From: an uncultured Candidatus Saccharibacteria bacterium
GTDB lineage: Bacteria > Patescibacteriota > Minisyncoccia > Phycocordibacterales > CAYGLL01
Length of the DNA: 64,000 nt
Assembly: GCA_964350935.1 (NCBI GenBank)
Contig: CAYGLL010000005.1
Span: forward strand, 1,544-65,543
Direction: 5' to 3'
In this document: in pieces, positions 1 to 64,000 of the stretch
Numbering within the stretch: the stretch's first letter is position 1
How the letters are laid out: every line of letters begins with the position of its first letter
Made by a program: the position numbers and the translations under genes
Notes under the pieces: model-generated
What the model was told of the DNA's origin: nothing
Databases searched by the model: none
Seen by the model: the letters and a program-made list of their open reading frames with translations, nothing else

Positions 1-1549
1 CCGGTGTCATAAACACTTTTGTTTCAGTAGTGCGGAAGCGGTTAACGCCCAAGAGCACGCCCGCCTGGGGCAAATCCGTGGGTGCGGGAGCTGCTCCCGC
101 TTTAGCTGTTTTAAGCTGTGGTGCAGCCTTCAAAACACTCGTCGGGAAATGCATGAGGGTCGTCAATTCTTTGAGGTTCATTGGCATGCGTTCATCGTTT
201 GAATAAAGACGGAACGTAAACTCACGCAACAATTTATCGAGCGCACTTCCTTTGGCTCGATTAAACACGAGTTTGTTTCCGTGCGTATTTTCAAACTGGT
301 TAAACGCACTCTCAACATGCGAAAGAATCTCAAGCGCCGAGCTTTCGCTGTGAGATGAGGCAATAAGGCGAATATTAGCGCACACGATCGGACTTCCGAC
401 CTTTGCCGTAATTTGTTCAACTGCTGTCTGGTCTATCACTTCTGGCTTTTTCACCTCGTCCTTCTTCTTATCACTTCCTTTGATTTCCTTGGCAAACATC
501 TTTGCAAACTGAAACACGTGCGCACCGACGGTGTCGGGAACATCGATCGCCTCTTTGACTTTTACGCCGTTGTGAATATCAGAAAGCGCTTTTTTGTATT
601 TTTTGAGATAGTCGGCATCTTTGACCGGAGCAAAAATAATCTGAACTGCTGCACCCTCGCCATCACGATCAATTTTCGAAAAACTGTTGAGAATAGTTGC
701 TAAGGGATCATGATCAAACTCCTCATACGTTTTGAGCGGGAAAATAGGCTTGTTTTTATAGGATGCGTATGAAGCAACTGATGCACCCTTTTCGTTGAAA
801 ATATTGTAGTCGTCTTTGTGCTCGCGAATTTTTGCGCTGTGAAAAATTGAAAGTATGTGTTTCTCGAAGAGATCACACTTGTTATTGGGGATCGCCGCAT
901 AAAAAACAAAGTCGTCGCTGTGATTTTCAACAGCAAGCTCGATCGTAAAATACTGCGCGCTCGTACTCTTGTCCTCGACCGAAAGCATACCCGCATAAAA
1001 CTGCTCCATTCCCGAGACAAGCTCTTTAAGTTGTTTTTCGCGACCCTGTTCGTCGTCGGCGGGAAGACTGATTTCATACAAGGTCATCGAGAGTCCTTTG
1101 AAAAGCGGGTTCGATTCTTTGAAACCTTCAACCGGAAAACCGGCCTTTATATACTGAACCAAGAGGCGCTCGAAATCGTCGGAAAGGTGCGGATTATCCA
1201 TTTTTTCCACAATCGAAAGCACATTTAACACACCTTTCTCGTGAAGAATTCCCATAAGCTCAGACATTTTTGTATCGTGTTCTTCAGGCGCCAAACCGAG
1301 CGCTATTTCCTCCTGTGTTTTTTTGGGAATTGTAAAACCGCGCTCTAAAACCTTACTTGCGGGTTTCTCTTTGTACTCATCAATTTTCTCTTTGATAACA
1401 CCCTCGCGAATCGGTGTTTCGTTTTGTTCTATGAGTTCCTGCTCGCGTTTTGCAACCTCAGCACGTAAAAATTCCAACTCTTCTTCTGGTCGTGAGAATT
1501 TCTCCGGTGAACCGTGGCTAGGTGGAAGTGTAAAACGGCCGAGTGCCAT
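1..1549 (-). CDS. Hypothetical protein, 5' part only (gene runs off the window start); absent from the ORF track because it is partial
   Basis: Hand translation of the reverse strand from ATG at 1549-1547 gives an uninterrupted, protein-like reading frame to position 1 (MALGRFTLPPSHGSPEKFSRPEEELEFLRAEVAKREQELIEQNETPIREG...KGVLNVLSIVEKMDNPHLSDDFERLLVQYIKAGFPVEG...). The frame (highest codon base = 1 mod 3) differs from the short listed ORFs here. An otherwise 1.5 kb gene-free gap would be anomalous in this dense region. No family recognised. Confidence 0.45.
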   Translation of the reverse strand, partial: MALGRFTLPPSHGSPEKFSRPEEELEFLRAEVAKREQELIEQNETPIREGVIKEKIDEYKEKPASKVLERGFTIPKKTQEEIALGLAPEEHDTKMSELMGILHEKGVLNVLSIVEKMDNPHLSDDFERLLVQYIKAGFPVEGFKESNPLFKGLSMTLYEISLPADDEQGREKQLKELVSGMEQFYAGMLSVEDKSTSAQYFTIELAVENHSDDFVFYAAIPNNKCDLFEKHILSIFHSAKIREHKDDYNIFNEKGASVASYASYKNKPIFPLKTYEEFDHDPLATILNSFSKIDRDGEGAAVQIIFAPVKDADYLKKYKKALSDIHNGVKVKEAIDVPDTVGAHVFQFAKMFAKEIKGSDKKKDEVKKPEVIDQTAVEQITAKVGSPIVCANIRLIASSHSESSALEILSHVESAFNQFENTHGNKLVFNRAKGSALDKLLREFTFRLYSNDERMPMNLKELTTLMHFPTSVLKAAPQLKTAKAGAAPAPTDLPQAGVLLGVNRFRTTETKVFMTP

Positions 1550-1608
1550 TCCTATAGTATACCCTGTCTCACTTCATTGAAAAATGAACTGGGGGCGAGG
1601 GAAAAACG

Positions 1609-2574
1609 TTAGTGAATTATGTCTCGCCTCACCGTTTTGCCACGTTTGGCGCTAAATGTTACTGAAACCTGTTCCTGAGGCGGAGGTCGCTTCTCAAATC
1701 GTTGATCGGGGTATGCCGGACCCTGCTGAAACAACCCGAAAAACTCTTTACCGAGTTTCTTAAGTCGACTGTCTGGTTTTTTAGCCTGAGATGGATCAGC
1801 TTTCAGTGCTTCTGGCTGAGCTCCCTGAACCCGCGCAGTAGATCCCGGCATAACCGGTGGCTGAAGAATTCCGGCCATTGAGGAGGGGGTCTGAACTTTA
1901 ATTGGTTCGGGAGGGTTTGCGACAGTTGGAGGTGCGGTTTTTTTAGCTTCAACTGTTGTGCCCGCCGCATCATTAACATGGAGAGCCTCAAGTGAAGTGT
2001 TGGTGCTAAACCCTCCGGTATGCCGGTACATGTTTGTTCCCGTCGGATTTGCGAACGAGACTTCTTCTGGTTTGTTAGTTTTTGCAACGGCCGGATTAGA
2101 AAAACTAATGCTCGATCCGGTGTTTGTTACTGGGGCAGAAACTACTGCCGATGGTTTCTTCTTTGCATCCTCATCGCTTTTTTTTGCACTTTCAGTCTTT
2201 CCGCCGCCCCCGTTTCCCGCCAAAAAACCTGCACCGATGAGTGCAGCGCCGCTCCCCACACCAATGAGCCAACGTTTAAAGAGGCTCTTTTTCGGAGTCG
2301 TTGCTTCCACCTGAACTTCAGTCTCCCGAGCTTCCGTTTCAGGTTCTAATGCCTCAGCTGCTGCAGGAACGTCAGTTTCTGTTCTCAGAGGACGAGCTGC
2401 TGCAGGAGACGCTTCACCCGCAAGTGCATCACGCAAAGATTTTAATCGCTCGAGATCTATTCGTTCTCCTTCTGGTCGTCTTGCTGACGCTTCAAATCTT
2501 CGTGTAGGAACAACACTGCTCCTTTTTTCAGGCGCGTGTTCACCCGGCGACTGTGGCATTTCGATACGAGCCAT
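1609..2574 (-). CDS. Hypothetical low-complexity (Pro/Ala/Thr-rich) protein with one predicted transmembrane segment
   Basis: 321-aa ORF. A hydrophobic Gly/Ala stretch (WLIGVGSGAALIGAGFLAGNGGGG) is flanked by charged, Pro/Ala-rich low-complexity sequence. No catalytic motif. Confidence 0.45.
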   Translation of the reverse strand: MARIEMPQSPGEHAPEKRSSVVPTRRFEASARRPEGERIDLERLKSLRDALAGEASPAAARPLRTETDVPAAAEALEPETEARETEVQVEATTPKKSLFKRWLIGVGSGAALIGAGFLAGNGGGGKTESAKKSDEDAKKKPSAVVSAPVTNTGSSISFSNPAVAKTNKPEEVSFANPTGTNMYRHTGGFSTNTSLEALHVNDAAGTTVEAKKTAPPTVANPPEPIKVQTPSSMAGILQPPVMPGSTARVQGAQPEALKADPSQAKKPDSRLKKLGKEFFGLFQQGPAYPDQRFEKRPPPQEQVSVTFSAKRGKTVRRDIIH

Positions 2575-2577
2575 GTG

Positions 2578-2811
2578 TTAGTTGAGCGAATCCAGATCGC
2601 GCTGAAGAATTTCAATGGTACTCCAGGCATCTTTTTGGTGGTCACTCTCAAGTTGCGGAGCGATAGCACGGGCATGTTCAAGTGCCATAGAGAGATCGGC
2701 TCTATTTTTTGCGGTTCGCGCAACTTTTGCATCTTGAATTACTTCCTTGAATTGATCGGAAGCGCTCTCACCTGAACCAACACCGTCCGTTTGTGGATCG
2801 AGATTCACCAT
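2578..2811 (-). CDS. Small hypothetical protein (77 aa)
   Basis: ORF tightly packed, 4 nt before the next gene on the same strand. No recognisable motif. Confidence 0.3.
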   Translation of the reverse strand: MVNLDPQTDGVGSGESASDQFKEVIQDAKVARTAKNRADLSMALEHARAIAPQLESDHQKDAWSTIEILQRDLDSLN

Positions 2812-2918
2812 AAATACGTAGTAATAATTCTACTTAGTAACGGGAACTTTGCTTTAAGTATAACAAAATACGACCAAACAAAAAGCCCTTGAGGGGCTTC
2901 ATGGAGGTTTGATTCGCC

Positions 2919-3209
2919 TTAAACGGCGAGATTCTGCCGGACCGACTTCAGTTTAAGAGAATCCTCAACCGAACGCTCCTTTTTATCAATTTCCTGAAGC
3001 ATTGAGGCGACACCCTGCAGTGCCTCGCGATATTGGCGGTTAATACTGTTCATGACACGCATGTAGGTTTCAGCGTAACTTAAGTGAAGCGCTGCTTTCT
3101 CTTCTTCAGAGAGGTCACCTTGAAGAAACTGGCTCAAAAGTACGCGAGCCTCGTCAAACTTTTTCGCCTCCAAGAGCTCATCTAATTTTTTTGTATCGAT
3201 AGGTGGCAT
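2919..3209 (-). CDS. Small hypothetical helical protein (96 aa)
   Basis: ORF with charged, heptad-like sequence. It sits 11 nt downstream of the 417-aa coiled-coil gene on the same strand. Confidence 0.4.
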   Translation of the reverse strand: MPPIDTKKLDELLEAKKFDEARVLLSQFLQGDLSEEEKAALHLSYAETYMRVMNSINRQYREALQGVASMLQEIDKKERSVEDSLKLKSVRQNLAV

Positions 3210-3219
3210 AGATAACGTA

Positions 3220-4473
3220 TTATGGGTTTAATTTGGCGATAAGACGACTAATCAAAATTTTCTTGGCCTGACTCATTTTTGGATCGGTAGAAATGACTGT
3301 CAAAGCTTCCTGCAAAAAGTTTTTGACATCATCACCCTCGCGTGAACCAATCCTCTCACGTGTCTTAAACTTCTCAATCGCCCGCTCAAGTGAGGTTAGA
3401 CTGCCGCTCGCTATGACGACCTTATTTATGGCCTCTGTGAGCATTTCGACTGATTTTAGCTCGATCTTTTTGTTCAACTGATCTCTAAACGCGGCCACAT
3501 CCTCGCCCTCAAGGTAATCTTGCCCACCCGTTTCGGCGACTTTCACAATCTTATTGAGATAATCCTGAGCCGCATCTGCTTTTTCAAAGGAGAAGACTTT
3601 TCCCACATCATTTCCCATCGCGTTTAAGCGTTCCTGAACCTTTGCTTTTGCGACCGCAACCACTTCAGCGACCGGCAAAAAACCTTCGGTGAGTTCGGTA
3701 CGGAGTCGGCCAAATTCTTTAAACGCGTCGCTTTTAGCTTGGGCAACATCTTCAATATACTTTATTTCATCCTCAATCTTTTGGAGCTCGGCATTTAATT
3801 TCTCTTGGGAAATTATGCCGAATCGATTCGAAATATTAAACTGATCTTTTGCCTTTGCCCGCTGTTCCATAATAGTGCTGGCAACACCTGTTTCGTCGCT
3901 ACGTTTGAAAAAGGCGCTTATCTTTTCACCCCAGCTTGCCAGTTTCAATAGAGGGAATTGTTCCGGCCCCGCACTTGAGGTACGCGCACCCATAAGCGAC
4001 CACTTACCCTCTTTAAGCTCAGCGAGCTTCTGTGCGATCGCCGTATCACCGCCATACCCCTGAATTTCAGCCTCAAGCTGAAGTATGGCTTCAGTATTAT
4101 GCTTAAAATCCGCTGCCATTTCGGCAACCTCAACAACGCGTTCCGGATCACGAACTGCTTCTTTGCCCAATAAATCTTCGACTGCTTTAAGCTCAGCGTC
4201 GTTTAACTTCAATCCGGTGTCTTTTTCTATCTGCTCACGATAAATCGCACGGAGATCTTTTCCGAGCTCTCCTTTCTTCTCAAAAGCTCTGAAACGTTTT
4301 TCAATCTCCTCTTTATCATTCACCACCGAATCACCGTCTGGAAATTCGGCCAAAAATTCCGGGAAACCTTTCGTATTAAGAGCGGCATCTATATACGCGG
4401 CTTCTTCAAGTGGCACCTCCGCTTCGGAGGAGGGTGTGCCGGTCGGAGCCGGAATTGGTGGAGGACGGGTCAT
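3220..4473 (-). CDS. Hypothetical coiled-coil protein (417 aa)
   Basis: Long ORF rich in E/K/A/L heptad-like segments. N-terminal Pro-rich segment (MTRPPPIPAPTGTPSSEAEVP). No enzymatic motif. Confidence 0.5.
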   Translation of the reverse strand: MTRPPPIPAPTGTPSSEAEVPLEEAAYIDAALNTKGFPEFLAEFPDGDSVVNDKEEIEKRFRAFEKKGELGKDLRAIYREQIEKDTGLKLNDAELKAVEDLLGKEAVRDPERVVEVAEMAADFKHNTEAILQLEAEIQGYGGDTAIAQKLAELKEGKWSLMGARTSSAGPEQFPLLKLASWGEKISAFFKRSDETGVASTIMEQRAKAKDQFNISNRFGIISQEKLNAELQKIEDEIKYIEDVAQAKSDAFKEFGRLRTELTEGFLPVAEVVAVAKAKVQERLNAMGNDVGKVFSFEKADAAQDYLNKIVKVAETGGQDYLEGEDVAAFRDQLNKKIELKSVEMLTEAINKVVIASGSLTSLERAIEKFKTRERIGSREGDDVKNFLQEALTVISTDPKMSQAKKILISRLIAKLNP

Positions 4474-4547
4474 AAATTAATTTACTCGAGACTACTACGT
4501 GTTAATGCTATAGCCTTAAGTGTAACACCCTCGTAATACTTCGCAAT

Positions 4548-5324
4548 CTAGAGCTTGGTCAAAATCTCACCGCCTTTTTTGGTAATGAGAATCGTGTGTT
4601 CAAAATGTGCTGCGAGTGATCCGTCTTTGGTTTCATACGTAAACCCATCACTCCCCAGTTTAATCTCCGAACCACCCAGTGTAAGCATGGGCTCGATCGC
4701 GATCACCATACCTGGCGTGAGTTCTGGTCCCTCACCCTCAGTTCCAAAATTGGGAACATACGGATCTTCGTGGACAGCGTACCCGACACCATGTCCAGCA
4801 AGTTCCCGAATGATGCTGAACTTCCCTTCTGCGCGAACAAACCCTTCGATTGCCGCGCCAACATCTCCCACCGTTTTGCCTGGTCGAATCGCTTTAATGC
4901 CAACGTAGAGAGCTTCCTCGGTAACCCGCATCAATTTTTTTGCTTCTTTGGAAATGTTTCCGACACCCACCGTTATAGCCGAGTCGGTATAGAGGCCGCG
5001 ATGAACAAGGCCGGTGTCGAGCGAAACAACGTCACCCTCTTTTAGAACTTTGTTGCTCTCGTGCGGAACCCCGTGCACCACCTCATTATTTATTGAGAGA
5101 CACAGCGCGGCAGGAAAACCACGTTTTGCGCCGCGAGGTTTGTAATCTAAAAAAGCAGGCGTATCACCCCCCTTTGCAATAAGCTCAAGCGTTAATTCTT
5201 CAAGTTCCGCCCCCGTTACGCCGGGCGCCACTTTCTTTTTAAGCACAGATAAAACAGCCGCGAGGTGCTTTCCGCCCTCACGAAGTATCTCAATATCTTT
5301 GGCTGTTTTAATGGTAATTGCCAT
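4548..5324 (-). CDS. map: Methionine aminopeptidase, type I
   Basis: 258 aa. Pita-bread fold signature with metal-ligand context (CLSINNEVVHGVP, DVVSLDTG, AGHGVGYAVHE, IAIEPML, FEHTILIT) and the length are typical of MetAP-I. Confidence 0.9.
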   Translation of the reverse strand: MAITIKTAKDIEILREGGKHLAAVLSVLKKKVAPGVTGAELEELTLELIAKGGDTPAFLDYKPRGAKRGFPAALCLSINNEVVHGVPHESNKVLKEGDVVSLDTGLVHRGLYTDSAITVGVGNISKEAKKLMRVTEEALYVGIKAIRPGKTVGDVGAAIEGFVRAEGKFSIIRELAGHGVGYAVHEDPYVPNFGTEGEGPELTPGMVIAIEPMLTLGGSEIKLGSDGFTYETKDGSLAAHFEHTILITKKGGEILTKL

Positions 5325-5980
5325 TACCCTCGAGTCTCTACTATCGGTGCAACTTTTGCAAGAATACTGTCATGAACTTCTTCGATAGAGTGTTCACCGT
5401 TTACCTCCACAAAGTGAACATCGCTCTGACCGCGGAAATAATCAATAGCCGGGCGGGTATTTTTTTCAAACCAAGAAAATCGTCGCATAATCTCAGCTTC
5501 ATCATCATCAGACCGGCCACGGCTCTTAAGCCGATCTTTCGCCCATTGTGGCGTTACATTAAGCACAATAATAACCAACTTTTTAAATCCATAGAACTTA
5601 AGCGCACCGTGAACAATCGGGCTTTCGTGTGCTCGGCGAGACACACCGTCGAGAACGAGATGTTCTTTTCCGGTATAGCGGGAAATGAGGAGGTGGGACC
5701 ACAAAGAAATCGGAATAAACTCCGGCAATAAACCTCCGTGATCAATAACTTCTTTTACTACATCGCGAGTGTACCCGGCATTATCGGCAATAAATTCGCG
5801 GATGCGTGCGCCAGTTTCAATATAAAAGACTTCTCGCGAAGGCTTAATCTTTTTTAAGTAGTCGATCAGGAGTTTTGCCTGAGTGCCTTTGCCGGCACCG
5901 GAAATTCCGTAAAAAATAAACGCATGTTGATTATTTTCAAGCATGCGATTGGGTAAGGCGGTTATGGGACGCGGCCGCAA
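5324..5980 (-). CDS. adk: Adenylate kinase-family nucleoside monophosphate kinase
   Basis: P-loop FYGISGAGKGTQAKLL matches GxPGxGKGTQ. VLDGVSRR matches the NMP-binding VLDGFPR motif. The LID-region Arg/Asp run (RLKSRGRSDDDEAEIMRRF) is also present. The true start may be the internal Met at 5944. Confidence 0.8.
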   Translation of the reverse strand: MRPRPITALPNRMLENNQHAFIFYGISGAGKGTQAKLLIDYLKKIKPSREVFYIETGARIREFIADNAGYTRDVVKEVIDHGGLLPEFIPISLWSHLLISRYTGKEHLVLDGVSRRAHESPIVHGALKFYGFKKLVIIVLNVTPQWAKDRLKSRGRSDDDEAEIMRRFSWFEKNTRPAIDYFRGQSDVHFVEVNGEHSIEEVHDSILAKVAPIVETRG

Positions 5981-6074
5981 CGACGGCTCGTTTCTTTTTT
6001 AAATGACCAATAGAATATTTCACGCCTCTAGTATACACAACTTTCATAATAATGAAAATATATCCTAATTAAGT

Positions 6075-6180
6075 GCGCGCGACCTAAATCTCTTGAGCGA
6101 CTTATTCCCTTCGAGCGAAGCGCGGCAGGGATTAGGAGTGCCTGTGGCGCGAAGCGATTAGAGATTGGAAGCACTCTTGT
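6075..6180. repeat. Intergenic repeat family 1, copy 1 (between argS and adk)
   Basis: See copy 2. Contains three GCGAAGCG motifs and the complementary segments AATCTCT/AGAGATT. Confidence 0.7.
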
Positions 6181-6210
6181 AGCGAAGCGCACCACTAACT
6201 TTTAAAGCGA

Positions 6211-6301
6211 AAACTTCTCATTTTAAAATATTGCGCTGGCCGACGGGCCAATCATAGAAGAAATCTCGCAAGATTTCTTCGTGTTTTAAAATGAGAAGTT
6301 T
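6211..6301 (-). terminator. Nested inverted repeat downstream of argS: 18-bp outer stem enclosing a second hairpin
   Basis: AAACTTCTCATTTTAAAA (6211-6228) pairs perfectly with TTTTAAAATGAGAAGTTT (6284-6301). The enclosed hairpin is GAAGAAATCT-CGCA-AGATTTCTTC (6257-6280). It starts 9 nt after the argS stop codon. Confidence 0.4.
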
Positions 6302-6309
6302 GAGCGGCT

Positions 6310-8025
6310 TTACATTTTCCCGGGAACGGAAATGCCGAGCAACGAAAGGCCGTTTCTCATCACAACAACAAATGCCTCGGTGAGTGCGACCTTAAAGGGC
6401 GCTGTTGCGTCCGTCTTGTCTACAATCTTATTCTTTGCATAGTAACTATTGAATTCCCCTGCAAGAGAAATAAGGTAGGTTGCAATATATTGGGGCGAAT
6501 AGTCAGTCTGCGCACGCGTTACCACTTCCGGAAAACGGGCAACGAGTTTGGCAAGTGCCGGAGCCTCGGGTGGTGGGTTTTCAAACGATCCTTTGATTTT
6601 TTCTTTTACCGCGTTTCGAATCACCGATTCAGCGCGCACAATAGAATATTGAAGATACGGCCCTGAATCACCTTCAAATGAGAGCGCGGCCTTTTCATCA
6701 AAAATAATATCTTTACCGATCGTTTGTTTGAGAATCGTGTACTTGATCGCACCGACGGCAACGCGCGTTGCAAGTTCCGGGCGCTCAGTCGAACTGATCT
6801 CGGCGCGTTCTTTCATTTTTTCAATGACTTTTTCAGTAAGTGACGCTATAAGTGACTCCCCTGAAACAATCTTCCCGGTTCGACTCGACATTTTTCCGCT
6901 TGAAAGCTTCATCATGCCATGCGGAATATTTTTATTTTTTCCTTTGAGTATTGGCAAAACCTCATCGATCGCCTTCAAAAGAACCTTGAAATATTCCGCC
7001 TGCTCCTGTGCGGTGATGATAACCGAATGGTCGTAGGGATACCGCTCGTACTTGAGTTTGGCGAGTCCCAGTTCTTTTCCGTCATAGGTCGGAAAACCTT
7101 CGGAGTTAATAAACACACGCGTGTGGAGGCCAAACTTCTCACCCCGAAAAATAATGGCGCCTTCGCTTTTTTCAAAAATACCCTTGGGAAGAAACTCGTT
7201 AATAATCGCAACTCCCACAGGCGCTGATTCGCTCTCAAAAAAATAATGGTCGAAAGTTGTTCCCAGTTTTTTGTACATGACCTCAAAACTCTCGAGGCTC
7301 CAGGTACGGCCGAGTTCATATAAGTGATTCAACTCCTTATCGCTTTTTGCAAAAAGTTTTCGATTTACCTCAATAACGTCTTCTTTAATAGCGTCCGTTT
7401 CTGCGTAGCCCGTCGCGCCTAATGCGTACGCCTTTCCCAGAAACGCAATCTTCTCGTTCAGAGGAGCGTGGCTGACGGGGAGTTCTTCTTTAAGTCGCTC
7501 CATTCCCCACACTGCCTGAGCAACGTTCAAACCCATGTCACCCTGATAACACGCGCGCTTAACTTCAGCCCCGGAAAATTCAGCCAAACGCGAGAGTGCC
7601 TCGCCTATCGTGTTCGACATGAGGTGACCGATATGAAATTCCTTAAACGGATTTGGATCAGTGTATTCATAGATAAACTTCTTTCCCGCATTCAGATTAT
7701 TACGCCCATACTGAGAAGGATTCTTAAGCACCAACTCCAACGCCTCGCACAAACGTGCTTCAGCAAGGTAGATATTGATAAACCCCGGACCGGCAACCTC
7801 AATCTTTCCAATTTCCGGCATATTAACTTCGCGAAGTTTGTCCGCAATTCGCTTTCCTAGGTCAGCAGGATTTAGTTTGTATTCTTTTGCATGCACAAAA
7901 GCGATGTTCGTCGTGTAATCACCGTGTCCGATATCTTCCGGTGGCTCAACACTAAAAGGACCGACTTCGATCGAGAGTGACCGAAGGGCTTCTTCGAGCG
8001 CTGTTCTTATTTTTTCTCTCAGCAT
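6310..8025 (-). CDS. argS: Arginyl-tRNA synthetase
   Basis: 571 aa. N-terminal Arg-tRNA-synthetase add-on domain (IGHGDYTTNIAF), class I HIGH motif (FHIGHLMSN), KMSKS-like MMKLSSGKMSSRTGK, and a C-terminal DALR-type anticodon-binding domain (YIATYLISLAGEFNSYYAKNKIV). Confidence 0.9.
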   Translation of the reverse strand: MLREKIRTALEEALRSLSIEVGPFSVEPPEDIGHGDYTTNIAFVHAKEYKLNPADLGKRIADKLREVNMPEIGKIEVAGPGFINIYLAEARLCEALELVLKNPSQYGRNNLNAGKKFIYEYTDPNPFKEFHIGHLMSNTIGEALSRLAEFSGAEVKRACYQGDMGLNVAQAVWGMERLKEELPVSHAPLNEKIAFLGKAYALGATGYAETDAIKEDVIEVNRKLFAKSDKELNHLYELGRTWSLESFEVMYKKLGTTFDHYFFESESAPVGVAIINEFLPKGIFEKSEGAIIFRGEKFGLHTRVFINSEGFPTYDGKELGLAKLKYERYPYDHSVIITAQEQAEYFKVLLKAIDEVLPILKGKNKNIPHGMMKLSSGKMSSRTGKIVSGESLIASLTEKVIEKMKERAEISSTERPELATRVAVGAIKYTILKQTIGKDIIFDEKAALSFEGDSGPYLQYSIVRAESVIRNAVKEKIKGSFENPPPEAPALAKLVARFPEVVTRAQTDYSPQYIATYLISLAGEFNSYYAKNKIVDKTDATAPFKVALTEAFVVVMRNGLSLLGISVPGKM

Positions 8026-8031
8026 AGATAG

Positions 8032-8721
8032 TTACGCGATTTTAAGAAAATTCTTCACCAGATTCATTACTTTGTGATGAATATCTTCACGCGAGAGCAT
8101 TTTCCCGCGCTCAAAACATTCAATCAATTTCCATTCGGCGCGCTTTTTTGTCATTTCCTTGTAAATGCCGATTACGGTTTCTTGATAGGCGACATTTTTT
8201 TCGTGAATATCTTTTGCGCCCTGCTTGCTCAAATACGAACGCTTTTGTTTCAGAGCAATAAGATCCGCTGAAATATGTGCGGGAACTGACAGATAAATGA
8301 CCAGATCAGGTACGGGCAAGCCCAGCTCCTCATACTCCCCTGTCTCAAGAAATTGAGTAAAGGCAGCACGTTCTCCGCGCGGAAGTTTTGCGGACTGAAA
8401 AACTAAATTGCTTGGCGTGTAGCGATCGCACACTACATTCCCTTCTTTAAGGGCCTCGTCGAGTAAACACTTCGCGCGCGCGCGATCAAGAATGTAGGGC
8501 AGCGAAGAAAGGTACGGTGAGAGCTTAAGAAAATCTCCGAACTCACCGGCAAGACAGCGACCGATCAAATTACCGAACGTTGATTTTTTGTAGCGTGGAA
8601 ATTCGAAACTTGAAACCGGACCGTACTCCTCGAGAGCGTTCGCGAGTAAGCGCGCCTGCGTCGCTTTACCCGATCCATCGGCCCCTTCGATCACAATCAG
8701 TTTCCCCTTATTTCTATACAT
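8032..8721 (-). CDS. tmk: Thymidylate (dTMP) kinase-like P-loop kinase
   Basis: 229 aa. N-terminal KLIVIEGADGSGKATQARLL matches the Tmk P-loop (IEGxxGxGK(S/T)T). DRY-like motif (CDRYTPS) present. Length fits. It sits in a dNTP-metabolism neighbourhood. Confidence 0.7.
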   Translation of the reverse strand: MYRNKGKLIVIEGADGSGKATQARLLANALEEYGPVSSFEFPRYKKSTFGNLIGRCLAGEFGDFLKLSPYLSSLPYILDRARAKCLLDEALKEGNVVCDRYTPSNLVFQSAKLPRGERAAFTQFLETGEYEELGLPVPDLVIYLSVPAHISADLIALKQKRSYLSKQGAKDIHEKNVAYQETVIGIYKEMTKKRAEWKLIECFERGKMLSREDIHHKVMNLVKNFLKIA

Positions 8722-8774
8722 ACGAGCTATTCTACTCTCTAAACAAAAAAAGCGTAAGCCCGGAGGCTTACGCT

Positions 8775-9269
8775 TTATGTATTCAAAGAACTGATAATGG
8801 GAAGGAGTTCACTCATCGACTTGATCCGAAACTGTGGAGTGTCGTGATCCGTCTCAGGCCTGAGATCCATGTATTTGCCGTAGCAAAACAGGACTGTAAC
8901 GCACCCGAGTGCATTCCCGAACCGAATCTCGCGGTCAATCCTGTCGCCAATGACGATGACTTCTTTTGGCTCGCATTTTCGCAAACGAATCTGTCGCGCA
9001 AACGCGTGACCTTTGTCTTCTGCCCGCTCACAGTAGACACATTCGTCCACAACACCTTTGGCATCGAGTCCCAAGACTTTGACCTTCTGCGTCTGGGTCA
9101 GACGGTTTCCAACGGTCACCAACACCTTTGGAAAAACAATCTGCCGTAAGGTGGGAATGGTATCCGGAAACGGCGTGATGTTCAGGAGATTTCGGTATGT
9201 CACATCCAACTGAGCATCAGTGGGAAACGCGGTATTATCCAGGTCCCAAAGACCGAGCCTAATCGCCAT
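8775..9269 (-). CDS. HAD-superfamily hydrolase (small phosphatase)
   Basis: N-terminal LWDLDNTAF matches HAD motif I (DxDxT). 164 aa. Overlaps the next gene by 11 nt, suggesting translational coupling. Confidence 0.55.
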   Translation of the reverse strand: MAIRLGLWDLDNTAFPTDAQLDVTYRNLLNITPFPDTIPTLRQIVFPKVLVTVGNRLTQTQKVKVLGLDAKGVVDECVYCERAEDKGHAFARQIRLRKCEPKEVIVIGDRIDREIRFGNALGCVTVLFCYGKYMDLRPETDHDTPQFRIKSMSELLPIISSLNT

Positions 9270-10275
9270 GGATCACCTCCATGAGAGCTTTGGCCAGTTT
9301 CACGGGATGATGCCGGACGATATCCGACTGCTGAACAAAATCGCCCGTCACAATCTTTTTCGTTACCTGCTGAAGCTCGACAACATCAACCTCGACCGGA
9401 TGGGCATTCTCGGCCGCATAGAGGGCCAGTAGCCGCTCCTCAATCCGAGCGGTGTTGCACAGCACAGCATCGAACTGATCGCGACCGATGTATGAGAGAA
9501 GCACGCGACTAAAATGCGAGGCTTTGAAGCCGAATGTCTCATTTGCCTTCGTGACAATGTTGGTGACATTGACAAGCTTGGCCTGTGTCTCCTGCATCGC
9601 CTCTTTGAAACCCTCCACCAGTGTGTTTGCACCAACAGAGCCATAGGTATCCCCTGGCGCGCAGATGATAACGTCGGCCATAGTGATTGCTTGGCGCATA
9701 TCACGCTGAATGTAAGCCTTCCGATCGAGAAAAATCCTCTTAATCGTGCGCTTATCGGTGTGTGGACGAAGATCGATTTTTTCCTCGCCTACAAGAATTT
9801 CCCCGTCGCTCAATTCAGCACACAAGTGTGCCTCATCGGTCGTCGTGTAGAGAATCCTTCCAACAACCCCAAATGCTTGTGCGAGATGATCAAGTCCGGC
9901 CTGATCATCGCCGCCACACTCGTCGCGAGCGGCAAGCGCCATAAGATTGCCGAGACTTTTACCCTGAAGACCGTTCGACTTGAACCGGTGAGCCAGCAGT
10001 TTTCGCAGGAAACCGCCTTCACGCGAACGCGCGATGATGTGCCGGCGAGAATCTCCCGGCGGTAATACTCCGTCAACGAGACGCAACTCACCTGAATGTC
10101 CACCGTTATCGAACGGCGTGCACGCAGAAGTGATCTCGAGAGCATAATCCTTTAGCCGCTCGAGCACTGCAGCCGCACCCGACCCACCCCCAATTACGAG
10201 GACTTTTTTCATTTTCGTCATATTTTCAAAGATTCCTTTCTTTCCACAATTGTTTGCCCCAGTCTCACGTACCAC
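9259..10275 (-). CDS. YvcK/CofD-family protein (gluconeogenesis factor / UPF0052-like)
   Basis: KVLVIGGGSGAAAVLERL (Rossmann-like GGGxG) plus FDNGGHSGELR resembles the YvcK/CofD DDGGSSG signature. 338 aa. Confidence 0.65.
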   Translation of the reverse strand: MVRETGANNCGKKGIFENMTKMKKVLVIGGGSGAAAVLERLKDYALEITSACTPFDNGGHSGELRLVDGVLPPGDSRRHIIARSREGGFLRKLLAHRFKSNGLQGKSLGNLMALAARDECGGDDQAGLDHLAQAFGVVGRILYTTTDEAHLCAELSDGEILVGEEKIDLRPHTDKRTIKRIFLDRKAYIQRDMRQAITMADVIICAPGDTYGSVGANTLVEGFKEAMQETQAKLVNVTNIVTKANETFGFKASHFSRVLLSYIGRDQFDAVLCNTARIEERLLALYAAENAHPVEVDVVELQQVTKKIVTGDFVQQSDIVRHHPVKLAKALMEVIHGD

Positions 10276-10662
10276 TTATAGAACTATCTACCCTTAGAAC
10301 CATTACGCTCTAAAAAGTGGTGGAGACCGACCGGCCCCCACCTTACATAAAATCACCCCTCTTTACAAGGGGTGATTTATATTTTTATTAGCGACGTAGA
10401 GCGAGCGACATTGTTTGATAAATCAAACAAGAAGTGCCCTCGTGGTATGAAATGGAGACTTCTTAGTTTCCATTTCCGAGCCGAGGTTGAGGCACGACAG
10501 CCGGCAGCGCCGAAAAACCTTGAGCGTTTTGTACTCAAAATGCGAAAGGTGTACTGCTCCTGTAAGGAGTTAACAAAGGTGGAATACCAAAGGGCATGTC
10601 CGCGCGAATGAACAAGTCTTCAAGATCCAATACTACCTCGGGGGCCCTACCCCAAGGAACCT

Positions 10663-11835
10663 TTATTTACGAAGTATGAAGTTTATTTTTTGAGCGATTT
10701 TTTTAAAGTCTGATTCTTTTTTGCCACGCGTTGTTTCGGCGGCTGCACCAAGGCGTATACCTGAAGGGTCAAACGGTGAACGCTTCTCGCCGGGGATAGT
10801 ATTCTTGTTGACGATGATCCTGGCCTTTTCAAGACGAGCTTCCGCTTCTTTCCCCGGGACCCCTTTGCCGTCCATCCAGGTATCAAGAAGTAGTAAATGT
10901 GTATCGGTGCCTCCTGAAACAACATGCCAACCGAGCGACATGAGTGTTTCTGCAAGTACCGCAGTGTTTTTCACAACTTGAGCTGCATATTTTTTGAACG
11001 ACGGCATCGCGTCTTCTTTAAGCGTAACCGCGACAGCCGCAATCTGCCCGACGTGAGGACCACCCTGAAGACCCGGAAAAACCGCTTTATCTATTTTTTT
11101 GGGAAGCTCACGCGTATCTTTTTTTGAAAAAATAATTGCCGAGCGAGGTCCGCGAAGTGTCTTGTGCGTCGTCGTCGTAACTACGTCAGCATAGGGAAAC
11201 GGCGATGGATAAGCGCCACCAGCGACAAGACCGGCAAAGTGCGACATGTCAACCATAAGAATCGATCCGGACGCATCGGCAATTTCACGAAACTTTTTAA
11301 AATCAATAATCCGCGGATAAGCGGTGTAGCCTGTAACGATAAGAGCGGGTCGTTCACGAATCGCCAACTCTTTGATGACTTTGTAATCCAAAACTTCAGT
11401 CGTGGAATCAACCTCATACACAACTTGCTTCCATGCTTTTCCGGTAAGCGAAACTTTCTGACCATGAGAGAGATGTCCGCCCGAAATAAGCGCCATCCCC
11501 ATTATTTTTCCTCCCAACGGGACAAGTCCGAGATAGACAGCAAGATTCGCATTCGCCCCTGAGAGCGCCTGGGCATTCACATGCCATTCGTTAGGAGAAA
11601 GTTTAAAAAGCTTGCGCGCGCGATCCTGCGCCAGAAGCTCTACCTGATCAACAACTTCATTACCTCCGTAGTAACGAGCTTTGGGGTACCCTTCGGAATA
11701 TTTATTATCAAACACTGAACCTAAGGCTTCAAGAACATCTTCTGAGCAATAATTTTCCGACGGAATAAGATTGATAACACTTTTCTGGCGTTTTTTTTCG
11801 GCGTTAATTAATTTTTTGATATGGGTGTCTTTCAT
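10663..11835 (-). CDS. glyA: Serine hydroxymethyltransferase
   Basis: 390 aa. LIPSENYCSEDVLEALGS, YSEGYPKARYYGGNEVVD, and the PLP-lysine region VVTTTTHKTLRGPRSA are diagnostic of SHMT. Confidence 0.92.
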   Translation of the reverse strand: MKDTHIKKLINAEKKRQKSVINLIPSENYCSEDVLEALGSVFDNKYSEGYPKARYYGGNEVVDQVELLAQDRARKLFKLSPNEWHVNAQALSGANANLAVYLGLVPLGGKIMGMALISGGHLSHGQKVSLTGKAWKQVVYEVDSTTEVLDYKVIKELAIRERPALIVTGYTAYPRIIDFKKFREIADASGSILMVDMSHFAGLVAGGAYPSPFPYADVVTTTTHKTLRGPRSAIIFSKKDTRELPKKIDKAVFPGLQGGPHVGQIAAVAVTLKEDAMPSFKKYAAQVVKNTAVLAETLMSLGWHVVSGGTDTHLLLLDTWMDGKGVPGKEAEARLEKARIIVNKNTIPGEKRSPFDPSGIRLGAAAETTRGKKESDFKKIAQKINFILRK

Positions 11836-11837
11836 GG

Positions 11838-11884
11838 TAAAAGAAAAAACCTACTAAATACTGACATGCTGCAGGTTGTAGGTT
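11838..11884 (-). terminator. Hairpin plus U-run immediately upstream of the glyA start codon (possible attenuator)
   Basis: On the minus strand the 7-bp stem AACCUAC/GUAGGUU (11884-11848) with a 23-nt loop is followed by UUUUUCUUUU, and then ACC-AUG of glyA. A terminator inside a 5' leader suggests attenuation or riboswitch-type control. Confidence 0.35.
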
Positions 11885-12033
11885 TGTTACACCATAGCTA
11901 AAGATTATTAGTTGCACGCATTGTAACAAATATAGGACAAAAAACACGCTTCGCGACAATTCACACCATAGGTTGAACGGCTCAAAAATAGTGAGATAAT
12001 AATCTATGGACAAACTCAACCGAGGAAACAGCC

Positions 12034-12243
12034 ATGAACATGAACGGAAGCATGCTCACCAACATCCCGACCATTCAGCGCAAGGAAAAGTGCCCAGTTC
12101 CGGACTGCCCTGAAACATTTCATGTATGGGAACATGAAGAAAAGAACCGGCATCTCATTACAGAACACAAAGGTTTTGTCATCATACAATTACGAAACGT
12201 CGGGCTTCATGCTGAAGCATCCGAACTTGCCGCTACACCCTAG
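12034..12243 (+). CDS. Small C2H2-like zinc-finger protein candidate (69 aa)
   Basis: CPVPDCPETFHVWEHEEKNRHLITEH has a C-x4-C...H-x4-H spacing. A hairpin plus T-run sits downstream at 12260-12282. It lies in an otherwise empty 540-bp intergenic region. Could be spurious. Confidence 0.3.
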   Translation: MNMNGSMLTNIPTIQRKEKCPVPDCPETFHVWEHEEKNRHLITEHKGFVIIQLRNVGLHAEASELAATP

Positions 12244-12259
12244 CGGCCCTACCAACGAT

Positions 12260-12282
12260 CCCGACCTTCGGGGTCGTTTTTT
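12260..12282 (+). terminator. Rho-independent terminator candidate
   Basis: CCGACC-TTCG-GGGTCG hairpin followed by TTTTTT. Confidence 0.4.
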
Positions 12283-12373
12283 ATACCTTAAAACCCACGT
12301 AAGGGAAAGGTACTCTGTTGCGTCACCAGTAACGAGCTAAACAAGCTCATAATTGTAAATTAAATTTGTACCT

Positions 12374-13567
12374 ATGAAAAAAACTTTGTACTCGACTATG
12401 ACCATTATGCTTCTCACAACCATTCTCACGACCTCGTTCGGGAATGTTGCGTTAGCCAAGGGAAATGACAAAAAGGAAGAAAAGCGTGAACAAAAAGAGT
12501 TAAAAATGCAGCTTAAAGCTGAAGTTAAGGCTCAAAAACACGAAGATAAAAAAGATAAGGATGACGATAAGAAAGCACACGTTGATAAATTCTGTCGTGG
12601 CAATTGGTGGAACTTCAACAACTGGCTCTGGCAGAAGGGTGCAATAGGTTTCAATCCCTGCGGGCCTAGGAACACTCCCGCCACGTCAACACCTGACACC
12701 ATCGCCCCAGTTATCTCAGGTCTTAACGTCCTGCGCACAACTGCGCGCTCAGCAACGATTGAGTGGAAAACAAACGAAAACTCGACCTCAGTTATTCACT
12801 ACGGAACTACCACCGCTTACGGAATGAAAAAGAAAGATGATGACCGCGATCGCAACCATCGCATCAAGATCAAGAAGCTCGTCCCAAATACAATATACAA
12901 CTTCGTTATTGTTGCTAAAGATCGTGCAGGAAACACCTCGACATCGACAAACATGACCTTCACGACTAAACCCAAAAACGTCGCTGACACTACGGCTCCC
13001 CTAATCTCAAATGTGACTGTGTCAGTCGGAACCTCAACCGCACGCATCCAGTGGACAACAAATGAAACCGCAACCGGGGATATTGATTTCGGGACAACCA
13101 CCGCCTACGGCTCGAACAAAGCCGGATCAACTTCGGGAACCGCTCAGGATATTATTCTCAGCGACCTTCTCCCCTCAACAACCTACCACTTTAAGGTTAG
13201 CGCTGAAGACACCAGTGGCAACAACGCATCAACAACTGACGCTACATTCACTACCGGATCACTTCCCGTTGTCGACACCACCGCCCCGGTCATCTCAAGC
13301 ATTGCTGTTTCGGGCCTTGCAAGCACAACCGCAACGGTCTCATGGAACACCAACGAGCTCGCCACTGGAAAGGTCTACTACGGAACAACAAGTCCGATCG
13401 GTTTGGGTGCGATCTTAAACATCGGCACGACAACACTCTCAACCGGACACTCATTTAACCTCTTAGGACTTACCGCGAGTACGACTTACTACTTCCTTCT
13501 TGAATCAAAGGATGGAAATAACAACGCAACAACCTCTGCCGAACAATCATTCACGTCAACGCAGTAG
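12374..13567 (+). CDS. Secreted protein with three tandem fibronectin type III-like repeats
   Basis: N-terminal signal peptide (MKKTLYSTMTIMLLTTILTTSFGNVALA), then a Lys/Glu/Asp-rich segment and a Trp-rich motif (FCRGNWWNFNNWLWQKG). Three ~95-aa repeats follow, each with TTAP(V/L)IS...(I/V)xWxTNExATG...YGTTTAYG...TTY(Y/H)F...D.SGN, as in the Fn3-like N-domains of purple acid phosphatases and glycosidases. Confidence 0.7.
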   Translation: MKKTLYSTMTIMLLTTILTTSFGNVALAKGNDKKEEKREQKELKMQLKAEVKAQKHEDKKDKDDDKKAHVDKFCRGNWWNFNNWLWQKGAIGFNPCGPRNTPATSTPDTIAPVISGLNVLRTTARSATIEWKTNENSTSVIHYGTTTAYGMKKKDDDRDRNHRIKIKKLVPNTIYNFVIVAKDRAGNTSTSTNMTFTTKPKNVADTTAPLISNVTVSVGTSTARIQWTTNETATGDIDFGTTTAYGSNKAGSTSGTAQDIILSDLLPSTTYHFKVSAEDTSGNNASTTDATFTTGSLPVVDTTAPVISSIAVSGLASTTATVSWNTNELATGKVYYGTTSPIGLGAILNIGTTTLSTGHSFNLLGLTASTTYYFLLESKDGNNNATTSAEQSFTSTQ

Positions 13568-13610
13568 AATTCTGTACGAAGAAAAACCGCCCCTACTACA
13601 GGGCGGTTTT

Positions 13611-14111
13611 TCATTTCTCAGCTTTTTCAAACTGTCGGCCGATGATATTCCCCTTTTTATTTTTATCGAAAAGTTTGTGACTGTTTTTTAAAAGATAGAT
13701 AGTTTTAATACCCGCATTCATCATGGACTCATAGCACCACCGACAGCACCACCAGTGACCCCAGAGATAAAGATCTGCGCCGGCAATATCTTTTCCCTGT
13801 GAAATTGCGTCAGTAATTGAACGTGGTTCAGCGTGATTTTTCGGGTGACACCCTTCGCAGAGTTCATACCCTTGTCCTGTCGGAACCTTAAGACGAACTC
13901 GCTCACAGACGTGCGTATCGTGATAATTGCTCCCATTCGCTCCTCTACCGACGATAACGCCGCTCTTTACCACAACAGCACCCGTCGGCACCGTTTTATC
14001 AAGAGAGTGAAGACGCGCGTATTCTCGCGCTTCTTTCATAAACTCATTTGCCATCGTCACAAATTGTATGTTCTTAGGCGTAGATTCGAGAGAAATATGT
14101 TCATCGTCCAT
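13611..14111 (-). CDS. dCMP (deoxycytidylate) deaminase / cytidine-deaminase-family zinc enzyme
   Basis: 166 aa. HAEPRSI (zinc-ligand H(A/C)E motif) and a downstream Cys cluster (WGHWWCCRWC). The size and the adjacency to thyA are typical of ComEB-type dCMP deaminases. Confidence 0.65.
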   Translation of the reverse strand: MDDEHISLESTPKNIQFVTMANEFMKEAREYARLHSLDKTVPTGAVVVKSGVIVGRGANGSNYHDTHVCERVRLKVPTGQGYELCEGCHPKNHAEPRSITDAISQGKDIAGADLYLWGHWWCCRWCYESMMNAGIKTIYLLKNSHKLFDKNKKGNIIGRQFEKAEK

Positions 14112-14183
14112 TGCAAATGCAGTATACTACGTGTGTACATTGCCCATCTACTTAGCATTTTCTACTAACTACTTACTAGTCCC

Positions 14184-15020
14184 GTGACCAAATTCGACGA
14201 AATCTATCAAAATCTGATCCGGCAAATTATGTCTGAGGGTATTCCTGAAGTAAACCAACGTACGCGCCATGAGACAAAAGCTATTATGGGCGCTCACTTT
14301 ACGATGGACATTGAAAAAGACGGCTTCCCGCTTTTGACGCTACGAAAAACTCGTTCCACCTTTTTCGTTGCTGAACAGATCTGGTTCATCACCGGCGCAC
14401 GAAAGCCGGAAATATTTCTGCGGCAATTTACGAAAGTCTGGGACGACTTTACCAACCCGGGCGATGTCGTCACAGTCGCCTATGGCTACCGCTGGCGTAA
14501 ACACTTCGGTCGCGACCAATTAGGCAAACTGATCGACCTTCTCAAAAAAGATCCTTCCTCACGGCATGGTGTCGTGGTTACCTGGGACCCCTCATCAGAT
14601 GGCTTGGGCGGCACTGCCAAGAAAAACGTTCCCTGCCCCTTTACCTTTACCGTTGGAATTGTAGGTGGGCGACTACACTTACATAACATTATCCGATCAA
14701 ACGACGTCATGCTTGGAACTCCGGCCGACGTTGCCGGCTTTGTACTCCTTCAAATGATCCTCGCACAAGAACTCGGTGTTCGCCCTGGCATTTACTCTCA
14801 TTCGATTTCAAACGCTCACATCTACGATATTCACTATGATGCAGCACAGGAACTACTGCGACGCACCAACGATCACAAAAAAATTGAATTGACGCTTCCA
14901 AAAAACACATTCAAACGCGCCGAGAAACAAGATGCAAAGCTCGTTCAAGAAATTGTTGCTGAACTCGAGCGCGACTATCGCCCCCTAGAACCTTTAAAGG
15001 GCCTAAAGATCGTACTGTAA
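14184..15020 (+). CDS. thyA: Thymidylate synthase (ThyA type)
   Basis: 278 aa. Active-site region VPCPFTFTVGIVGGRLHLHNIIRSNDVMLGTPADVAGFVLLQMILAQELGV...SNAHIYDIH matches ThyA (PCH.., Q..RS.D..LG.PFNIASY, D.HIY). Confidence 0.9.
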   Translation: MTKFDEIYQNLIRQIMSEGIPEVNQRTRHETKAIMGAHFTMDIEKDGFPLLTLRKTRSTFFVAEQIWFITGARKPEIFLRQFTKVWDDFTNPGDVVTVAYGYRWRKHFGRDQLGKLIDLLKKDPSSRHGVVVTWDPSSDGLGGTAKKNVPCPFTFTVGIVGGRLHLHNIIRSNDVMLGTPADVAGFVLLQMILAQELGVRPGIYSHSISNAHIYDIHYDAAQELLRRTNDHKKIELTLPKNTFKRAEKQDAKLVQEIVAELERDYRPLEPLKGLKIVL

Positions 15021-15022
15021 GA

Positions 15023-15541
15023 ATGCTCTCGATCATTGTTGCCACAGCGGAGAATAACGGAATCGGAAAGGGAAATAAAATTCCGTGGCATTTACCTAAG
15101 GATTGGAAACGTTTTGCCACGCTCACCAAAGGACACACCATTATCATAGGCCGCGCGACGTTTGAGTCTATATTAGAGTATTTAAAAAAACCATTGCCCG
15201 AGCGCACCTCGATCGTTATTACGCGAAATGGAAACTATAACGCACCCCCCGGGACAGTTGTTGTTCACTCACTTCACGAGGCACTCGAACACGCAAAGAC
15301 AAACGAGGAAACATTCATCGGCGGAGGCGCACAAATTTACCAGGAAACACTTCCCTTCACCGACCGGATCTACCTCACACGCGTTCATACAACCATCGAT
15401 GCCGATGCTTTCTTTCCTGAGATTAATGAAGGAGAGTGGGTCGCGAGTGCGAGCGAGTTTGTACCCAAAGATGATAAAAACCAGTACGATATGACCTTTC
15501 TTACCTATGACCGTCGCTCATCTTTGACCAAGGAAGCATAA
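15023..15541 (+). CDS. folA: Dihydrofolate reductase
   Basis: 172 aa. MLSIIVATAENNGIGKGNKIPWHLPKDWKRFATLTKGHTIIIGRATFESI is the DHFR N-terminal signature (IxAxxxNxxIGxxxxxPW...D...F...T). It starts 3 nt after thyA, which indicates a thyA-folA operon. Confidence 0.85.
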   Translation: MLSIIVATAENNGIGKGNKIPWHLPKDWKRFATLTKGHTIIIGRATFESILEYLKKPLPERTSIVITRNGNYNAPPGTVVVHSLHEALEHAKTNEETFIGGGAQIYQETLPFTDRIYLTRVHTTIDADAFFPEINEGEWVASASEFVPKDDKNQYDMTFLTYDRRSSLTKEA

Positions 15542-15559
15542 ATTGCGAAAATACCAGTT

Positions 15560-16195
15560 ATGGCCATTTTAACTAAATCAAAAATTCTTGATCGCGTTTC
15601 AAAAGGAGAAATAACCATTTCCCCCGCGCTCGATGCATTTCAACTCCAAGATCACGCCGTTGATCTCCGGATTGGCTTTACCTTTATGGTGCCAAAAGTA
15701 TGGCACATGACCCCTAAGGGGCGCGAGTCACTGAATATCACACACTTTGATAAATCGAATGCTGAGTTCTTTGATGTTGTGGAGCTGGAAGAAGGACAAT
15801 ACTTTGACCTCCTTCCGGGAGAATACATTCTCGTTGGCACACTCGAATCAATTAAGGTTCCAAACGACCTTATGGCGGTTCTCTATCCGCGTTCATCGAC
15901 CAACCGCAAAGGCCTTTCCCTCGACCTCACCGGCATTATCGATTCGGGTTATGAAGGCCAACTTACACTCCCTATCAGAAATAACACACACTCACAGCCT
16001 GTGCGCCTCTATCCCGGCGAGCGTCTCTGCCAGATCGTGTTTGAAGAACTGACTGAAAAAATTGTGGCTCCGCGCAAAAGCAAGTATCACAAACGCGACA
16101 TCATCGAGGGCATCGGCCGCGAAAAAAAAACCGAGGCTGAACTCATCTTGAAAGGGAAAATTCGGGAACTGAAGTCCAACCACAAAGTTAGTTAG
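15560..16195 (+). CDS. dcd: dCTP deaminase (dUTPase-fold)
   Basis: 211 aa. N-terminal MAILTKSKILDRVSKGEITISP...VDLRIG resembles Dcd (MILSDRDI...DLRLG). The G/S-rich dUTPase-fold motifs (IIDSGYEG) are present. Confidence 0.75.
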   Translation: MAILTKSKILDRVSKGEITISPALDAFQLQDHAVDLRIGFTFMVPKVWHMTPKGRESLNITHFDKSNAEFFDVVELEEGQYFDLLPGEYILVGTLESIKVPNDLMAVLYPRSSTNRKGLSLDLTGIIDSGYEGQLTLPIRNNTHSQPVRLYPGERLCQIVFEELTEKIVAPRKSKYHKRDIIEGIGREKKTEAELILKGKIRELKSNHKVS

Positions 16196-16232
16196 AAAAA
16201 AGACGTGTGCAGATCTCTCTGTACACGTCTTG
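16196..16232. terminator. Hairpin between the convergent dcd gene and the minus-strand gene 16246-16935
   Basis: AGACGTGTGCAGA/TCTGTACACGTCT 13-bp stem (one G.U) flanked by AAAAAA on the plus strand, which is a U-run for the minus-strand transcript. Confidence 0.5.
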
Positions 16233-16245
16233 TAAAACTGCGTGG

Positions 16246-16935
16246 CTACTGCCACTGAATTGAGGTCCGCAATCCATCGAGCGCATCGATTAACTTTTGG
16301 TCACTGTCAGCTGCCTCAATCTCCGCCCAACAGGGAACGTAGTATTCCCTGACTGGGTAGTCCTTGGGTTGCTTTTCGTAGCACGAACGCATGTATTCGA
16401 CGTTAAAGAGGATAAGATCACGCCACTCCCTGAGTTGTGCGACCGTTAGAGGCTTTTCACCTCCAGCGATAAGTTCAAGAAGTTTTTTCACCTCAAACTT
16501 TCGAAGGTATGGCCCCTTAGCCCTGATTTTGGACCAAAACGCTGAGGTTTGAGCTGCCGAGGCTACGGCGTTCAGTTTGGCTGCTTCATTTTCCAAAGCT
16601 TCACTCAAGCGATCAAGCCAGCCTGAGGCAATGAGTTCCGAAAACTTGAGTAGGTCGTGGCGGGAGTGAGTCCTCCCCAACGTCAATTTGAACTTGAGGA
16701 GTGCTCCCTTACCAAAACCTGCCTCAAACTCACCCGAAGGGTACATGGTGCAATCGTTAGGAAGTTGGAACCCTACCGGCACATTGTCTTTGAGCCACCT
16801 CAGGAGGCCGTCAGTTGCCTTGCGGAGTTTCTCCGTACTTTTGGAATGCTCATCACCGGCGCGATGAAGTCGCGCCACACTATCAGTCAGACTTTTCTCT
16901 TTCATAGTACTTTTCCTCTTGTGTTTTAAGTCCAC
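16246..16935 (-). CDS. Hypothetical protein (229 aa)
   Basis: ORF with a terminator hairpin downstream. No recognised motif. Confidence 0.5.
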   Translation of the reverse strand: MDLKHKRKSTMKEKSLTDSVARLHRAGDEHSKSTEKLRKATDGLLRWLKDNVPVGFQLPNDCTMYPSGEFEAGFGKGALLKFKLTLGRTHSRHDLLKFSELIASGWLDRLSEALENEAAKLNAVASAAQTSAFWSKIRAKGPYLRKFEVKKLLELIAGGEKPLTVAQLREWRDLILFNVEYMRSCYEKQPKDYPVREYYVPCWAEIEAADSDQKLIDALDGLRTSIQWQ

Positions 16936-17009
16936 TCGACTTGACGAGCAGGTTTCAAAACATATCCCTGCCTACACAGCCTATGTTCTGGTTGCGGTAT
17001 ACTCATCTC

Positions 17010-17040
17010 GACCTCAATGTACCTACAGTACATTGAGGTC
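17010..17040. promoter_or_regulatory. Perfect 13-bp inverted repeat (GACCTCAATGTAC-CTACA-GTACATTGAGGTC) in a 280-bp intergenic region
   Basis: Read directly from the sequence. Its position between two minus-strand genes fits an operator-like palindrome or an RNA hairpin. Confidence 0.3.
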
Positions 17041-17192
17041 TCCGATTCGACACCTCACCAACAAACATAGTCTGCTCGGCTTGGGAACTCTGGTTTTGAA
17101 AACTGCTCTTGCCTGTCTTCGGACATCCGCCCGAGCATTGCTTTCTAAAAGAAATATAGGCTAACTAAAGTTTAAGTCAAGGTTTCGCGCAA

Positions 17193-17226
17193 CAAAAAAC
17201 CGCCGTTCGCTTACGCTACTTGGCGG
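17193..17226 (-). terminator. Terminator candidate overlapping the stop of gene 17216-17779
   Basis: CCGCC...GGCGG stem followed by a U-run on the minus strand (plus-strand AAAAAA at 17193-17199). Confidence 0.35.
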
Positions 17227-17779
17227 AGTCATGCCGATGAACAAGATTCAGATTGCGGATCTGGTCTTCAATGTTGTACATTTTTGCGACCCAGGATAAA
17301 AAATCGGTGCGAATTTTTCCTGTCGGTAAATTTTCAGCAACCGCGCTGATCTCCCGTCTGAGATCAATAACGTTCGCCAACACACTCGACTTTTCGGGCG
17401 GATAAACCAGTTCATCGCGTCGGCGATTAACCAAAAACAGGGTCTTCTTGCGTATCATCGCGGCGTCGTCTTTTAGATCAATCACGATAACGATGGCGCG
17501 ATCACCGTACCGCTTGCGATGTTTTGCCGCCCAAAAGCGCGAGCTTTTGATCTGCAACTCAATCGTACCGAAGTCGTTGGTCACAAAGTGAACGTCCACG
17601 CCGTGAAATATATCTTTCTTTAGATTCGCTTTCTCGACCCGGAGAAGCCATGGCGGATAGTCATTTCGATTCTCCCAGGCTTCAAGAAAGCGTCGCTCAG
17701 TCTCGTTTCCAAATCTTTTGGCGGGAGTATCGGGGAAAGCCGCATTCAACCGTACTAAGTGTTGTTTTAATGAACTCAT
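17216..17779 (-). CDS. Hypothetical protein (start taken at the internal Met MSSLKQ)
   Basis: ORF of 188-200 aa. No family recognised. Confidence 0.45.
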   Translation of the reverse strand: MSSLKQHLVRLNAAFPDTPAKRFGNETERRFLEAWENRNDYPPWLLRVEKANLKKDIFHGVDVHFVTNDFGTIELQIKSSRFWAAKHRKRYGDRAIVIVIDLKDDAAMIRKKTLFLVNRRRDELVYPPEKSSVLANVIDLRREISAVAENLPTGKIRTDFLSWVAKMYNIEDQIRNLNLVHRHDSAK

Positions 17780-17897
17780 ACCATAACGCAAAATAGTATA
17801 AAAAATACATACTGTCAATGAAACCGGACCTTGCCGACAAAAAAACGTTCGTTGCTAAAATCGGAAGAGAAGAATAAACTTCCGTGAGAACTGTTCT

Positions 17898-18638
17898 ATG
17901 AAAGCAATCATTACTGCCAATCCCCTTCTCTCTACTGTTCTCAATGTCTGGACCCAGGCCCAGCAACCAATGTACAAAGTAAAGCGCTGGGGCAAACATC
18001 ACCGGAAGTACGCTCGACTGCGACGACAGAGTACACTCGAACACACGTATTCAATCTGCATTTTGGTTGATATTGTGACCTCGATACTTTCCCGCCGTCG
18101 AAACATCGACCACAACCTCCTCCGACGCGCATTCCTCTACCACGATTTCTCCGAGGGCATCCTCGGACGAGATGTCACTCTCCGCAACAAAACTGATCGC
18201 AAAGACCTGGCAGAATATCTCGCGATCAAGGCGGTACTGGAACAAATTGATAAAGATTTCTGGCGAGAAGTTGAACGTGACTACCTTCTACAGTTCGCCC
18301 GCAAAAACCCTCGTTGTTTTCCTCTTCATGCCCGCGAGGTTATGTCGGAGTTGTGGAATAGAAACCGGATTGAGTGCCTCCTCTTTTATGGGATTGAAAC
18401 TCTCGACTACATTCTCTACCCTCTTTCGCACAAGAAAAAAGCAATCGCACCAGATCTCTTTTTTGATGTGATTGTAGGAAATGCTTCCAAACTTGATCGC
18501 TTATCCAAAGAGCTTCCCGAGTTTGGTGAACTGATCTGGACACCTGACGTTTCAGATGCGGTCAAAGAGTTCGCAAGAGAACATTATGCAAGCAATCCTG
18601 TAAAACGGAACGGAAAAGCACATCGGGTTCAAAAGTAA
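17898..18638 (+). CDS. HD-domain phosphohydrolase candidate (YfbR-like 5'-deoxynucleotidase?)
   Basis: 246 aa. AFLYHDFSEGILGRDVT contains the H-D metal-binding dyad of the HD superfamily. Upstream His residues are present (KHHRKY..LEHTYS). It lies among dNTP-metabolism genes. A terminator follows at 18647-18677. Confidence 0.4.
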   Translation: MKAIITANPLLSTVLNVWTQAQQPMYKVKRWGKHHRKYARLRRQSTLEHTYSICILVDIVTSILSRRRNIDHNLLRRAFLYHDFSEGILGRDVTLRNKTDRKDLAEYLAIKAVLEQIDKDFWREVERDYLLQFARKNPRCFPLHAREVMSELWNRNRIECLLFYGIETLDYILYPLSHKKKAIAPDLFFDVIVGNASKLDRLSKELPEFGELIWTPDVSDAVKEFAREHYASNPVKRNGKAHRVQK

Positions 18639-18646
18639 CCTGACCC

Positions 18647-18677
18647 AACGCGTACAATTCCTTTGTACGCGTTTTTC
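18647..18677 (+). terminator. Rho-independent terminator
   Basis: AACGCGTACAA-TTCCT-TTGTACGCGTT stem followed by TTTTC. Confidence 0.55.
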
Positions 18678-18720
18678 AATTAAAAAAGCGCCCCAGGCTG
18701 GAGCGCTCACTGAGAAGTAT

Positions 18721-19275
18721 TCACGCGGTTGCAAAGGCGTGATCGAAAACTCCCTTCATCCGAAGATCAATCTCAACGGAAGAAACAATACTTTCAAGCG
18801 AATCATACGGAAGGAAGCCCATCCAAACCCCAACGTAACGATCAGTGTTAGAGTGAGGCCTACGTGAGAAATCAAGCCCGCTCACACGATATTGTCGCAT
18901 GGCATTAATAACCGTGCCGCTCATACCAAGTGAATGATGTTCACCTGAAATGGTAATAACGCAATCGGCAATTCTGATGAAATCCTCGATTTCACTACTA
19001 AACGGATCAAACCCAAGAACTTCAATCGGGGTAGTAAAGTCGAGGACGATGATTCCCACAGCGCGAAGCTTTTCTTTAAGCTCGCAGATTTTTAGGTCGA
19101 GTGACTTCCTCTCAAGCCATGTTTCTCTTCCGCCCGAACCATCCTGCGAACAATCAATGTACACCTTCATAGTTTTTTGCGTTCCTTTCTCTAAAAGAGA
19201 GGTTACCACAGGCTTAGGTTTAGGTAAAACAAAATCCCGCCGCGAGTACACTCGCGGCGGGAAAAGAAAACTCAC
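18721..19275 (-). CDS. Hypothetical protein (184 aa)
   Basis: ORF overlapping the upstream gene's stop by 4 nt (coupled). No family recognised. Confidence 0.45.
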   Translation of the reverse strand: MSFLFPPRVYSRRDFVLPKPKPVVTSLLEKGTQKTMKVYIDCSQDGSGGRETWLERKSLDLKICELKEKLRAVGIIVLDFTTPIEVLGFDPFSSEIEDFIRIADCVITISGEHHSLGMSGTVINAMRQYRVSGLDFSRRPHSNTDRYVGVWMGFLPYDSLESIVSSVEIDLRMKGVFDHAFATA

Positions 19276-19964
19276 TTAACTGAAAAGCTTTCTGCAATCG
19301 GGTAGCCGCAGCGACAAGGTACGCGCTTACAATCGATGCATCCATCAGAAAACATTTCTTGATAAGCAGTGCCCAATTCAACCTTGAGACAATTGAACAC
19401 GGCAAATGCATTCGCAAGAACATCCACAAACTCTTCCTGAACCTTCGGGAAAAGATCGTACCGGTGCGTGGCGCAAAATCGATCAAGTGCCGTTTGAAGT
19501 TCGATTGCCTCTTCGACAAAGTGGGGCGCTGAAACTTCGAGCTCGTTTAACGGATAAATCCGCGCAAACATTGCTTGGAAGTCAGTAATGCTTGTGGGTC
19601 GTAGATCGAAGCGGCCGCAATATCGTTCGAGGTCAAGCCGTTTCTTGTCCTTCAAATGTTTCGAAGGGTCGCAAGGGCAACAAGCACAATAAGGGCACGC
19701 GGCCGGAAAGTGCTTCCAGACTTGACCTCTAACGCTAATCTCAAGCGCGTTAGCTAGCGCCATCGCCCAAGAAAAGGCCAGGGCAACATTTTGCTTTAGA
19801 AGCGCTTCCTCCCCTTTGCGATTCGCTTTGAGCACTCGGCCGGACGCTTCAACAATTCTTCCAGCCATACCCTTGGGGCCAAACTGTCGTTGGTTCTGAA
19901 TACGATAGATCGCAGCATTAAGGCCCTGCGCATCATCAAAAGAGAAATCAGGATCAATTTTCAT
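19272..19964 (-). CDS. MazG-like (all-alpha NTP pyrophosphohydrolase) tandem-domain protein with a Cys-rich insert (tentative)
   Basis: Two segments fit the MazG EExxE(L)...D...LA..LGI pattern (KGEEALLKQNVALAFSWAMALANALEI and HFVEEAIELQTALDRF...VDVLANAFAVFNCL). Cys clusters CPYCACCPCD and CIDCKRVPCRCG are present. Assignment is by motif only. Confidence 0.35.
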   Translation of the reverse strand: MKIDPDFSFDDAQGLNAAIYRIQNQRQFGPKGMAGRIVEASGRVLKANRKGEEALLKQNVALAFSWAMALANALEISVRGQVWKHFPAACPYCACCPCDPSKHLKDKKRLDLERYCGRFDLRPTSITDFQAMFARIYPLNELEVSAPHFVEEAIELQTALDRFCATHRYDLFPKVQEEFVDVLANAFAVFNCLKVELGTAYQEMFSDGCIDCKRVPCRCGYPIAESFSVK

Positions 19965-20042
19965 AGATCAAACCTTTCTCCCGCCAACTTACCACAGGTG
20001 CAGAAAAAGAAAACTGTTTGACAAACCCCGCAGCCGAAGCTA

Positions 20043-20408
20043 ATGTCTCGAGAGAAAGGAAACTGTATGTCACTGGATCGATTTGTTTACTGGAAAGACA
20101 AAAGACCGAAAGCAACCGATGTTGGAAAAGTTCTCCGGAATTTCATTGGTGAAAGCGGAAAGGTAACGTGGACGGGCGGAAGATGGTTCTGTACTTTCCC
20201 CGGCAAACCAACCCATCCACTCAAGGACGTTCCCGGTTTCCCTCAGGAAAAATTGATTCCGCCACGAGATGATGAACGTTGGTTCGAAGTTTATTGTGCA
20301 GATGACAACATCGACATTATCACGCGCATGCAGGACGAGTTCACCAACGCAGTTGCTTTAGGGTTTCAAGACCTCTGCGCCCGCATTTGGGAAGGTAAGC
20401 TTCACTAA
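20043..20408 (+). CDS. Hypothetical protein (121 aa)
   Basis: ORF followed by a hairpin plus T-run at 20419-20448. Confidence 0.4.
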   Translation: MSREKGNCMSLDRFVYWKDKRPKATDVGKVLRNFIGESGKVTWTGGRWFCTFPGKPTHPLKDVPGFPQEKLIPPRDDERWFEVYCADDNIDIITRMQDEFTNAVALGFQDLCARIWEGKLH

Positions 20409-20418
20409 TATCTTCCGC

Positions 20419-20448
20419 CCCTGCGCCACAACCGGCGCAGGTTTTTTG
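20419..20448 (+). terminator. Rho-independent terminator (plus strand)
   Basis: CCTGCGCC-ACAACC-GGCGCAGG followed by TTTTTT. Confidence 0.55.
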
Positions 20449-20452
20449 TTAC

Positions 20453-20484
20453 AAAAAACCGCCCTGAGTATGAGCTCAGGGCGG
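20453..20484 (-). terminator. Rho-independent terminator (minus strand) for the histidine phosphatase gene
   Basis: CCGCCCTGAG-TATG-CTCAGGGCGG stem preceded on the plus strand by AAAAAA, which is a U-run on the minus strand. Forms a convergent pair with the preceding terminator. Confidence 0.55.
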
Positions 20485-20489
20485 ACTGA

Positions 20490-21326
20490 TCAAAAGACCA
20501 TGCGGGGGAACTTTCTCACGCGCGTGAGAAGCTCCTTATTGGTGTACTTTTTTCGAAGAATCGGCTGCCACTCGTTAGGTGAGAGCGTCAAATCCCAAGG
20601 ACAGAGAGACCGAACCCACGCGTAGTACGGATGGACCACCGTGCTCTGTGGACACACGCGTGTGTAGTGAATGATCTGACAGTTGTGAATATCGTGGAAT
20701 GGATCTTTGGAATTTTTCCGCCGATTGAACTCGTCAATCGAGTAGCGTTCGAGGCGAGTCCGAAATGCCCACATCATCTCACCGTGACAAACCATGATGA
20801 CACTTTTTCCCACATACTCTCGATGGAGCGTATGGAGGACGCGATCTCCACGCAGGCACACATCGGCCACACTCAAACCATTCTGAGGAATCCACAGTAG
20901 TGGCTCCCGCTTTCGCGCTTCATTTGCCTCAGCGTGAATGGTCGTTCGCTTGCTCGCAGGTAAATGCTCCATCACTCCACCATCACGTTCACGCAAGTAG
21001 AGCTCGGATTTCCAGAGCGCCCCACGTAGGCCAAGAAGTGCGGCAGTTTCCATCGCACGAACATACTCGGATGTGAAATAACCGTCAAAGCGTTTGGAGA
21101 TGTTCTCCTTGATCCATACGCCGGCTGCGCGAGCCTGAGATCGACCAGTCGACGTAAGACGCCACTGCCAACTGTGGCGATTCTTGAATTCTTCAGTATA
21201 GGCGCTCTCGTCATTTTCATGGAACGATCGTCGTATTGCCAGATTTCCCTCGGATTCGCCATGACGAACGAGGATAAGGTGTAGCGGCATTGCCATAGCT
21301 GTATTTCCTTTCTTGACCCGCCCCAA
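20490..21326 (-). CDS. Histidine phosphatase superfamily protein (phosphoglycerate mutase-like)
   Basis: LHLILVRHGESEGN contains the RHGE catalytic motif. The second catalytic His lies in VIMVCHGEMM. 278 aa. Confidence 0.65.
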   Translation of the reverse strand: MGRVKKGNTAMAMPLHLILVRHGESEGNLAIRRSFHENDESAYTEEFKNRHSWQWRLTSTGRSQARAAGVWIKENISKRFDGYFTSEYVRAMETAALLGLRGALWKSELYLRERDGGVMEHLPASKRTTIHAEANEARKREPLLWIPQNGLSVADVCLRGDRVLHTLHREYVGKSVIMVCHGEMMWAFRTRLERYSIDEFNRRKNSKDPFHDIHNCQIIHYTRVCPQSTVVHPYYAWVRSLCPWDLTLSPNEWQPILRKKYTNKELLTRVRKFPRMVF

Positions 21327-21392
21327 AGGCGTAGGTCGTTGGTTGTAAATATCTGTCTAAACTCACTATACTCAATTCAGTCATTCGAGCAA

Positions 21393-21423
21393 GAAAAAAC
21401 CCCGCAACATCGCTGCTGCGGGG
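21393..21423 (-). terminator. Rho-independent terminator after the pilin gene
   Basis: CCCCGCA...TGCGGGG stem with a plus-strand A-run (U-run on the minus strand). Confidence 0.55.
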
Positions 21424-21444
21424 TTTGCCACTAGGTGGCTCTGA

Positions 21445-21831
21445 TCACTTGGCACCGAGACTCGGCCCGGGCAGAGCGTGGTCATTCCAAGTGTGCGAAA
21501 TGTCACGATGCGAACAGGTCGGCACCTCAGCCACCGTGCCGATGGTATAGGTGCCACTGGCAGGACAGGTTGGCTCGTCGCGGATGTAGTTCTGCGAGCC
21601 GTAGAGCTCTGTCGCTGCCGGCGTGTCCGTGCCGACCTTCTTCTTCTCGATGGCCCAGGTCGCCTTGGCGCCATCAATCTGCTTGAGATTGGCGACACAG
21701 GCGTTCTTGTGAGACGTAGCTCGCGCTCGGACGAAGTTCGGAATCGCGATCGCGGCCAAGAGGCCGATAATGGCGACGACGATCATGATTTCGACGAGGG
21801 TAAATGCGTTTCGGGATTTGTTCATGTTCAT
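21445..21831 (-). CDS. Type IV pilin / pseudopilin-like protein with prepilin N-terminal methylation motif
   Basis: MNMNKSRNAFTLVEIMIVVAIIGLLAAIAIPNF carries the class III signal (G/A-F-T-L-(V/I)-E) followed by a hydrophobic helix. 128 aa. A canonical promoter lies upstream. Confidence 0.8.
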   Translation of the reverse strand: MNMNKSRNAFTLVEIMIVVAIIGLLAAIAIPNFVRARATSHKNACVANLKQIDGAKATWAIEKKKVGTDTPAATELYGSQNYIRDEPTCPASGTYTIGTVAEVPTCSHRDISHTWNDHALPGPSLGAK

Positions 21832-21885
21832 TCAGGATATGCGGTTGTTGGTTTTGTGCGGGTGGGTTTTTCCACCTCTTGGTCA

Positions 21886-21913
21886 ATTATAGCACAAATA
21901 TAAACTATGTCAA
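21886..21913 (-). promoter_or_regulatory. Sigma70-type promoter (TTGACA-16 nt-TATAAT) for the pilin gene
   Basis: On the minus strand, TTGACA is at 21913-21908 and TATAAT at 21891-21886, roughly 45 nt upstream of the ATG at 21831. Confidence 0.5.
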
Positions 21914-21919
21914 TATAAC

Positions 21920-21949
21920 AAAAAACGGCTCAGTAGGAGCCGTTTTTGT
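21920..21949. terminator. Bidirectional hairpin terminator immediately after rplK
   Basis: AAAAACGGCTC-AGTAG-GAGCCGTTTTT is symmetric with A/T runs on both sides. It sits directly downstream of rplK on the minus strand, so rplK is not followed by rplA here. Confidence 0.6.
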
Positions 21950-21967
21950 AAAGAAAACAAACTTGTA

Positions 21968-22390
21968 TTATTTGATATCGACTCCCATTGCTCTTGCAGA
22001 TCCTTGAATTGTTCTCATCGCAGATTCAACTGAATTTACTGCGAGATCTTTCATTTTACGCTCAGCGATCTCTTGAAGCTGACCCTTAGTGATTGATCCG
22101 GCTTTGGCAGTTGCGTTCTTTCCCGATCCTTTTTCAATCTTAGCTGCTTTCTTAATCAAATAGGCCGCGGGTGGCTGATGAAGGTCGAGTTGGAAGGTTT
22201 TGTCATCGTAAATCATAACGTTGACCGGAACCAATTCCCCCATTCGATCTTTGGTTGCCGTGTTAAACCGGCTCACAAATTCACCGATGTTAACCTTTGC
22301 CTGACCAAGTGCAGGGCCAATAGGCGGCGCGGCTGAAGCTTTGCCTCCGTCAATTGCTAACTTAAGTTTTCTGACCAATTTTTTTGCCAT
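21968..22390 (-). CDS. rplK: 50S ribosomal protein L11
   Basis: 140 aa. KLAIDGGKASAAPPIGPALGQAKVNIGEFVSRFN and the C-terminal TKGQLQEIAE match L11. Confidence 0.92.
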   Translation of the reverse strand: MAKKLVRKLKLAIDGGKASAAPPIGPALGQAKVNIGEFVSRFNTATKDRMGELVPVNVMIYDDKTFQLDLHQPPAAYLIKKAAKIEKGSGKNATAKAGSITKGQLQEIAERKMKDLAVNSVESAMRTIQGSARAMGVDIK

Positions 22391-22392
22391 GA

Positions 22393-22510
22393 TTGATTTT
22401 TCTTAGTGAGCGGAGCGAGCTTAGAAACAATCCTCACCCCGTGGAGTACAAATCTAGCAGATTTGTATTTGCGAAGCAAATTACTCCACGGGGTTAACAA
22501 TTATATAGTC
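22393..22510 (-). ncRNA. Conserved 5' leader element of rplK (hairpin CCCCGUGGAGUA...UACUCCACGGGG), paralogous to the secE leader
   Basis: A 12-bp stem with a ~33-nt loop lies directly between a -10-like TATAAT and the rplK ATG. A near-identical element precedes secE (23274-23400) with similar flanks. Confidence 0.45.
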
Positions 22511-22528
22511 GTTCTACTCCTTATAATT

Positions 22529-23074
22529 CTAAATTTTACGAATTTGCAAGAAGTCGAGCTCAACTGGAGTTTCGCGCCCGAACATTGAGACCAACACCTT
22601 GATTTTGCCGCGTTCATTGTCGACTTCGAACACTTTACCTTCAAGATCTTTAAAGGGACCGTCAACGATGGTAACCGCATCATCAACCACAAGGTCAATG
22701 TTATGTTTTACCGTATCAGCGTTCATGCGGCGGAAGAGTTCGTCAATTTCCTTCTGCTCCAAGGGAACAGGAAACACACCTGAACCTACGAAACCGGTGA
22801 CGCGCGGCGTGTTACGGACCACGTACCACGAGTCGTCGGTAACAATCATATCTACCAAAACATATCCGGGATATATTTTTTCTTCTTCTTCAACGCGCTT
22901 GCCTCCCTTAACCTTGATCTTCTTTTCAGTTGGTACGACAACGGCAAAAATCTTAGACTCCATGCCCAGAGACTCAATGCGCTGTTTCAAATTGCGGCAC
23001 ACCGCATTTTCGTACCCAGCATACGTATGAATTGCATACCAACTGCGAGACCCTTCGTTTTGTTGTTTTGCCAT
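22529..23074 (-). CDS. nusG: Transcription termination/antitermination factor NusG
   Basis: NGN domain (WYAIHTYAGYENAVCRNLKQRI) and KOW domain (GDAVTIVDGPFKDLEGKVFEVDNERGKIKVLVSMFGRETPVELDFLQI). The start is taken at the internal Met (MAKQQ). The listed ORF runs further upstream into non-coding sequence. Confidence 0.9.
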   Translation of the reverse strand: MAKQQNEGSRSWYAIHTYAGYENAVCRNLKQRIESLGMESKIFAVVVPTEKKIKVKGGKRVEEEEKIYPGYVLVDMIVTDDSWYVVRNTPRVTGFVGSGVFPVPLEQKEIDELFRRMNADTVKHNIDLVVDDAVTIVDGPFKDLEGKVFEVDNERGKIKVLVSMFGRETPVELDFLQIRKI

Positions 23075-23087
23075 GACTAAAAATAAA

Positions 23088-23273
23088 TTACTTAAGTATG
23101 ATGCTGTTGAGAGCCAGTGAGAAAATACCGTCAAAGATACCGAGGTATGCCGAAACTGCAACTGAAATTGCAACAACTGAAAGTGTGTAGCCGATCGCCT
23201 GTTTCCGTGTCGGCCACGAAACATGTTTCATCTCTGCGCGCGTTTCTTTAATATATTCAACAATTTTTGACAT
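23088..23273 (-). CDS. secE: Preprotein translocase subunit SecE
   Basis: 61 aa with a single C-terminal TM helix (IGYTLSVVAISVAVSAYLGIFDGIFSLAL). It sits in the conserved position immediately upstream of nusG. Confidence 0.8.
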   Translation of the reverse strand: MSKIVEYIKETRAEMKHVSWPTRKQAIGYTLSVVAISVAVSAYLGIFDGIFSLALNSIILK

Positions 23274-23400
23274 GAATGATTTTCTTAACGAACGAAGTGA
23301 GTCTATAGAAAATCTTTACCCCGTGGAATACAAATCCTTCAGATTTGAATGCGTAAAACACATTATTCCACGGGGTAAGAAAATACAGTCGCTTCGCTCC
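23274..23400 (-). ncRNA. Conserved 5' leader element of secE (hairpin CCCCGUGGAAUA...UAUUCCACGGGG), paralog of the rplK leader
   Basis: 12-bp stem and similar flanking sequence (CTTA..GAGCGAAG..) to the rplK leader. A terminator of the upstream gene sits at 23420-23440. Confidence 0.45.
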
Positions 23401-23489
23401 GAATTTTCTTACTAAAAAAGGCCCGACGGCCTTTATAGATGTGTATACTACTCTCTTTAAGGGCTTTGTCAAACACGCGCTCCCACGAT

Positions 23490-24146
23490 CTAGTTCCCGC
23501 TAAACGTTATGCGTGGAATAAGTGCAATGAGCTCCTCACGTGCAAGAGCGGTTTTTTGCTGAAGATTTATCGACACCATAACGATAAGTTCACCTTTAGG
23601 AGCAGCCATTTTTACCACGTGCACCAACGACCCGCCACCATCATACCCTTCAATAATTTTGAACTGTTTTTCTCCGATCGTAACAATTTCAGTTCCTTTT
23701 TTTTGTAACGTCGTAAACGCCGCGCTCTCAATTGCACAACAAGCGATCGTAATCGTTAGGGGTGACTTTGAAGATCGAAACGCTAGACTCTGATCAGGAT
23801 ATTGCAACTTTCCTTCGGTAAAAGGGGCTGACATATCTATCGAGACTCCCCAGTTTATAAAATCAAAATGGTTGAACCCCTCCCTGGTTTTGGTAGTTGC
23901 AGTAACGATTCCCGCATTGGGGAGAAGTGGCCTCTTAGTAACCTCGCTAATTGATATAACGGCGCGCGGTGATTCATCTCGGGGTGGCATCCACACATTT
24001 ACGGTCGGTGATTCTTGGGGTTGGGGCGGTTCTGAAACCGTTGCAGATACCCAGCACCACACCACCACACCTACGGCGATAACGATACCGCTGACGATAT
24101 AAAAAGTTCGAGATAGTTTTATCATGTTATATTTCTTTAAAATCAT
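23490..24146 (-). CDS. Membrane-anchored hypothetical protein
   Basis: 218 aa. N-terminal TM segment (FYIVSGIVIAVGVVVWCWV) followed by a Pro-rich linker. Overlaps the start of the 1298-aa gene by 20 nt. Confidence 0.5.
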   Translation of the reverse strand: MILKKYNMIKLSRTFYIVSGIVIAVGVVVWCWVSATVSEPPQPQESPTVNVWMPPRDESPRAVISISEVTKRPLLPNAGIVTATTKTREGFNHFDFINWGVSIDMSAPFTEGKLQYPDQSLAFRSSKSPLTITIACCAIESAAFTTLQKKGTEIVTIGEKQFKIIEGYDGGGSLVHVVKMAAPKGELIVMVSINLQQKTALAREELIALIPRITFSGN

Positions 24147-27100
24147 CTTTTCGCACCTTAATCTCTACTGTTTGTATAACAGACACACTGGTCTGATCGA
24201 GACACGTAATGGTGAAGCTTACTGGCGAAAGTATCGAGCTCGTTACAAACGTGCCGTTACGTGAACCTCCCGATGAAAGCGGCCACAAACTTGTCCCACC
24301 ACTTCGCGTACAGCTGTTATCCTGAATCGCGCTGTTCGACGCCCAGTCGAGACGGGCACGCGAGCCCAAACTAACTGTTACAGGACCTGAGCTTCCATTT
24401 GCCGTAAGTATCAAACTTCCTGTCGGAGCTGAACCCACCGGAACAACCCGCGTAACAGGGCCACTCGAGAGACCATCAAGACCCTGACACTCAATCGTAA
24501 AGGTTTTACTCAAAACTCCTGAGGCGGGGATAGTGACGACATCTGAACCGGAAAGCGCATTGTTGGAACTTGTCCAGTCCCCGCTTCGCGTACACGTGGT
24601 TGCTTCGGCCGATGACCACACCACGGTAATCTGTCCGCCTGCAAAAGCACTACTCGGTGCCGTGATGAAAGCGCGCGGCAGAGGAACATATCGTAGGGTA
24701 ACTTTGGTAACAGTCTGATTAGTGACTGACAATGAGAGCGAACACTGCGTTCCATCACAGGTAGGAATTGCTACGTAATTCCCTGGATTAGAATTAACAC
24801 ATTCGGTGCCACCGATGAGATAGGTGCATGACGCCCACGTCTCGCGATAGTTAGGAAAGTCGTGAATTAAGAGCGTATGAGCTCCCGACGGAATACCGTT
24901 AAAATCGGCTATTCCACTTAGCGCATTCGCCGTTACCCATAAACCACTATTGAGTTTTGCCTCAACACCGGCCGGTGCAGACTCAGGAAAACCGCTGGCA
25001 ACAGTATCAGTGACAAATGTGGCGCGGATATTTCCTCCATTAAAACCAACGGTCACTGATTGCGATCCTGCGCCCGATGCTCCGGTACAGTTTGCGGTGA
25101 ACGTTGTTGCCGCGGGAATAGTGAGATTATTTTGTGTTCCTGATGTTCCCGTCCACGAATAACTCCCACCGGAAACGGTACAACTCGTAGCGCCAGGTGC
25201 CGACCACGTAAGAGTGAATGTCTCCCCCGAACTTACCGATGCCTTTGAACTTGAGATTGAAATGTTTAATGGATTTGGCGTGTACTGAAACACAAACTTA
25301 GGCTGGTCTGAGACACTGAGTGCTGGAGTTGCGTAGGAACAAACGGTACCATTGCATGTTGGTGTAAAAGGGTACGTAGTAACACTGCATCCGGCTGAAT
25401 AACAAGCGCCAACACGTTCAGTAAAACCTGACGCGTCAGTTACATAGAGCGTATGCGGTAAAGCAGCGACACTCGTAGTATAAGGATTATTAGCAATCAG
25501 TGACGTACTTGAATCTACTCCGGTGCGTGTGCCTGCTGGTGCTGAAGCTACTGTTCCCGAGACACCGACACGCGTAATTGTTATAGGCAGCGTAGCGACA
25601 GTGTATCCTACAAAAAATTGACGCGCAGTACCAGGTCGAATATCAAACGCGGGTGTTGTACACCACCCCCCGCCACAATTCATAGCAGTATACGTACCAC
25701 TTCCGGTGCATCCAATCGGGCCGGTTGGATTAAAGTAACGATCATAGGTACAGAAATCGTACCGAGCCGTGTACCCCGGAATATCTTTTACCTGGAGAGT
25801 TTGTCCGGTAAGTGGAGGACTGATATTCCAACGCACCGAACCGTCGGGCTGCGGGTTTTGCGTCAGACTTGGACTACTATTTATCCTTCCCTGAATACCT
25901 GCTGGGAACGTTCCTGAATTAGCAAATAACGCGATAACTTCGCCTGAATTTGGAACATACCTAAACACCACCTTTCGAGTAATACCCACGGGCAGGTTTG
26001 GCGACTGAACTCCAAAACCAGAAACGCCACCACTCGTGGTAAACGCTGACGTGTTACTTGTGAGTAAAGCCGGAAACGAAGCGAAACACTCAAGACCTTG
26101 TGGTTCCCCTCCCAAGGGGTACTCACAGGTATCCGTTTGAACAACATATCCCGATTGTGCCGTCACTCCAATAAAGAAATTTCCTCCGGCTTTATCAGTG
26201 CGTTGACCGTACGGGTTCAGAGAAACTGAATTGGTAAAAGGAATGCTCGTAAGTGATACAGGGGTAAAATCGGCATACCATGTTTTAGTTGAGGACGTTT
26301 CAGGGATAAGATTTAAATACTCATCGTAACGTTCAATGAAAAAGGAATTTTTAGGAACTACGCCAAGAATAGTACAGCCTGTTACAACTCCGGGACCAGT
26401 ATCCTGAACGGTTGTTCCCGGTAAACCACTCTGAATGTCATTCACTATTCCACGGATGTAAAAACTATTGTACCGAATGCCCGGGTAGGTACCTTCGTAT
26501 CCGCCATTAAACGTACCGGGAACAATTGAAATAGTTACTGGTCTCCCCGTCGTCTCGTATATGGGCGGACAGGTTGAAGGATTACAGCCACCCGGAAGGA
26601 AGAAGAGTCGATACCACAGCGTGTCGGTGTTATAGGTTCCGTCGTTTGGCGCACCACCCGAGAGATTGGGGGTTAGCGTGACGGTGTCACCGACAAAATA
26701 TGACTTGAGCCCCGCGTTATAACTTGAGACAGGAAATGGGTTTGATGCCTGAACAAGAGGACTGCTTATCGTACACCCGTTCACTACCAAGCATTCCGTA
26801 TATCGTGTTGAAACACCGGTGGACTGCGGAGTCTCACTATTAAACGGCGCGCCAAAATACGCACTCACACGATAGGTATGATTGCTGCCGCTTACCATTG
26901 CTGAGGCATCGGTATAACTTGGAGTCAAACCCCGATAAATAGGCGTGGGATTTGAATCGCGATAGAGGCGATACTCTGTTATGCCAACCATCGTATCATC
27001 CCAGGAAAGTTTTATCGGACCGCAGTCCTGTGGAAGATTGGCGTTCAGGCGGATATCGTACGTTGAAGTATGCAACACTTGAAGTCCGGTCGGAGACGTA

Positions 27101-28023
27101 ACAGGCGGCGTAATCACCACTGGAATGGTAACTAAGGGGCCAAACCGTCCACCCGCGTTCCACCAATTCATCTGAACTCTAAACGATGTATTTCCGACCG
27201 GCTGACTCAAAGGTGCAGTAATATTGAAATCAAACCACGCGTCACCATTAGTAGGAATTGCACTGTCATACGGTGGCGCAGTCGGAACTGTCCCGAAGTT
27301 CGAAACAGGAGCAACCGGACCCGCGGTCGTGTAATCAGGAAAAAGTAACGGAAAAAAAGGTCCTCCATCTACCGCTTCGAGCACATACCCCCCGTCTCCC
27401 CATCCGGCCAAAAACTGCGCGTTACCGGTATTGCGCATATGAACCCGTATACGCTTCGTCTGACCCTGACCAAGCGATGTGAACGCAGCTCCTTCGACCC
27501 CACTTCCATTTAACTCTTTTACTGAAAGGTAGGTTGCATTGTTACGCAGCGTCTTAAACGGAATGGAAGAAATGGTAGTCCAGGGGATACCGACACAGGG
27601 AGAGAGTGAAGGAATGCTAGCCTGGAGAACTGCTGTATGCTGAGCGTTTGAGTATGGGTAGGGATTGCTGGTGATCGAGAGCCCTCCACTTGCAAGACTT
27701 TGCGATGAACCGAACAGCGAACCGTCAACGAGCATGCGAGCACTTCCTAAATTTACCGAAGTAGTACAACCGGTACTATAGGCATTGCCGTAATATTCTC
27801 CGTGGAAACTTGAGTCGGGATAAATGTAGGTAACTGTGTTTGGATAGAGACTGCTCAAACCACCAATGGGGAAAATCCCTGAGAGAGTGCCGCTGTTACG
27901 TGTTATCGACGTGAAAACCGTCACGTCGTGTGCCGCACGTGCGACACCTGGAAAAAAAACTGCCAGCAAAAGAAACACGGCAAAAACGAATGGTCGAACT
28001 GTTTCCCTGAGACAAAACGTCAT
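24127..28023 (-). CDS. Very large secreted/cell-surface protein (1298 aa), Thr/Ser/Gly/Asn-rich
   Basis: N-terminal signal peptide (MTFCLRETVRPFVFAVFLLLAVFFPGVARA). The whole length is biased to T/S/G/N/Y/P, typical of beta-rich adhesin or S-layer-like proteins, with many Cys pairs. No catalytic motif. Confidence 0.7.
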   Translation of the reverse strand: MTFCLRETVRPFVFAVFLLLAVFFPGVARAAHDVTVFTSITRNSGTLSGIFPIGGLSSLYPNTVTYIYPDSSFHGEYYGNAYSTGCTTSVNLGSARMLVDGSLFGSSQSLASGGLSITSNPYPYSNAQHTAVLQASIPSLSPCVGIPWTTISSIPFKTLRNNATYLSVKELNGSGVEGAAFTSLGQGQTKRIRVHMRNTGNAQFLAGWGDGGYVLEAVDGGPFFPLLFPDYTTAGPVAPVSNFGTVPTAPPYDSAIPTNGDAWFDFNITAPLSQPVGNTSFRVQMNWWNAGGRFGPLVTIPVVITPPVTSPTGLQVLHTSTYDIRLNANLPQDCGPIKLSWDDTMVGITEYRLYRDSNPTPIYRGLTPSYTDASAMVSGSNHTYRVSAYFGAPFNSETPQSTGVSTRYTECLVVNGCTISSPLVQASNPFPVSSYNAGLKSYFVGDTVTLTPNLSGGAPNDGTYNTDTLWYRLFFLPGGCNPSTCPPIYETTGRPVTISIVPGTFNGGYEGTYPGIRYNSFYIRGIVNDIQSGLPGTTVQDTGPGVVTGCTILGVVPKNSFFIERYDEYLNLIPETSSTKTWYADFTPVSLTSIPFTNSVSLNPYGQRTDKAGGNFFIGVTAQSGYVVQTDTCEYPLGGEPQGLECFASFPALLTSNTSAFTTSGGVSGFGVQSPNLPVGITRKVVFRYVPNSGEVIALFANSGTFPAGIQGRINSSPSLTQNPQPDGSVRWNISPPLTGQTLQVKDIPGYTARYDFCTYDRYFNPTGPIGCTGSGTYTAMNCGGGWCTTPAFDIRPGTARQFFVGYTVATLPITITRVGVSGTVASAPAGTRTGVDSSTSLIANNPYTTSVAALPHTLYVTDASGFTERVGACYSAGCSVTTYPFTPTCNGTVCSYATPALSVSDQPKFVFQYTPNPLNISISSSKASVSSGETFTLTWSAPGATSCTVSGGSYSWTGTSGTQNNLTIPAATTFTANCTGASGAGSQSVTVGFNGGNIRATFVTDTVASGFPESAPAGVEAKLNSGLWVTANALSGIADFNGIPSGAHTLLIHDFPNYRETWASCTYLIGGTECVNSNPGNYVAIPTCDGTQCSLSLSVTNQTVTKVTLRYVPLPRAFITAPSSAFAGGQITVVWSSAEATTCTRSGDWTSSNNALSGSDVVTIPASGVLSKTFTIECQGLDGLSSGPVTRVVPVGSAPTGSLILTANGSSGPVTVSLGSRARLDWASNSAIQDNSCTRSGGTSLWPLSSGGSRNGTFVTSSILSPVSFTITCLDQTSVSVIQTVEIKVRKDDFKEI

Positions 28024-28075
28024 GGTTCTATTATAGAGCAGTGACGCAAAAAACTATCAACAGAAGGGTGTACAA

Positions 28076-28112
28076 CAAAAAACCCGCCCATAAGAGAATA
28101 GAGCGGGTTTTT
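28076..28112. terminator. Bidirectional hairpin terminator
   Basis: AAAAAACCCGC-...-GCGGGTTTTT sits between the SIMPL-like gene stop and the large surface protein gene start. Confidence 0.5.
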
Positions 28113-28135
28113 AAAACTGTTAATCCGAAAACTGG

Positions 28136-28936
28136 TTAACGAATCTCGTAGGTTATGGTCACATTTGAGACAAAAGTGTTTTCTCCAGCAGGAACCTCGG
28201 GGGCGGCATTACCAGCGCTGTCAGCGGCCATCGTTTTGTACATCATCGGGCTTGGATAGTTGCCTGACTCCGAAAAGTTTACAATGCGGACAATTGAAAC
28301 ACCGAGATCGCGAGCCAAGCGGTCAGCGTCAGCGCGTGCATCAGCTATCGCCTTTTCACGTGCTTCTTTCTTAAGTTCGTCATCTTTGTCATTCGTGAAG
28401 TTCAAACCACTCACGTTCGTAACACCAAGCTCACCAACGCCGGCAAGAATCTTACCGGCATCAGCAGTAGTACGAATTTTAACTTCAATCATCTGAGAAA
28501 CAACATACGCGGCAAGGATCTGCTTTCCGTTACCAGGATAATAAATCGTTGCAGTGCGAGATTCATACTCGTAACGCGGATAAATGTTGTAGCCAATTGT
28601 TTTTATGTCTTTTTCAGCTATGCCGTTTTTGCGGAGAAAATCCACGGCTGCGTTGATTTTAGCGGTAGCTTTAGTTTGGGCATCTGCAACAGTTGCCGCC
28701 TCTTCCTCAACACCAAAACTCAAGGTGACAATATCAGGGATCGCCACAACCTCTCCCTTCCCTGAAACAGTGATTATATTTTGGTTCGCCTCACCTTTAC
28801 CGATGTAACCAAATTGTTTAAATCCATTTATTGCACCGACAACCAAAAAAAGTGTGAGCGCCATTAATACAAACGCAGCCCACTTTCCGATTCGACGACC
28901 TGTCGGACTTTCAAACATGTTTCCTACATTTTCCAT
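28136..28936 (-). CDS. SIMPL/DUF541-family periplasmic or secreted protein (YggE-like)
   Basis: 266 aa. N-terminal membrane anchor, then ITVSGKGEVVAIPDIVTLSFGVEEEAATVADAQTKATAKINAAVDFLRKNGI...KDIKT, and a C-terminal ARADADRLARDLGVSIVRIVNFSE. This is the characteristic SIMPL layout. Confidence 0.6.
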   Translation of the reverse strand: MENVGNMFESPTGRRIGKWAAFVLMALTLFLVVGAINGFKQFGYIGKGEANQNIITVSGKGEVVAIPDIVTLSFGVEEEAATVADAQTKATAKINAAVDFLRKNGIAEKDIKTIGYNIYPRYEYESRTATIYYPGNGKQILAAYVVSQMIEVKIRTTADAGKILAGVGELGVTNVSGLNFTNDKDDELKKEAREKAIADARADADRLARDLGVSIVRIVNFSESGNYPSPMMYKTMAADSAGNAAPEVPAGENTFVSNVTITYEIR

Positions 28937-29008
28937 ATAAATAACTTTAACGATTAAAAAATTTTCTACAGTATACCAGACGGATGAATCTTCAAAAAAT
29001 TACACGCA

Positions 29009-30148
29009 TTAGCGACGTGGGCATGACAACCCAAGGAGCTCCTTTTCAATAAGAGAGAGGCCCTCGTGAACACCACTGAAGGAATCACTGAAAAAGAATT
29101 TCGTCCGAATTCCCTCGAGGTCGATCTCAATCTCTGCAAGCATGTCGAGCTTTTTATTTACGTATTCATCGCCTAGTTTCCCCTGAACTGACCCGAGGTA
29201 CGTTCGCAGATCCTCAATGCGACGTTCGTAGTACTCCTTACCTCCGAGCGAGTTCTTAAAACAACTGAGTGAAACGCTGACCTGTTGCGGTGTCGTGCTC
29301 GCAGGCGACGTTTTAGTTGCAGCATCAAAAAGAGTGTTCCCTGGAGCCTGCATCATCATCGGCTGAGGAACCGCCGTCGGGTCGGGCGCACCCGGAGTAC
29401 TCTCAGAATTTTTTCCTGGGGAAGCATCCTCACTTTTTCCGGACTTGGAAGGCTCCCGTGTACGTGAAGGCTCAACGTAGATTTTAAGTGCTGGTGCACT
29501 TTTTTTAGAGTCGGCATTAGGGTTGCTTGGTGCAGCCATAAACGTCTGAGGCTCGAACTTCGTTGCGCGCGGCTTGTCGCGGCGCTCTTTTATATTTTTG
29601 AGACGCTCCTTAACCTTTTCGATGCGACTCGTTTCTTTATTTTTAGCTTTATTTTGAGTCTCGGCTGATTCAATCTTTTTTTCAGCACGATCAACATGCA
29701 CCTGGAGCTGTTTCTCAAGAGTAGTGACTGTCTCGGGAGGCGTTTCGGATTTTGCGGTAACTTGTTCAAGCTCGGTTAGGCGACGATCAGCAAGATCTGT
29801 TTCAAATTCAGCAACAGACTCGGCGGAGGTTTCAAGAAGACCTCGCACCTCTTCATTAAAACCAGTTTTAACCGGATACAAAATATCGCCGGGCAATGAA
29901 TTCTCGGCAACCTGTGATATTCCACCGCCCAGGAAAAAGAGAACGATGAGAGCAACGGGTGCAAGGCGGAAAACCGGAAGATGGATAAAGTTTACTGAAA
30001 AGAATCCGCGCGGTCGCACAGGGTTTTCATGCACAAACGAAACCAGGCGCGCCTTAAGAGCGTTACGCTCGTCACTACGGAGCGCTGCTTCGTCGAATTC
30101 CTTTTTAAGTTGGTTAAGATTGTGGTCCATGTTAGTGCTCATGAGCAT
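29009..30148 (-). CDS. Membrane-anchored anti-sigma-factor-like protein (tentative)
   Basis: 379 aa. Cytoplasmic N-terminus, one TM (LAPVALIVLFFLGGGI), and a long coiled-coil/low-complexity extracytoplasmic part. Its start overlaps the ECF sigma gene stop by 17 nt, the classic sigma/anti-sigma arrangement. Confidence 0.45.
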   Translation of the reverse strand: MLMSTNMDHNLNQLKKEFDEAALRSDERNALKARLVSFVHENPVRPRGFFSVNFIHLPVFRLAPVALIVLFFLGGGISQVAENSLPGDILYPVKTGFNEEVRGLLETSAESVAEFETDLADRRLTELEQVTAKSETPPETVTTLEKQLQVHVDRAEKKIESAETQNKAKNKETSRIEKVKERLKNIKERRDKPRATKFEPQTFMAAPSNPNADSKKSAPALKIYVEPSRTREPSKSGKSEDASPGKNSESTPGAPDPTAVPQPMMMQAPGNTLFDAATKTSPASTTPQQVSVSLSCFKNSLGGKEYYERRIEDLRTYLGSVQGKLGDEYVNKKLDMLAEIEIDLEGIRTKFFFSDSFSGVHEGLSLIEKELLGLSCPRR

Positions 30149-30668
30149 GAAGTATTTCCTTCAACTTCTGCGTGCCGCGTGTGAGTCGTACTGATACATT
30201 ATTCTCGCTCTCCCCTACCAGATCTGCAATCTCGTTAATCGCATGACCGGAAATGAAACGCAATTCCATGATTTTTCGGTAAGGTTCGGGGAGGTGTTTG
30301 ATCCCTTCGACGGCAATACGGGCTTCAGCGGAGAGAACCATACGAGTGTGACTTTCTGCTTCGGCGGGGTCAAAACCTTCTTCGACGAGCGAGTCCAGTG
30401 ATTCTGATTTTCGTTTTCGATATTCATCGATGATGAGGTTATTGGCAATCTTATAAATAAACGACTTTAAGTGCGTTACTTTTTTACCCTCGGAAAGATA
30501 CTGCCAGGCTCGCGTAAAGGTATCTTGCACCAGGTCAAGAGCTTTTTCGCGGTTTGAGATTTTGTAGAGGCAATGACGAAATAGAGGGTCAGCAAGCTGA
30601 TCATAGACAGCAAGGAATTCATTATTAATATCGTGTGTTCCTTTCATAGAGTATGACGGGATACCCAT
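30132..30668 (-). CDS. ECF-type RNA polymerase sigma-70 family factor
   Basis: 178 aa. Region 2 (LVQDTFTRAWQYL...FIYKIANNLIIDEYRKRK) and region 4 HTH (YRKIMELRFISGHAINEIADLVGESENNVSVRLTRGTQKLKEIL). Confidence 0.8.
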   Translation of the reverse strand: MGIPSYSMKGTHDINNEFLAVYDQLADPLFRHCLYKISNREKALDLVQDTFTRAWQYLSEGKKVTHLKSFIYKIANNLIIDEYRKRKSESLDSLVEEGFDPAEAESHTRMVLSAEARIAVEGIKHLPEPYRKIMELRFISGHAINEIADLVGESENNVSVRLTRGTQKLKEILHAHEH

Positions 30669-31534
30669 TATCTCCTTACAACGGCTTCCAGAGCTTCGAC
30701 CACATTTTCAAAAAGGGATGCAACGGTCATGGGACCGACACCTCCGGGAACGGGAGAAATAGCCGAAACAAGGCCCGAAACAGCCTCAAAATCAACATCT
30801 CCGGTGAGTTTTTGAGTGCCGATTTCATCCTCAAGTTTTTTAGCCGAGACATTAATACCAACATCGATGACAACCTGGCGCGGACTCACATAATCTGCCG
30901 TAATAAGGTTTGGTACGCCTGCAGCAACAACAATGATGTCGGCGGTATGAGTGACTTCAGCCACATCCTTCGTTTTGCTGTGGCAAATAGTAACCGTTGC
31001 GTCATGGTTTAACAAAAGAAGCGCGGTGGGTTTTCCCACCAAGACCGAACGTCCGATGACAACAATTTTTTTACCCGCGACAGAAATATCGTAGTATGAG
31101 AGAAGCGAAAGAACACCGCGAGCAGTTGCCGGAACAAAACCCCTGCGGTTGTCCCAGAGCGCTTTGGTGTTTGTTGACGTTAATCCATCAACATCTTTTG
31201 TCGGAGTAATGGCTTCAATAATATTCCATCGATTGAGATGCTTCGGGATTGGCATTTGAACAATAATGCCGTGCACGGAAATGTCCGCATTCAATTTTTT
31301 AATTTCTGCGAGCACATCAATTTCACCGACATCCTCATCAAGGACTATGTGATTGACTGAGGCTCCGATTTTTTCAGCAAATTTCTTTTTTTGGGTAATG
31401 TAAGCAGTTGATTCCGGAAGCGAGCCAATCTGTATCACCGCGAGCGTCGGAACGAGAGAGCTGCGCCCAACCTTTTCTTTGAGTTTCTGCGCAATCATAT
31501 CGCGAACTATCGTGCCCTTAAGAATTCTTGCCAT
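30668..31534 (-). CDS. folD: Bifunctional methylene-THF dehydrogenase / methenyl-THF cyclohydrolase
   Basis: 288 aa. ILKGTIVRDMIAQKL..., the NAD(P)-binding VVIGRSVLVGKPTALLLLNHDATVTICHSKT, and GGVGPMTVA are all FolD hallmarks. Confidence 0.9.
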   Translation of the reverse strand: MARILKGTIVRDMIAQKLKEKVGRSSLVPTLAVIQIGSLPESTAYITQKKKFAEKIGASVNHIVLDEDVGEIDVLAEIKKLNADISVHGIIVQMPIPKHLNRWNIIEAITPTKDVDGLTSTNTKALWDNRRGFVPATARGVLSLLSYYDISVAGKKIVVIGRSVLVGKPTALLLLNHDATVTICHSKTKDVAEVTHTADIIVVAAGVPNLITADYVSPRQVVIDVGINVSAKKLEDEIGTQKLTGDVDFEAVSGLVSAISPVPGGVGPMTVASLFENVVEALEAVVRR

Positions 31535-31658
31535 AATTTAAAACCTGTGACGTAGACCGCCTAACCATACCGGATTTTAGGGCTTTTTGAAAGTGTTCCT
31601 TTACAATATCCCCCATCTCTTCTAACGTACATCATCGGACCTAAACCAAAGGATCTTC

Positions 31659-31883
31659 ATGTTCACTCGTCTTCCGAATGATATGTGGGTGCTCGTTGTT
31701 ATACTTCTTTTTGTTGGCCTTGTGGCAGCCTCAGTGCGACACGATCGTTTTCAGCGTTCCATGGGAATCGCTGCGCTCGGCATTGCTCTCATCTTAGGAT
31801 CGTGCCTCCTCTTCAGTCCCAAAGCGAAAACTGCATCGGCCGAAATCTCTCCGCAAAAAGGAATCGCCACCGTTTCGAAGTGA
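31659..31883 (+). CDS. Small membrane protein (74 aa) candidate
   Basis: Two hydrophobic helices (WVLVVILLFVGLVAASV; IAALGIALILGSCLLF). A clean terminator sits directly downstream. Confidence 0.4.
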   Translation: MFTRLPNDMWVLVVILLFVGLVAASVRHDRFQRSMGIAALGIALILGSCLLFSPKAKTASAEISPQKGIATVSK

Positions 31884-31890
31884 CTTTCTT

Positions 31891-31925
31891 CCCCGCTCCG
31901 GCTATACCGGAGCGGGGATTTTTCA
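31891..31925 (+). terminator. Rho-independent terminator
   Basis: CCCCGCTCCGG-CTATA-CCGGAGCGGGG followed by ATTTTTC. Confidence 0.6.
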
Positions 31926-32000
31926 ACAAGATTTTTGTAGTTAAAAATATTTCCTTTAATCTCCAGAGCGAGAATCTCGATTTTAAAAACATTGTGAAGC

Positions 32001-32106
32001 TCGCGACCTAAATCTCTTGAGCGACTTAAATTCCTTCGAGCGAAGCGAGGTAGGGATTAGGAGTGCCTGTGGTGCGAAGCGATTAGAGATTGGAAGTACT
32101 CTTGTG
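32001..32106. repeat. Intergenic repeat family 1, copy 2 (~105 bp, ~92% identical to 6075-6180)
   Basis: The shared core runs CGCGACCTAAATCTCTTGAGCGACTTA and continues with one indel and ~4 mismatches over ~105 nt as (C/A)GG(C/T)AGGGATTAGGAGTGCCTGTGG(C/T)GCGAAGCGATTAGAGATTGGAAG(C/T)ACTCTTGT. Both copies are intergenic. Confidence 0.7.
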
Positions 32107-32225
32107 GTAACTGGTGCGAGCATAGTAATTTTCAGCGACCGAGCGTTGAGCGAGGAAGTACTGAGCTCAGCAGAGCGAATGTGCAGGATTTTATCCATGT
32201 TTTTAAAAAAGAGTTTGAGCGCCCC

Positions 32226-33464
32226 CTACTCGTAGCGAAGCGCTTCAATCGGGCTTTTCTTTGAAGCTTTGCGTGCTGGGTAAATTCCAAAGACAAGACC
32301 GACTCCGGTTGAGACCACGAGACCGATAACAATTGCATCCCAGGGAAAAACAAATGCCCACGAGAGACCTGCGAAATTACTAATAGCGAGAGCCGCCGCG
32401 TAGGAAACCAGAAGTCCGAGGGTAATACCGATCACGCCGCCGATACCCGTGAGTAAAACTGCTTCGATCAAAAACTGAGTCAGAATATTTTTCGTTGTAG
32501 CGCCAAGTGCCTTGCGTAAACCAATCTCACGCGTACGCTCAGTCACCGAGACGAGCATGATATTCATAATGCCGATGCCTGCGACAACAAGTGAGATAGC
32601 GGCAACTGCAACGAGAAAGAGCGTAAGCGCGGTCGTAATTGCACCCAGACGAAGTGCGAGGTCAGCCTGTGTCTGAACAAAGAAATCATCCTTGTCCGGA
32701 TCGGTAATATCATGACTGTCCCGCAGTACGGTTTTTATCTGCTCTACCGTATCGTTGATTGCTTCCTCCGACACCGCTTTTATAAAAAATCGATGGAAGT
32801 ATTTGATACCAAAAACATATTGCTGGGCAGACGTATATGGAACAATCGCCATTTCGTCGAAATTAAAAAATGCACTGGTGCCACCAGTCGGCAAAACGCC
32901 GATTACACGAAAACTGCGATTCTTTATCCGGATCTTCTTGCCCAAGGCGCTCTCATCGCCGAATAATTCTTCCTTAACCTTTCCGCCAATAACAGCAACA
33001 TCAGCTTTACCCAACACATCGTCCTCGGTAAAGAAAACACCTTCAGCGGGACGCAAATCGAAAACGTCAGCCATGAGTTCAGATCCGCCAAAAATAGTGA
33101 GGCGATATGTTTCGCTCCCATAACTTCCTGTTTCCCCACCAAAAACGATCGGCATCACGCTTTCAGCATCCGGCACATTAGATTTTTTGGTAAGAAGCTC
33201 AAGATCATGTTCTTTGAGTGAGTCGCTGAAAATTTGTGCTGAATCCGACGGACCCTTAGGCTCACGTCCAGGAATAACCGCAATGGTTTTGGTGCCAATC
33301 CCCTGAATTTGTCCGAGAATAAAATTCTGCGCGCCCTTACCGGTCGACATGACAATAATGATCGAGGTGATGCCGATGATAATGCCAAGGATCGTTAAAA
33401 AAGAACGGAACTTGTGAGTAGTGATTCCGGTGAATGCTGTTTTGAATGAGTATTGAATACGCAT
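32226..33464 (-). CDS. ABC transporter permease, MacB/FtsX family
   Basis: 412 aa. N-terminal TM (FRSFLTILGIIIGITSIIIVMS), a large extracytoplasmic domain, and a C-terminal FtsX 3-TM bundle (LVSVTERTREIGLRKALGA..., ARKASKKSPIEALRYE). Confidence 0.85.
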   Translation of the reverse strand: MRIQYSFKTAFTGITTHKFRSFLTILGIIIGITSIIIVMSTGKGAQNFILGQIQGIGTKTIAVIPGREPKGPSDSAQIFSDSLKEHDLELLTKKSNVPDAESVMPIVFGGETGSYGSETYRLTIFGGSELMADVFDLRPAEGVFFTEDDVLGKADVAVIGGKVKEELFGDESALGKKIRIKNRSFRVIGVLPTGGTSAFFNFDEMAIVPYTSAQQYVFGIKYFHRFFIKAVSEEAINDTVEQIKTVLRDSHDITDPDKDDFFVQTQADLALRLGAITTALTLFLVAVAAISLVVAGIGIMNIMLVSVTERTREIGLRKALGATTKNILTQFLIEAVLLTGIGGVIGITLGLLVSYAAALAISNFAGLSWAFVFPWDAIVIGLVVSTGVGLVFGIYPARKASKKSPIEALRYE

Positions 33465-33476
33465 AGATGTTCCAGA

Positions 33477-34196
33477 TTACTTGATCAATGCATCGCCACT
33501 TTTAAACCGCTTCACAACAGGTCTGTCGCTCTCAATCTTGCCGTCGCGAAAGGTGATAATGCGTTCAGCGTGCTCAGCGGTGTAGGTCTCGTGCGTAATG
33601 AGGATAATCGTGTGTCCGTGCTCCTCACTTAATTTTTGGAGAATTGCCATAACTGCTCCCCCTGAGACCGAATCAAGATTTCCCGTTGGTTCATCGGCAA
33701 AAATAACTTCTGGATCCATGACGAGGGCTCGTGCAATTGCCACACGCTGTTTTTCACCACCGGAAAGTTGTGAGGATTGATGATGGGTACGATGTTCGAG
33801 TTTCACCGAGGCAATAGCTTTTTCAATCAACGCGTTCCACTCGCGCTCCGGAATAGTTGAGTACAAAAGTGGTAGACGTACATTTTCGTACACGGTGGTT
33901 TTTGCGAGAAGATTGAATGCCTGGAAAATAAAACCAAATTTCTCATTTCTGACTTTGGCAATCTCATCATCTGAATATGAGTCAAAACCTCGGCCGTCTA
34001 AGAGATACTCTCCGCCACTCTGTTTATCCAAAAATCCCAGCACATGGAGCAGTGTCGATTTGCCAGAGCCGCTCGGCCCCATGATTGCTACGAACTCGCC
34101 TTTCTTAATCTCGAAAGAAACCCCACGAAGCGCAGGTGTTTCAACACCCTCGTTCACATAGACTTTCTCTAAGTTCTTAACCTCAATAAGAGACAT
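33477..34196 (-). CDS. ABC transporter ATP-binding protein (MacB/LolD type)
   Basis: Walker [11 protein letters not shown]-loop, signature [15 protein letters not shown], Walker [12 protein letters not shown], and the H-loop. Confidence 0.9.
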
Positions 34197-34245
34197 GTAT
34201 GCGAGAAGTATAGCTTAACAAGGCCATTTGTGCACATCGTATTAT

Positions 34246-34274
34246 TTGACATAATACTATATATATGATACAAT
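34246..34274 (+). promoter_or_regulatory. Sigma70-type promoter (TTGACA-17-TACAAT) upstream of 34327
   Basis: TTGACA at 34246-34251 and TACAAT at 34269-34274, ~50 nt before the ATG. Confidence 0.45.
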
Positions 34275-34326
34275 ATTATCTAGGTTCTTCACATAAATCC
34301 TCAACCCAAGAAAGACTCCTCCCTGA

Positions 34327-35028
34327 ATGAAATTCGTATTCGTCCGTCATGGACATGCAGTATCCGCCGTTTCAGGTGCCCACCACGACCGTACACGCGA
34401 ACTGAGCAGCAAAGGCACTGCCCAAGTTCGCTCTATCGGAGAGCAATTCGGTACCCGCTTCAGCGGATCTCTCAAGCCAGCGGCCGTGTTCACTTCCCCA
34501 CTTCCTCGGACCATCAAAACCGCAGAGGTGCTCGTCGGGGGCGTAGAGAGGCTGGAGCATGTCCCCATGTTCTGTCTCCCCTCTCTCTTCTACCATCCTG
34601 ACCTTGCCAAGCACGACAAAGCCAATGCGCTTTTCGAGCGGCTCCGTTATCGGCCACTTCGAGAATATGTGGCTGAACCCGACGGCCCCCTCATGCTCGA
34701 GATTGGACACAATGCTGCCACGCAGATCCGTTCGCTGTGGGACAGTCTCGAAAAATCCGGCGATGTACTGATCGTTGGTCACGCAGTGGCACTGCCCGCA
34801 GTCATCCGCAGCTTCATGCCGACAACGGAGCTTATGGAGGAAGCCCTCGACCTTAATTTGGGAGAGGCCGACTGTGTGGTCTGGCACACTAACCCGGGAA
34901 TCCTAGAGCCAATCTCACCTAAACTCAAACAAGGAGAAGGTGAGCCGGTTCGCCACGCTGATGAGCACGTGCTGTCCAGAAGCCCTGACGGGGTCGTTCT
35001 CAAACCTGGTGCTCCAGGTCACGGTTGA
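34327..35028 (+). CDS. Histidine phosphatase superfamily protein (SixA/PGM-like)
   Basis: MKFVFVRHGHAV contains the RHG motif. A second His region lies in VLIVGHAVALPAVI. 233 aa. A terminator follows at 35053-35082. Confidence 0.6.
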   Translation: MKFVFVRHGHAVSAVSGAHHDRTRELSSKGTAQVRSIGEQFGTRFSGSLKPAAVFTSPLPRTIKTAEVLVGGVERLEHVPMFCLPSLFYHPDLAKHDKANALFERLRYRPLREYVAEPDGPLMLEIGHNAATQIRSLWDSLEKSGDVLIVGHAVALPAVIRSFMPTTELMEEALDLNLGEADCVVWHTNPGILEPISPKLKQGEGEPVRHADEHVLSRSPDGVVLKPGAPGHG

Positions 35029-35052
35029 TCAGTTCTTCGTCGGTTTCACAAC

Positions 35053-35082
35053 CACGTTCGCGAGTGCGGACGTGGTTTTTTT
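35053..35082 (+). terminator. Rho-independent terminator
   Basis: CCACGT-TCGCGAGTGCGG-ACGTGG followed by TTTTTTT. Confidence 0.55.
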
Positions 35083-36144
35083 CTATTTAATTATTCTCAC
35101 CACCCCTTTATCTGCATCAACTTCCACTGAGTCGCCTGTTTTTAAAAATCTCGTCGCATATTTTGTTCCCATGATGCAGGGTTTTTTGAGTTCGCGGGAA
35201 ACAATCGCGGCGTGACACGTAAGCCCCCCTTCATCAGTTACAATTGCAGAACATTTTTTAATTAAATGCATGAGATGTGGATTCGAATTAATTGAAACAA
35301 GAATATCCCCCTCATTAAATTCAACTCCCGCACCGTCAATACTTAAAACTACGCGCGCAACCCCCTTTGCTTTTCCCTTGTACGCAATCTGGCCTTTAAG
35401 TTCTTGCGGCATTTCAACACTCACCTGCTCCAACTTTGAAACAATCGGCGATGTATCAGAAATCCAGTTAAGCGAAGACTTCTTATTTACAACCTGAAAA
35501 ATGAACTTTTTGTTATTTTTTCTTTCTTCCAACCGTGGGGCAATACCGCTTATATCTTTTCTGAGCAACTCATCAATGGTCATAAGCTGGATAGCCTTTT
35601 CCGGATCTGCAATTCCCTGTGATTTTAAAAAGGTGGCCCCCAAAGGAACAAGAATCTGCTGCATAATCGCCGGATAGAATGAGGTCGCACGCAAATGCTC
35701 ACAGGTGGCGAGCAATTCTTTGTCATCTTTCTGTGCAGCTGTTAAACCTAAGTGTATGAAGTGCGGCAACATCGTCGAATGAAACGCGACCTTAAAAAGA
35801 AAACTGACCGCATCGGGAATATTCTCAAACGCAGATACACCTAAAGCAACTTTGTCTTCAGCGATCGTATTGAGTCGATACGCTTCGGCTAAAAGTTCTC
35901 TGCATTTAAGAGGATTTTCAACTGCCAATTTCTTTACCGAATCCTTCAAATACTGAAGTTGCTCTTCAACTCGATAATGTCGTAATACTCCCTCGTGCTC
36001 TTCTACGAAAAGCACGTCAGAAACATCCATACCGATTAGTTCGCGAACGTAGTCAGCGTACCAGCAATACCACAGAGAACATCCGAACAAATTGAATGGA
36101 CGTGTCAGATAGTGAACCCATTTTTTTGAAGTATCATATAGCAT
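35083..36144 (-). CDS. PEP-utilising-enzyme mobile (phosphohistidine swivel) domain protein lacking an ATP-binding domain (paralog 1 of 4)
   Basis: 353 aa. C-terminal ILVSINSNPHLMHLIKKCSAIVTDEGGLTCHAAIVSRELKKPCIMGTKYATRFLKTGDSVEVDADKGVVRIIK matches the PEP-utilisers mobile domain (GGxT(S/C)HAAI(V/I)(A/S)RE..P.VVG) with the catalytic His conserved. The N-terminal ~260 aa are an unrecognised helical domain. Confidence 0.7.
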   Translation of the reverse strand: MLYDTSKKWVHYLTRPFNLFGCSLWYCWYADYVRELIGMDVSDVLFVEEHEGVLRHYRVEEQLQYLKDSVKKLAVENPLKCRELLAEAYRLNTIAEDKVALGVSAFENIPDAVSFLFKVAFHSTMLPHFIHLGLTAAQKDDKELLATCEHLRATSFYPAIMQQILVPLGATFLKSQGIADPEKAIQLMTIDELLRKDISGIAPRLEERKNNKKFIFQVVNKKSSLNWISDTSPIVSKLEQVSVEMPQELKGQIAYKGKAKGVARVVLSIDGAGVEFNEGDILVSINSNPHLMHLIKKCSAIVTDEGGLTCHAAIVSRELKKPCIMGTKYATRFLKTGDSVEVDADKGVVRIIK

Positions 36145-36146
36145 AT

Positions 36147-37580
36147 TTATTTAATTATCCTCACCACCCCTTTATCCGCATCAACTTCCACCATATCGCC
36201 GTCCTTCAGGACCTTCGTGGCGATCTTGGTTCCTACAATACAAGGCTTCTTAAGTTCACGTGCAACAATCGCGGCATGTGAAGTAATTCCACCCTCATCG
36301 GTCACAAAAGCGGAAGCGATCTTCATTGCCGGCGTATAATCAGGCATTGTCGTCCGTGCGACAAGGATATTTCCTTGCTTAACCTTTCCGAGGTCTTCTT
36401 TAGAAAACACGAGTGCAATCTGGCCTGTAACCTTTCCTTTGAACGCAGGAGTACCTTTAATATTCGTATCAGTCTCCACCTTCGTCACGATCTCAACCAC
36501 TTCAGTGACGAAGTCTTCCTCGGTGATCGTCTCCGTCTCACCTTGCCGGTAATAGAATACGAACAAGCCCGTAGTTCTCTTTTTGAGAGCATCGATATCC
36601 GGCAAAACTCCCGATTCAAGATAAGCTATTACTTCGCGATTCATGAGATAAGCCATATCTTTTGCGTCCACCGATGTTCCGCTTTCCGACATAGAGCGAG
36701 CCATTTTTTGAAACAAACCGCGCACGTGGACCTGAACCTTTTTAAAAATATCCACTCGTGCTGTACGCAAGTAGATGTATTTATTAATGAACTTCGCCCC
36801 AGCTTTTAAATAAGGATCTGTTATCTCATCTCTTGTTTTTTCAAAATGCTTTTTTCCTTCCTCGATATGGGAAAGGATACTTTCTTTTTCGATCCTCGCT
36901 TGATCTGCGGTCAACGACCCAACTTCTTTCTCAAAATATGTTTCGTCCCAAAGTGTCTCTACAAAAGAATACTCTCCACCCCATGAATAGTTCTGAGCGA
37001 GATCACTAATTCGTGCCTTGCGCTCGGAAAGAGGCGCGACGGCAGTATCACATACAGCGATCCTGATCTTTTGGTAATCAATGAGCTCCGTGGGAGATGT
37101 TATGGCTGCATAGATATCTTCGTATGTCTTTGGGTATGTTCCTTGAAGTTTCGCGAGATACACCGGCGTAAAATAATCTTCAAGTACCCACGGCATCCAA
37201 GCGTATGGGGCAATTTTCGGCATGAGTGTCAGCCACATCTTATACGCAATAAGTATTTCTTTTGAATCCGTATTCGTTCTTTTTATCTTCTCGATCGTTT
37301 CCTCACGAAATTTTTCAACCGCCTCATATTCATCGATATGTTTCTGCATCGACTCAGCGTCTTTGAAGACTTCTTTCAGATATTCAAATATCCAGTCCCG
37401 ATGAGTCCTGTCGATGTAATAACCTCGATTACCATTTCCAAGCGGAACAGTAACCACTGTCGGCTTTTTATCGTTCGACAATAGACTGACAAGCGCGGCG
37501 TATTCATCACGTTGGGTCGTTGACGGTCGCGAAGCCCAAAATACTACCTTCTTAAAAAAATCAGGAATTTTTTTACTCAT
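36147..37580 (-). CDS. PEP-utilising-enzyme mobile domain protein lacking an ATP-binding domain (paralog 2 of 4)
   Basis: 477 aa. C-terminal ILVARTTMPDYTPAMKIASAFVTDEGGITSHAAIVARELKKPCIVGTKIATKVLKDGDMVEVDADKGVVRIIK. The N-terminal ~370 aa are unrecognised. The last ~45 nt of the coding sequence are almost identical to paralogs 1 and 3. Confidence 0.7.
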   Translation of the reverse strand: MSKKIPDFFKKVVFWASRPSTTQRDEYAALVSLLSNDKKPTVVTVPLGNGNRGYYIDRTHRDWIFEYLKEVFKDAESMQKHIDEYEAVEKFREETIEKIKRTNTDSKEILIAYKMWLTLMPKIAPYAWMPWVLEDYFTPVYLAKLQGTYPKTYEDIYAAITSPTELIDYQKIRIAVCDTAVAPLSERKARISDLAQNYSWGGEYSFVETLWDETYFEKEVGSLTADQARIEKESILSHIEEGKKHFEKTRDEITDPYLKAGAKFINKYIYLRTARVDIFKKVQVHVRGLFQKMARSMSESGTSVDAKDMAYLMNREVIAYLESGVLPDIDALKKRTTGLFVFYYRQGETETITEEDFVTEVVEIVTKVETDTNIKGTPAFKGKVTGQIALVFSKEDLGKVKQGNILVARTTMPDYTPAMKIASAFVTDEGGITSHAAIVARELKKPCIVGTKIATKVLKDGDMVEVDADKGVVRIIK

Positions 37581-39007
37581 TTGATTATCCTCACCACCCC
37601 CTTATCTGCGTCCACTTCCACCATGTCACCATCTTTTAAAATTTGAGTTGCAAATTTAGTTCCGATAACACAAGGCTTATTGATCTCTCGAGAAACGATC
37701 GCCGCATGACAAAGCATGCCTCCAATGTCGGTTATGATCGCGCCTGCCTTATGCATTAAAACCACAAAGTCGGGCGTGGTCATAGTTGAAACCAAAACAT
37801 CCCCAGTTTCCATTTTTGCAAAATCATGTGTATTCATAATAACTTTTGCTGGACCGGTATAGTGCCCTTTATTACCAACCTGACCTCGTATTTCCTTATC
37901 TGAAATATTCGCCTCTGGAATCATTAATTTTTTTAAGCGTTCAACATCTTCGGGATCCTCACTAAAGAAAACTTTCTCTCCTTTTCCCGCAAATAAAATC
38001 GTGTCCATCGCTTGTCTACACTTTGCATTATTCTTTAATGTTTCTGCGTTTACACGCCCTTTCAACGCTTCAACCACTTCAACGTCAAGTTGTAGTAGCA
38101 ATTCCTGATAAGTAAGTCCGAACTTATTTCCGATAGCTTTGAGGTATGGCTGAGCTTTTTCTGACAACATAAAGAAATACTCAGCCCCTGCCTGTCGAAT
38201 ATATCCACAGTAGCTCATACATTTTGCATGAAAGGCAAGACTTTCTGAAACAGCGGGTAACGCCTTCCTCTTCGGGGTGTGCTCATCCGTAGCATGGACA
38301 ATCTGTTCATACAACCTTTCAACAGTGAGAGGTTCGCCGACAAGATTAGCAATTTCAATCCAGGCAAACCGCTGTGCATGATCTTTAAGTTTTTGGTAAA
38401 GCTCCTCATCTTTTTTTATTTCTTCAAGCGAGCGGCCACCGACCTCTTTTTTGAGCTCTACCACTTCTCTGTGCTGTTGATTTAGCGGCGTATCAAACTT
38501 TGGAATAGTTTCGGATAACAACTCTGCCGGAAATGACTCAGCCACTGCTGCATCTGCTAATTTTTCCTGCGCATGTTCTGAAAACTGCTCCGCTCCCAAC
38601 ATCCAAAGAAACGTGATCTTTTTTCCAAGAATAAGATATTCTGAAAAAGCCTCTGCGGTTAGTTTTTTATCTTTGAACGTTTTTCCAAAAACAACTGCCT
38701 CTCTAAAATAATCGTCAGAGACTGTGACCATATTCTTAAAGAAAGCTTCATCTTTTACTTCTATCTTCTGCCTGATTTGTTTTCCTATATTCTCGATCTC
38801 TGACTTTTTAATAAAAAAATTTCCTTGCGTGAGTACTGCCGTTCCGGATTCTTCTGTTTCTATTCCAAGCCTATCTGCCACTTCCCTGCTGAAGCAATCT
38901 GCCCAAAAACATGCGGAAAATAAATTTTGCTTCCAAAGACCGAAGAAATGATACGCCTTCGGATCAAAGTTTTTTAATACGGCCGATTTAAATTCAAAAG
39001 TATTCAC
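37577..39007 (-). CDS. PEP-utilising-enzyme mobile domain protein lacking an ATP-binding domain (paralog 3 of 4)
   Basis: 476 aa. C-terminal VLVSTMTTPDFVVLMHKAGAIITDIGGMLCHAAIVSREINKPCVIGTKFATQILKDGDMVEVDADKGVVRIIK. Overlaps paralog 2's start by 4 nt. Confidence 0.7.
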   Translation of the reverse strand: MNTFEFKSAVLKNFDPKAYHFFGLWKQNLFSACFWADCFSREVADRLGIETEESGTAVLTQGNFFIKKSEIENIGKQIRQKIEVKDEAFFKNMVTVSDDYFREAVVFGKTFKDKKLTAEAFSEYLILGKKITFLWMLGAEQFSEHAQEKLADAAVAESFPAELLSETIPKFDTPLNQQHREVVELKKEVGGRSLEEIKKDEELYQKLKDHAQRFAWIEIANLVGEPLTVERLYEQIVHATDEHTPKRKALPAVSESLAFHAKCMSYCGYIRQAGAEYFFMLSEKAQPYLKAIGNKFGLTYQELLLQLDVEVVEALKGRVNAETLKNNAKCRQAMDTILFAGKGEKVFFSEDPEDVERLKKLMIPEANISDKEIRGQVGNKGHYTGPAKVIMNTHDFAKMETGDVLVSTMTTPDFVVLMHKAGAIITDIGGMLCHAAIVSREINKPCVIGTKFATQILKDGDMVEVDADKGVVRIIK

Positions 39008-39012
39008 ACTAG

Positions 39013-41031
39013 TTAGGAAATAATTTTTACAATTCCCTTCTCTGCATCCACCTCGACCATATCACCGTCTTTGAGAGCTTGTGTTGCGCTTTTAGTTCCT
39101 ACGATACAGGGTATTCTGAGCTCCCTACTTACAATTGCAGCGTGACACACCACACCACCCTCATCGGTTACAATTGCGCTGCATTTTTTCATTGCAGGGA
39201 CATAATCAGGTGAGGTTGCATACGTAACCATGACATCACCGTCCTGAATTTCATCCAGATTTAATTTTGTGAGTACTAATTTTACTTTACCCGTCACAAC
39301 TCCCGGAGAAGCGGGCATACCTTTTAATTCGGGTGTTGATTCCACGCTGCTTTTCTCTAAAACTGCGTGGGCGTTTTTTAACTCGCCTGATAACTCACTA
39401 GCGGAAATGAGCTTCGATTTTCCACCAAGGGTTGCTAACACACAACCGTTCTTTCTGTCTTTGATCTGCTTAATTTCTTTTTCTGACAAAGAATCAATTC
39501 GGTAGACTTCATCGGGCGTGAAGAGATGTGCAACCGACTGATATTGTGGGTAGTTACCATCGATAAAATCAGTGAAAATACGGTCTCCTTCATCAGAATA
39601 TTCTTGAGTTTGCTCTCTCACTTTCAAGGCTTTCTTGCGCAATTCTTCAGGCACCTCACTTCTGTCCGGAATCACAAACACGTAAGCCATTGGCGACCAC
39701 CACCGCATCCAATTAGTGTAATATTCTTTCAACTCACCAACTGTCTGAATACGCTTTTTCTTTTGAACGTACGGTAGTAACTTCTCCCAATATTGATAAA
39801 ATTGGGCAGTAACTGCATCTAAAATTTTCGGATCTTTCTTAATTGCGGAAGCGATACGATCGAAGACCATTTCTATCTCCTTAAGATCGTAATACACTTC
39901 CAATACGCCAAGCTTGTTGAAGGAAAAAAGCATGTTCCGAATGTTAGTTTCTGGAACGTGTTCGTTAAAGAAATCTCTATTCGCCTCATTCCAAACATGG
40001 GCGTAAAACAAAGAGTGCTCACGACTCATATACTTACTGAGTACTATTTCTGGGTAAGAGTTCTTTTTTGAAAGCGTGGTTATCGGGCGGCTCTGAACGA
40101 TATAAAATTTGCCGGCTTCAAAAGCCCACTCGATATCACATGGAAAACCGTAATGGTTTTCGATTTTTAAAATAATCTCAGAAAGTTCGAGGATCTGCTC
40201 TGTGGTTAAAACCTGCGATGACGCTCGCGGTTCAGGAATGTCACGCCATTCATTGTTTCCATGTTCTGCGGAACTTTTTTCAGAACGATAGAGAGCGCGT
40301 TCCTGTGTCGAAACATTTACGTCTAAAATATTCCGTGGCTCTTTCTCCACCACATAGCTATCGGGTGTTATTTGCCCCGAAACAATCGCTTCGCCTAAAC
40401 CAAAACCCGCCTCAATAATGAGCTGGTTGTAATCTTCAGTCACCGGATGAACGGAAAACGCGATACCGCTCACTTCTGACTCCACCATATTCTGAACAAC
40501 CACCGCAACCGAAATCTTTGTCGCATGTAATCCTTTCTCAAATCGATAGAAAATGGCGCGTGGGGTGAAAAGCGATGACCAACAGCGTTTAACTTTTTCC
40601 AAAAGATCCACCTTCGTCGTGTTGAGATAACTTTCCAACTGACCCGCCCAGGCATGATCCATACCATCTTCAGCGGTCGCAGAAGAACGCACCGCAACAA
40701 AAGTTGTACCTAATTTTGCAAACTGTGACTCGATATCTTTTTTAATATCTTCCGGCATCTCCCGACTTAAAATCAAACCACGAATATCTTCTGAAGCGCG
40801 ATCAACCGTGTGAATCTCTTTATGATTCACCCTGCCAAGAATCGCATCGATCTCCTGAACCAGATCGGTTTCTTCGATGAATCGCTCAAAAGAATTCGAG
40901 AGTACAACAAATCCCGGCGGAACAGGAATTCCTGCCTGAGTCATCTCACCTAAAGACGCGCCTTTACCCCCAGCAAGAGAAGCATCTCCTTTATTCAAAG
41001 CATTGAAATTGCGCGTGAGTTCAGGCGACAT
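39013..41031 (-). CDS. PEP synthase / rifampin-phosphotransferase-like enzyme: N-terminal pyruvate-phosphate-dikinase-type ATP-binding domain plus C-terminal phosphohistidine swivel domain (no PEP/pyruvate TIM-barrel domain)
   Basis: 672 aa. The N-terminus (LAGGKGASLGEMTQAGIPVPPGFVV...FVAVRSSATAEDGMDHAWAGQLESYLN...VAVVVQNMVESEVSGIAFSVHPVT...CDIEWAFEAGKFYIVQSRPITTL) matches the PPDK_N/PpsA ATP-grasp domain. The C-terminus (VMVTYATSPDYVPAMKKCSAIVTDEGGVVCHAAIVSRELRIPCIVGTKSATQALKDGDMVEVDAEKGIVKIIS) is the mobile His domain. Domain order is ATP-grasp, middle domain, swivel, as in rifampin phosphotransferase. Confidence 0.8.
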   Translation of the reverse strand: MSPELTRNFNALNKGDASLAGGKGASLGEMTQAGIPVPPGFVVLSNSFERFIEETDLVQEIDAILGRVNHKEIHTVDRASEDIRGLILSREMPEDIKKDIESQFAKLGTTFVAVRSSATAEDGMDHAWAGQLESYLNTTKVDLLEKVKRCWSSLFTPRAIFYRFEKGLHATKISVAVVVQNMVESEVSGIAFSVHPVTEDYNQLIIEAGFGLGEAIVSGQITPDSYVVEKEPRNILDVNVSTQERALYRSEKSSAEHGNNEWRDIPEPRASSQVLTTEQILELSEIILKIENHYGFPCDIEWAFEAGKFYIVQSRPITTLSKKNSYPEIVLSKYMSREHSLFYAHVWNEANRDFFNEHVPETNIRNMLFSFNKLGVLEVYYDLKEIEMVFDRIASAIKKDPKILDAVTAQFYQYWEKLLPYVQKKKRIQTVGELKEYYTNWMRWWSPMAYVFVIPDRSEVPEELRKKALKVREQTQEYSDEGDRIFTDFIDGNYPQYQSVAHLFTPDEVYRIDSLSEKEIKQIKDRKNGCVLATLGGKSKLISASELSGELKNAHAVLEKSSVESTPELKGMPASPGVVTGKVKLVLTKLNLDEIQDGDVMVTYATSPDYVPAMKKCSAIVTDEGGVVCHAAIVSRELRIPCIVGTKSATQALKDGDMVEVDAEKGIVKIIS

Positions 41032-41202
41032 AAAAAGATGTTAGTACTTAAAGTATAGCATTTGAGCCATTTCTGACATTACATCTGAATGTAGAATGAA
41101 TCTCTGACAAGATTAAGTTTTATTTCTGTATGTTGACCTCAGCAATAACTACTGGTAACCTTTTTGAGGACTCAAGGAACGACACATATAGAAAGGAATC
41201 AT

Positions 41203-41481
41203 ATGAGTGCACATGCAAAACGGGGTGACCAGAACCAATTAACACTGGGTGAGATGATCGGTCGCGAGAAGCACGTACGAGAAACAGGGGTCAGACGTTG
41301 CCCTTGTGGAACACGACTACGCCGAGGCAACAAAGGGCCGTGCTCCCTTTGCCAGCAATCAAAACAGGAGCTTAGCCTTGCCGGAAACGGCGCCCAAACG
41401 AGCGCCAAACTCCGCCAGATTGAAATCCTTCGAAATCGTGCAACAACAGGGAGGAAAGTTTCTTTCTCCCTGTTCCACTAA
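41203..41481 (+). CDS. Small zinc-ribbon-like protein candidate (92 aa)
   Basis: ATG at 41203 is preceded by GAAAGGAA (SD-like). Cys pairs RRCPCGTR...GPCSLCQQ. A strong terminator hairpin plus T-run sits 15 nt downstream. It is divergent from the swivel-domain array. Could be spurious. Confidence 0.3.
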   Translation: MSAHAKRGDQNQLTLGEMIGREKHVRETGVRRCPCGTRLRRGNKGPCSLCQQSKQELSLAGNGAQTSAKLRQIEILRNRATTGRKVSFSLFH

Positions 41482-41498
41482 TTTCAGTCCAACAAACC

Positions 41499-41526
41499 GA
41501 CACCCGCACCGGGTGTCTTTTTTTAT
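41499..41526 (+). terminator. Rho-independent terminator
   Basis: GACACCCG-CAC-CGGGTGTC followed by TTTTTTTAT. Confidence 0.6.
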
Positions 41527-41562
41527 TAACGACTCAGAACTCTACCCTGAGGTTTAGCACCT

Positions 41563-43245
41563 TTATTCTGAAACTGTTTCCGAGGGAACTTCCTCCGACA
41601 CCACCTCAGTGGGAGTTGTTGGCTCAGTAGTTTGAGCGGGCTCAGTTTCTACAATTGTTTCAGGGGGATTTTCTGTTTCAACAGGATCTGAAGTAGAAAC
41701 CGGCGGTTCCGGAACCCCTTCAGGTTCAGCTGGCACCGAAGATGCTGGGATTTCAGAAACTGGCTCTAATTCAGGTTCATCGTTAGTGACTTCTTCTGGA
41801 AGAGTTTGCTCCTGAACATCTTCTGATTCATCAACAACTGATTGATCTGACGTTCCCGCCCCCGAGGTTCCGTGCGGTTCTTCCGGAACAATCTCTGGTG
41901 TTAGAGACTCTTCTTCTACAATCTCAGGCACCGGAGTTTCTACTACAACTTCTTCTGAAGAGGAACTCTCCGTTGAGGTTGCCGGCGACTCAACAATTGA
42001 ACTTTCTTCTACAACCACCAGTTCATCTTTCAAAACTTCCTGAACAGGCACTGCATCATTATTGTTCGCAAACCCCGGTGTCGGAATAGGGTCAATGCGC
42101 GGACCTAAACCATCAGGAATACGTGCGTATGATTTGTTCGGTGGAACAACCCCACATACCCCTCCCGCAGTCGAAGAACCGTTTGCTGTTCCCGCGGTTG
42201 GCTCATGCTCACACACGTCATGTCCGTCATAGGCAAACGTATCAGTGAGTTCGTTCTGAAGATTGTAAAGGCGAACCTCGTCGTGATCATTATCAAGAAT
42301 TGCCTTATTGAGATATACCGCGAGCCATCCGTGCGCCGGAATAGTTGTCTCACCACTATTCGTATTCACCGAACTTATGAAAACCTTATTTGAATTATCT
42401 ACGCTTCCGTCCCAAATATACCAACCATTCACATTAATTGAGGTCGATGCATTGTTGTACAACTCCACCCACTCACCCTGAGGTTTGAGACTCGCGTCAT
42501 CGCCAAAATCAAAACCAAAGGCCGAGCCTTCCGGATTGGGGAGAAACTCATTGATTACAATCTGTCGGGCACGGAAGGTGAGATGGATACGCTCCTCATC
42601 TCGATAACCACTCCCCGGAGTTTGACTGACTGATCCTCGATAAACGAGATCGACCGTACACAAATCTCCCTGAGGAATCTGTGCGGTGTTACCTGTCATC
42701 GTGAACGTGAGTGGCCAGGCGGTTTGTGACGTTGTTGTTCCGGTTGAAAGCGCGAGAAGCGGTCCTTCATACGAGAACGGATCAGACGCTGTCGATGCAA
42801 CCTGAATAAGACTACAAAATGCGTTACTTCCCCCGGTTTTCTCAGCCTTAATCGTGTACTGCAATGGAAATGCGTCCGGAACTGAAACCGCACCCGGAGA
42901 AATTAGTAAACTCGAGCCGTCTTCTGTTCCAATGTAGACATTCGTACTGTCGCCTGACTCTAGTGTGAAGTCGAGAGTTCCCGCACGAAGCGAGTTTCCC
43001 TGCGAGCGATCTATATCAATGAAGTATGAGAACGTATAACCGGCACTCTGTGTAAGAAGTGCAACGACAATGAGACAGGCAAGAATAATGCTGCCTGAGG
43101 AAACCAGTGAGCGTCTCCCTTTAGTTTCGTGAGCCGATTTCAACCGAAAAGTTTTCTGCACAAGAGAAAGGGGGCGGCGAACACGCACATCCTGAAACGG
43201 ACGCGCTCGCACCACCGCTGTCTTTTTTAATTCAATACTTCTCAT
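41563..43245 (-). CDS. Secreted lamin-tail-domain (LTD) protein with SipW-cognate-type signal peptide and acidic Glu/Pro/Thr/Ser-rich C-terminal tail
   Basis: 560 aa. After the N-terminal TM, AGYTFSYFIDIDRSQGNSLRAGTLDF resembles the SipW-cognate signal class (F(S/F)D.E.S.GN.F.AG.LD). The central IVINEFLPNPEGSAFGFDF...EWVELYNNASTSINVNGWYIWDG...IPAHGWLAVYL matches the LTD. The C-terminal ~180 aa are E/P/T/S/V-rich. Confidence 0.6.
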   Translation of the reverse strand: MRSIELKKTAVVRARPFQDVRVRRPLSLVQKTFRLKSAHETKGRRSLVSSGSIILACLIVVALLTQSAGYTFSYFIDIDRSQGNSLRAGTLDFTLESGDSTNVYIGTEDGSSLLISPGAVSVPDAFPLQYTIKAEKTGGSNAFCSLIQVASTASDPFSYEGPLLALSTGTTTSQTAWPLTFTMTGNTAQIPQGDLCTVDLVYRGSVSQTPGSGYRDEERIHLTFRARQIVINEFLPNPEGSAFGFDFGDDASLKPQGEWVELYNNASTSINVNGWYIWDGSVDNSNKVFISSVNTNSGETTIPAHGWLAVYLNKAILDNDHDEVRLYNLQNELTDTFAYDGHDVCEHEPTAGTANGSSTAGGVCGVVPPNKSYARIPDGLGPRIDPIPTPGFANNNDAVPVQEVLKDELVVVEESSIVESPATSTESSSSEEVVVETPVPEIVEEESLTPEIVPEEPHGTSGAGTSDQSVVDESEDVQEQTLPEEVTNDEPELEPVSEIPASSVPAEPEGVPEPPVSTSDPVETENPPETIVETEPAQTTEPTTPTEVVSEEVPSETVSE

Positions 43246-43802
43246 TAGTTTGTTTCGATTTCTTTACGGCGACTTCGACGCAGGTACATAACCTCACGAA
43301 CAATGCGCATACTTTCATCAACGATGATAATTCCAGCCGGAATTCCGATGAGAAGTAAAAAACCAACGGGCTGGCGCGCAAAATCCAAAATGTAACCGGC
43401 GTACGGCACGTCAAACGCAACGCGTCCGATCACCTCACGAAACGCTACCGGTGATGGATCAATTTCTTCATTTGCATCTCCTTTGGTGGTGAATTCTGTT
43501 GATTCACCTTCGCCTTCAATCGATACGATGCGGTGCGTTGTTGGAATCTGACGCTTAGTGTCTTCTCCGAATGTAATAACATCGCCCACAGCATATGAGT
43601 CGGCAGACTTAACAACAACAATTGAACCTGTGGTAATTGCCGGCTCCATTGAGCCTGATTTCACAATCTTTATTTCAATATTTCCGGGAACACGTACCAG
43701 AGAAACAAGAAATAGTCCGGCCACTGCAACAAGAACAACAATAAAGACAGCGTAGAAAAAGCTTGAGAGAAATGTGGTGAATCGTTGTAATGAAGTGTTC
43801 AT
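43245..43802 (-). CDS. Signal peptidase I, SipW/archaeal type (S26B)
   Basis: 185 aa. VKSGSMEPAITTGSIVVVK (SGSMEP catalytic Ser box), THRIV, and TKGDANEE (GDxN) boxes. N- and C-terminal TM helices as in B. subtilis SipW. Its start overlaps the LTD gene. Confidence 0.8.
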   Translation of the reverse strand: MNTSLQRFTTFLSSFFYAVFIVVLVAVAGLFLVSLVRVPGNIEIKIVKSGSMEPAITTGSIVVVKSADSYAVGDVITFGEDTKRQIPTTHRIVSIEGEGESTEFTTKGDANEEIDPSPVAFREVIGRVAFDVPYAGYILDFARQPVGFLLLIGIPAGIIIVDESMRIVREVMYLRRSRRKEIETN

Positions 43803-43820
43803 AGTATTACTTTCTAACTC

Positions 43821-44996
43821 CTACCAGCGCGACGAATGTGAATTGTTGGAATTAGTGCGGTTGTTGTTACCACCACGACTATCGCTACCACGCGACTCGC
43901 TATCATTTTCTAATGGACAGTAAACCGTATTACTTTTCTCAAATTTATTTTTCAATGTTTCGTAATTCCCTCCCGGATAGACCGCGTTGAACATACTAAT
44001 CACCTGCGCCGTCGTGTACGGATAGTCGACATCACCGCTTGCAGCATTCAAAAGTGCGGCAACCGTTTGCCGACCCAACGCATTTAATCCGCCACCGCCC
44101 TGAGCAAGAACCTGTAGCAATGTTTTCCCTGGAAAGGCATTCTTAAACACTTTCGAGAATTTTTTCGACGGTGTATACGGGGACGCCCAATCATCGAAAT
44201 GATGTGACTGCTTCCAGTAACCAGGACTGCACCCTTCCTCTTCGTTACTATTCCCTGTGCAGAGAAACTGCGGATTTTCGTTTGACGGTAACGCGCGAAT
44301 TCCCACGTCGACGGTCATAACATCGCTTTGCGCCGCATTTCCAAGCACACTTCCGTCACAGGTGAGCTTGGCCGTCTGAAGATTGACCGTAAGATTTCCG
44401 GCACACCAGTAGATACCCACGTAGCGCACCTGATTAATTCCGCACGCATTGTTGTTTTGTGAATCTCCGACTGCATACGTCGTGTTGTTCAACAAGGTTG
44501 AGGCTGCCTGATCGCCCGTGCTCCCGAAAACAGGCTTCTCATTTTTCTCGAAAACGTTATCGCCGTCGTCGATCCAGGCAAAGAATTCCATACCTTGAGC
44601 AAGTTCACCGTGTGCAAGATCACTGTCAACCTGACCCTCGGGTTCGTTGACACCGTTATCGGTGTTGGTGAGATTTTTAAAATCAAGACAAAGCCACGCA
44701 GATTTTTTCTTGATGTGCATACTGATCGTCGTCTTTCCTGAGTCTCCCGGCTTGATGTCGTTAAACTTGAAGAAACGATCGGCGGTTGGTATCAAATTCT
44801 TCAACGACCACGTTGAACCGGGAACGAGCAAACCATTGTACGTTGAGTAACTGTCGATCTTAAGATCAATCCCCTCAGTTGCAAACGTAATCCCCGGCTC
44901 AACACTGCGCGCAAGAAGAGACGCGACTAAAAGCCCGGATATGCCGAAGATGATGATGCCTCGCACCGCTATTCTTTTAATCGCGCCTGAAATCAT
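43821..44996 (-). CDS. TasA/camelysin-like secreted protein (divergent paralog)
   Basis: 391 aa. N-terminal TM then SVEPGITFATEGIDLKIDSYSTYNG, a degenerate SipW-cognate signal. Body composition and conserved blocks are similar to the two downstream paralogs (e.g. FFAWIDDGDNVFE, LTCDGS...NAAQSDVMTVDVGIRALPSNENPQFLC). Gly/Asn/Ser/Arg-rich C-terminal tail. Confidence 0.5.
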   Translation of the reverse strand: MISGAIKRIAVRGIIIFGISGLLVASLLARSVEPGITFATEGIDLKIDSYSTYNGLLVPGSTWSLKNLIPTADRFFKFNDIKPGDSGKTTISMHIKKKSAWLCLDFKNLTNTDNGVNEPEGQVDSDLAHGELAQGMEFFAWIDDGDNVFEKNEKPVFGSTGDQAASTLLNNTTYAVGDSQNNNACGINQVRYVGIYWCAGNLTVNLQTAKLTCDGSVLGNAAQSDVMTVDVGIRALPSNENPQFLCTGNSNEEEGCSPGYWKQSHHFDDWASPYTPSKKFSKVFKNAFPGKTLLQVLAQGGGGLNALGRQTVAALLNAASGDVDYPYTTAQVISMFNAVYPGGNYETLKNKFEKSNTVYCPLENDSESRGSDSRGGNNNRTNSNNSHSSRW

Positions 44997-45014
44997 ACGA
45001 ACTGAAGTACGTTT

Positions 45015-46994
45015 TTAATTTGCTGTTATTGTTGCACCATCAAGACGGAAGCTTTCGTTTCCACCATTAGAATCAGCTGAGAAACGAATAAAGAAGGTCG
45101 AGTTGTTAAGTGATGCCGGGAGATTGATTGTCTGAAGAACACTCCACGGCTCGGTTACGTTGTTATTTCCATCATCAAGCTCGTGAGATGCGAGTGCCGT
45201 CAACGTACCGGGTGCGGCACAGGTTCCGGAAGTAAAGTAACTCACAGATCCTGTTTCGTTGTCTTCTGCTTCTGTGTCTCCACGCCAGTAGTAGTTCAGT
45301 ACCAAATTACTCAAACCGGTAGCGTTCACACTGCGACACAGGTAACCATTGTTTCCTGACAAGAGACCGAAGCGTCCACCCTCAGGACTTACCGTATTGT
45401 CGCCACTTCCAGTAGCAGCTGCGACAGTGCCGTTGGTACAACTCTCACCTGCATCCTCGTCCCATCCTGGGATATCCGTAAGACACGTCCCCGTTCCAAA
45501 GTTTTCATTCAAAACTGTAGGACTTGGTGAAGGCGACGGGAGTGGAGATAGAGCGGGAATATCATCGTCATTCGTGATCGTACACGTAATTGCTTCACCT
45601 TCATCAAGAATGGCGGAACCGCCGAGAACAGCCGGGCATTTCGCACTTCCGGTAATTGAAACAAAGTGATATCCGGCGCGGCCATTTTCGTTAATGCTAT
45701 GGGGCGAGTTCGCTGAAACTGCAACTGAAGTATTGTTAGGAACAACAGCGTCATCAATTTTAAGACCCCAGGCAGAGTTTGCGGTTGCCGTACCGTTGTT
45801 ATCATTGATCACTGATTTAATGAGCGTGATATTGGCCGGGAGATCGTTGTTGGTGATGGTACAAACTTTTTCATCGCCGGGATTTAACGTAAGCTGACCT
45901 GACTCATCACAGTCACCGCTAAATGAAGCTACGTAACCCGAAACACCCGTTTCTGTAATCGTATAATTACCTTCAGCCACCAACGTTGGAACGTTTGATG
46001 TTACCGGAACTTCGTTAACACCATTATCAACAAAGAGTTGGAAGTCCGGCACGACGTTGTTTCCACCGTTGTCATTTGTCACCTCTTTGATGACCGTAAT
46101 CGTAGCCAAGCGCGGCTTCTCTCCCCCACAGAGAAAGTTAGGATTGTTGCGGGACTGAATGGCACGAAATGCAATATCGAGCGTGGCACCATCAGTCTGC
46201 GTCAGGTTATTGAGCGCAGTTCCGTCACAGGTTATCCCTGAAGCGATCGAAGGATTTACACCGCCTCCTTCGGCAACAGGACTTAGGCTCAGGTTTCCAA
46301 AGCACCATGCTTTTGCAATGTAGGTGGTTGTGTTTGCAATAACTGGTCCCGGAATGTCGGTCCAAACATTGTGTTCGCTGTCCGCAAGTGCGACTGAGAA
46401 CGGACCGGTGGTTGAGGCGAGTGCAAACAGTGTCTGAATCCCACTTGAAACTGTTTGCTCATCAGCCTCATACACATTGTCACCGTCATCCGCCCACCAG
46501 AAGAACTGGAGATTCTGCGCAAGTTCGCCGTCCCAGGTATTGTTGATGTTTTCCGGCGTATCGCCGTCAACCAATTCCGGCTCGCTTGATGAGCGATCAT
46601 CGTTTGAGGTCAAGGAAACATCCATGCATGCCCATGCATCGTTTTGAACATGGAGCGAGATCGTATCTTCACTCTCATCATCAGGCTTAAGATCAGTGAA
46701 GTTGAAAAAGAGACGGCCGTTTGAAAGATCATCTAAATTCCAGCTTGTGGTACAGGTTGTTCCAGAAACCGGATACGGGGCCGTACCAACCCACTGCCAG
46801 ACATTCTCCTCAACTTCCGTACAACGATTACCGTTGTAGTAGCTGTCGTTATCAACCTTAAGGTCGATCGATCCCGCGGCAAAGGTGTTGCCGGTTGAAG
46901 ACTCGGTGTCGCTGAAGAATGCACCGGTTGCGCCTGAGGCGATAACCGCCGCCGCTCCACCAATGAATATGAGACTTAAAATAATTCGTCGCAT
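45015..46994 (-). CDS. TasA/camelysin-like secreted protein with additional Ig-like C-terminal domains
   Basis: 659 aa. N-terminal GATGAFFSDTESSTGNTFAAGSIDLKVD is a textbook SipW-cognate signal peptide. The TasA-like core (FFNFTDLKPDDESEDTISLHVQNDAWACMDVSL...FFWWADDGDNVYE...ITCDGT) is followed by ~300 aa of beta-rich domains. Confidence 0.65.
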   Translation of the reverse strand: MRRIILSLIFIGGAAAVIASGATGAFFSDTESSTGNTFAAGSIDLKVDNDSYYNGNRCTEVEENVWQWVGTAPYPVSGTTCTTSWNLDDLSNGRLFFNFTDLKPDDESEDTISLHVQNDAWACMDVSLTSNDDRSSSEPELVDGDTPENINNTWDGELAQNLQFFWWADDGDNVYEADEQTVSSGIQTLFALASTTGPFSVALADSEHNVWTDIPGPVIANTTTYIAKAWCFGNLSLSPVAEGGGVNPSIASGITCDGTALNNLTQTDGATLDIAFRAIQSRNNPNFLCGGEKPRLATITVIKEVTNDNGGNNVVPDFQLFVDNGVNEVPVTSNVPTLVAEGNYTITETGVSGYVASFSGDCDESGQLTLNPGDEKVCTITNNDLPANITLIKSVINDNNGTATANSAWGLKIDDAVVPNNTSVAVSANSPHSINENGRAGYHFVSITGSAKCPAVLGGSAILDEGEAITCTITNDDDIPALSPLPSPSPSPTVLNENFGTGTCLTDIPGWDEDAGESCTNGTVAAATGSGDNTVSPEGGRFGLLSGNNGYLCRSVNATGLSNLVLNYYWRGDTEAEDNETGSVSYFTSGTCAAPGTLTALASHELDDGNNNVTEPWSVLQTINLPASLNNSTFFIRFSADSNGGNESFRLDGATITAN

Positions 46995-47136
46995 AATTTC
47001 TAATAATTTATCCCCCGCTTTGGTTCCCTCAAATGGAGTTTGTTAATAATTAATATAAACTGCACTTTCGTTTACAACCCGTCGCGCGCCACAGTACGTG
47101 ACGCGCAAGCCGGTTATAAGCGAATAGCTTAGAAAA

Positions 47137-48309
47137 CTAGTTTGGTAGGAGTGAAACCGAGTTCGTAATGGTACACGTCGGGTTAACACCTGCCACTACG
47201 TTCATCGTTCCTACGCCAGTGTCTCCAACTTCAGAACATCCACCGCTAAATGACGCGTTGAACGTCACGTTAGCTGGATCACCAGAATAGACTTCAGAAA
47301 TTGAGTACGTTCCAATCGGAAGACCTGCGGTCGCAGCTTCGTCAGCTACAACTTGTGGAGCTCCTGGTCCGTCAATAGTGAGAGTAAAGTCGGTTACATC
47401 AACTCCTGCAATTTGCTGGTTTGAGAAAGTAACAATCTTATCAACTGTCACCGTTGCTGTCTCTTGCGGAGGAGGTGTCGGGGTTACTTCTGGATTACAG
47501 AGGAAGTTTTCGTTGTTTCGTGACTGAACTGCGTCAAACGAAACATCGACTGAAATTCCATCAGTCTGACCGATGTTAGTTGCCTCAGAACCATCACAAA
47601 CAAAACCTGTTCCAACAGTGAGTGGACTGCGTCCTTCTTCAGCGCCAGCTACAACAGGTGATGCTGTAATTTCACCGTAACACCAGTACTTCGCAATATA
47701 GCGGGTACTGTCGCCCGGGAGAACCTCCTCACCCCAGACATTGTTGTCTGAGTCAGCAAGTGCCCACGTACCATTGTTTGCGGCAAAGAGGGTTGCAGCG
47801 CTTCCCTCTGCAAAGATGGTCTCACCAACTTCGTACACATTGTCACCGTCATCACCCCACCAAGCGAAGTTGAGTTCGTTTTGGAGCTCGCCATCTGGGC
47901 CATCATCCTGAAGATCTCCCTCAGGTTCTGTGACCGTGTTCTCAGGGGTTGCTGTCAACGTAACATCCATACAAGCGTATGAATCGTTATTGTTCACGTG
48001 AAGTGAAATAGTGTCCTCGCCAATATCTCCTGGCTTTACGTCAGTAAAGTTAAAGAAAAGTTCGTTGGTAAGATCTGCAAGTGCCCATGAGGTTGCTGAA
48101 CTCAAAGCTAACGCTCCTGTTGGATCTACAAATCCTGGAATTGTGTAGTCAGTTGCGTAACTTGTGTTATCGATTTGTAAATCAATCTCTCCAGCGGCAA
48201 ACGTGTTGCCGGTTGAAGTTTCTGAGTCCGAAAAGAATGCACCGGTTGCGCCGACAGCGAGGGCGCCGACGAAGGTGATCATTCCCAGACCAATTAATAT
48301 TTTTCGCAT
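47137..48309 (-). CDS. TasA/camelysin-like secreted protein
   Basis: 390 aa. N-terminal GATGAFFSDSETSTGNTFAAGEIDLQID SipW-cognate signal. The same core blocks as 45015-46994 (FFNFTDVKPGDIGEDTISLHVNNNDSYACMDVTL, FAWWGDDGDNVYE, FVCDGS...QTDGISVDVSFDAVQSRNNENFLC). Confidence 0.65.
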   Translation of the reverse strand: MRKILIGLGMITFVGALAVGATGAFFSDSETSTGNTFAAGEIDLQIDNTSYATDYTIPGFVDPTGALALSSATSWALADLTNELFFNFTDVKPGDIGEDTISLHVNNNDSYACMDVTLTATPENTVTEPEGDLQDDGPDGELQNELNFAWWGDDGDNVYEVGETIFAEGSAATLFAANNGTWALADSDNNVWGEEVLPGDSTRYIAKYWCYGEITASPVVAGAEEGRSPLTVGTGFVCDGSEATNIGQTDGISVDVSFDAVQSRNNENFLCNPEVTPTPPPQETATVTVDKIVTFSNQQIAGVDVTDFTLTIDGPGAPQVVADEAATAGLPIGTYSISEVYSGDPANVTFNASFSGGCSEVGDTGVGTMNVVAGVNPTCTITNSVSLLPN

Positions 48310-48492
48310 TGTTAATTCAATTAAGATACTACTTATAATTTATTTCCCCCGACCACTCATCAAGACTCGATAGACTTTCACTGGCTGATTCAGGACCATA
48401 CTGCGATGAAGTCCTGATCAGTGCGGGGGTTACTAATTCCTCCTGCATTCCACACACAGAATTACCTGCGTCGACCTATGGAATGTGCTGCA

Positions 48493-48537
48493 GTCGGGGA
48501 AAACGAGAGAATAAGGCTTTCCATCGTTTTCCCCGAC
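48493..48537. promoter_or_regulatory. Perfect 14-bp-stem hairpin in the 620-bp non-coding region upstream of the TasA-like cluster
   Basis: GTCGGGGAAAACGA-(17 nt)-TCGTTTTCCCCGAC. The surrounding region 48310-48935 has only short overlapping ORFs of poor coding character. Confidence 0.3.
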
Positions 48538-48935
48538 AACGCAAAACGGCCCTCGGTGGTCGAGAGCCTGACAACTTACAAACAAGAAACTTTAAAGGTA
48601 CACACGCGAACAAAGAACATGACAGTTCAAAGAGAACTAATAAGAGCTCACGTGCGGTTTCCCGGCGCACAGGTATCAAGTGTGCTGCCAAGCGGTGCAC
48701 CTCGTCAATGATTTTTTTGGTTTTTTCGCACGATGAAAAACGTAAGTCCTTGAGTGTCAATCGCTGTCCTTGTGACCCATGTAGAAATCAACCGATGAGC
48801 CACAAAAAACTTTGTCCTCAAGAGCGTCTCTGAAAAAAAAATTAAAAATACGTTTTTCTAAAAAACGAGTGCCTCACTGCAGCTCAACTTATCAACGTCT
48901 GATCCACAGTCTTTCCCCAGACTTTTCCCCTTTTA

Positions 48936-49619
48936 TCACAAGCTTCCAGATTCGATGGAAAGAATTTTTCCGTCGCGAAGCGTCACGACGCGGTCGGCAA
49001 GCTTGGTGTATTCCTCTTCGTGAGTCACCATAACGATGGTCTGTCCGCCACGATTCAAGTCGACGAAAAGGTCAATAATCTTCTGAGCGCTTTCACTATC
49101 AAGGTTTGCGGTCGGTTCATCGGCAAAAACAATTTTTGGTTTGTCGGCAATGGCACGAGCAACAGAAACACGCTGCTGCTCCCCACCAGAAAGCTGTGAG
49201 GGTAGATTGTTGAGCTTCGTACCTATTCCTACCTTAACGAGTGCCTGTAAAGCCTTATGCAGAGCCTCTTTTTTGGTATTCCCTTTCATAAGAAGCGGCG
49301 CCATAATGTTTTCCGATGCGGTAAGTTCGGGCACCAGAGCGTAATCTTGGAAAATGTAGCCGAGTTCGGTAAGCCGGATATACGTACGTTCTTTTTGGCT
49401 CAAAGCTGTCATATCACGATTTTCAAGAAGAATTGTTCCTGAGGTCGGGTGATCCAAGAGCCCCAACTGGTAGAGAAGCGTGGACTTTCCGGCACCGGAG
49501 CGACCGATAATCATAAGGAATTCTCCGTCGTTGATCTTAAGCGAGACATCGTTCAACACGGTCTGATCCTGCTGACCATTGTGGAAACTTTTGATGATGT
49601 TTTTTGCTTCTATAGACAT
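48936..49619 (-). CDS. ABC transporter ATP-binding protein (MacB/FtsE-like)
   Basis: Walker A GRSGAGKSTLLYQLGLLD, signature LSGGEQQRVSVARAI, Walker B IVFADEPTANLD. Confidence 0.9.
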   Translation of the reverse strand: MSIEAKNIIKSFHNGQQDQTVLNDVSLKINDGEFLMIIGRSGAGKSTLLYQLGLLDHPTSGTILLENRDMTALSQKERTYIRLTELGYIFQDYALVPELTASENIMAPLLMKGNTKKEALHKALQALVKVGIGTKLNNLPSQLSGGEQQRVSVARAIADKPKIVFADEPTANLDSESAQKIIDLFVDLNRGGQTIVMVTHEEEYTKLADRVVTLRDGKILSIESGSL

Positions 49620-49630
49620 GGCACTTTAAA

Positions 49631-50899
49631 TTAACGTCCGAGTATCGCGTCGAGTGTATTCTGTCGTACGACTATTTTTGCCGGAACGTACCCTGCGATA
49701 AGAGTTGCGAGAAAGAGAATGCCGGCACGCGTGAGAGTTCCGGGAACAGTTGCGACTAAAATACCGTCACTAAACGGAAAGTTGATCGGGTGCGCAGCAA
49801 TAAACGGCTGAAGAAAACCAAAAACCAAGAGAAACCCCAGACTGGTTCCGACGAAGGCGTAAAAGAGCGATTGCGTTATGTAGGCAACCTCGATCGCGAG
49901 ACCCTCGATGCCGACACCCTTCAAAATGCCGATAAACTTTCGACGCGTAATGGCGTTGATAAAAATAACAATGAAAACAGTAATGACTGCAACTGCAAGA
50001 CCAATCGCGCTGATCATGTTTCCCAAAAGCGCAAAGGTTGCTTTAATATCTTTCAAAAATTTAGGTTGTGCATCTTCATAGGTCTGCACATCAGCGTAAC
50101 TACCAAAACCATAGGACAAGAAAAGTTCTTTGATCGTTATGGGATCAACGCCGGGCTTTAATTTCACTGCAATCTCGTCAACATTGTGATCAGTGCGGCC
50201 AATTAATGTGCGCACCTCTGAATCGACCATAAACACACGTCGATCAATTTCATCGATCTTACTTTTGGTAATACCTTTCACCGTTACCTCGCGAAGTATT
50301 CCGTTAACTTCAAGTCGGACTTTTGAGCCGAGTTCTACGTCACGGAGCGTTGTAAAACCTTCAAACTCATCAGGAAAATATTTTTTCAGAAGCTGTGAAC
50401 CAATGATGATTTGGTCGTAATCATCAGGTTCTAAATACTCACCCTCTATAAGAAGCGTTGAAAGTCCAGTTACTGCATCTTCGGCAACCGGATCGATACC
50501 GGTAATGTTGGTGCCGGCCTTTTCAGGAAGATCGGTTGGACGTTTGGTAGTTTTGTAGTTTGCCTCCACACTTCCTCCCTCACTATAGCGAGCCGTATAG
50601 CGTTCAATTCCCGGTGTGTGTTCGATCGTGTCGATAATCTCATTTGAGTGTTCGATGTATTGCTTGGCTTTGAGATTGTTCAAAATAAGATCGCTCGTGT
50701 AGTGAGTCCGAGCCGCTTCAACTGATCCTTCGATAAGCCCCACCAAGATACCACTCACAACAACCAAGTTCAAAAAGGTAAGGGTCATGATAAGGATAAT
50801 GAGCCCTGTTGTCCATTTACTGCTACGCCGTACCTGACGTAGTGCTAGGAATAGCCCGACGCGCAATGCTCGGCCGTGTGTAGTGAGATATTCCATCAA
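49631..50899 (-). CDS. ABC transporter permease, MacB/FtsX family
   Basis: 422 aa. N-terminal TM, ~230-aa extracytoplasmic domain, and a C-terminal FtsX-type TM bundle (TRRKFIGILKGVGIEG...). Confidence 0.8.
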   Translation of the reverse strand: MMEYLTTHGRALRVGLFLALRQVRRSSKWTTGLIILIMTLTFLNLVVVSGILVGLIEGSVEAARTHYTSDLILNNLKAKQYIEHSNEIIDTIEHTPGIERYTARYSEGGSVEANYKTTKRPTDLPEKAGTNITGIDPVAEDAVTGLSTLLIEGEYLEPDDYDQIIIGSQLLKKYFPDEFEGFTTLRDVELGSKVRLEVNGILREVTVKGITKSKIDEIDRRVFMVDSEVRTLIGRTDHNVDEIAVKLKPGVDPITIKELFLSYGFGSYADVQTYEDAQPKFLKDIKATFALLGNMISAIGLAVAVITVFIVIFINAITRRKFIGILKGVGIEGLAIEVAYITQSLFYAFVGTSLGFLLVFGFLQPFIAAHPINFPFSDGILVATVPGTLTRAGILFLATLIAGYVPAKIVVRQNTLDAILGR

Positions 50900-52462
50900 T
50901 TATTTAGTCGGCGGAACGATCACGGTGTCGCCTTCGTTTAAGCCGAAGACAACTTCAACCAACGCATCACCACCGCGAAGTCCTGTCTTCACCATTACTT
51001 CTTCCTGCGTCTCTCCGCGAATCAGCGTTACCTTCTTCTCGCCATTAATCGTCGTGACAGCTTTTTGAGGAATGAGGAGAATGCCAGTTTTTGAATGTAC
51101 GGCGATATCGATGTTTGCGGTCATACCACTTTTAATACGTGGATCCTGATTTATAAATTCAAAGGTGACCTTGTAGGTCGGAACTCCGTCGACGATTGTT
51201 TCTCCCGGTTCAAGCGTCACTACTTTGGCCTCGAAGAATGTCTCTGAGCCGTAGGCATCAAGTGTTACTGAAGCAGTGTTGCCAACCGCGAGCTTTGCAA
51301 TATCAGCCTCGGCAACATTTGCCTCAATTTTAAAGTGCCCATCTGAAATGAGCGTAATGACAGAAGTATTTGCCGGCAGGATTTCACCGGTATGTGCTTC
51401 TTGTTTAACGACAACACCGGTAAACGGAGCGCGGATAATACTTTTTTCGAGTGCGGCAGAGGCATTCTTCACTTCAGCCCGCGCGTAATCAAGTGCCGCT
51501 TCTTCAGCTCTGATATTTTCTGCGGTGCTCCCTGCCTGCTTGAGAGCGAGTTCATGTTTTGATGTTGCAAGAGCATTCGCGGCACTGCGGTATTTTTCTT
51601 CTGCAGCAGTAAGACCTGTAACGCCCGTGTTCAAATTAGTACGTGCCGTTGAAACATTTGATTTGTACGTATCAATCGTTGTTTGCGAAAGTGTTGCGGT
51701 TGGAGTGAGGCCGTTTACCAAAAGTCCTACTTTCTCGAGAAAGAGACGTGTCTGTTCAAGATCATCCTTACTTTCTTTAAGTATAGCGTCGAAATTGGCC
51801 GAAGCTACTGACGTTGAACGCGCACTCTGTTCCCACGCGACAAGGACTGCCTCAATTTTAACGCGACCATTCTTTACGTCATTGTTGAGCTGATTATCAG
51901 GAGAGTTTGCAACTAATTCAGGATTGGTTGAGCGTGGGTTGGTAAACATGACATCAACCTTGTTGCGGACCGCATCATCAGAGCGCGTGTACGCGTCGAC
52001 AATACTGTCCACTAGAGATCGTTTTGCATCTTCAAGCGCAATTTCGGCGCTCGCTACCTGCGATTCAGAAACCTGCAGTTCCTCGGGACGAGTACCGCGT
52101 ACCAATTCCGCGAGCTTTGCTTCTTCCTTTTTAACGTTGGCGCGCGCCTGATCGAGCGAAGCCGAGAGATCGCCATTTTCTATTGAGAGTAAACGTTGTC
52201 CGGCAACCACAGAGTCTCCTACCTCAACGCCAATCCAGGAAATGCGACCTCCACGTTCAAGGCCAAGTGACGCATTGTTAACAGCCTTCACTCGTCCGGT
52301 CACACTCACCTCCTGAGAAATATCGCCGCGCACAACCGTAGCAACACTCAGGTCATTTGAACCATTTTTAAATGAGGCAACGATAGCAATCAAAATAATA
52401 AGGACAACAACCCCGATGACGAGGTGGGTTTTAGCGAGGCCAGCATTGGTGGTTTGTTTCAT
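50900..52462 (-). CDS. Membrane-fusion / periplasmic adaptor protein (HlyD/MacA/YknX-like) with long coiled-coil hairpin
   Basis: 520 aa. N-terminal TM. Biotin-lipoyl-like lobes (ATVVRGDISQEVSVTGRVKA...QRLLSIENGDLSASL and, at the C-terminus, SDGHFKIEANVAEADIAKL). A ~250-aa central alpha-helical coiled coil. A C-terminal beta-barrel-like region. It abuts the permease gene (stop/start adjacent). Confidence 0.7.
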   Translation of the reverse strand: MKQTTNAGLAKTHLVIGVVVLIILIAIVASFKNGSNDLSVATVVRGDISQEVSVTGRVKAVNNASLGLERGGRISWIGVEVGDSVVAGQRLLSIENGDLSASLDQARANVKKEEAKLAELVRGTRPEELQVSESQVASAEIALEDAKRSLVDSIVDAYTRSDDAVRNKVDVMFTNPRSTNPELVANSPDNQLNNDVKNGRVKIEAVLVAWEQSARSTSVASANFDAILKESKDDLEQTRLFLEKVGLLVNGLTPTATLSQTTIDTYKSNVSTARTNLNTGVTGLTAAEEKYRSAANALATSKHELALKQAGSTAENIRAEEAALDYARAEVKNASAALEKSIIRAPFTGVVVKQEAHTGEILPANTSVITLISDGHFKIEANVAEADIAKLAVGNTASVTLDAYGSETFFEAKVVTLEPGETIVDGVPTYKVTFEFINQDPRIKSGMTANIDIAVHSKTGILLIPQKAVTTINGEKKVTLIRGETQEEVMVKTGLRGGDALVEVVFGLNEGDTVIVPPTK

Positions 52463-52579
52463 GGAGTATATAAATAATTAACGGTGGAGCCATCATACAA
52501 TAAGTATGAAAAATACGGAACTCCCCCGCTTTTTCGTGAAAAAGCGGGGGAGTTTCTCAAGTTAGTCGCGCCAAACGTC

Positions 52580-53884
52580 TTAACTTACGATACGACTGAT
52601 CTCTTCAAGCGTGGTGACGCCGAGACGAACTTTTTCAAGTGCATCCTCACGGAGCGTCTTCATGCCGACCTCTTCCATATGGGTTTCGAGTTCTTTCATC
52701 GGCACATTTTGTACGATTGATGAGCGCATAATGTCGTCGAACTCAAAGATTTCAAAAACACCAATGCGTCCCAAAAATCCGGTGTGATCACACTTCTCGC
52801 ACCCGGCTCCTTTCATAAATTTCCAGCCACTCTCACGCAACGCAAACTGATCTACCAGTTTGTCGCTCGGTGTATAGGGAGCAACACAGGTTTTACACAC
52901 CCGGCGTACGAGACGCTGTGAAATAACACCGTTGATAGCATAGGCGATCATGGCACGCTCGATGTTCATATCAATGAGACGTGCAATCGTACCAACCGTA
53001 TTATTCGAGTGGATCGTCGAACCGACAATGCGGCCAACCAACGAAATACTAATTGCGTTTTCAGCCGCAACCCTGTCGCGGATCTCACCGATCATCAAAA
53101 TATCGGGGTCCTGGCGCAACATGGAACGTAGTGCGCTGTCAAAATCAAAACCGCGTTCAGGCTTGAGCTCGCTTTGGCGCAACCACTCAAGGTGAAACTC
53201 AACCGGGTCTTCAAGTGTCATGATATTTTTTACATCACTCTTCATTTCCTGCATCAGTGAATACAATGTGGTGGTTTTACCTGCACCAACCGGACCCGTG
53301 ATCAAAATCATGCCGTAATCTTTGGAAATGATTGACTGAACTTTTTCAAGCGCATGCTCGTCCATTCCCAACTGATTCAAGGTCATCAAAGCGTCGAGAC
53401 GATTCAAAAGCCTCGCAACCAAAATCTCACCATTAACACTCGGAAAAACCGAAACACGAATATCGAGCACTCGTTGCTGCTCGTGGTGCTGCGGTTCCAC
53501 CTGCGGATGAGTCGCCGCCTTTTTATTAAGTGCTTTGAAATTTTCAGCTATTTCATCGTATGCCGACTTGTCGGAGTGGTGTGCTTCTTTCTTTTGGCTC
53601 TCGTCGACACGCTCGTAAAGTTCAAAGTGGCCGTCTTGAGGACGTTCACGATTTGCAATATCAAGGTTTGCCGCAACCTTGATCGTGTTGATGATCTGAT
53701 CCGCCTCATATCGTGGGAGACTCCAGCGGTTTTGGAGAGCGCCATCGATACGGAAACGAATGCGCATAACATTCATTAATTGCTCAAAGTGAATGTCGGA
53801 GGTTCTGTCGTGAATGGCGCGATCAAAAATGTAGGCCACAAATTCTTCCGGACTCATCTCTTTGTTTTCCTCTTTTACAAACAT
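52580..53884 (-). CDS. Type II/IV secretion-system ATPase (PilB/GspE family)
   Basis: 434 aa. Walker A ILITGPVGAGKTTTL, Asp box, Walker B DPDILMIGEIRD, His box (GSTIHSNNTVG), and a C-terminal tetra-Cys (CKTCVAPY...GAGCEKCDHTGF). The N-terminal domain is short compared with canonical PilB. Confidence 0.85.
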   Translation of the reverse strand: MFVKEENKEMSPEEFVAYIFDRAIHDRTSDIHFEQLMNVMRIRFRIDGALQNRWSLPRYEADQIINTIKVAANLDIANRERPQDGHFELYERVDESQKKEAHHSDKSAYDEIAENFKALNKKAATHPQVEPQHHEQQRVLDIRVSVFPSVNGEILVARLLNRLDALMTLNQLGMDEHALEKVQSIISKDYGMILITGPVGAGKTTTLYSLMQEMKSDVKNIMTLEDPVEFHLEWLRQSELKPERGFDFDSALRSMLRQDPDILMIGEIRDRVAAENAISISLVGRIVGSTIHSNNTVGTIARLIDMNIERAMIAYAINGVISQRLVRRVCKTCVAPYTPSDKLVDQFALRESGWKFMKGAGCEKCDHTGFLGRIGVFEIFEFDDIMRSSIVQNVPMKELETHMEEVGMKTLREDALEKVRLGVTTLEEISRIVS

Positions 53885-53973
53885 AGTGTGTGAAATTAAC
53901 TTTCTTTAAGTATACAACGTATACACCCCTTTCAGAGCAAGAACTGGGGAGAAAAACTGCACCCATGAATTTC

Positions 53974-55266
53974 TTACGAGATGCGTCCTTTTGAAAAACG
54001 GCTGAGACGCGTATACAGTTGAACCCCAAACTCAAAAAGAAGCGTCACGCTCGTAAACGACAAAACACCGACAGCGATACCACCCAGAACGTCAGAAAAC
54101 CAATGCACTCCGAGGTACATACGACTAAAACCCACCGTGAGGATGGCAAGTGTAGCGAGCGACAAAACAAGAGTTTCCGAATAGCCTTTTTTCACGCGTC
54201 GAATAAGAATATAGGCGATCAACAGAAAGAAGACCGTTGCAGTCGAAGTGTGGCCGCTGGGAAAACTATAGGAAAAAAGTCCGGGAACATTAAAGCCCGG
54301 CGGACGGGGCAACATCAAAATCTCCTTGAGCGATAAGGTCACAACGTAACCCGCGCCGCTCGTCACGAGAACGAGGAGAGACTCGAACCACCGACGCTTG
54401 AACGCCAAGAATGCGACGAGAGTGACAGTTAACACTGCGAGCGGTCCGGAGTTAAAGAAAAACGACGCGGTTAAAAAAATATAGTCGAGAACCGACACAT
54501 GAACCGCGGGCAATGAAACATACTGATAGAGAACCGTATCAACCTCCGAGAAAAAGGTTTTTGAAACCAGATCTTCAATCAACTTACCCAGAAGAAAAAC
54601 AGAAAGCACGAGCGCGGTAAACGCGTAAATCTTAAAGGATTCTATCTTTTTAAAAAGTGGGCGTAATGAACGGAAACTTAAAATGAGCAACACTCCCAGA
54701 ATAACCGCCGTGAGAAAAATGCGCCCAACCTTGGGGGCAACAAGTTCAAATCCGTAGCCAAAGAAAAACCCAATGTAGACGGTTAAAAATCCCCAAAATG
54801 CGCTTCCGGCGATTGAAAAAATGGCGAAGCGCGGAAGCTTGCAACCGACAACTCCCGCTAAAAACGGTGCGAACACCCGAACCGGAAAGATAAAGCGGCC
54901 GAGCGTCAGTGACTTCCCCGTATGATCGTGTACAAACTTTCTGACCCGTTCGATACGTGATTCTTCAACTGAAAAAATACCCGCCATGCGCACGAGAAAC
55001 GGATACCCGAGCGAGACACCGAGTCGGTATGCGGTAAAATCTCCGACAATAAGACCCGCGGTCACAATCGTCAGAACCGTTACGATGTTGAGCTCGCCTT
55101 GATTGGCAAAAAAACCTCCGACGTGCGCGACCGTGGCGCCGGGACTTATGAGTCCCAAAAAGGGAATCGACTCAAAAAATGAGGAGAAAAAAATAACCAC
55201 GTACCCCCAGGTACGGATAACCTCAAGCGGCATATGAGCCAGACTGTATCCTAGATCATGGAACAT
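53974..55266 (-). CDS. Fusion membrane protein: N-terminal DedA/SNARE-associated domain plus C-terminal PAP2 (type 2 phosphatidic-acid phosphatase) domain
   Basis: DedA region (VIFFSSFFESIPFLGLISPGATVAH...VTAGLIVGDFTAYRLG). PAP2 motifs KxxxxxxRP-like (LKEILMLPRPPG), PSGH (YSFPSGHTSTA), and SRxxxxxHxxxD (FSRMYLGVHWFSDVLGG). The start is taken at the internal Met (MFHDLGYS). The listed ORF extends further upstream into the non-coding hairpin region. Confidence 0.6.
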   Translation of the reverse strand: MFHDLGYSLAHMPLEVIRTWGYVVIFFSSFFESIPFLGLISPGATVAHVGGFFANQGELNIVTVLTIVTAGLIVGDFTAYRLGVSLGYPFLVRMAGIFSVEESRIERVRKFVHDHTGKSLTLGRFIFPVRVFAPFLAGVVGCKLPRFAIFSIAGSAFWGFLTVYIGFFFGYGFELVAPKVGRIFLTAVILGVLLILSFRSLRPLFKKIESFKIYAFTALVLSVFLLGKLIEDLVSKTFFSEVDTVLYQYVSLPAVHVSVLDYIFLTASFFFNSGPLAVLTVTLVAFLAFKRRWFESLLVLVTSGAGYVVTLSLKEILMLPRPPGFNVPGLFSYSFPSGHTSTATVFFLLIAYILIRRVKKGYSETLVLSLATLAILTVGFSRMYLGVHWFSDVLGGIAVGVLSFTSVTLLFEFGVQLYTRLSRFSKGRIS

Positions 55267-55331
55267 TAGTAAGAATTTTAACACGAAACAACAGCACACC
55301 CGCCGACAGTAAAGAATTTTCCGCAACGAGC

Positions 55332-55376
55332 GAAAAGAAAAAGTCCCACCAAGCCAATGCACAGGCTCGGTGGGAC
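55332..55376 (-). terminator. Rho-independent terminator hairpin 1 of 3 in the queA-downstream non-coding region
   Basis: Minus strand: GUCCCACCGAGCCUGUGCAUUGGCUUGGUGGGAC followed by UUUUUCUUUUCG. Confidence 0.55.
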
Positions 55377-55499
55377 AATCGACGGAGGAACTGCACTGCA
55401 CGCGCTTCGAGAAAACCTCGAAAGCAACGAGCCCATACTTTAGCAAAGGCAATTCTTTTTTGCAAGCACGAGCGGAAAAGTCTCAAAAATGGCTCAAAA

Positions 55500-55542
55500 C
55501 AAAAAGAAAAAGTCCCACTAAGCAATCCTTGCTTAGTGGGAC
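55500..55542 (-). terminator. Rho-independent terminator hairpin 2 of 3
   Basis: Minus strand: perfect GUCCCACUAAGCAA-GGA-UUGCUUAGUGGGAC followed by UUUUUCUUUUU. The stem and trailer are nearly identical to hairpin 1. Confidence 0.6.
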
Positions 55543-55660
55543 GGGCCGCGGGTAGCGATGGGGACTGGCCGAGAAAGAACAAAAATCCTTGCCTAGAGTG
55601 TAGCATGGAAAAGAACCTCAGCAAGCCAAAAAAGTGGATAACCTTCGACCGATTCTCGTT

Positions 55661-55696
55661 AAAAAAGAAAAACCCACCCAAAAAAGAAAGGGTGAG
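55661..55696 (-). terminator. Terminator-like hairpin 3 of 3 (weaker)
   Basis: Minus strand: CACCC-UUUCUUUUUU-GGGUG followed by UUUUUCUUUUUU. Short 5-bp stem. Confidence 0.3.
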
Positions 55697-55840
55697 CATG
55701 AGACGTGAACTCCCGAATGGAAAGGGTTTAGTGAATTCCGGAGAACTCAATTGACCTGAAGTTAGGATTAGACATTCACTAAAACATGCAAGCTTATAAA
55801 CAGACTAGAAAACAAAAAATAGTCGTGGGTCAATCTCATC

Positions 55841-56890
55841 CTACGAAATGAGCATCGCATCGCCAAAGGAATAGAAACGGAAATGCTTTCGTACCGCCTC
55901 ACCATACAACTCTTCAATTGAGCGGGAAACCCTTTTATATCTTAGAAAAGCATCAACTAAATAAACAAGTGACGACCCCGGCACGTGAAAGTTGGTGACA
56001 AGTGCATCAACAACACGGAAACGATAGGGATCGCGGACAAACAGTGTTGTTGATTGAGAAATAGTCTGAGAAGAACCCGAAAGAATTAGTCGTGCTGCAG
56101 ATTCAAGTGAACGCAACGCTGTGGTACCTACAGCCACTATCGGACGGCCGTCACGCTTAGCTTTACGAATTTTTAAAATAGTGGAATGAGGTATTTCAAA
56201 AAATTCAGAATGTAATTTCCCCAGAGCAAGTTCCTGCTCTCCCACCGGGGCAAACGTTCCGAGCCCCACATCAAGCGTCACGAAGGCCTTATCAATCTTC
56301 TTTTTCTTGAGATCGCGCAACACTCGCTTGGTAAAATGAAGTGACGCCGTTGGTGCTGCAGCTGAATTTCCCCGTGAAGCAAAAATACTCTGGTACTTTA
56401 CACGAAGTTTCGATTCCGAAAGTACTGTGCGCGAGAGATAGGGCGGAATAGGCGTCTTTCCGTAACGCAGTAAAAGTTCGGGAAGTTTTCGCACGGAAAA
56501 AAGAGGCTTGAGATAAAAAATGTTTTTGTCCTGCCCTACCACCTGAAACTCTTCCCATGACGGAAACTTTAGTTTCATACCAAGCGTGAGTCGTTCGCGT
56601 GCAAGTACTTTTATTGATGCGTCCCCGGGACGAAACTCATTTACCAAGAGCAGCAGGACCACCTTTCCACCCGTTGGCTTCTCCACCATGACACGCGCAG
56701 GAACCACGCGCGTATCATTGAAAACGACCAACGCACCTTGAGGAAGATGCTGCGACAGATTTTTAAAGATATCGATCGTAGCATCTTCGATACCATGTTT
56801 GATTACCATAAGCTTTGAGCTGTCACGCGGCGAAGCAGGCAGTGTGGCTATGCGCGAAACAGGTATAGTGAGAGAAAGAAGGTTATGCAT
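55841..56890 (-). CDS. queA: S-adenosylmethionine:tRNA ribosyltransferase-isomerase
   Basis: 349 aa. LVVFNDTRVVPARV matches the QueA core motif (L(L/V)VFNDT(R/K)V(I/V)PAR). The N-terminus (LPASPRDSSKLMVI) and C-terminal region (NFHVPGSSLVYLVDAF) fit QueA. Confidence 0.8.
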   Translation of the reverse strand: MHNLLSLTIPVSRIATLPASPRDSSKLMVIKHGIEDATIDIFKNLSQHLPQGALVVFNDTRVVPARVMVEKPTGGKVVLLLLVNEFRPGDASIKVLARERLTLGMKLKFPSWEEFQVVGQDKNIFYLKPLFSVRKLPELLLRYGKTPIPPYLSRTVLSESKLRVKYQSIFASRGNSAAAPTASLHFTKRVLRDLKKKKIDKAFVTLDVGLGTFAPVGEQELALGKLHSEFFEIPHSTILKIRKAKRDGRPIVAVGTTALRSLESAARLILSGSSQTISQSTTLFVRDPYRFRVVDALVTNFHVPGSSLVYLVDAFLRYKRVSRSIEELYGEAVRKHFRFYSFGDAMLIS

Positions 56891-56973
56891 GAAAAAAGTT
56901 GTACACAGCAGTAGTATACACAGATTTAAAATGTGTTGTAGAATAATCCCATTACAATTTCACTCATTATCTA

Positions 56974-57179
56974 TGGATACCATGAACAACAAGCCTCACG
57001 GCCCAACCTGTAGCTGCCCTCATCACAAGGTGATTCCGGCAACAATTATGCTGGTAGGTTTTGCAATGCTTATCGACCAACTGTCTCTCTACCACGGGCT
57101 TACGATGTGGGCGATTGCCGTCGGATTAGTGGTCACTGGTTGCGTCAAATTCTTTGAATCAAGTTGTAAGTGCTGCTAG
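56974..57179 (+). CDS. Small Cys-rich membrane protein candidate (68 aa)
   Basis: Start at MDTMNNKP (56974), or at an in-frame Met two codons later. Motifs CSCPHH and a C-terminal CKCC flank a hydrophobic helix pair (IMLVGFAMLIDQ...AIAVGLVVTGCV). A 14-bp-stem hairpin sits 20 nt downstream. Confidence 0.35.
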
Positions 57180-57199
57180 TTACTCTGCGCTAGGAAATC

Positions 57200-57245
57200 A
57201 AACAAAAACAACTCCGCGCAACACGAAGTTGTTTTTGTTTATATT
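57200..57245. terminator. Perfect 14-bp-stem hairpin (AAACAAAAACAACT-13 nt-AGTTGTTTTTGTTT)
   Basis: Lies between the plus-strand small ORF and the minus-strand small ORF. It is A/T-rich and symmetric, consistent with a bidirectional terminator. Confidence 0.45.
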
Positions 57246-57260
57246 GAACACCCTGCCTGC

Positions 57261-57449
57261 TTACTTATGCATGAGTCGCTCGGCAGCGCGATCCTGAGAT
57301 TCCTTAAGCTCGGCTACTTTTCGCGCCTCATACTCGCGCAACTCTTCAGCTTTTCGGTGTTCATACTCTTTAAGTTCTGCAGCCTTACGTTCTTCAAGTT
57401 CTCTCAAGCCTTCCGCTAAATAGGCCTGGTTTCCTTTTAGGTCTGCCAC
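57261..57449 (-). CDS. Small charged coiled-coil protein (62 aa) candidate
   Basis: Repetitive ELKEYEHRKAEELREYEARKVAELKE. It is isolated between hairpins. Could be spurious. Confidence 0.25.
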   Translation of the reverse strand: MADLKGNQAYLAEGLRELEERKAAELKEYEHRKAEELREYEARKVAELKESQDRAAERLMHK

Positions 57450-57611
57450 TTGATTTTTGTATTAGTTAGTAATTTTTCAATGCTATTTCACGTTATTACC
57501 GCCTTGTAACCCAAGCCAGGTAGTGCTGGCTACTCTTTACACAAACGAACATAATTCGACCTCTGAATAAACCCTACGCTCTCATTATGAAAATAAGATA
57601 AAAGTTTCAAC

Positions 57612-57648
57612 GAAAAACACCCCGCGCTTCGCGGGGTGTTTTTGTTTT
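57612..57648. terminator. Hairpin terminator (ACACCCCGCG-CTTC-CGCGGGGTGT) with A-run and T-run flanks
   Basis: Immediately downstream of the minus-strand gene 57658-58059. Confidence 0.55.
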
Positions 57649-57657
57649 ACTTTACGT

Positions 57658-58059
57658 TTACTGCATTTGCGGTGGCATCGATGCGGCAGGAGCCGTAGGT
57701 GCGCCGGCTTTCTTGAAGGAAACAGCGACGAGCACGATACCGAGCACGACGTGAAGCCAATGATCAGCAACGTTTGCTGTAATGAAACCGAGAAGATCAC
57801 CGCCTGCGGGAGCCGTTACAAAACCAAGCACTGCAACAATGAGATAGATAATACCGAAAACGCGCAGGCCGACATCTGATTTTGCCGGCGCCATCGTGGC
57901 GATAAGGAGAAGCACGACACCAATTATAAGATGAACCAGGTTGTGAACGAGATTTGTCTCAAAATATCCCGCAGAACCGACGATCGGATTTGCGATAAAT
58001 CCAAGAAGTCCCACAAGCACAAATACGACACCGAACACCATACTAAGTGTTTTAGCCAT
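57658..58059 (-). CDS. Small integral membrane protein, DUF4383-like internal duplication
   Basis: 133 aa with four hydrophobic helices. Repeated LLGFI(A/T)(N/A)...H(N/W)L(V/H)H(L/V)(I/V)(I/L)G(V/I)VL motif, as in the DUF4383 family. Confidence 0.5.
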   Translation of the reverse strand: MAKTLSMVFGVVFVLVGLLGFIANPIVGSAGYFETNLVHNLVHLIIGVVLLLIATMAPAKSDVGLRVFGIIYLIVAVLGFVTAPAGGDLLGFITANVADHWLHVVLGIVLVAVSFKKAGAPTAPAASMPPQMQ

Positions 58060-58137
58060 TGATTATTAATTACATTATTAAATTCTCCCTTAATGGTAGT
58101 ACGCAATATCACAATAGAAAAGCACGAACGGGGGATA

Positions 58138-58167
58138 GAAAAAGCCGGCTCAACAGAGAGCCGGCTT
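58138..58167 (-). terminator. Rho-independent terminator for gene 58199-59086
   Basis: AGCCGGCTC-AACAGAG-GAGCCGGCT preceded on the plus strand by AAAAAG (U-run on the minus strand). Confidence 0.55.
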
Positions 58168-58198
58168 AAAGAGAACAGTGGGTCGCTCCACCCTGCGA

Positions 58199-59086
58199 TC
58201 AGGTAATGCACTCCCGGTGATCAACAAGAGAGATGTAGAGGTAGAGACAGACAGCCGAGTGATCAGCGGCAAGACCAACTCCAATCTTACCTTTATGTTT
58301 TTTACGCACGTAGCGGTAGGCTTCCTCTACCTTCTGCAACAGACGTGGCCTTTTCGATTCGATCATAACCTGAAGCATTTCCTGAATGTCTCTAAATCCA
58401 TCGACAAACTGACGATTATGAAGAATGCCGGTCTCCTTTCCTTCCTGCAGTTCAATCTCCAATTCGTAGGAGTAGTATTCGAGAACGGTGAGCACTCGAT
58501 GGTTCCGTACGGGGTACTTGTCCTCAACGCCGCTCACCTTATTCCCAACCGTTTTGGCTTCAATGAGATCAAGAACATCTTCCCACGACGTATTCGCCAG
58601 AAGAAAAGAAGCCCTCTCGAAAATGAGGCTGGGATTCTCTCGTATTTCTTCAAAAAACAATACCTGGGCTGCTATGAGGGGAAAAATTGGCTCCAGAATT
58701 CCTTGGTTGATTTTTCCGCCTCGGCGATTGAACTTGCTCATAACTACGGCTTCCGTGAGGAACCTGAATGAGCCAAGCATCGTTCTTTCTCCGGCCTCTT
58801 TTCTTTGAAGGAGATACTCGACGAACCGACGAATAGGAAAGCCGCTGTTAATGCCTGCGGTCAAAAAGAATTCCAGGCGCTTCGAGTCTTTGATATCTCG
58901 ATAGCGCGTCGTGCAGCCTTTCTTACTGGCGACAGGCTCGAGCACCGAGGCAATAATGAACTTTCGCATAAGTTCATCCGCGAGCGAGTACTCGGCCCGA
59001 ATGGTTCTGATGCGCTCTCCGATTTCTGTGCCGCGCTCTGTAGAAGCAACGAGTGTTTTCATACGTTGATATGACTGTGTCAACAT
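58199..59086 (-). CDS. Hypothetical protein (295 aa)
   Basis: ORF with its own terminator. No family recognised. Confidence 0.5.
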   Translation of the reverse strand: MLTQSYQRMKTLVASTERGTEIGERIRTIRAEYSLADELMRKFIIASVLEPVASKKGCTTRYRDIKDSKRLEFFLTAGINSGFPIRRFVEYLLQRKEAGERTMLGSFRFLTEAVVMSKFNRRGGKINQGILEPIFPLIAAQVLFFEEIRENPSLIFERASFLLANTSWEDVLDLIEAKTVGNKVSGVEDKYPVRNHRVLTVLEYYSYELEIELQEGKETGILHNRQFVDGFRDIQEMLQVMIESKRPRLLQKVEEAYRYVRKKHKGKIGVGLAADHSAVCLYLYISLVDHRECIT

Positions 59087-59151
59087 TCAAAAGTCCAATA
59101 CCACGATACACTGAAATATGTACTTAGTCAATAGTAGTGGCGCCGAGATAC

Positions 59152-59183
59152 AAAAAAACCCCGTTCCGCAAAGCGGGACGGGG
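59152..59183 (-). terminator. Rho-independent terminator for gene 59193-60974
   Basis: CCCCGTTCCGC-AAA-GCGGGACGGGG with a plus-strand AAAAAAA (U-run on the minus strand). Confidence 0.55.
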
Positions 59184-59192
59184 TTGAAGAAC

Positions 59193-60974
59193 TCACTTTT
59201 TCTTTTTCTTCGTCCGCACGGTATGCGGACGTAAAAGATCGTAGACCGTTTCGTACGGAGTTGTACTCGACTTATCGTGCCGGACACGCTCAACAAAACA
59301 ATTGCTGAGACAGAACGAATCACCAAACCAGGAATGAAATCCCGCCGGGTGCGGTGACGCTCCCCACTTCAGGTCAAAGACATGAGTCTCAACAATAATG
59401 GGGTTCGTCATTCGCACCAGAAGCTGAGGCCTAACTAGTTTTTTCGACAACGCCTTAATCTGAGGCGCCTGTGAAAAATACTCGAGAAACCGGGCTTTCT
59501 TTTTTTCATCCAGATCATCAATCGCTGTAAAAAACGAAAGGTGTTCGAGGATGAAACGCTCAGCGGCTTTCGGCTTCTTAATCGACGACGCTTCGAATTC
59601 TTTCCGACGCGAATGAAAGACGTCGGTGAGCATCGTGAGTGTGTGTCCGCGAGGCAGATGCTCAAGAACTTCGGCCACATTAAGAGACATTGCTTCAGGC
59701 AGAATGAACTGCAACACCTTCGCGCCCTGCATCAGGAACACATCATGCAATGTGTAGAGATGGGTTTCGGCATGAGCTCGCTCGGCCACAAGTTCGGATA
59801 TTTCCTTCCGCAGACCATTCAAGCGATCTCGCTGGCCCTGTGTCTTGATCTGTGGACCTGACGGGTCAAGATTCGCTTTCGTCACCGAAAGGTACACGCC
59901 GAGAACCTCGTCATAAAGACCAACGAGAACACCTTTGATGTTTTCTTCCTTCTCACAACCTCTCGCCGCGTCGTGAAGATATACCCCAAGAACGGCACAG
60001 TCGATATTCTCATACTTCTTAACCTTGATGCTCCGCGGTCCGACAACAAGTACGCCTTGAGCGTCTCGCACCGACTGCGCAACACAGATTCCTTCGACTC
60101 CCTCGTCGTACTTAGCGCGAAGATACGCGGCAAGCTCGGGGTGAGTTTTGATCACTTGACGCTCAACAACCCGCGCATTCAATCCATGTTCTTCAATGAA
60201 TCCTTCGAGGAGATTCAGAAGCTCATCGATTCGTTCAATGTCCAATGGAACCCCACAGAGCGAGATCAGATGCTTCATCTGCGTCGCGCGGGATTTGTTC
60301 CATGTTGTCGGGTGAGAGATCGCAAAGAGTCCGTGAAATGAGAGCGTCATCTCAAGATCTTCGATCGGCTTTCCACCAACAAACAAAGTTTGGTCGGCCA
60401 AATATTCAGCAAGAATCTCTTTCGAGAGTCCATTCTCACTACGCTTGGGCCACACGCGTGTCCCTGGAATCCGCAGTTCGACGCGATTGAAACCGGCCAG
60501 GTGCTTATGGTGCTTATTGATAAGTTCCGCATCACCGATCATGACCGGCAGCTTCTTCAGGGTCGTCTGAAGCTCAGGAAACATCCGCAGATCATAGGGC
60601 GTAAACTGGCGGGTAAAAGCGCTCGCCTCACATTCACCACGATGAAACTGAAAACGGTAGCCGTTCTCTTTGAGTGAGCCCCGCGTATACACGCGGTGAT
60701 CACGGCGCACAAGTTCAATTCCGCCAACCGAATCAACAAATGTTGGATTGAACGAAGCGACCGGCGTTCCGATCAACGGCATCTTGCCTTCAAGATAAAC
60801 CGCGCGTTGGTACCGAATAAACTCAGCAATCTCGTCGTCTTCCGCTCCAACAAACTGCGGAACATACCGTGCAAGCTCGGCCTCAAGAAAATCTTCTCGT
60901 TCCGTTCCGTCAAATTCTCCGAACATGAGCGTCTGAACACGCAGACTCGTCTCAGGAGTTACGAACCTCGACAT
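59193..60974 (-). CDS. Hypothetical protein with possible divergent covalent-nucleotidyltransferase (ligase/capping-enzyme-like) motif series
   Basis: 593 aa. Candidate motif I KENGYR (res 102-107; KxDG is the canonical form, and KxNG occurs in tRNA ligases). Motif III-like VMIGDAELI (~144-152). Motif IV-like EGICVAQ (~292-298). Motif V-like SIKVKK (~315-320). The spacings are roughly ligase-like. Lys/Arg-rich tail. Weak, motif-only inference. Confidence 0.45.
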   Translation of the reverse strand: MSRFVTPETSLRVQTLMFGEFDGTEREDFLEAELARYVPQFVGAEDDEIAEFIRYQRAVYLEGKMPLIGTPVASFNPTFVDSVGGIELVRRDHRVYTRGSLKENGYRFQFHRGECEASAFTRQFTPYDLRMFPELQTTLKKLPVMIGDAELINKHHKHLAGFNRVELRIPGTRVWPKRSENGLSKEILAEYLADQTLFVGGKPIEDLEMTLSFHGLFAISHPTTWNKSRATQMKHLISLCGVPLDIERIDELLNLLEGFIEEHGLNARVVERQVIKTHPELAAYLRAKYDEGVEGICVAQSVRDAQGVLVVGPRSIKVKKYENIDCAVLGVYLHDAARGCEKEENIKGVLVGLYDEVLGVYLSVTKANLDPSGPQIKTQGQRDRLNGLRKEISELVAERAHAETHLYTLHDVFLMQGAKVLQFILPEAMSLNVAEVLEHLPRGHTLTMLTDVFHSRRKEFEASSIKKPKAAERFILEHLSFFTAIDDLDEKKKARFLEYFSQAPQIKALSKKLVRPQLLVRMTNPIIVETHVFDLKWGASPHPAGFHSWFGDSFCLSNCFVERVRHDKSSTTPYETVYDLLRPHTVRTKKKKK

Positions 60975-61131
60975 ACTACTTTCCTTTCTCGTTAGGGGTT
61001 TGATCTATTTTTTCTTTCAAAGAAACTACCGACGCAAACTAAGGTAAAGAGAGGGTTTTGTCAAAGAAATTCAGACAAAAAACCGACCTCACTGTTACGG
61101 GAGCCGGAATGATCTCATTATCAAAAAGTAA

Positions 61132-61344
61132 TTAGTGATCCTGTTTTCCGTAACGGATCTCACCTGCCAGCCGAACTGCTTCTACAGCCGAAATTCGTTT
61201 CTCGCGAAAATCCTCTTGAAGTTTCGTAAGGTTGGGAATCTCGGCATCATTCCTCCCCAACTGCCAACACTCGGCCTTCATCGCCTCAATGAAACCAATA
61301 GGATCGGCTGCTTCAGATTCAACTAACTCGTGACTCATGAACAC
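61132..61344 (-). CDS. Small hypothetical protein (70 aa)
   Basis: ORF downstream of a terminator-like hairpin (61355-61385). No motif. Confidence 0.3.
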   Translation of the reverse strand: MFMSHELVESEAADPIGFIEAMKAECWQLGRNDAEIPNLTKLQEDFREKRISAVEAVRLAGEIRYGKQDH

Positions 61345-61552
61345 AGTATAGCAAACAAAAAACCACCGGCCGAAGCAAGTGGTTTTAACCTTCGAACTTA
61401 TCCCTGAAAATAAAGGTTTCTTGGGGCAGACCCCTAGGAATTTGCGGAACTTGGGACTCGTCCTGAAGCGTGGCAGAGCCGCGCGGTATTAACCTTTGTT
61501 TCGTCTTCGCTCGGACGAAATGAATCCACCGAAGGATTCATTTCGCTCCTCG

Positions 61553-62011
61553 CTAGCCGAAATAAAGTTGCCAAGTGAGGTCCTCTGCTGAATTCCTCTG
61601 AAAAAATTCGAGAGCAGCATTGCGCAACTCAAGAGGCTTCCCAACAAGCGTTGTGTGGTACTGATCGACAAACTCGTTGGGACGTTCACACAAGAGTACC
61701 GCCGCGGCAATTTTGGCCAATCGGCCATAGCGCCGTTCAATCCAGGAAAAAATAATGCTTACAGGAAGCGCTTTCTCTTTCCAACCAAACGCGGTCATCG
61801 GAAGCGGAATAACGTCTTCCACTTCCTTACAGCTCCGCCACGCCTCCTCTTTGAGTTCCAGAAGTAGAGATTTTTTTACATGACCTGTTGGCGTAAGAAA
61901 TTCGGAGCCGCGTTCAGCAAGAATTTGTTCAGCCCGCAGTGCCACCTCTTCCCCTTCGTACGTGAGAATCCACTGTATGGCATTTTCAACTGTCCGGTCT
62001 TTAGTGTTCAT
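61553..62011 (-). CDS. Hypothetical protein, paralog A of a tandem pair (152 aa)
   Basis: ~50% identical to 62298-62756 (shared blocks W(I/L)(L/K)TYEGEEVA(L/N)RAEQIL.ER..EFL.P.G.VK..LL.ELKEEAWR.C.EVED.IPL.MT.F, FSW(I/L)ERRYGRLA, W.QVYF). No known family. Confidence 0.55.
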   Translation of the reverse strand: MNTKDRTVENAIQWILTYEGEEVALRAEQILAERGSEFLTPTGHVKKSLLLELKEEAWRSCKEVEDVIPLPMTAFGWKEKALPVSIIFSWIERRYGRLAKIAAAVLLCERPNEFVDQYHTTLVGKPLELRNAALEFFQRNSAEDLTWQLYFG

Positions 62012-62260
62012 AGAGAATACCTTTCTGTTTTTAGCTTACACTTTTGCAAATCTATTTCAACTCTGCGATAGAAGGGGTGCGGGAAAAACGGGAACCGGAG
62101 AAAACGAAACCGCAGCAGTATTTTTTATCATTTTACTCCGGGAATAGGAAAACACTGAGGTAGCCGAAAGAAACAAAACACTCACAAAAACCGCTGCCGC
62201 CATCTGTGATCTGCTCATAATTTTAATTGTGACCAGTGAAGATGAAGACCGAGTGAGATT

Positions 62261-62288
62261 AAAAAACCACCCTGCGGTGCGGGGTGGT
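62261..62288 (-). terminator. Rho-independent terminator for paralog B
   Basis: ACCACCC-TGCGGTGCG-GGGTGGT preceded on the plus strand by AAAAAA (U-run on the minus strand), 10 nt after the stop. Confidence 0.55.
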
Positions 62289-62297
62289 TTTGTTCAC

Positions 62298-62756
62298 CTA
62301 CATAAAGTAGACCTGCCAACCACATTCAGCAAACGAACCAACCTGAAACAACTCAAGTACTTCATCGCGAAGACCGAGCGGATCGGTAACGAAAGAGGTG
62401 TCCCTCTTTAAAACAAACTCCTGAGCAGGCTCGGAGAGAATAATGGCTGCGGCTACAATGGCCAACCGGCCGTAACGTCGTTCGAGCCAGGAAAACACAG
62501 CGTTAAGTGGTAGTCCGTCTCTCTCTGCAAAAAAAGTGGTCATCGAAAGAGGTATACGATCTTCAACCTCCGTGCATGTTCGCCAGGCCTCTTCCTTGAG
62601 CTCCACAAGCAGCCCTTCCTTAACTGAGCCATCAGGGGCCAAAAACTCACCAGCCCGTTCGCAGAGTATCTGCTCTGCCCTATTCGCCACCTCCTCACCT
62701 TCATATGTTTTGATCCAGTGAAGTGCGGCCTCAACCGTTGTTAGTATCGTATTCAT
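62298..62756 (-). CDS. Hypothetical protein, paralog B of a tandem pair (152 aa)
   Basis: See paralog A. Identical length, collinear conserved blocks. Confidence 0.55.
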   Translation of the reverse strand: MNTILTTVEAALHWIKTYEGEEVANRAEQILCERAGEFLAPDGSVKEGLLVELKEEAWRTCTEVEDRIPLSMTTFFAERDGLPLNAVFSWLERRYGRLAIVAAAIILSEPAQEFVLKRDTSFVTDPLGLRDEVLELFQVGSFAECGWQVYFM

Positions 62757-62817
62757 AGAACCTATCTTTCTATCTACAAACTACACGCTTCTGAAACTAT
62801 TTCAACCATAGCACCAC

Positions 62818-63588
62818 TTATTTATACGACTCGCTCATATTCCAAATAGTTTCAAACATAGCCTCTACGATATGGTAAATATCTTTTGACGTAACAATCA
62901 CCCCACCCCCGTCTTCACCATACGAAATGAACGCAACTGACGTATCGTAGAGGATCATCATTGTGTTGAATTTGTTTGTCATATTTTTAGGCATAAAGCG
63001 CGGATTGCGCAGTTTTATATCTTCAGTAGAAAGCTTTCGGGTTGAATTCCCCGATTCCCACAACGTCCGCGAATGAATGCCGTGATACTTTCGCGCTTTG
63101 AGATAGTAATCCCCGAACTCACTGTCGATATCTCGTAAATAATTATTGTAGGGAGCAATGATATCCCACTTTTTACTCTTTGCCCGAAAGGCAGCATCAA
63201 AAAGTGACCGGATCCCATTTTTACCTGAAAACTTCTTAACGATAAATTCGTTAGTGTTGCCGCCTCGAAAAGTGCCGAGTGATTCGAGAAGAGCCGGCAA
63301 ACTTTTTTCCAATTTTAGAATCCTGTGTTTTTCTTCTTCGAGAAGCGATTTAAGGCGACCGGGGTCAACGGCAGCGTATCGCTTTACCGCCTCACCGGTA
63401 TCCAAAACCAAGCCTTTCGTAATAAGGGAAAGGAGGTTGTGATAAACCGTTGGTCGTTTAATAGTTAAAGCCAGTGAAAGTTCCTGAAGCGTTGATGATG
63501 GTTTTTTGGTAAGCGCCACAAAGACCTCTGCTTCTTTTTGTGAAAGACCGAATTCAACCAAATGTTCGACTATGTTCGTTTTTTTCAT
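62818..63588 (-). CDS. TrmB-like winged-helix transcriptional regulator
   Basis: 256 aa. N-terminal VEFGLSQKEAEVFVALTKKPSSTLQELSLALTIKRPTVYHNLLSLITKGLV matches the TrmB HTH (LGLSxxEAxVYxALL..G..TA.EIS..SG.PR..VY..L..L...G.V), followed by a coiled-coil and a C-terminal domain. Confidence 0.6.
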   Translation of the reverse strand: MKKTNIVEHLVEFGLSQKEAEVFVALTKKPSSTLQELSLALTIKRPTVYHNLLSLITKGLVLDTGEAVKRYAAVDPGRLKSLLEEEKHRILKLEKSLPALLESLGTFRGGNTNEFIVKKFSGKNGIRSLFDAAFRAKSKKWDIIAPYNNYLRDIDSEFGDYYLKARKYHGIHSRTLWESGNSTRKLSTEDIKLRNPRFMPKNMTNKFNTMMILYDTSVAFISYGEDGGGVIVTSKDIYHIVEAMFETIWNMSESYK

Positions 63589-63689
63589 ATTTTATTTGTC
63601 CATATTTTTTATGGACAATTTTGACCCTAGCGTACCAACCGGCGTACTCTTTGTAAAGAAGGAGATCAACACAGAACATTGACAAGTAT

Positions 63690-64000
63690 ATGAAAACAAA
63701 ACGAACCTCAACTGAATGGTGGGTAGCGACAAAAAGCGATCCTGCGGCTTTTATCAAATGGCTCAAGGATCAGTATCACGGAGAGGTGACGGCGGCGGTG
63801 CGAATCCGTGAGCTCATCCTTATCTACCCCGCGAATCCCAAGTGGAAAAACACTGTTGAGACCATCGCCTCTCAGGAAGAAACTCACGCAGAGTGGGTAG
63901 GAGAACTACTCACGGCGCGCGGAGTGAAACCTGAAACACTTGAAAAGCGTGAGAGGTATTGGGAGAACACCCTCAAACAAATTACCGACTGGGACAGCGG
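63690..64000 (+). CDS. Hypothetical protein, N-terminal part only (runs off the window end)
   Basis: ATG at 63690, then an open frame to the window end (MKTKRTSTEWWVATKSDPAAFIKWLKDQYHGEVTAAVRIRELILIYPANPKWKNTVETIASQEETHAEWVGELL...). It is divergent from the TrmB-like gene. Not in the ORF track because it is partial. Confidence 0.4.
   Translation, partial: MKTKRTSTEWWVATKSDPAAFIKWLKDQYHGEVTAAVRIRELILIYPANPKWKNTVETIASQEETHAEWVGELLTARGVKPETLEKRERYWENTLKQITDWDS

Follow-up and report, generated by a model that had tools for sequence, protein, structure and literature searches.

What is the short sequence that recurs, nearly unchanged, in two intergenic spacers of the window, by which we mean the whole 64-kb stretch of DNA analyzed? 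The first-pass annotation described a duplicated ~105-nt element and offered three options for it: a small RNA gene family, a REP/MITE-like mobile repeat, or a shared regulatory site. The duplication is real. Over the 104 columns of their alignment, copy A (6078-6180) and copy B (32002-32105), which lie 26 kb apart, are 93.3% identical, and one indel, of 1 nt, separates them (blastn E 1.6e-36); their likeness ends abruptly at both sides. By blastn, the 105-nt composite has only these two copies within the window (repeat families D5 and D6). The window also holds other repeated sequences: four neighboring paralogous genes with PEP-utilizing mobile domains at 35083-41031 (repeat family D1, 64-73% identity) and a paralogous block of surface-protein-like genes at 43821-48309 (SpaA-like, LTD, camelysin-like) with internal DNA repeats D2, D4, and D9.

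Copy A lies between argS (6310-8025, minus strand) and adk (5324-5980, minus strand), as had been described. For copy B, Pfam bears out the reported placement between a MacB/FtsX permease gene (32226-33464, minus strand) and folD (30668-31534, minus strand), except that a 74-aa membrane-like ORF (31659-31883, plus strand) with a strong terminator (31890-31918) intervenes on the folD side. That ORF, the sole plus-strand gene of its stretch, has no Pfam match and encodes two predicted hydrophobic helices ahead of the terminator, which is a 12-bp GC-rich one. Both copies are on the plus strand, antisense to argS, adk, the permease gene, and folD. The genes beside the two copies are unrelated and copy B sits at a site with convergent 3' ends on either side, which speaks against a shared regulatory site.

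The complementary arms AAATCTCT/AGAGATT reported for the element are found in both copies. Three GCGAAGCG motifs had been assigned to it as well; two are present inside each shared segment, and the third lies just beyond that segment in copy A and has no counterpart in copy B. The motif occurs 13 times in the window against 2.9 expected. The 1-nt indel leaves no consistent reading frame across A and B, and the small ORFs that overlap the copies have no Pfam match; coding potential is thereby ruled out, in agreement with the earlier statement that no ORF of note is present. Other candidates were rejected: a DGR template/variable repeat pair, since the differences show no specificity for adenine, the two copies lie in intergenic DNA, and an RT is lacking; and a replication origin, terminus, or dif site, since the GC skew is monotonic across the window.

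The 105 nt do not themselves constitute the repeating unit, as had been supposed, and resolve into a nested dimer of a unit of 53-54 nt (GCGACCTAAATCTCTTGAGCGAAGCGATTAGAGATTGGAAGTACTCCTGTGGTG in the genome loci). The unit opens with GCGACC, continues as a hairpin with a TTGAGCGAAGCGATT loop, and closes with GGAAGTACTCYTGTGGT. Each window copy is one ~53-nt unit nested in the apical loop of a second unit, after ..CTCTTGA. The parts are as follows (L numbers are our handles for loci, and CM denotes the covariance model):

6079-6096, plus strand: copy A, 5' part of the outer unit (GCGACCTAAATCTCTTGA), unit positions 1-18 with the 5' GCGAC, the 5' stem arm, and the loop start; 22/22 identity to the canonical unit, by comparison with canonical units in L004-L017.

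6097-6148, plus strand: copy A, inner unit of 52 nt, diverged (GCGACTTATTCCC..GAGCGAAGCG..AGGGATTAGGAGTGCCTGTGGC), which interrupts the outer unit's loop at TTGA^GCGA, as read from the sequence; its homologue is inner unit B.

6149-6180, plus strand: copy A, 3' part of the outer unit (GCGAAGCGATTAGAGATTGGAAGCACTCTTGT); 28/28 positions at 96% identity to the canonical unit; CM match 6138-6186, 26.9 bits, E 1.2e-5.

6182-6189, plus strand: orphan GCGAAGCG beside copy A, followed by CACCAC, the reverse complement of the tail GTGGTG.

32003-32020, plus strand: copy B, 5' part of the outer unit; 22/22 identity to the canonical unit.

32021-32073, plus strand: copy B, the complete inner unit (53 nt), whose stem AAATTCC / GGGATT is compensated in its own right; match to CM R1 at 32021-32078, 36.7 bits, E 1.4e-8, full model length.

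32074-32109, plus strand: copy B, 3' part of the outer unit with the complete tail ..GGAAGTACTCTTGTGGTA; 35 nt at 97% identity to the canonical unit; CM match 32079-32111.

A 1-nt deletion weakens the stem of inner unit A, whose CM score is therefore only 6.9 bits, and the tail of outer unit A has had its final GGT(G) lost or replaced. The orphan motif with its CACCAC is probably what remains of another unit. An internal 34-nt tandem periodicity, tried as a separate explanation, is accounted for by the two nested units; TRF gave only an 18-nt period, in copy B. The inner-unit 20-mer GGGATTAGGAGTGCCTGTGG has no match in the genome and metagenome collections, so this subtype is private to the window lineage; the nested composite therefore originated there and was afterwards duplicated whole.

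The unit belongs to a dispersed family. An exact-pattern scan with the 20-mer GCGAAGCGATTAGAGATTGG, from the 3' part of the repeat, returned 14 genome loci, 13 of them in Patescibacteria MAGs (Paceibacteria/Paceibacterota, Yonath-, Taylor-, and Lloydbacteria, Saccharibacteria, and Parcubacteria); the fourteenth is in a planctomycete and has only 21 nt in common. Five loci from three MAGs carry the 54-nt unit at 100% identity, and their flanks are unrelated. A second pattern, GAGCGAAGCGA-N9-GGAAGTACT, in which the 3' arm is left free, found 88 metagenome stretches, many from groundwater; the same pattern had no match among viral contigs, and blastn against phage and plasmid collections gave nothing relevant. 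Because the search pattern fixed the loop and GGAAGTACT, their conservation in the metagenome set follows from it; the pattern left free the 5' GCGAC, the two stem arms, and ..CYTGTGGTG, and these are conserved or covarying. A covariance-model search recovered 128 units in 663 kb, with several contigs carrying multiple dispersed copies and a density of ~1 non-seeded copy per 29 kb even in carriers. Where the first-pass annotation had allowed that only these two copies might exist, the 53-nt family proves to be widespread.

The covariance-model search also returned variants with a different loop (L015:2639, L047:1115 and 2467, L040:894) and variants with a short hairpin (L054:75, L018:1707, L086:10055). 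All of them keep GCGAC and GAAGTRCYC.TGTGGT, so what stays constant is a stem together with the two ends, and the loop can be exchanged. A replaceable loop fits the copying of the window composite in spite of the 53-nt insert that its loop carries.

The family matches nothing that we could find on record. Rfam 15 gave no match at the gathering threshold over the units, the window spacers, and 26 related loci, and nothing relevant to the unit at E up to 10 over the window spacers and the same 26 loci; the covariance-model scan for a known family thus returned none, and the matches elsewhere in the searched loci were to tRNA, tmRNA, RNase P, and LOOT only. The LOOT RNA (RF03000, 85.9 bits) is at L004:1656-1775, on a Paceibacterota MAG contig that also carries the unit. 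A literature search, by sequence strings and by CPR combined with REP, MITE, RAYT, and structured RNA, turned up no report of the sequence or of such a CPR repeat. Small interspersed hairpin repeats are a known kind of thing; as far as we can tell, this family, its architecture, and its host range are new, the new architectural points being a single hairpin plus tail, loop-nesting, and head-to-tail arrays.

The hairpin is maintained by selection on pairing. Across 41 distinct units, 99.1% of the cells in the proposed hairpin are standard pairs, and in six of the nine stem pairs both partners have changed (41 cells). Compensatory arms include AAATCTCT/AGAGATT, AAATTTCT/AGAAATT, AATTTTCT/AGAAAAT, AAAGCTCT/AGAGCTT, and AAATTTAT/ATAAATT. 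None of 500 shuffles matched the observed pairing and covariation, and sliding the partner by 1-3 columns lowers pairing to 31-43%. The basal pairs G1.U42 and C2-G41 also keep pairing (with AU, GC, and UA variants); the helix therefore spans positions 1 to 42, and 6-7 of its pairs have compensatory changes. It consists of a covarying 7-9 bp stem, an internal purine loop, a 2-nt bulge, tandem G.A pairs, and a GCGAAGC mini-hairpin at the tip, and is followed by an 11-nt single-stranded tail, ACUCYUGUGGU. At least 90% of units begin with GCGA(C). Wobbles occur on the top strand, with G1.U42 predominant and the others numbering four GU/UG versus one AC, and the top strand is therefore the one that folds. 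Single units have folding energies no better than shuffles (z -0.1 to -1.0), as do the 105-nt copies under single-sequence folding, so the case for structure is carried by covariation and not by energy. The unit ends, GCGAC.. and ..TGTGGT, are not complementary; the unit has its inverted repeat inside and none at its termini.

Units occur in 120 blocks: 114 single units, four two-unit arrays, and two three-unit arrays, the arrays running head-to-tail with a period of 53 and no spacer (for example in L015, L030, L059, L063, and L088). Their precise presence and absence can be read from filled and empty versions of the same site, several of these comparisons setting side by side paralogous copies of other repeats, or different organisms, instead of strains of one population. 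In L099, a unit lies between ..TTTTCCATT and TGCTCCTC.., and L023 has the empty site (CCATT^TGCTCC) with flanks 100% and 98.5% identical and without target duplication. L023 has two copies (9536-9636 and 14330-14430) of the sequence flanking the L099 unit; they are inverted, lie 4.7 kb apart, and could represent the ends of a larger element. At TCGA^GATACG, a host repeat of ~190 nt is filled by the unit in L080, L018:6505, and L105 and empty in L081, L053, L064, and L018:1560. Independently, this repeat is found with and without a short-hairpin relative, at GTTGCG^AAAATC; reciprocal filled and empty states are found inside single contigs (L018) and between L080 and L081. Two further pairs are L014 versus L051 and L025 versus L009.

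The ~190-nt repeat is a multi-copy element in its own right, with 20-nt terminal inverted repeats (AGAGCCTATCCACTATCTAA / TTAGATTATGAATAGGCTCT), several copies per contig, and no entry in Rfam; its copies are at L080:1934-2215, L081:12003-12189, L018:6514-6753 and 1568-1801, L064:3938-4109, L053:1044-1230, and L105:4852-5133.

Target-site duplications, which the first-pass annotation had raised, are absent from the filled/empty pairs of the family, where we found only 3-5 nt of microhomology, in two cases. Among the eight inferred sites, the last bases are ..TGA or ..CGA in three cases and ..ATT, ..GCG, ..TGT, ..GCT, and ..CGG in the others, with no single motif. At least five of the eight are in the loop of a predicted host hairpin, and the insert measures 52 or 53 nt, one base apart between cases. 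A second module, in tRNA flanks, presents the unit before it, inside its first loop, in mid-module, or after it, depending on the genome. This non-coding module of tRNA 3' flanks (GATGTTTTG-loop-CAAAACCGCGAGGCAGGGTCGTGAAAAT-hairpin-ATTCCTGACCAC), sometimes interrupted by a unit at differing positions, is not in Rfam; copies are at L004:7338-7420, L017:6222-6300, L012:2690-2830, L008:7290-7130 (minus strand), L015:1110-1030 (minus strand), and L008:3678.

Three further members of the family can be placed in the window:

10405-10449, plus strand: short-hairpin subfamily member, GCGAC-hairpin-GAAGTGCCCTCGTGGTA, in the SHMT-CofD spacer; CM match 17.5 bits, E 0.007.

23380-23407, minus strand: partial unit upstream of nusG, only the hairpin with its GAGCGAAGCGA loop; CM match 15.6 bits, E 0.027, model positions 9-36.

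32135-32167, plus strand: possible decayed third unit in the spacer of copy B, GCGACC..TTGAGCGA..GGAAGTACTGAG; tentative, from a weak CM match (9 bits, E 2.3) and reading by eye.

The first of these has the same architecture as L054:75-119, L018:1707-1751, and L080:1985-2029, and with the other two it indicates that several window spacers have been enlarged by the family. The SHMT-CofD spacer is 387 nt long in the window versus 67 nt in the relative L001, and the argS-adk spacer is ~330 nt versus 121, 74, and 56 nt in L001-L003, the nearest relatives of the window organism (70-71% ArgS identity). By its ArgS the window belongs to Patescibacteria, and the named matches of that protein are Paceibacteria-like. 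The adk promoter and start region (TTGTGTATACT..GAGGCGTGAAAT) is common to the window and these relatives, whose argS-adk spacers hold no trace of the repeat element; the longer spacer and the element-free relatives together imply that the extra DNA was inserted in the window lineage. With regard to adk itself, the mechanical ORF starts at TTG (5980), and the P-loop region and the gene models of the relatives suggest that the real start is the ATG ~36 nt downstream (near 5944); its extended -10 promoter, TTGTGTATACT (6040-6030, minus strand), is conserved with the relatives.

The enlarged spacers contain other sequences as well. The SHMT-CofD spacer (10276-10662) holds a motif at 10506-10570 (..CCTTGAG..GTACTCAAAA..CGAAAGGTGTAC.GCTCCTGTAAGGAG) that has no Rfam family and is also present in L051, L014, L031, L044, L047, L082, and L001:535-559, the last just after rplK; in L014 the motif is itself broken by two units. 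Copy A adjoins a Y-shaped palindrome (6198-6314) with 18-nt perfect arms (6211-6228 / 6284-6301), two inner hairpins, and an outer stem that extends to the argS stop codon. Its RNA fold is very stable (z -6.3 on the minus strand, -8.5 on the plus strand), and it has no match in the other loci examined. Related arms of 20 nt, 85% complementary (GCTCAAACT..TTTTAAAA; 31973-31992 / 32197-32216), begin 5 nt past the permease stop codon and bracket copy B, which is therefore in the loop of such a palindrome. These palindromes could be lineage-specific terminators or a second repeat family.

The 83 non-redundant contexts of the unit are intergenic, unrelated, and in both orientations: convergent pairs account for 14 sites, divergent pairs are the rarest class (7/55), and of the units between co-directional genes 18 are antisense and 16 sense. 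Twenty-two of the 83 (27%) lie within 300 nt of a tRNA gene, 19 of these 22 in the tRNA 3' flank and 14 of them on the tRNA strand, with some units located after canonical tRNA terminators. The pattern suggests avoidance of promoter regions rather than a tie to a class of genes. Relative to the gene majority, units are opposite in 20 cases and the same in nine (p 0.06), a weak bias.

Could the unit be a cis-acting RNA module, that is, a protein-binding, processing, stabilizing, or terminating hairpin kept at 3' ends because it is useful there and occasionally duplicated by recombination? The top-strand wobbles with the conserved G1.U42, the tandem G.A pairs and GAA triloop, the invariance of loop and tail across classes, the crowding into tRNA 3' flanks, mostly on the tRNA strand, and the rarity of divergent sites are what such a module would lead one to expect. 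We nevertheless consider it unlikely, given the near-even split of antisense and sense units in co-directional pairs, the antisense position of both window copies, the units found beyond canonical tRNA terminators, the insertions within other repeats and one another, and the tandem arrays without spacer; tRNA flanks, moreover, make up a big share of the scarce non-coding DNA of these genomes, so that the tRNA proximity may reflect availability.

A family of independently transcribed small RNA genes acting in trans, the first of the options named at the outset, is a very improbable reading. A conserved, structured sequence in several copies per genome is in keeping with it, but similarity stops at the unit borders and the flanks are unrelated, which leaves no shared promoter or terminator; the copies are head-to-tail and nested and lie in both orientations relative to neighboring genes, Rfam has no match, and 53 nt without a terminator would be atypical of a bacterial sRNA gene. 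We give still less credence to a specialized repeat RNA, whether a type III antitoxin-like array, a small self-cleaving ribozyme or rolling-circle unit, or a CRISPR-like repeat: the exact head-to-tail arrays of two or three units with period 53 recall such systems and the unit size suits small ribozymes, but 114 of 120 blocks are single, spacers are absent, no conserved gene is adjacent and the arrangement with a type III toxin endoribonuclease is not found, no ribozyme, CRISPR, or other Rfam model matches at E up to 10, and viral contigs have no match. A double-stranded DNA site used by the cell, such as a DNA-uptake sequence, these bacteria being competence-dependent, or the site of a chromosome-organizing protein, is just as remote, for although the unit has invariant blocks (GAGCGAAGCGA, AGTACT), is dispersed in many copies, and lies near gene 3' ends, as the uptake sequences of Neisseria do, its stem covaries, so that structure and not duplex sequence is selected, its conserved G.U wobble is strand-specific, its density is low even in carriers, and precise insertion polymorphisms and nesting are unexpected for a binding site.

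Among the options first proposed, the mobile repeat is the one that the data bear out, with a multi-copy dispersed hairpin family, insertion polymorphisms, and tandem and nested copies. The known classes of such repeats fit it in part. Like REP and REPIN elements, which are mobilized by RAYT proteins (Y1 HUH transposases) in Proteobacteria, the units are short extragenic covarying hairpins with a conserved short sequence at the 5' foot, multi-copy, mostly at gene 3' ends, and free of ORFs and target duplications, the enzyme presumably acting in trans; the segment G1-U42 also agrees with the description of a REP as an imperfect palindrome of ~20-40 nt kept as a hairpin. The unit is nonetheless not a member of the REP family. 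Its 5' motif is GCGA(C) instead of GTAG, it adds an 11-nt conserved 3' tail, it forms head-to-tail or loop-nested copies in place of inverted doublets (BIME/REPIN), its hosts are Patescibacteria, and neither the 763 ORFs around the loci (regex) nor the 50 window ORFs (Pfam) yielded a RAYT gene.

The ends of IS200/IS605 elements and their ORF-less derivatives (PATE-like) share with the unit the lack of TIR and TSD and a strand-specific structure, and the right end of IS608 likewise has a sub-terminal hairpin with a short linker to the end. The unit is not a typical IS200/IS605 derivative, since it has one hairpin where those have separate left-end and right-end hairpins; the eight inferred sites revealed no defined target of 4-5 nt, there is no tnpA or tnpB nearby, and the weak strand bias runs the other way. 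MITEs such as Correia/NEMIS of Neisseria and RUP of pneumococcus resemble it in being small, ORF-less, non-autonomous, multi-copy, and dispersed, with insertion polymorphism, nesting, and spacer expansion. They have terminal inverted repeats and target duplications (often TA), however, and the unit, having neither, is not a MITE.

BOX elements of Streptococcus pneumoniae and MIRUs of Mycobacterium are, like the unit, modular or tandem intergenic repeats of ~45-60 nt with variable copies per locus; there is no correspondence in sequence or modular (A-B-C) organization, and MIRUs are co-oriented with operons and carry tiny ORFs, whereas a hairpin is what defines our units, and their orientation is mixed. 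Integron attC sites offer a structure-specific single-strand hairpin with a covarying stem, variable apex, conserved ends, and insertion without duplication, all as in the unit, which differs in having no R''/R' boxes (RYYYAAC/GTTRRRY), no cassettes between units, and no integrase nearby.

The genes around the units do not point to an enzyme. No protein family recurs near more than five of ~100 loci, an HUH..Y regex finds no HUH-Y1-like ORF among the 763 ORFs of the flanking loci, and Pfam finds no transposase, integrase, or RT domain in the 50 window ORFs. Between pairs of units there is likewise no such domain, only ordinary genes, for example for a radical SAM protein and the CCA-adding enzyme. 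We found no autonomous master copy or composite transposon, and no split unit that encloses an ORF.

We think it fairly probable, on balance, that the window copies are two nested members of a ~53-nt Patescibacteria repeat family that behaves as a non-autonomous mobile DNA element, inserting precisely without TSD or TIR, and that the composite was later copied 26 kb away. Observation contributes directly the family, a selected hairpin with constant ends, precise presence and absence, tandem and nested copies, and no linked gene. The top strand would fold as single-stranded DNA, and a structure-specific enzyme whose gene lies elsewhere in the genome would cut and join it in trans, by analogy with the HUH/Y1 transposases that act on REP elements (RAYT) or on IS200/IS605 ends. 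Insertion would favor 3'-side intergenic DNA and would often strike hairpin loops, those of other units among them. At one point in the window lineage, a unit would have landed in the loop of another at TTGA^GCGA, and the resulting 105-nt composite, its outer ends and stem still intact, would then have been copied to a second intergenic site 26 kb off.

Some points stand against mobility: the ORFs searched contained no candidate mobilizing enzyme, no autonomous copy turned up, the insert varies by one base in length, there is no clear target motif, and a lone unit is predicted to be no more stable than its shuffles. The near-invariant loop and tail across classes could equally mean a cellular function, and the weak strand bias, if real, runs counter to the one expected of IS608-type lagging-template insertion. 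A more far-reaching version, which we regard as possible but doubtful, is that the family is something peculiar to Patescibacteria: a mobile element of a new class, or a nucleic-acid module that propagates itself. In it, a 42-nt hairpin with an 11-nt tail would be placed precisely in hairpin loops, including its own, through an enzyme or RNA-mediated route non-homologous to the mobilizers of REP, IS200, and MITE elements. Were this so, the near-identity of units across classes would mean either that units often pass horizontally between these episymbionts or that they have been domesticated for a cellular role held in common.

Returning to the mobile repeat that we favor, the family points to an enzyme that recognizes a folded single strand, and the covariance model can be used to count copies per genome, to look for a co-occurring gene by phylogenetic profiling, and to provide strain markers in groundwater metagenomes. 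Annotation of these genomes calls for some caution, because units break up other conserved non-coding elements beside tRNA genes. The genomes of CPR/Patescibacteria are small (~1 Mb) and tightly packed, and they are usually called poor in repeats and mobile DNA. A selected 53-nt hairpin that is present across several of their classes, together with the spacers that it has enlarged, points to an active source of genome change in Patescibacteria.

Follow-up and report, generated by a model that had tools for sequence, protein, structure and literature searches.

The two long hairpins that precede rplK and secE in the 64,000-nucleotide stretch of DNA analysed here (hereafter, the window) are best explained as parts of a modular palindromic repeat that disperses at the DNA level, in the manner of REP/BIME or MITE sequences, each being the central stem, H2, of one copy. 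We place the probability of this reading at about 0.6. The repeat is composed of three hairpins and is apparently undescribed. Judging by its sequence matches, the family to which it belongs is widespread in metagenome contigs of the Patescibacteria, or candidate-phyla-radiation, type; these bacteria have not been brought into culture, and next to nothing is known of how they regulate their genes. The family occupies the spacers of r-protein operons that are otherwise ultra-compact, and its register to the start codons is fixed. Either it is selfish DNA of a new kind that minimal genomes tolerate, or it offers a handle on how translation of the core machinery is started, processed or coordinated. 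For the purposes of annotation, the repeat accounts for the anomalously long spacers in the secE-nusG-rplK cluster, and it cautions against taking the central hairpins for riboswitch-like regulators.

The features of the cluster are collected in Table 1. Beyond the terminator-like structure 3′ of rplK comes a pilin-like ORF, and rplA is absent from that place, as the first-pass annotation of this DNA had correctly remarked. The stop codon of nusG (22529-22531) falls within the 5′ strand of the first hairpin of the rplK copy. A scan of the 64-kb window for tRNA and tmRNA genes returned none.

Table 1. Genes, signals and repeat hairpins of the secE-nusG-rplK cluster, in window coordinates.
Feature	Coordinates	Strand	Description or basis
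secE CDS	23088..23273	(-)	ORF call; orthologues carry PF00584 annotation
nusG CDS	22529..23075	(-)	ORF call
rplK CDS (ribosomal protein L11)	21968..22390	(-)	Pfam PF03946 and PF00298
Terminator-like hairpin and T-run, 3′ of rplK	21921..21947	(-)	
Sigma-70-type promoter-like site, TTGACA-N16-TAGTAT	23445..23472	(-)	Promoter scan; upstream of the secE element, outside the repeat
Small GC hairpin GGCCGUCGGGCC then U6, secE 5′ UTR	23414..23431	(-)	Kept in relatives
secE copy, H1 arm hairpin	23376..23413	(-)	Stem GUAAGAAAAU/AUUUUCUUAC; conserved apex GGAGCGAAGCGACUGUA
secE copy, H2	23319..23375	(-)	P1 of 12 bp, CCCCGUGGAAUA; 33-nt interior forming two small hairpins
secE copy, H3, gene-proximal arm	23274..23318	(-)	Degenerate, reversed; apex GACUCACUUCGUUCG
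rplK copy, H1 arm hairpin	22494..22533	(-)	Apex GGAGUAGAACGACUAUA
rplK copy, H2	22437..22493	(-)	P1 of 12 bp, CCCCGUGGAGUA; two-hairpin interior
rplK copy, H3, gene-proximal arm	22391..22436	(-)	Degenerate; apex CUCGCUCCGCUCAC; alignment-based

The resemblance between the two leaders is as it was first described: perfect 12-bp stems, interiors of 33 nt in both cases, and similar flanks. In the rplK leader, the stem sequence CCCCGTGGAGTA occurs exactly at 22437-22448 and as its reverse complement at 22482-22493; in the secE leader, the strands of the CCCCGTGGAATA stem lie at 23319-23330 and 23364-23375. Neither stem has a further exact copy in the 64 kb. The interiors had been called loops of about 33 nt, which is right as to length, but in the predicted fold they are not open: each is closed into two inner hairpins, so that H2 as a whole has the shape of a Y-shaped junction. 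The rplK leader folds at -46.0 kcal/mol (z -6.3) and the secE leader at -48.2 kcal/mol (z -7.0), and in both cases none of 200 shuffles was as good. When the leaders are aligned their mean column identity is 80%, and the similarity extends over about 125 nt and reaches each ATG; the similar regions, 22391-22533 and 23274-23413, are wider than the spans first annotated.

All 25 base pairs of H2 are kept in both copies. Their stems differ by three double (compensatory) changes and by two changes from U-A to U·G. Compensatory changes, by which the first-pass annotation had proposed to judge the hairpins, are therefore present, but they rest on two sequences and are statistically weak, with 78 of 500 shuffles equalling them. 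A long-range duplex, L:L′, surrounds H2 in the RNAfold minimum-free-energy structures of the window copies; we rejected it as a conserved fold because L and L′ within one element lack covariation. Compensation internal to each arm is found in the rplK copy of the window and in copies from two other loci (L192 and L121).

Read in the sense of the genes, each copy consists of an arm hairpin (H1), a central hairpin (H2) and a reverse-oriented arm (H3), and the elements in the window measure about 125-140 nt. H1 is a 40-nt arm whose basal stem is A/U-rich and arbitrary in sequence, and whose asymmetric apex hardly varies (UAA-GGAGCGAAGCGAC-URUA) and comprises a G-C pair, tandem G·A/A·G, a 2-bp mini-stem, a GNA triloop and one bulged purine. 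Our covariance model R1 matches H1 of the secE copy at 23374-23413 with 42.7 bits (E 3.7e-7), and this hairpin folds at -12 kcal/mol (z -3.3). The model matches H1 of the rplK copy, a sequence that was itself among the R1 training set, with 46.9 bits (E 3.8e-8); in the apex of that hairpin the mini-stem is compensated, with U-A replacing C-G. H2 is built on a GC stem (CCCC...GGGG), and its tip is hypervariable.

H3 is the arm of H1 in reverse orientation. Its stem closes at the A of the AUG, and it would pair positions -1 to about -13 in addition to that A. The A-rich 3′ strand UUAAGAAAAUCAUUC adjoins the AUG of secE, and the 3′ strand UAAGAAAAAUCAAUC adjoins that of rplK. Both H3 arms fold weakly (-6.8 kcal/mol for secE and -6.7 kcal/mol for rplK), no better than shuffles. 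On the opposite strand, R1 has a weak match to H3 of the secE copy (23275-23317, 18.9 bits, E 0.2), and in the window scan it has no match to H3 of the rplK copy. The secE copy is flanked by a 9-nt direct repeat, TAAGAAAAT, which is a candidate target-site duplication; other copies show A-rich similarity only.

By the R1 scan, the 64 kb contain only these two elements. Two copies per 64 kb is a low number, and it runs counter to the repeat reading: classical REPs and MITEs occur in dozens to hundreds per genome.

The position of the elements in their transcripts bears on an earlier model, according to which each hairpin follows directly upon a -10 hexamer and forms the 5′ end of the message, as a stabiliser or a regulator site specific to the promoters PsecE and PL11. 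A TATAAT does stand 7 nt ahead of H2 in the rplK copy, some family members have a spacing like TAGAAA-N18-TATAAT, and H2 is very stable. But the secE copy reads TGTATT at this place, and the hexamer of both leaders is part of the conserved H1 (...GCGACUAUA followed by an A/U run), has no -35 partner, and in many copies is succeeded by an A-run rather than a T-run. The promoter scan found no site at the -10-like hexamers inside the elements. Instead, upstream of the secE element there is a canonical promoter that relatives have kept; the arrangement of secE promoter, GC hairpin and T-tract recurs in 66 of 76 relatives' loci, and the repeat starts a few nucleotides 3′ of the GC hairpin and U-tract. 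Since the secE element lies between this GC hairpin and the ATG, it is internal to the 5′ UTR; and since the rplK copy begins on the nusG stop codon, it is intercistronic. The element is co-transcribed, in the secE 5′ UTR and in the nusG-rplK spacer. Neither the functional -10 nor the 5′-terminal position is supported by these results, and H2 is in addition replaced or inverted in close relatives, as described below. We therefore regard the 5′-terminal model as highly improbable. A promoter inside the element was considered separately and dropped, there being no scan match, only poor -35 candidates, and a hexamer that varies among copies.

Close relatives allow us to compare filled and empty sites. 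The same flank motifs recur in 9 of 85 relatives' nusG loci, where they are placed before secE, nusG or rplK. Besides the window, the filled sites are those of L082 and L209, whose NusG proteins are 89% and 92% identical to that of the window. The empty sites are those of L081 (NusG 93% identical), from which both copies are absent, and of the P0004 contig (NusG 88%), whose nusG-rplK gap is 16 nt. This gap is 10-60 nt in most of 80 relatives; the spacer ranges from 7 to 434 nt and contains several unrelated palindromes.

Among the filled sites, L082 matches the window almost exactly in H1 and differs from it in H2. The orthologous secE copy of L209 has its H2 interior reverse-complemented, with 24/36 identities to the window when inverted, compared with 17/36 in the same orientation. 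The rplK copies of L209 and L082 have a common 110-nt H2 that is unlike the window's, and thus the H2 of the rplK copy in the window was overwritten by the secE type. The replacements of H2 interiors in orthologous copies are simple hairpins or inserts of 70-130 nt. Since H2 is the least conserved part of the element, being absent, replaced or inverted in relatives whose NusG is 89-93% identical, it is improbable as a specific binding site for a regulator or as a mimic of the L1 or L11 site in rRNA.

This last point can be weighed as an explanation in its own right, namely an autoregulatory leader of an r-protein whose Y-junction mimics an rRNA site, such as that for L11 or L1 in 23S rRNA. A three-way junction of about 57 nt does precede rplK, and the L11-binding domain of 23S rRNA, at 58 nt, is of a similar size class to H2. 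However, the same junction precedes secE, its interior is absent, replaced or inverted in the orthologous copies, rplA is not adjacent, and no Rfam r-protein leader matches; we give this explanation next to no chance. The Rfam scan had 0 matches in the window at the gathering threshold, and likewise none at the arms in 12 related loci, in agreement with the earlier remark that the element is not a known leader. Relaxing the threshold to E 10 yielded only spurious miRNA and snoRNA matches, the best of them to plant miRNA models at 28.5 bits against a threshold of 87.

The evidence for a family comes from the arm. Its 17-mer GGAGCGAAGCGACTRTA (apex GGAGCGAAGCGACURUA) has matches in at least 120 metagenome contigs. 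Of 117 non-redundant matches listed, 53 have at least six contiguous flanking pairs in one fixed register, compared with a mean of 6.2 and a maximum of 13 in a shuffled-partner control. Among the matches listed, about half top a hairpin, and the stem under the apex varies in sequence from copy to copy. In 58 arms, 84.8% of cells are paired, compared with 63.5% when shuffled and 40-47% in slid registers, and double changes occur in 14 of 16 pairs. The mini-stem of the apex covaries as well (C-G to U-A, G-C to A-U) while the tandem G·A is constant, and so do the H3 stems (GGC/GCC to GAU/AUC to GAC/GUC; UUUUU/AAAAA to UGUAU/AUACA). In the transcript sense, the arm stems have no excess of G·U over A·C (29 vs 44 overall).

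All copies found lie in intergenic spacers, and H2 types are common to copies at different genes. No ORFs occur within the family elements, which span about 105-230 nt. Among the matches listed, arms adjoin the AUG of genes for L10, NusA, DnaG, S13, RpoA, EF-G, GroEL, L24, CysRS, L31, MetK, S19, NusG, PPase, L36, S18, L35, L11, SecE, a NYN protein and a holin-like protein; about 60% of the genes abutted, again among the matches listed, belong to the translation or transcription apparatus. Of the 21 gene-proximal arms that were aligned, 12 have an identical 43-nt register ending on the A of the AUG. Single arms are also found 5-8 nt past the 3′ ends of tRNAs, always on the tRNA strand (ARAGORN confirmed six cases, and L152, a seventh, was recognised in the sequence itself), which hints at a strand-specific role, as RNA or as ssDNA. 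Two r-protein operons (L196 and L194) have 2-3 arms each, and the density reaches 3 arms per 2 kb in some r-protein operons. The interiors of the widely spaced arm pairs in these two operons are rpsM, rpsK and rplX, with no transposase.

The placement of the arms is far from random. A neutral selfish repeat would not predict this, and the observation stands counter to the repeat reading.

With regard to the first-pass annotation, a regulator site shared by rplK and secE is at odds with a family that adjoins about 20 other genes among the matches listed. The generic dispersed repeat that it set against its own proposal is what we find at the level of the family, although the window itself holds only two copies.

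Several other identities were considered and dropped. For a phage origin there were only 3 matches in viral contigs, none of which has hairpin flanks. Integron attC-like sites in H2 (GTTAAAT...ATTTAAC) are in the wrong order and are confined to a single H2 subtype. A hammerhead or other ribozyme, or a k-turn, was suspected by eye from a UGAUGA in the 3′ arm and had no Rfam support; at that position the window copies read UGAGGA and UAAAGA. A full-text literature search with the 12-nt core of the apex returned unrelated matches only (one on a Legionella microarray, the other on asthma in rats), and searches for REP-like repeats in the candidate phyla radiation returned nothing relevant.

The fixed register invites an explanation in terms of a translational operator regulon, in which a putative RNA-binding protein, or the ribosome, would recognise the arm apex at the start codon and so coordinate r-proteins, Nus factors, EF-G, RpoA and GroEL, the spread of the repeat being only the route of distribution. 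A closing pair on A(+1) in those 12/21 arms, covarying H3 stems, a strong preference for genes of translation and transcription, with r-protein operons having several arms each, and an apex that is near-invariant across very different contexts would all follow. But the closest relatives manage without the element. Gene-proximal arms expose the pyrimidine strand, L′, which is unable to form the covarying tandem G·A/GNA structure, whereas arms after tRNAs or stop codons expose the opposite strand. The stems lack the G·U excess, and the window's own H3 arms are degenerate. On balance we consider such a regulon unlikely.

A similarly doubtful proposal is that the arm would be a Patescibacteria-wide ‘cistron-start module’, a portable hairpin of conserved sequence with its base exactly on the start codon, read by a trans-acting factor or nuclease, and copied between genes at the DNA level. 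If this were true, the module would control initiation in, or cut, polycistronic mRNAs for r-proteins, Nus factors and chaperones beside the AUG, and it would constitute a mobile regulon for the translation apparatus, whose genes here appear to lack Shine-Dalgarno sequences.

The arm also resembles a boxA, GCUC(N)UUAAAAA against GYUCUUUAANA, so that NusB-S10 might bind it and act on nusG, nusA and r-protein genes by antitermination or by repressing translation. The arm consensus GCUCCUUAAAA agrees with 10/11 positions of the boxA consensus, which is gamma-proteobacterial, and arms precede nusG, nusA and the secE-nusG operon. A boxA within 50 nt of start codons is known to regulate suhB and translation-related genes (PMC5725501). 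Against this, only about 8/21 arms fit even a relaxed consensus, as counted on the alignment. The A-rich half lies within a covarying stem and changes freely (e.g., CUCCUUAUACAUC, CUCCUUACUUUUU), the motif would be base-paired, and half of all arms present its complement. Furthermore, the 23S leader of L116 carries a different boxA-like sequence, ACUUUGAACAAUC, and the boxA-like part takes in less than half of the conserved 17-mer. We deem a boxA site very unlikely.

We return to the preferred reading, a modular repeat dispersed at the DNA level. Gains or losses of the element separate close relatives, its central part is exchanged between copies within one genome, and its interior can invert between the P1 arms. 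It is because of such an exchange that the two copies in the window look paralogous. At the RNA level, the element would set a stable structure directly 5′ of the start codon, and this structure may tune how translation of the downstream cistron begins, how stable that cistron is or how it is processed; the route would presumably be processing of the RNA, a factor that binds it, or occlusion of the start region. Since the H3 arms of the window are degenerate and fold weakly, start-codon occlusion would be modest at most in this case. The bias of the family to translation and transcription genes suggests that these genes make use of the effect or, at the least, tolerate it. The earlier alternative of a lineage-specific stabilising stem-loop thus came close to the truth as far as a lineage-specific stem-loop is concerned, but the object is a repeat family, and its effect on expression is one that we infer.

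Four groups of known systems may be compared with this repeat. Like the boxA/Nus targets upstream of suhB (PMC5725501), it has a GCUC-UUAA-type motif no more than about 20 nt from the start codons of Nus-factor and translation-related genes; here, however, conservation of the motif is partial, a stem encloses it, and half of the arms carry its complement. As in start-codon operator hairpins, such as the MS2 replicase operator, and r-protein leaders, the 3′ strand of a conserved hairpin extends to the initiation codon, and the genes concerned include those for r-proteins; unlike them, the element adjoins about 20 unrelated genes, is dispensable in close relatives and is not an rRNA mimic.

Elements of the Correia and MITE kind (ERIC, RUP/BOX) share with it a length of 100-150 bp, inverted ends, a lack of coding capacity, presence or absence between strains, and insertion beside genes. 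The Correia elements of Neisseria are transcribed into hairpins able to alter mRNA processing and expression. The present element differs in having no clear TA or other target duplication, in ends that are hairpins and whose outer strands may be host sequence (the last nusG codons), and in a hypervariable central part. We know of no transposase related to it.

The cognate genes of the REP/BIME/REPIN sequences of Proteobacteria, which the repeats flank, encode RAYT (Y1) transposases. With these sequences the repeat has in common short, imperfect palindromic units (here the 40-nt arm) with an asymmetric conserved part, which occur as singlets (here after tRNAs) or as inverted pairs around a spacer that make up a larger hairpin. 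Both are extragenic, lie at gene ends and within operons, are co-transcribed, and are homogenised in sequence within a genome. They differ in copy number, which appears much lower here, as judged from the 64 kb of the window, and in the foot of the palindrome, where REPs have GTAG/CTAC; the arm consensus, UAAGGAGCGAAGCGACURUA, is without GTAG. Finally, whereas REP sequences are particular to each genome, the apex described here is kept across many organisms, and one arm adjoins start codons in a fixed register, mostly those of translation genes.

The first-pass annotation had described paralogous structured leaders on rplK and secE, and this observation was confirmed by folding, by the match of the stems and by alignment of the leaders. 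Both 12-nt stem sequences lie exactly where it had placed them, with no further exact copies elsewhere in the window. The leaders fold better than shuffled controls (z of -6.3 and -7.0; 0 of 200 shuffles equally good), and 25 of 25 base pairs of the central structure are kept in both copies. The 33-nt interval is also present, but not as an open loop, since two inner hairpins form within it. Between the copies the stems differ by three double compensatory changes and two changes of U-A to U·G; because two sequences are compared, these changes are only suggestive of pairing. The likeness between the leaders (80% mean column identity) reaches well past the hairpins and continues to each ATG. An Rfam scan yielded no family matching the leaders, and a tRNA scan of the window found none.

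As annotated, rplK has no rplA downstream: a terminator-like hairpin follows, and then a type IV pilin-like gene (N-terminus ...FTLVEIMIVVAIIGLLAAIAIP; local GC up to 0.51) and a histidine-phosphatase-like gene. Close relatives have the His_Phos_1 gene directly after rplK, which suggests that the pilin gene was inserted in this lineage.

Features of the window, in window positions
Feature	Position	Strand	Remark
secE promoter	23472..23445	minus	arrangement as in relatives
small GC hairpin upstream of secE	23431..23414	minus	arrangement as in relatives
secE	23273..23088	minus	
nusG	23075..22529	minus	
rplK	22390..21968	minus	
terminator-like hairpin, 3' of rplK	21947..21921		
pilin-like gene (type IV)	21445-21831	minus	
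histidine-phosphatase-like gene	20490-21326		
second repeat family, one copy	6075-6200	plus	
second repeat family, other copy	31999-32120	plus	

Taken together, the observations agree best with a repeat that is palindromic and modular, of REP/BIME (REPIN) or MITE type, of which the annotated hairpin would be the hypervariable centre. We define its modules by comparing both copies of the window and related ones in L005, L012, L024, L031, L041, L078 and L082 (fetched loci of relatives or metagenome contigs, as are the other L numbers). The first arm, H1, is a 40-nt hairpin with a basal stem sequence that varies from copy to copy and a conserved apex, UAA-GGAGCGAAGCGAC-URUA; the 2-bp mini-stem of the apex covaries (C-G to U-A, G-C to A-U) while its tandem G·A/A·G and GNA loop persist. 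The 5' strand of H1 may be host coding sequence: it contains the nusG stop codon in the window copy, it is formed by the final nusG codons in L024 and L099, and in L141 the end of the upstream gene, read by eye as rpoC, seems to supply it. The centre, H2, begins with CCCC and finishes with GGGG, and its interior may be as small as a simple 12-bp hairpin (L082) or exceed 100 nt (L012, L024). H3 is a reverse-oriented arm whose A-rich 3' strand adjoins AUG; its best-preserved class reads UGGCGAUUUUUAUAGUCGCUUCGCUCCUUAAAAAUCAGCC-AUG, the first U pairing with the A of AUG. In the window, H1 is well formed before secE (-12 kcal/mol, z of -3.3) and weak before rplK (-4.5 kcal/mol), and both H3 arms are degenerate (-6.7 and -6.8 kcal/mol, not better than shuffles). 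Because the two arm sequences of a single element, L and the gene-proximal L', do not co-vary, the conserved folds are the two separate arm hairpins and not the long-range duplex favoured by RNAfold for the window copies.

The earlier interpretation is supported in part: it holds for the paralogous leaders and is not supported for the promoter, which it had seen in a -10-like hexamer right before the hairpin. That hexamer is part of the element. In almost all relatives, secE is preceded by a canonical promoter, a tiny GC hairpin with a U-tract, and the ATG; the hairpin occurs in 66 of 76 loci, 49 of these 66 with TTGAY...TANNNT upstream. The window element is inserted between the small GC hairpin and the secE ATG, downstream of this promoter, and the hexamer is therefore not the promoter. 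In nearly all of loci L001-L080, a canonical TTGACA/TATAAT promoter is followed within about 10-30 nt by the tiny hairpin (often CCCC-GNRA-GGGG) and U6, and then by secE. This terminator-like hairpin is part of the secE-nusG 5' UTR; it could act in attenuation, perhaps in response to NusG, or stabilise the 5' end.

The window NusG is 82-93% identical to proteins named Paceibacterota, Taylorbacteria or Patescibacteria, and we compared 80 nusG loci from species genomes together with closer relatives obtained by exact-protein look-up. Both sites are empty in L081 (NusG 93%) and both are filled in L209/L210 (92%), where the secE copy is orthologous with an inverted H2 interior and H2 of the rplK copy is of another, 110-nt type. 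In L082 (89%), the secE H1 is essentially identical to that of the window and H2 is unrelated; on contig P0004 (88%), the nusG-rplK gap is an empty 16 nt. The secE H2 interior of L209 matches that of the window at 24 of 36 positions as reverse complement and at 17 of 36 in the same orientation, which indicates inversion between the arms of P1, the 12-bp stem of H2. Since the 110-nt rplK H2 of L209 is also found in L082, we take the window rplK H2 to have been overwritten by the secE type, and this intragenomic copying accounts for the paralogous look of the two window hairpins. H2 types are likewise common to copies preceding different genes.

The nusG-rplK spacer of relatives is mostly 10-60 nt long (range 7-434 nt), and longer spacers contain several unrelated palindromes. 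Those of L004, L011, L015, L017, L019, L061, L065 and L070 hold unrelated long palindromes that differ by genome, and palindromic insertions seem to have a hotspot here. The palindrome CATTCCCGCGAAAGCGGGAATCCAG of L019 and L061 resembles the Neisseria dRS3 consensus, ATTCCC-N8-GGGAAT.

The wider family was sought by exact match to the 17-mer GGAGCGAAGCGACTRTA in viral and metagenome contigs. It is present in at least 120 metagenome contigs and in only 3 viral contigs, 0 of 3 with hairpin flanks. Among the matches listed, 53 of 117 non-redundant cases have at least six contiguous complementary flanking bases in one fixed register, compared with a mean of 6.2 and a maximum of 13 for shuffled partners. 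In a gapless alignment of 58 arms, 47 rows of which were selected for pairing in the six apex-nearest pairs, 84.8% of cells pair (63.5% shuffled, 40-47% in slid registers) and 14 of 16 pairs have changes on both sides; columns 4-6, independent of that selection, are still paired in 41-54 of the 58 arms. Arm-stem mismatches, in transcript sense, comprise 44 A·C and 29 G·U. G·U is no more frequent than A·C, which argues for DNA-level inverted repeats, not long-selected RNA helices.

Gene-proximal arms adjoin the start codons, by Pfam among the matches listed, of L10, NusA, DnaG, S13, RpoA, EF-G, GroEL, L24, CysRS, a holin-like protein, L31, MetK, S19, an NYN protein, NusG, pyrophosphatase, L36, S18, L35 and L11; copies in relatives add SecE, and our reading of translations adds S11 and L5. 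Single r-protein operons may hold two or three arms. In some Patescibacteria contigs, arms widen the usually tiny spacers of the alpha and spc operons to 100-200 nt, with arm hairpins ahead of the consecutive cistrons rpsM, rpsK and rpoA (L196, 5951-8387) or of rplX and rplE (L194, 8661-9961). Single arms also lie 5-8 nt past the 3' end of tRNA genes, on the tRNA strand, in six cases by ARAGORN (L102, L115, L133, L140, L163, L172) and in a seventh from sequence reading (L152). Besides the two elements, an arm covariance model found no further copy in the 64-kb window; across 617 kb around nusG in 85 relatives it found 13 arms in 9 loci, of which 11-12, judged by position, lie in secE-nusG-rplK spacers.

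The two window copies of a second repeat family (95-97% identity across about 110 nt; cores GAGCGAAGCG and GCGAAGCGATT) are antisense to flanking genes and have no Rfam match. Their frame, GCGACCTA-stem-...-stem-GGAAG(T/C)ACTCTTGT, recurs in metagenome loci L122, L128, L138, L151, L157 and L174 as the unit bearing a canonical arm hairpin. In L125, L164 and L173 the arm core forms tandem direct repeats of 41-nt period (GGAGCGAAGCGACTATAAAAATGGAAATGCCTTTGGCGAAA, at least 3 copies). In soil/rhizosphere contigs (L100, L103, L108, L126, L160, L199, L206), a near-perfect ~105-bp palindrome, GAATCAGAACA-GGAGCGAAGCGACTGTA-CGCAAGAGAGC...reverse complement, has the 17-mer as its inverted ends and is a MITE- or REPIN-like element; it suggests recognition of the core by something widespread.

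What the element does to the expression of secE and rplK is a matter of inference. H3 might occlude positions -1 to -13 plus the A of AUG, and H2 might stabilise the transcript or drive its processing. We regard the element as a new variant among dispersed palindromic repeats, whose main interest lies in its start-codon register and its tie to ribosomal genes in bacteria of the candidate phyla radiation (CPR). The gene-proximal arm resembles boxA (PMC5725501) in part only, and this likeness is probably coincidental. Several features are atypical of selfish repeats: low local copy number, the absence of a GTAG head, no clear target-site duplication, a fixed register with start codons, and a marked preference for genes of translation and transcription. 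They leave real room for the arm to act as an operator or in processing, although we consider this the less likely reading.

Follow-up and report, generated by a model that had tools for sequence, protein, structure and literature searches.

A four-gene operon of phosphohistidine swivel-domain proteins with a single ATP-grasp domain: a candidate modular dikinase set in a Candidatus Saccharibacteria genome

In the 64,000-nucleotide stretch of DNA from an uncultured Candidatus Saccharibacteria bacterium that was analysed here (the window), an ORF check showed four minus-strand genes, encoding proteins of 672, 476, 477 and 353 amino acids (A672, B476, C477 and D353), to be tightly packed: a 5-nt gap separates A672 from B476, B476 and C477 overlap by 4 nt, and 2 nt lie between C477 and D353. 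The operon is also present on an independent ENA contig. Its features are as follows.

41052..41079, minus strand: candidate operon promoter (ATGTCA, 16 nt, TG-TATACT), 21 nt upstream of the A672 start codon, from a consensus scan only
39013-41031, minus strand: A672, complete three-domain dikinase (ATP-grasp, short substrate-binding domain, swivel), from the ORF and Pfam PPDK_N and PEP-utilizers matches
40057..40980, minus strand: ATP-grasp (PPDK_N) of A672, aa 18-325; Pfam E 4.6e-98, profile positions 2-317 of 328
39250..40056, minus strand: middle (substrate-binding) domain of A672, aa 326-594, short class of about 240 aa, from clustering and hhalign
39034..39249, minus strand: swivel of A672, aa 595-666; Pfam PEP-utilizers E 8.8e-26; His630 codon at 39142-39144, coordinates verified by translation
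37577-39007, minus strand: B476, GTG start, long substrate-binding domain (aa 1-399) and swivel, no ATP-grasp (Pfam)
37598-37810, minus strand: swivel of B476, aa 400-470; His434 codon at 37706-37708
36147-37580, minus strand: C477, long substrate-binding domain (aa 1-400) and swivel, no ATP-grasp
36168-36380, minus strand: swivel of C477, aa 401-471; His435 codon at 36276-36278
35083-36144, minus strand: D353, short substrate-binding domain (aa 1-275) and swivel, no ATP-grasp
35104-35319, minus strand: swivel of D353, aa 276-347; His311 codon at 35212-35214
35050..35077, strand unassigned: 12-bp G+C-rich hairpin, candidate bidirectional terminator closing the operon, from a terminator scan and the spacer sequence

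The hairpin sits in the 54-nt spacer between the stop codon of D353 and that of a convergent His_Phos_1 gene (34327-35028); a T-run follows it on the plus strand, and on the minus strand it would end transcription of the operon. The promoter-like site is weak evidence, since such sites are no commoner in this region than in shuffled sequence. The His_Phos_1 gene was considered as a partner phosphatase and rejected, as it is not a conserved component: the ORFs of related loci L002-L080 include one marginal match (L026, E 7e-4, 16 bits), and a faint match lies near the related L084/L085 array.

An earlier note on this DNA had described four consecutive co-oriented genes, overlapping or 2–5 nt apart, that all end in a swivel domain with a catalytic His, the first alone carrying PPDK_N and none a TIM barrel, in the domain order of rifampin phosphotransferase (RPH)-type enzymes. 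Each of these points was borne out. In the HMM searches that the note had called for, PPDK_N matched A672 alone, PEP-utilizers matched the C-terminus of all four proteins (E 1e-22 to 2e-27), and the TIM barrel, PEP-utilizers_C, went unmatched in every protein at E up to 1; all four end at the swivel. The catalytic His (H630, H434, H435 and H311 in A672, B476, C477 and D353) lies in the motif GG(V/M/I/L)x(C/S)HAAIV(S/A)RE, and in all four C-terminal swivels it has the T/SxxGGxxxH context of RPH-type dikinases. Furthermore, A672 has the PPDK_N-type ATP-grasp of RPH-type and two-component dikinases, with all of its motifs (GGK23GA, AVR115SSA, AGQLES, DIE301WA, VQ313SRP) and the ATP-binding residues K23, R115, E301 and Q313 kept. 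No second ATP-grasp was found in the 64-kb window, so that this is the sole ATP-binding domain of operon and window alike.

The note had also regarded the N-terminal domains as distinct, a description that needs to be revised. Although BLAST detected no similarity among the N-terminal domains, profile-profile comparison found homology among them and with the A672 middle domain, all being divergent versions of a fold like the RPH rifampin-binding domain (RIF-BD). The A672 middle domain, which groups with 18 other short N-domains from 17 loci, aligned by hhalign with the long class (B476, C477) at 96% probability and with another short class at 98%, while the short and long classes aligned at 98.5% and D353 with the B476/C477 class at 95%. 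As in RPH-type dikinases, this domain lies N-terminal to the swivel. In RPH itself an Arg/Glu pair, R666/E667, is essential and positions the phosphohistidine for the second transfer. By spacing only, each of the four proteins has an Arg within 5 residues of the corresponding position (His minus 159), the candidates being R472-E473 in A672, R271...E276 in B476, R275 in C477 and R152 in D353; R275 and R152 are invariant in the C477 and D353 families, and E276 is conserved in the B476 family. Each module family moreover keeps its own invariant polar and aromatic N-domain residues, as expected for ligand pockets.

Comparison with curated NCBIfam models places the proteins outside the named families. 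The top matches of A672 are PpsA and RPH models, all far under their cutoffs. In PpsA and PPDK the swivel is central and is followed by a C-terminal PEP/pyruvate TIM barrel. The operon shares with these enzymes a homologous grasp and swivel, for both of which they are the best sequence matches, and His phosphocarrier chemistry; however, the PEP synthase equivalog cutoffs were not reached by A672 (467.8 vs 598 for NF005057, 445.4 vs 739.75 for TIGR01418), and the short proteins scored 100-123 bits against PpsA/PPDK models. Neither did A672 reach the equivalogs of RPH proper (343.4 vs 999 for NF041857, 248 vs 1700 for NF000283), where the short proteins scored 42-63 bits in the swivel region, with part of the preceding domain in C477; identity to RPH (PDB 5FBS/5HV1), which unlike the operon is a single polypeptide with one module, is 17-18%. 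The prodigiosin ligases PigC, RedH and HapC share the three-domain order and gave partial matches over grasp and swivel (315-322 vs cutoffs of 1300-1350), but they sit in pigment biosynthetic clusters, which the context of this operon is not. For PTS Enzyme I, the swivel region alone matched (27-50 bits vs cutoffs of 342-824), with no TIM barrel, and PRK08296-type models likewise found no match in the operon N-domains beyond the swivel. None of the four proteins matched a PADLOC anti-phage defence model at E up to 0.01, and in IMG/VR viral contigs, largely giant-virus bins, the swivel region alone was matched.

We then considered related loci, which were picked by similarity to C477. An ATP-grasp is present in 19 of 46 multi-module loci, most of which come from Patescibacteria and DPANN archaea; frequencies here are biased by this sampling. 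Eighteen of the 19 have one grasp and the other, L060, has two grasp-module pairs; no array with at least three modules has a second grasp. The array grasp is either standalone (for example in L067, L056 and L007, the last with nine modules) or fused to one, two, four or eight modules, with fusions to two, four or eight in L018, L021, L027, L065 and L011. L011 encodes a 3761-aa eight-module protein, and there is one significant grasp match in each such giant. Twelve swivel-module genes stand in a row in L015, and related genomes give up to about 17-20 kb to such arrays. In nine related arrays for which 2-10 kb of flanking sequence is available on each side, no ATP-grasp lies in the vicinity, and a close B476 orthologue in L082 stands alone with no grasp near; an adjacent grasp is thus not obligatory, and another donor is possible. 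Across 234 modules from 80 loci the catalytic His is invariant (234/234); the two Gly-adjacent positions, and the RE dyad that follows the His, are invariant or nearly so. Given this conservation and the family-specific invariant residues of the N-domains, the modules are, judging from their sequences, functional and not decaying.

B476, C477 and D353 belong to different, separately conserved families, each with hundreds of full-length homologues; a single-sequence search with the C477 N-domain reached 151 representative clusters, a figure from which family size cannot be judged because N-domains diverge fast. An A672 orthologue of 695 aa (50% identical) is found in L081, and L085 has a grasp 77% identical to that of A672 and fused to two modules; behind it, equally tightly spaced, come a B476 orthologue (69%) and another five swivel genes. 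B476 has orthologues that are 60-79% identical along their whole length, and in both L081 and L085 an orthologue comes after the grasp-bearing gene. Array content is fluid; no close orthologues of C477 and D353 were found in L085. Modules of all three kinds also occur fused to a grasp of their own: PPDK_N fusions of about 800 aa with B476-like modules make up about 35 of the 120 homologues listed, and there are further Rosetta-stone fusions with C477-like (about 800 aa) and D353-like modules (about 600 aa). These grasp-module fusions support a functional linkage. No recurrent neighbour was identified among 343 ORFs near arrays, where no family occurred in more than four loci and none pointed to a pathway. 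Apparent 'Epimerase_2' fusions in a precomputed Pfam column are spurious, being sub-threshold and overlapping the swivel domain. Fusions of D353-like modules to NUDIX (P0184) and HD (P0219) domains are real above-threshold matches, but each was found on a single contig, too slender a basis for inferring nucleotide substrates.

Whatever their fusion partner, the majority of array-associated grasps share 55-71% identity with that of A672. The most distant standalone ones are 33-45% identical, and a few of the standalone kind, in L007, L016, L049, L064 and L076, are at 36-44% no closer than PpsA-like grasps (about 40%). Module N-domains diverge far more than array-associated grasps, a pattern that fits the expectation for a shared hub.

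The earlier note held that stand-alone swivel proteins with a single grasp donor had not been described as a functional system. This does not hold as worded, since split dikinases of one grasp protein and one swivel/substrate-domain protein are biochemically established: phenylphosphate synthase PpsAB of Thauera, CreHI (4-methylphenol) and the hydroxyphenylethanone kinase HpeHI (PMC12167813). HpeI (ATP-grasp) and HpeH (RIF-BD-like domain and swivel) phosphorylate phenolics with AMP as a product; they form no stable complex, the dikinase mechanism proceeding via transient docking, and the H581Q exchange abolishes activity (PMC12167813). As in the operon, the grasp of these systems is on one polypeptide, and the RPH-type substrate domain and C-terminal swivel, with its catalytic His in GGxx(C/S)H, are on another (PMC12167813); B476, C477 and D353 resemble HpeH in architecture and share the RPH-like fold. 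In the known systems, however, a grasp protein has a single substrate protein of about 70 kDa as its partner; these systems act on phenolics in aromatic catabolism and belong to free-living bacteria. The operon combines one grasp with three grasp-less modules, a number that reaches nine or more in relatives, and has a fourth module joined to the grasp itself. Module sizes are 353-477 aa, in two classes, and the array hosts are probably Patescibacteria or DPANN. Most likely, this one-to-many layout extends two-component dikinases such as PpsAB, CreHI and HpeHI beyond one-to-one. Our searches for such arrays in the searchable literature on CPR/DPANN, PF00391 and phosphohistidine swiveling returned nothing relevant, and a one-to-many grasp array appears undescribed there.

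We favour, with a probability of roughly 0.6, the reading that the operon encodes a modular set of RPH-type small-molecule dikinases in which the A672 grasp would charge the modules of A672, B476, C477 and D353. The A672 grasp would bind ATP, and its swivel would take the beta-phosphate on His630, the gamma-phosphate leaving as Pi and AMP remaining; the charged swivel would then swing to the middle domain and phosphorylate a small molecule bound there. The stoichiometry suggested by homology is ATP and substrate in, AMP, Pi and phospho-substrate out. B476, C477 and D353 would be the same enzyme minus the ATP-grasp, with RPH-type substrate domain and swivel His, and the two-component architecture fits because these three have no grasp. 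By analogy with HpeHI, CreHI and PpsAB, the single A672 grasp would also charge their swivel His residues in trans by transient docking, after which each module would pass the phosphate to its own substrate, different from module to module. For an organism with reduced metabolism, our guess would be that the substrates are scavenged metabolites or host-derived compounds. The relay of one kinase and several carriers that the earlier note proposed is the reading best supported by the comparative data, namely the single-grasp arrays and the fusions of one to eight modules, with charging in trans as its conjectural part.

We regard it as rather unlikely that the swivel-only proteins are active phosphotransferases independent of the A672 grasp, with a grasp elsewhere, PEP via an Enzyme-I- or PpsA-like protein, or exchange with a phospho-metabolite as the donor, and common regulation or descent as the cause of clustering. 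The nine fully flanked arrays and the L082 orthologue without a grasp would be accounted for in this way, and A672, having its own module, is self-sufficient on paper, so that its grasp could serve itself alone. HpeH by itself can moreover shuttle phosphate between phospho-substrates without an ATP-grasp, from 4-phosphoacetophenone to acetovanillone, but this exchange is very slow (PMC12167813). Neither a PEP-binding TIM barrel nor an HPr-like partner was found in the operon, and no protein family turned up in over four of the related loci; furthermore, the limit of one grasp in arrays of at least three modules, the repeated fusion of a grasp to two, four and eight modules, and the own-grasp fusions of B476-, C477- and D353-like modules all speak against independent charging. 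The fluid array content and the want of a conserved neighbour gene indicating a pathway are observations that tell against the reading favoured above.

A role as autophosphorylating His-kinase-like enzymes or regulators, with other proteins and not small molecules as targets, seems improbable to us. The precedent is VadK (Rv1127c) of M. tuberculosis, which is reported to be PPDK-derived, to autophosphorylate, to have departed from central carbon metabolism and to interact with methylcitrate-cycle enzymes (PMC13400623). VadK is, however, described as regulatory via protein partners and without an RPH-type substrate domain or a module array, whereas the N-domains here have the RIF-BD fold also seen in the small-molecule dikinase component HpeH and carry pocket-like invariant residues, and no conserved protein partner is encoded nearby.

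Although many homologues, where named, are called 'phosphoenolpyruvate synthase', 'pyruvate, water dikinase' or 'PEP-utilizing enzyme', the best NCBIfam matches are PpsA models and the 3' tails of B476, C477 and D353 are similar, the idea that the short genes are PEP synthase fragments, pseudogenised remnants or an assembly or duplication artefact is barely credible and is refuted by the missing TIM barrel, equivalog scores far under cutoff, the C-terminal rather than central swivel, intact ORFs, the invariant His, the hundreds of full-length homologues per family, the independent contig and the DNA comparisons that follow. Identity among the three tails drops to about 65% across 216 nt and, over the 108 swivel codons, codon identity at identical residues is what codon usage predicts, so that there is no whole-gene identity and no assembly duplication, which the note had named as a possible refutation. 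Synonymous sites between paralogs are saturated and the paralogs are thus old; as they also form separately conserved families, the recent duplication or gene conversion that the note had proposed is not upheld. Broad conversion or concerted evolution of the swivel domains is likewise rejected, codon identity being at chance over the domain; mean swivel identity is 53.6% for same-locus different-family pairs vs 52.9% for different-locus same-family pairs.

More tentatively, at somewhat less than even odds, we suggest that Patescibacteria and DPANN hold an undescribed modular dikinase platform, consisting of a highly conserved grasp 'charger' with a variable complement of up to twelve substrate-specific modules, each made up of a binding domain and a swivel His. 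Ultra-small symbiotic bacteria and archaea have genomes of about 1 Mb with few recognisable pathways. If the suggestion is true, modules would be encoded in tandem or within single megaproteins that hold as many as eight of them, the operon in the window would be a four-module instance, and organisms of minimal metabolism would phosphorylate many host-derived compounds irreversibly, thereby trapping, activating or detoxifying them; the module substrates could show what they take from their hosts. The newly defined two-component dikinase subfamily would be extended from one-to-one to one-to-many. Labels of the PEP synthase type could mislead metabolic reconstructions on gluconeogenesis, an annotation that the RPH-type dikinase reading corrects. 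One charger and several acceptors with invariant His residues make a directly testable biochemical system, and could offer a natural modular scaffold for engineered ATP-driven phosphorylation of diverse small molecules.

Finally, the last 45 or so nucleotides of three genes, called nearly identical in the earlier note, do show a modest excess of codon identity, but the similarity was overstated: over the last 48 nt, identity is 87.5% for B476-C477 and C477-D353 and 79% for B476-D353, with A672 at about 65% to the others. In the last 16 codons, the only ones in excess, C477 and D353 share 12 of 15 codons vs 6.0 expected (P about 0.001), with P 0.03 for B476-D353 and P 0.09 for B476-C477. This excess in a tail of about 16 codons may be the trace of gene conversion over a short tract, or of selection acting on the Shine-Dalgarno (SD)-like GGTGAGGA, which directly precedes the next start codon; D353, with no downstream gene, has GGTGAGAA at the SD-like position, differing by one base.

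The four consecutive minus-strand ORFs described in the earlier note are present exactly as it stated, and we name their products by length in amino acids (A672, B476, C477 and D353, or A to D).

39013-41031, minus strand: ORF encoding A672
37577-39007, minus strand: ORF encoding B476, with a GTG start
36147-37580, minus strand: ORF encoding C477
35083-36144, minus strand: ORF encoding D353

The A-B, B-C and C-D junctions measure 5, -4 and 2 nt, respectively. Pfam searches bore out the proposed division of domains: the PPDK_N ATP-grasp domain (hereafter grasp) is found in A672 alone (aa 18-325, E 4.6e-98), all four proteins end in a PEP-utilizers swivel domain, and none contains a PEP/pyruvate TIM barrel. 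The catalytic histidine lies within GGxx(C/S)HAAIV(S/A)RE in each protein (H630 in A672, H434 in B476, H435 in C477 and H311 in D353). Because a promoter-like site is found 21 nt upstream of A672 and a hairpin with a perfect, G+C-rich 12-bp stem and a T-run (35050-35077) lies between two convergent stops in the 54-nt spacer after D353, the four genes look like one operon, with the hairpin as a likely bidirectional terminator. An independent ENA metagenome contig carries the same operon.

The earlier note regarded the N-terminal domains of the three grasp-less proteins as distinct, and BLAST finds no similarity between the B, C and D N-domains and the middle domain of A672. However, when we compared the N-domains of 238 modules (an N-domain plus its swivel domain) excised from 80 related loci, they formed at least 14 communities in two size classes, of ~370-400 aa (B476, C477) and ~230-245 aa (the A672 middle domain, D353). 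In profile-profile alignments, the A672 middle domain and D353 matched the B/C class with probabilities of 96% and 95%, and a short class aligned over long-class positions 11-368 with a probability of 98.5%; this span implies an insertion of ~130 aa. These links across classes make the N-domains strongly diverged versions of a substrate domain of the rifampin phosphotransferase (RPH) type, and therefore not distinct in the sense proposed. NCBIfam matches of the short proteins to PpsA, RPH, PigC and similar models were all far under cutoff; those of B476 cover only the swivel region. In C477 and D353, certain RPH/PRK06241-type models match the end of the N-domain as well (in C477, aa 221-476). 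The same was described for HpeH, which makes up the substrate-binding and swivel half of a two-component dikinase (PMC12167813).

Conservation shows that the modules are under selection. The catalytic histidine is invariant in all 234 aligned swivel modules, as are the Arg-Glu at His +6/+7 and the first of the two GG glycines; the second is kept in 232 of 234. Full-length homologues are plentiful in every family: those of C477 are 30-46% identical, with R18, P19, Y204, Y268, R275, E316 and R335 invariant; D353 has more than 100 of ~350 aa, with R15, W25 and R152 invariant; and B476 orthologues are 60-79% identical. Each of the four window proteins has an arginine about as far from the histidine as the essential R666/E667 of RPH (His minus 159), as judged from spacing alone rather than superposition, and every member of the C477 and D353 families retains it.

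The nearly identical 3' ends of B, C and D had raised the question of an assembly duplication, but no whole-length match was found. Identity over the last 48 nt (B-C 87.5%, C-D 87.5%, B-D 79%) drops to ~65% over 216 nt. Tested against the expectation from window codon usage, identical codons are at chance over all 108 swivel codons (e.g., B-C, 22 observed and 22.5 expected), and the excess is confined to the last 16 (C-D, 12 of 15 vs 6.0, P ~0.001; B-D, P 0.03; B-C, P 0.09). The paralogs are therefore old copies and not an assembly duplication, with a homogenised patch of ~45 nt at most. The patch, GGGGTGGTGAGGATAAT, also provides an SD-like GAGGA 7-13 nt ahead of the next start (B to C, C to D); in D353, after which no gene follows, the sequence is GGGGTGGTGAGAATAAT, which differs at one base. 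Tails that agree in all 16 residues are ~80 times commoner within arrays than between them (2.5% vs 0.03% of pairs).

The C477 family alignment, used to scan a single genome of each species, yielded 79 loci, mostly from Patescibacteria lineages and DPANN archaea, with a few MAGs labelled otherwise. Arrays recur in these genomes with the histidine intact, as the earlier note had suggested checking, and tandem co-oriented arrays are the rule: at least three modules occur in 33 of 80 loci and at least five in 17, the longest run being 12 (L015), with a median intergenic gap of 8 nt and overlaps between 34% of neighbouring genes. Since different N-domain communities are mixed within arrays, these are sets of old, diversified paralogues. 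In IMG/VR, many viral contigs (L086-L165), largely giant-virus bins (GVMAG), have proteins matching the swivel domain alone (query residues ~342-476), and these are not C477-type modules; the searches tied the operon neither to viruses nor to known defence systems.

A grasp is encoded in 19 of the 46 multi-module loci: 18 of these have a single one, and L060 has two grasp-module pairs. Arrays of at least three modules never have more than one. Its position is first in 10 cases, last in 6 and inside the array in 4. It may be a standalone gene of ~270-345 aa (L007, L016, L037, L044, L049, L056, L064, L067, L076 and others) or be fused to 1, 2, 4 or 8 modules, and single-module fusions also exist for B476-like, C477-like and D353-like modules (~800-aa and ~600-aa proteins). 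Larger fusions include the following.

L018: grasp-module fusion of 1154 aa
L021: grasp-module fusion of 1311 aa
L027, 7073-13057: uninterrupted ORF of 1994 aa, grasp plus four modules, unclassified bacterial MAG
L065, 5565-11624: uninterrupted ORF of 2019 aa, grasp plus four modules, DPANN archaeal MAG
L011, 473-11758, plus strand: uninterrupted ORF of 3761 aa, grasp plus eight modules, DPANN archaeal MAG

Each of these five has exactly one significant grasp match, at the N-terminus, and an intact histidine in every module. The grasps found with arrays mostly share 55-71% identity with that of A672, whatever is attached to them; for the standalone ones farthest from it (L007, L016, L049, L064, L076) the figure is 36-44%, overlapping the ~40% of true PpsA-like proteins. 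Several multi-swivel proteins with a precomputed PF02350 label (P0066, P0105, P0009 and others) are double modules; this 'Epimerase_2' label is sub-threshold, falls inside a swivel domain in P0105 and on a short profile fragment in P0066 and P0009, and looks spurious.

The best-supported reading is that one grasp charges its own module and three partner modules. By analogy with RPH, PpsA and PPDK, the A672 grasp would pyrophosphorylate or phosphorylate the swivel histidines, and each swivel, charged in cis in A and by transient docking in trans in B, C and D, would take phosphate to the RPH-type binding domain of its own protein, so that four different small molecules would be phosphorylated as ATP is converted to AMP and Pi. 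The analysis demonstrates the architecture, the folds, the intact catalytic residues, the single-grasp rule and the fusions; charging in trans, stoichiometry and substrates are inferred. A donor other than the A672 grasp for B, C and D is a less probable alternative; it draws on nine grasp-less arrays whose flanks are complete and on a B orthologue that stands alone, none with a grasp nearby (the other 18 of 27 grasp-less arrays reach an end of the examined DNA), and on the slow phosphate exchange by HpeH alone (PMC12167813). A role in regulating proteins, as described for VadK, a PPDK-derived Mycobacterium tuberculosis kinase (PMC13400623), is unlikely because the N-domains have a ligand-binding fold. 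Domain content, sub-cutoff scores, tail-only identity and the invariant histidine refute PpsA fragments, pseudogenes or assembly artefacts.

The lack of precedent claimed in the earlier note is overstated: dikinases whose ATP-grasp is on a different polypeptide from the swivel and substrate domains (PpsAB, CreHI, HpeHI) are established and were designated a two-component subfamily in 2025 (PMC12167813). Apparently new is the one-to-many arrangement, in which one conserved grasp accompanies 3-12 diversified modules, or up to eight modules are joined in a megaprotein; we did not find it in the searchable literature, and among loci sampled by similarity to C477 it is concentrated in Patescibacteria and DPANN. 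Because defining features of PpsA/PPDK, RPH proper and Enzyme I were each looked for and are absent, the locus is none of these; we file it with the RPH-type/two-component dikinase group, to which it belongs in structure and which it would resemble in mode of action.

Among the closest relatives, L085 (a 1-Mb contig) encodes a 77% identical grasp fused to two modules, followed by a B476 orthologue (69%) and five swivel genes; L081 retains the A-B pair alone, and L082 a B orthologue without A, C or D. Array content is therefore fluid around a conserved grasp. Two ~250-aa ORFs without a Pfam match (13290-14051 and 16624-17382) are interspersed in the seven-gene swivel array of L085. In L081 (443-5415 and 12627-14030), the pair lies directly downstream of a dTMP/folate cluster (DHFR, dUTPase/DCD, ThyA, dCMP deaminase, thymidylate kinase, SHMT) and ~3 kb from bAvd and reverse transcriptase genes typical of diversity-generating retroelements. 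In the regions L082 2996-9437 and L083 33-6474, the lone B476 orthologue (77% identical, no ATP-grasp within 8 kb) immediately follows MarR, two membrane-fusion-like proteins and an MFS transporter, a drug-efflux-like context that might hint at a xenobiotic substrate. D353-like modules with C-terminal NUDIX (39.4 bits) or HD fusions (26.1 bits, weak YfbR-like 5'-deoxynucleotidase similarity), seen in P0184 and P0219 on one contig each, possibly hint at nucleotide-related substrates. No conserved neighbours were found among the ORFs near related arrays, and these three hints are too isolated to assign substrates.

In the window, a His_Phos_1 (histidine-phosphatase superfamily) gene (34327-35028, plus strand; 37.8 bits, RHG motif) converges on the operon end. 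A faint one also flanks the related array of L084/L085 (2675-3350, minus strand), and the other 79 loci gave a single marginal match (L026, E 7e-4). The enzyme may be a product phosphatase that accompanies some arrays, or its position may be mere synteny between relatives. Directly upstream of the operon (41563-46994, minus strand) are genes for four proteins: one of 560 aa, with a lamin-tail domain (LTD) and a long, acidic tail rich in Pro, Glu and Thr; one of 185 aa; and two large ones, of 391 and 659 aa, each with a hydrophobic anchor at the N-terminus. By eye, the set resembles a SipW-type signal peptidase and its secreted substrates.
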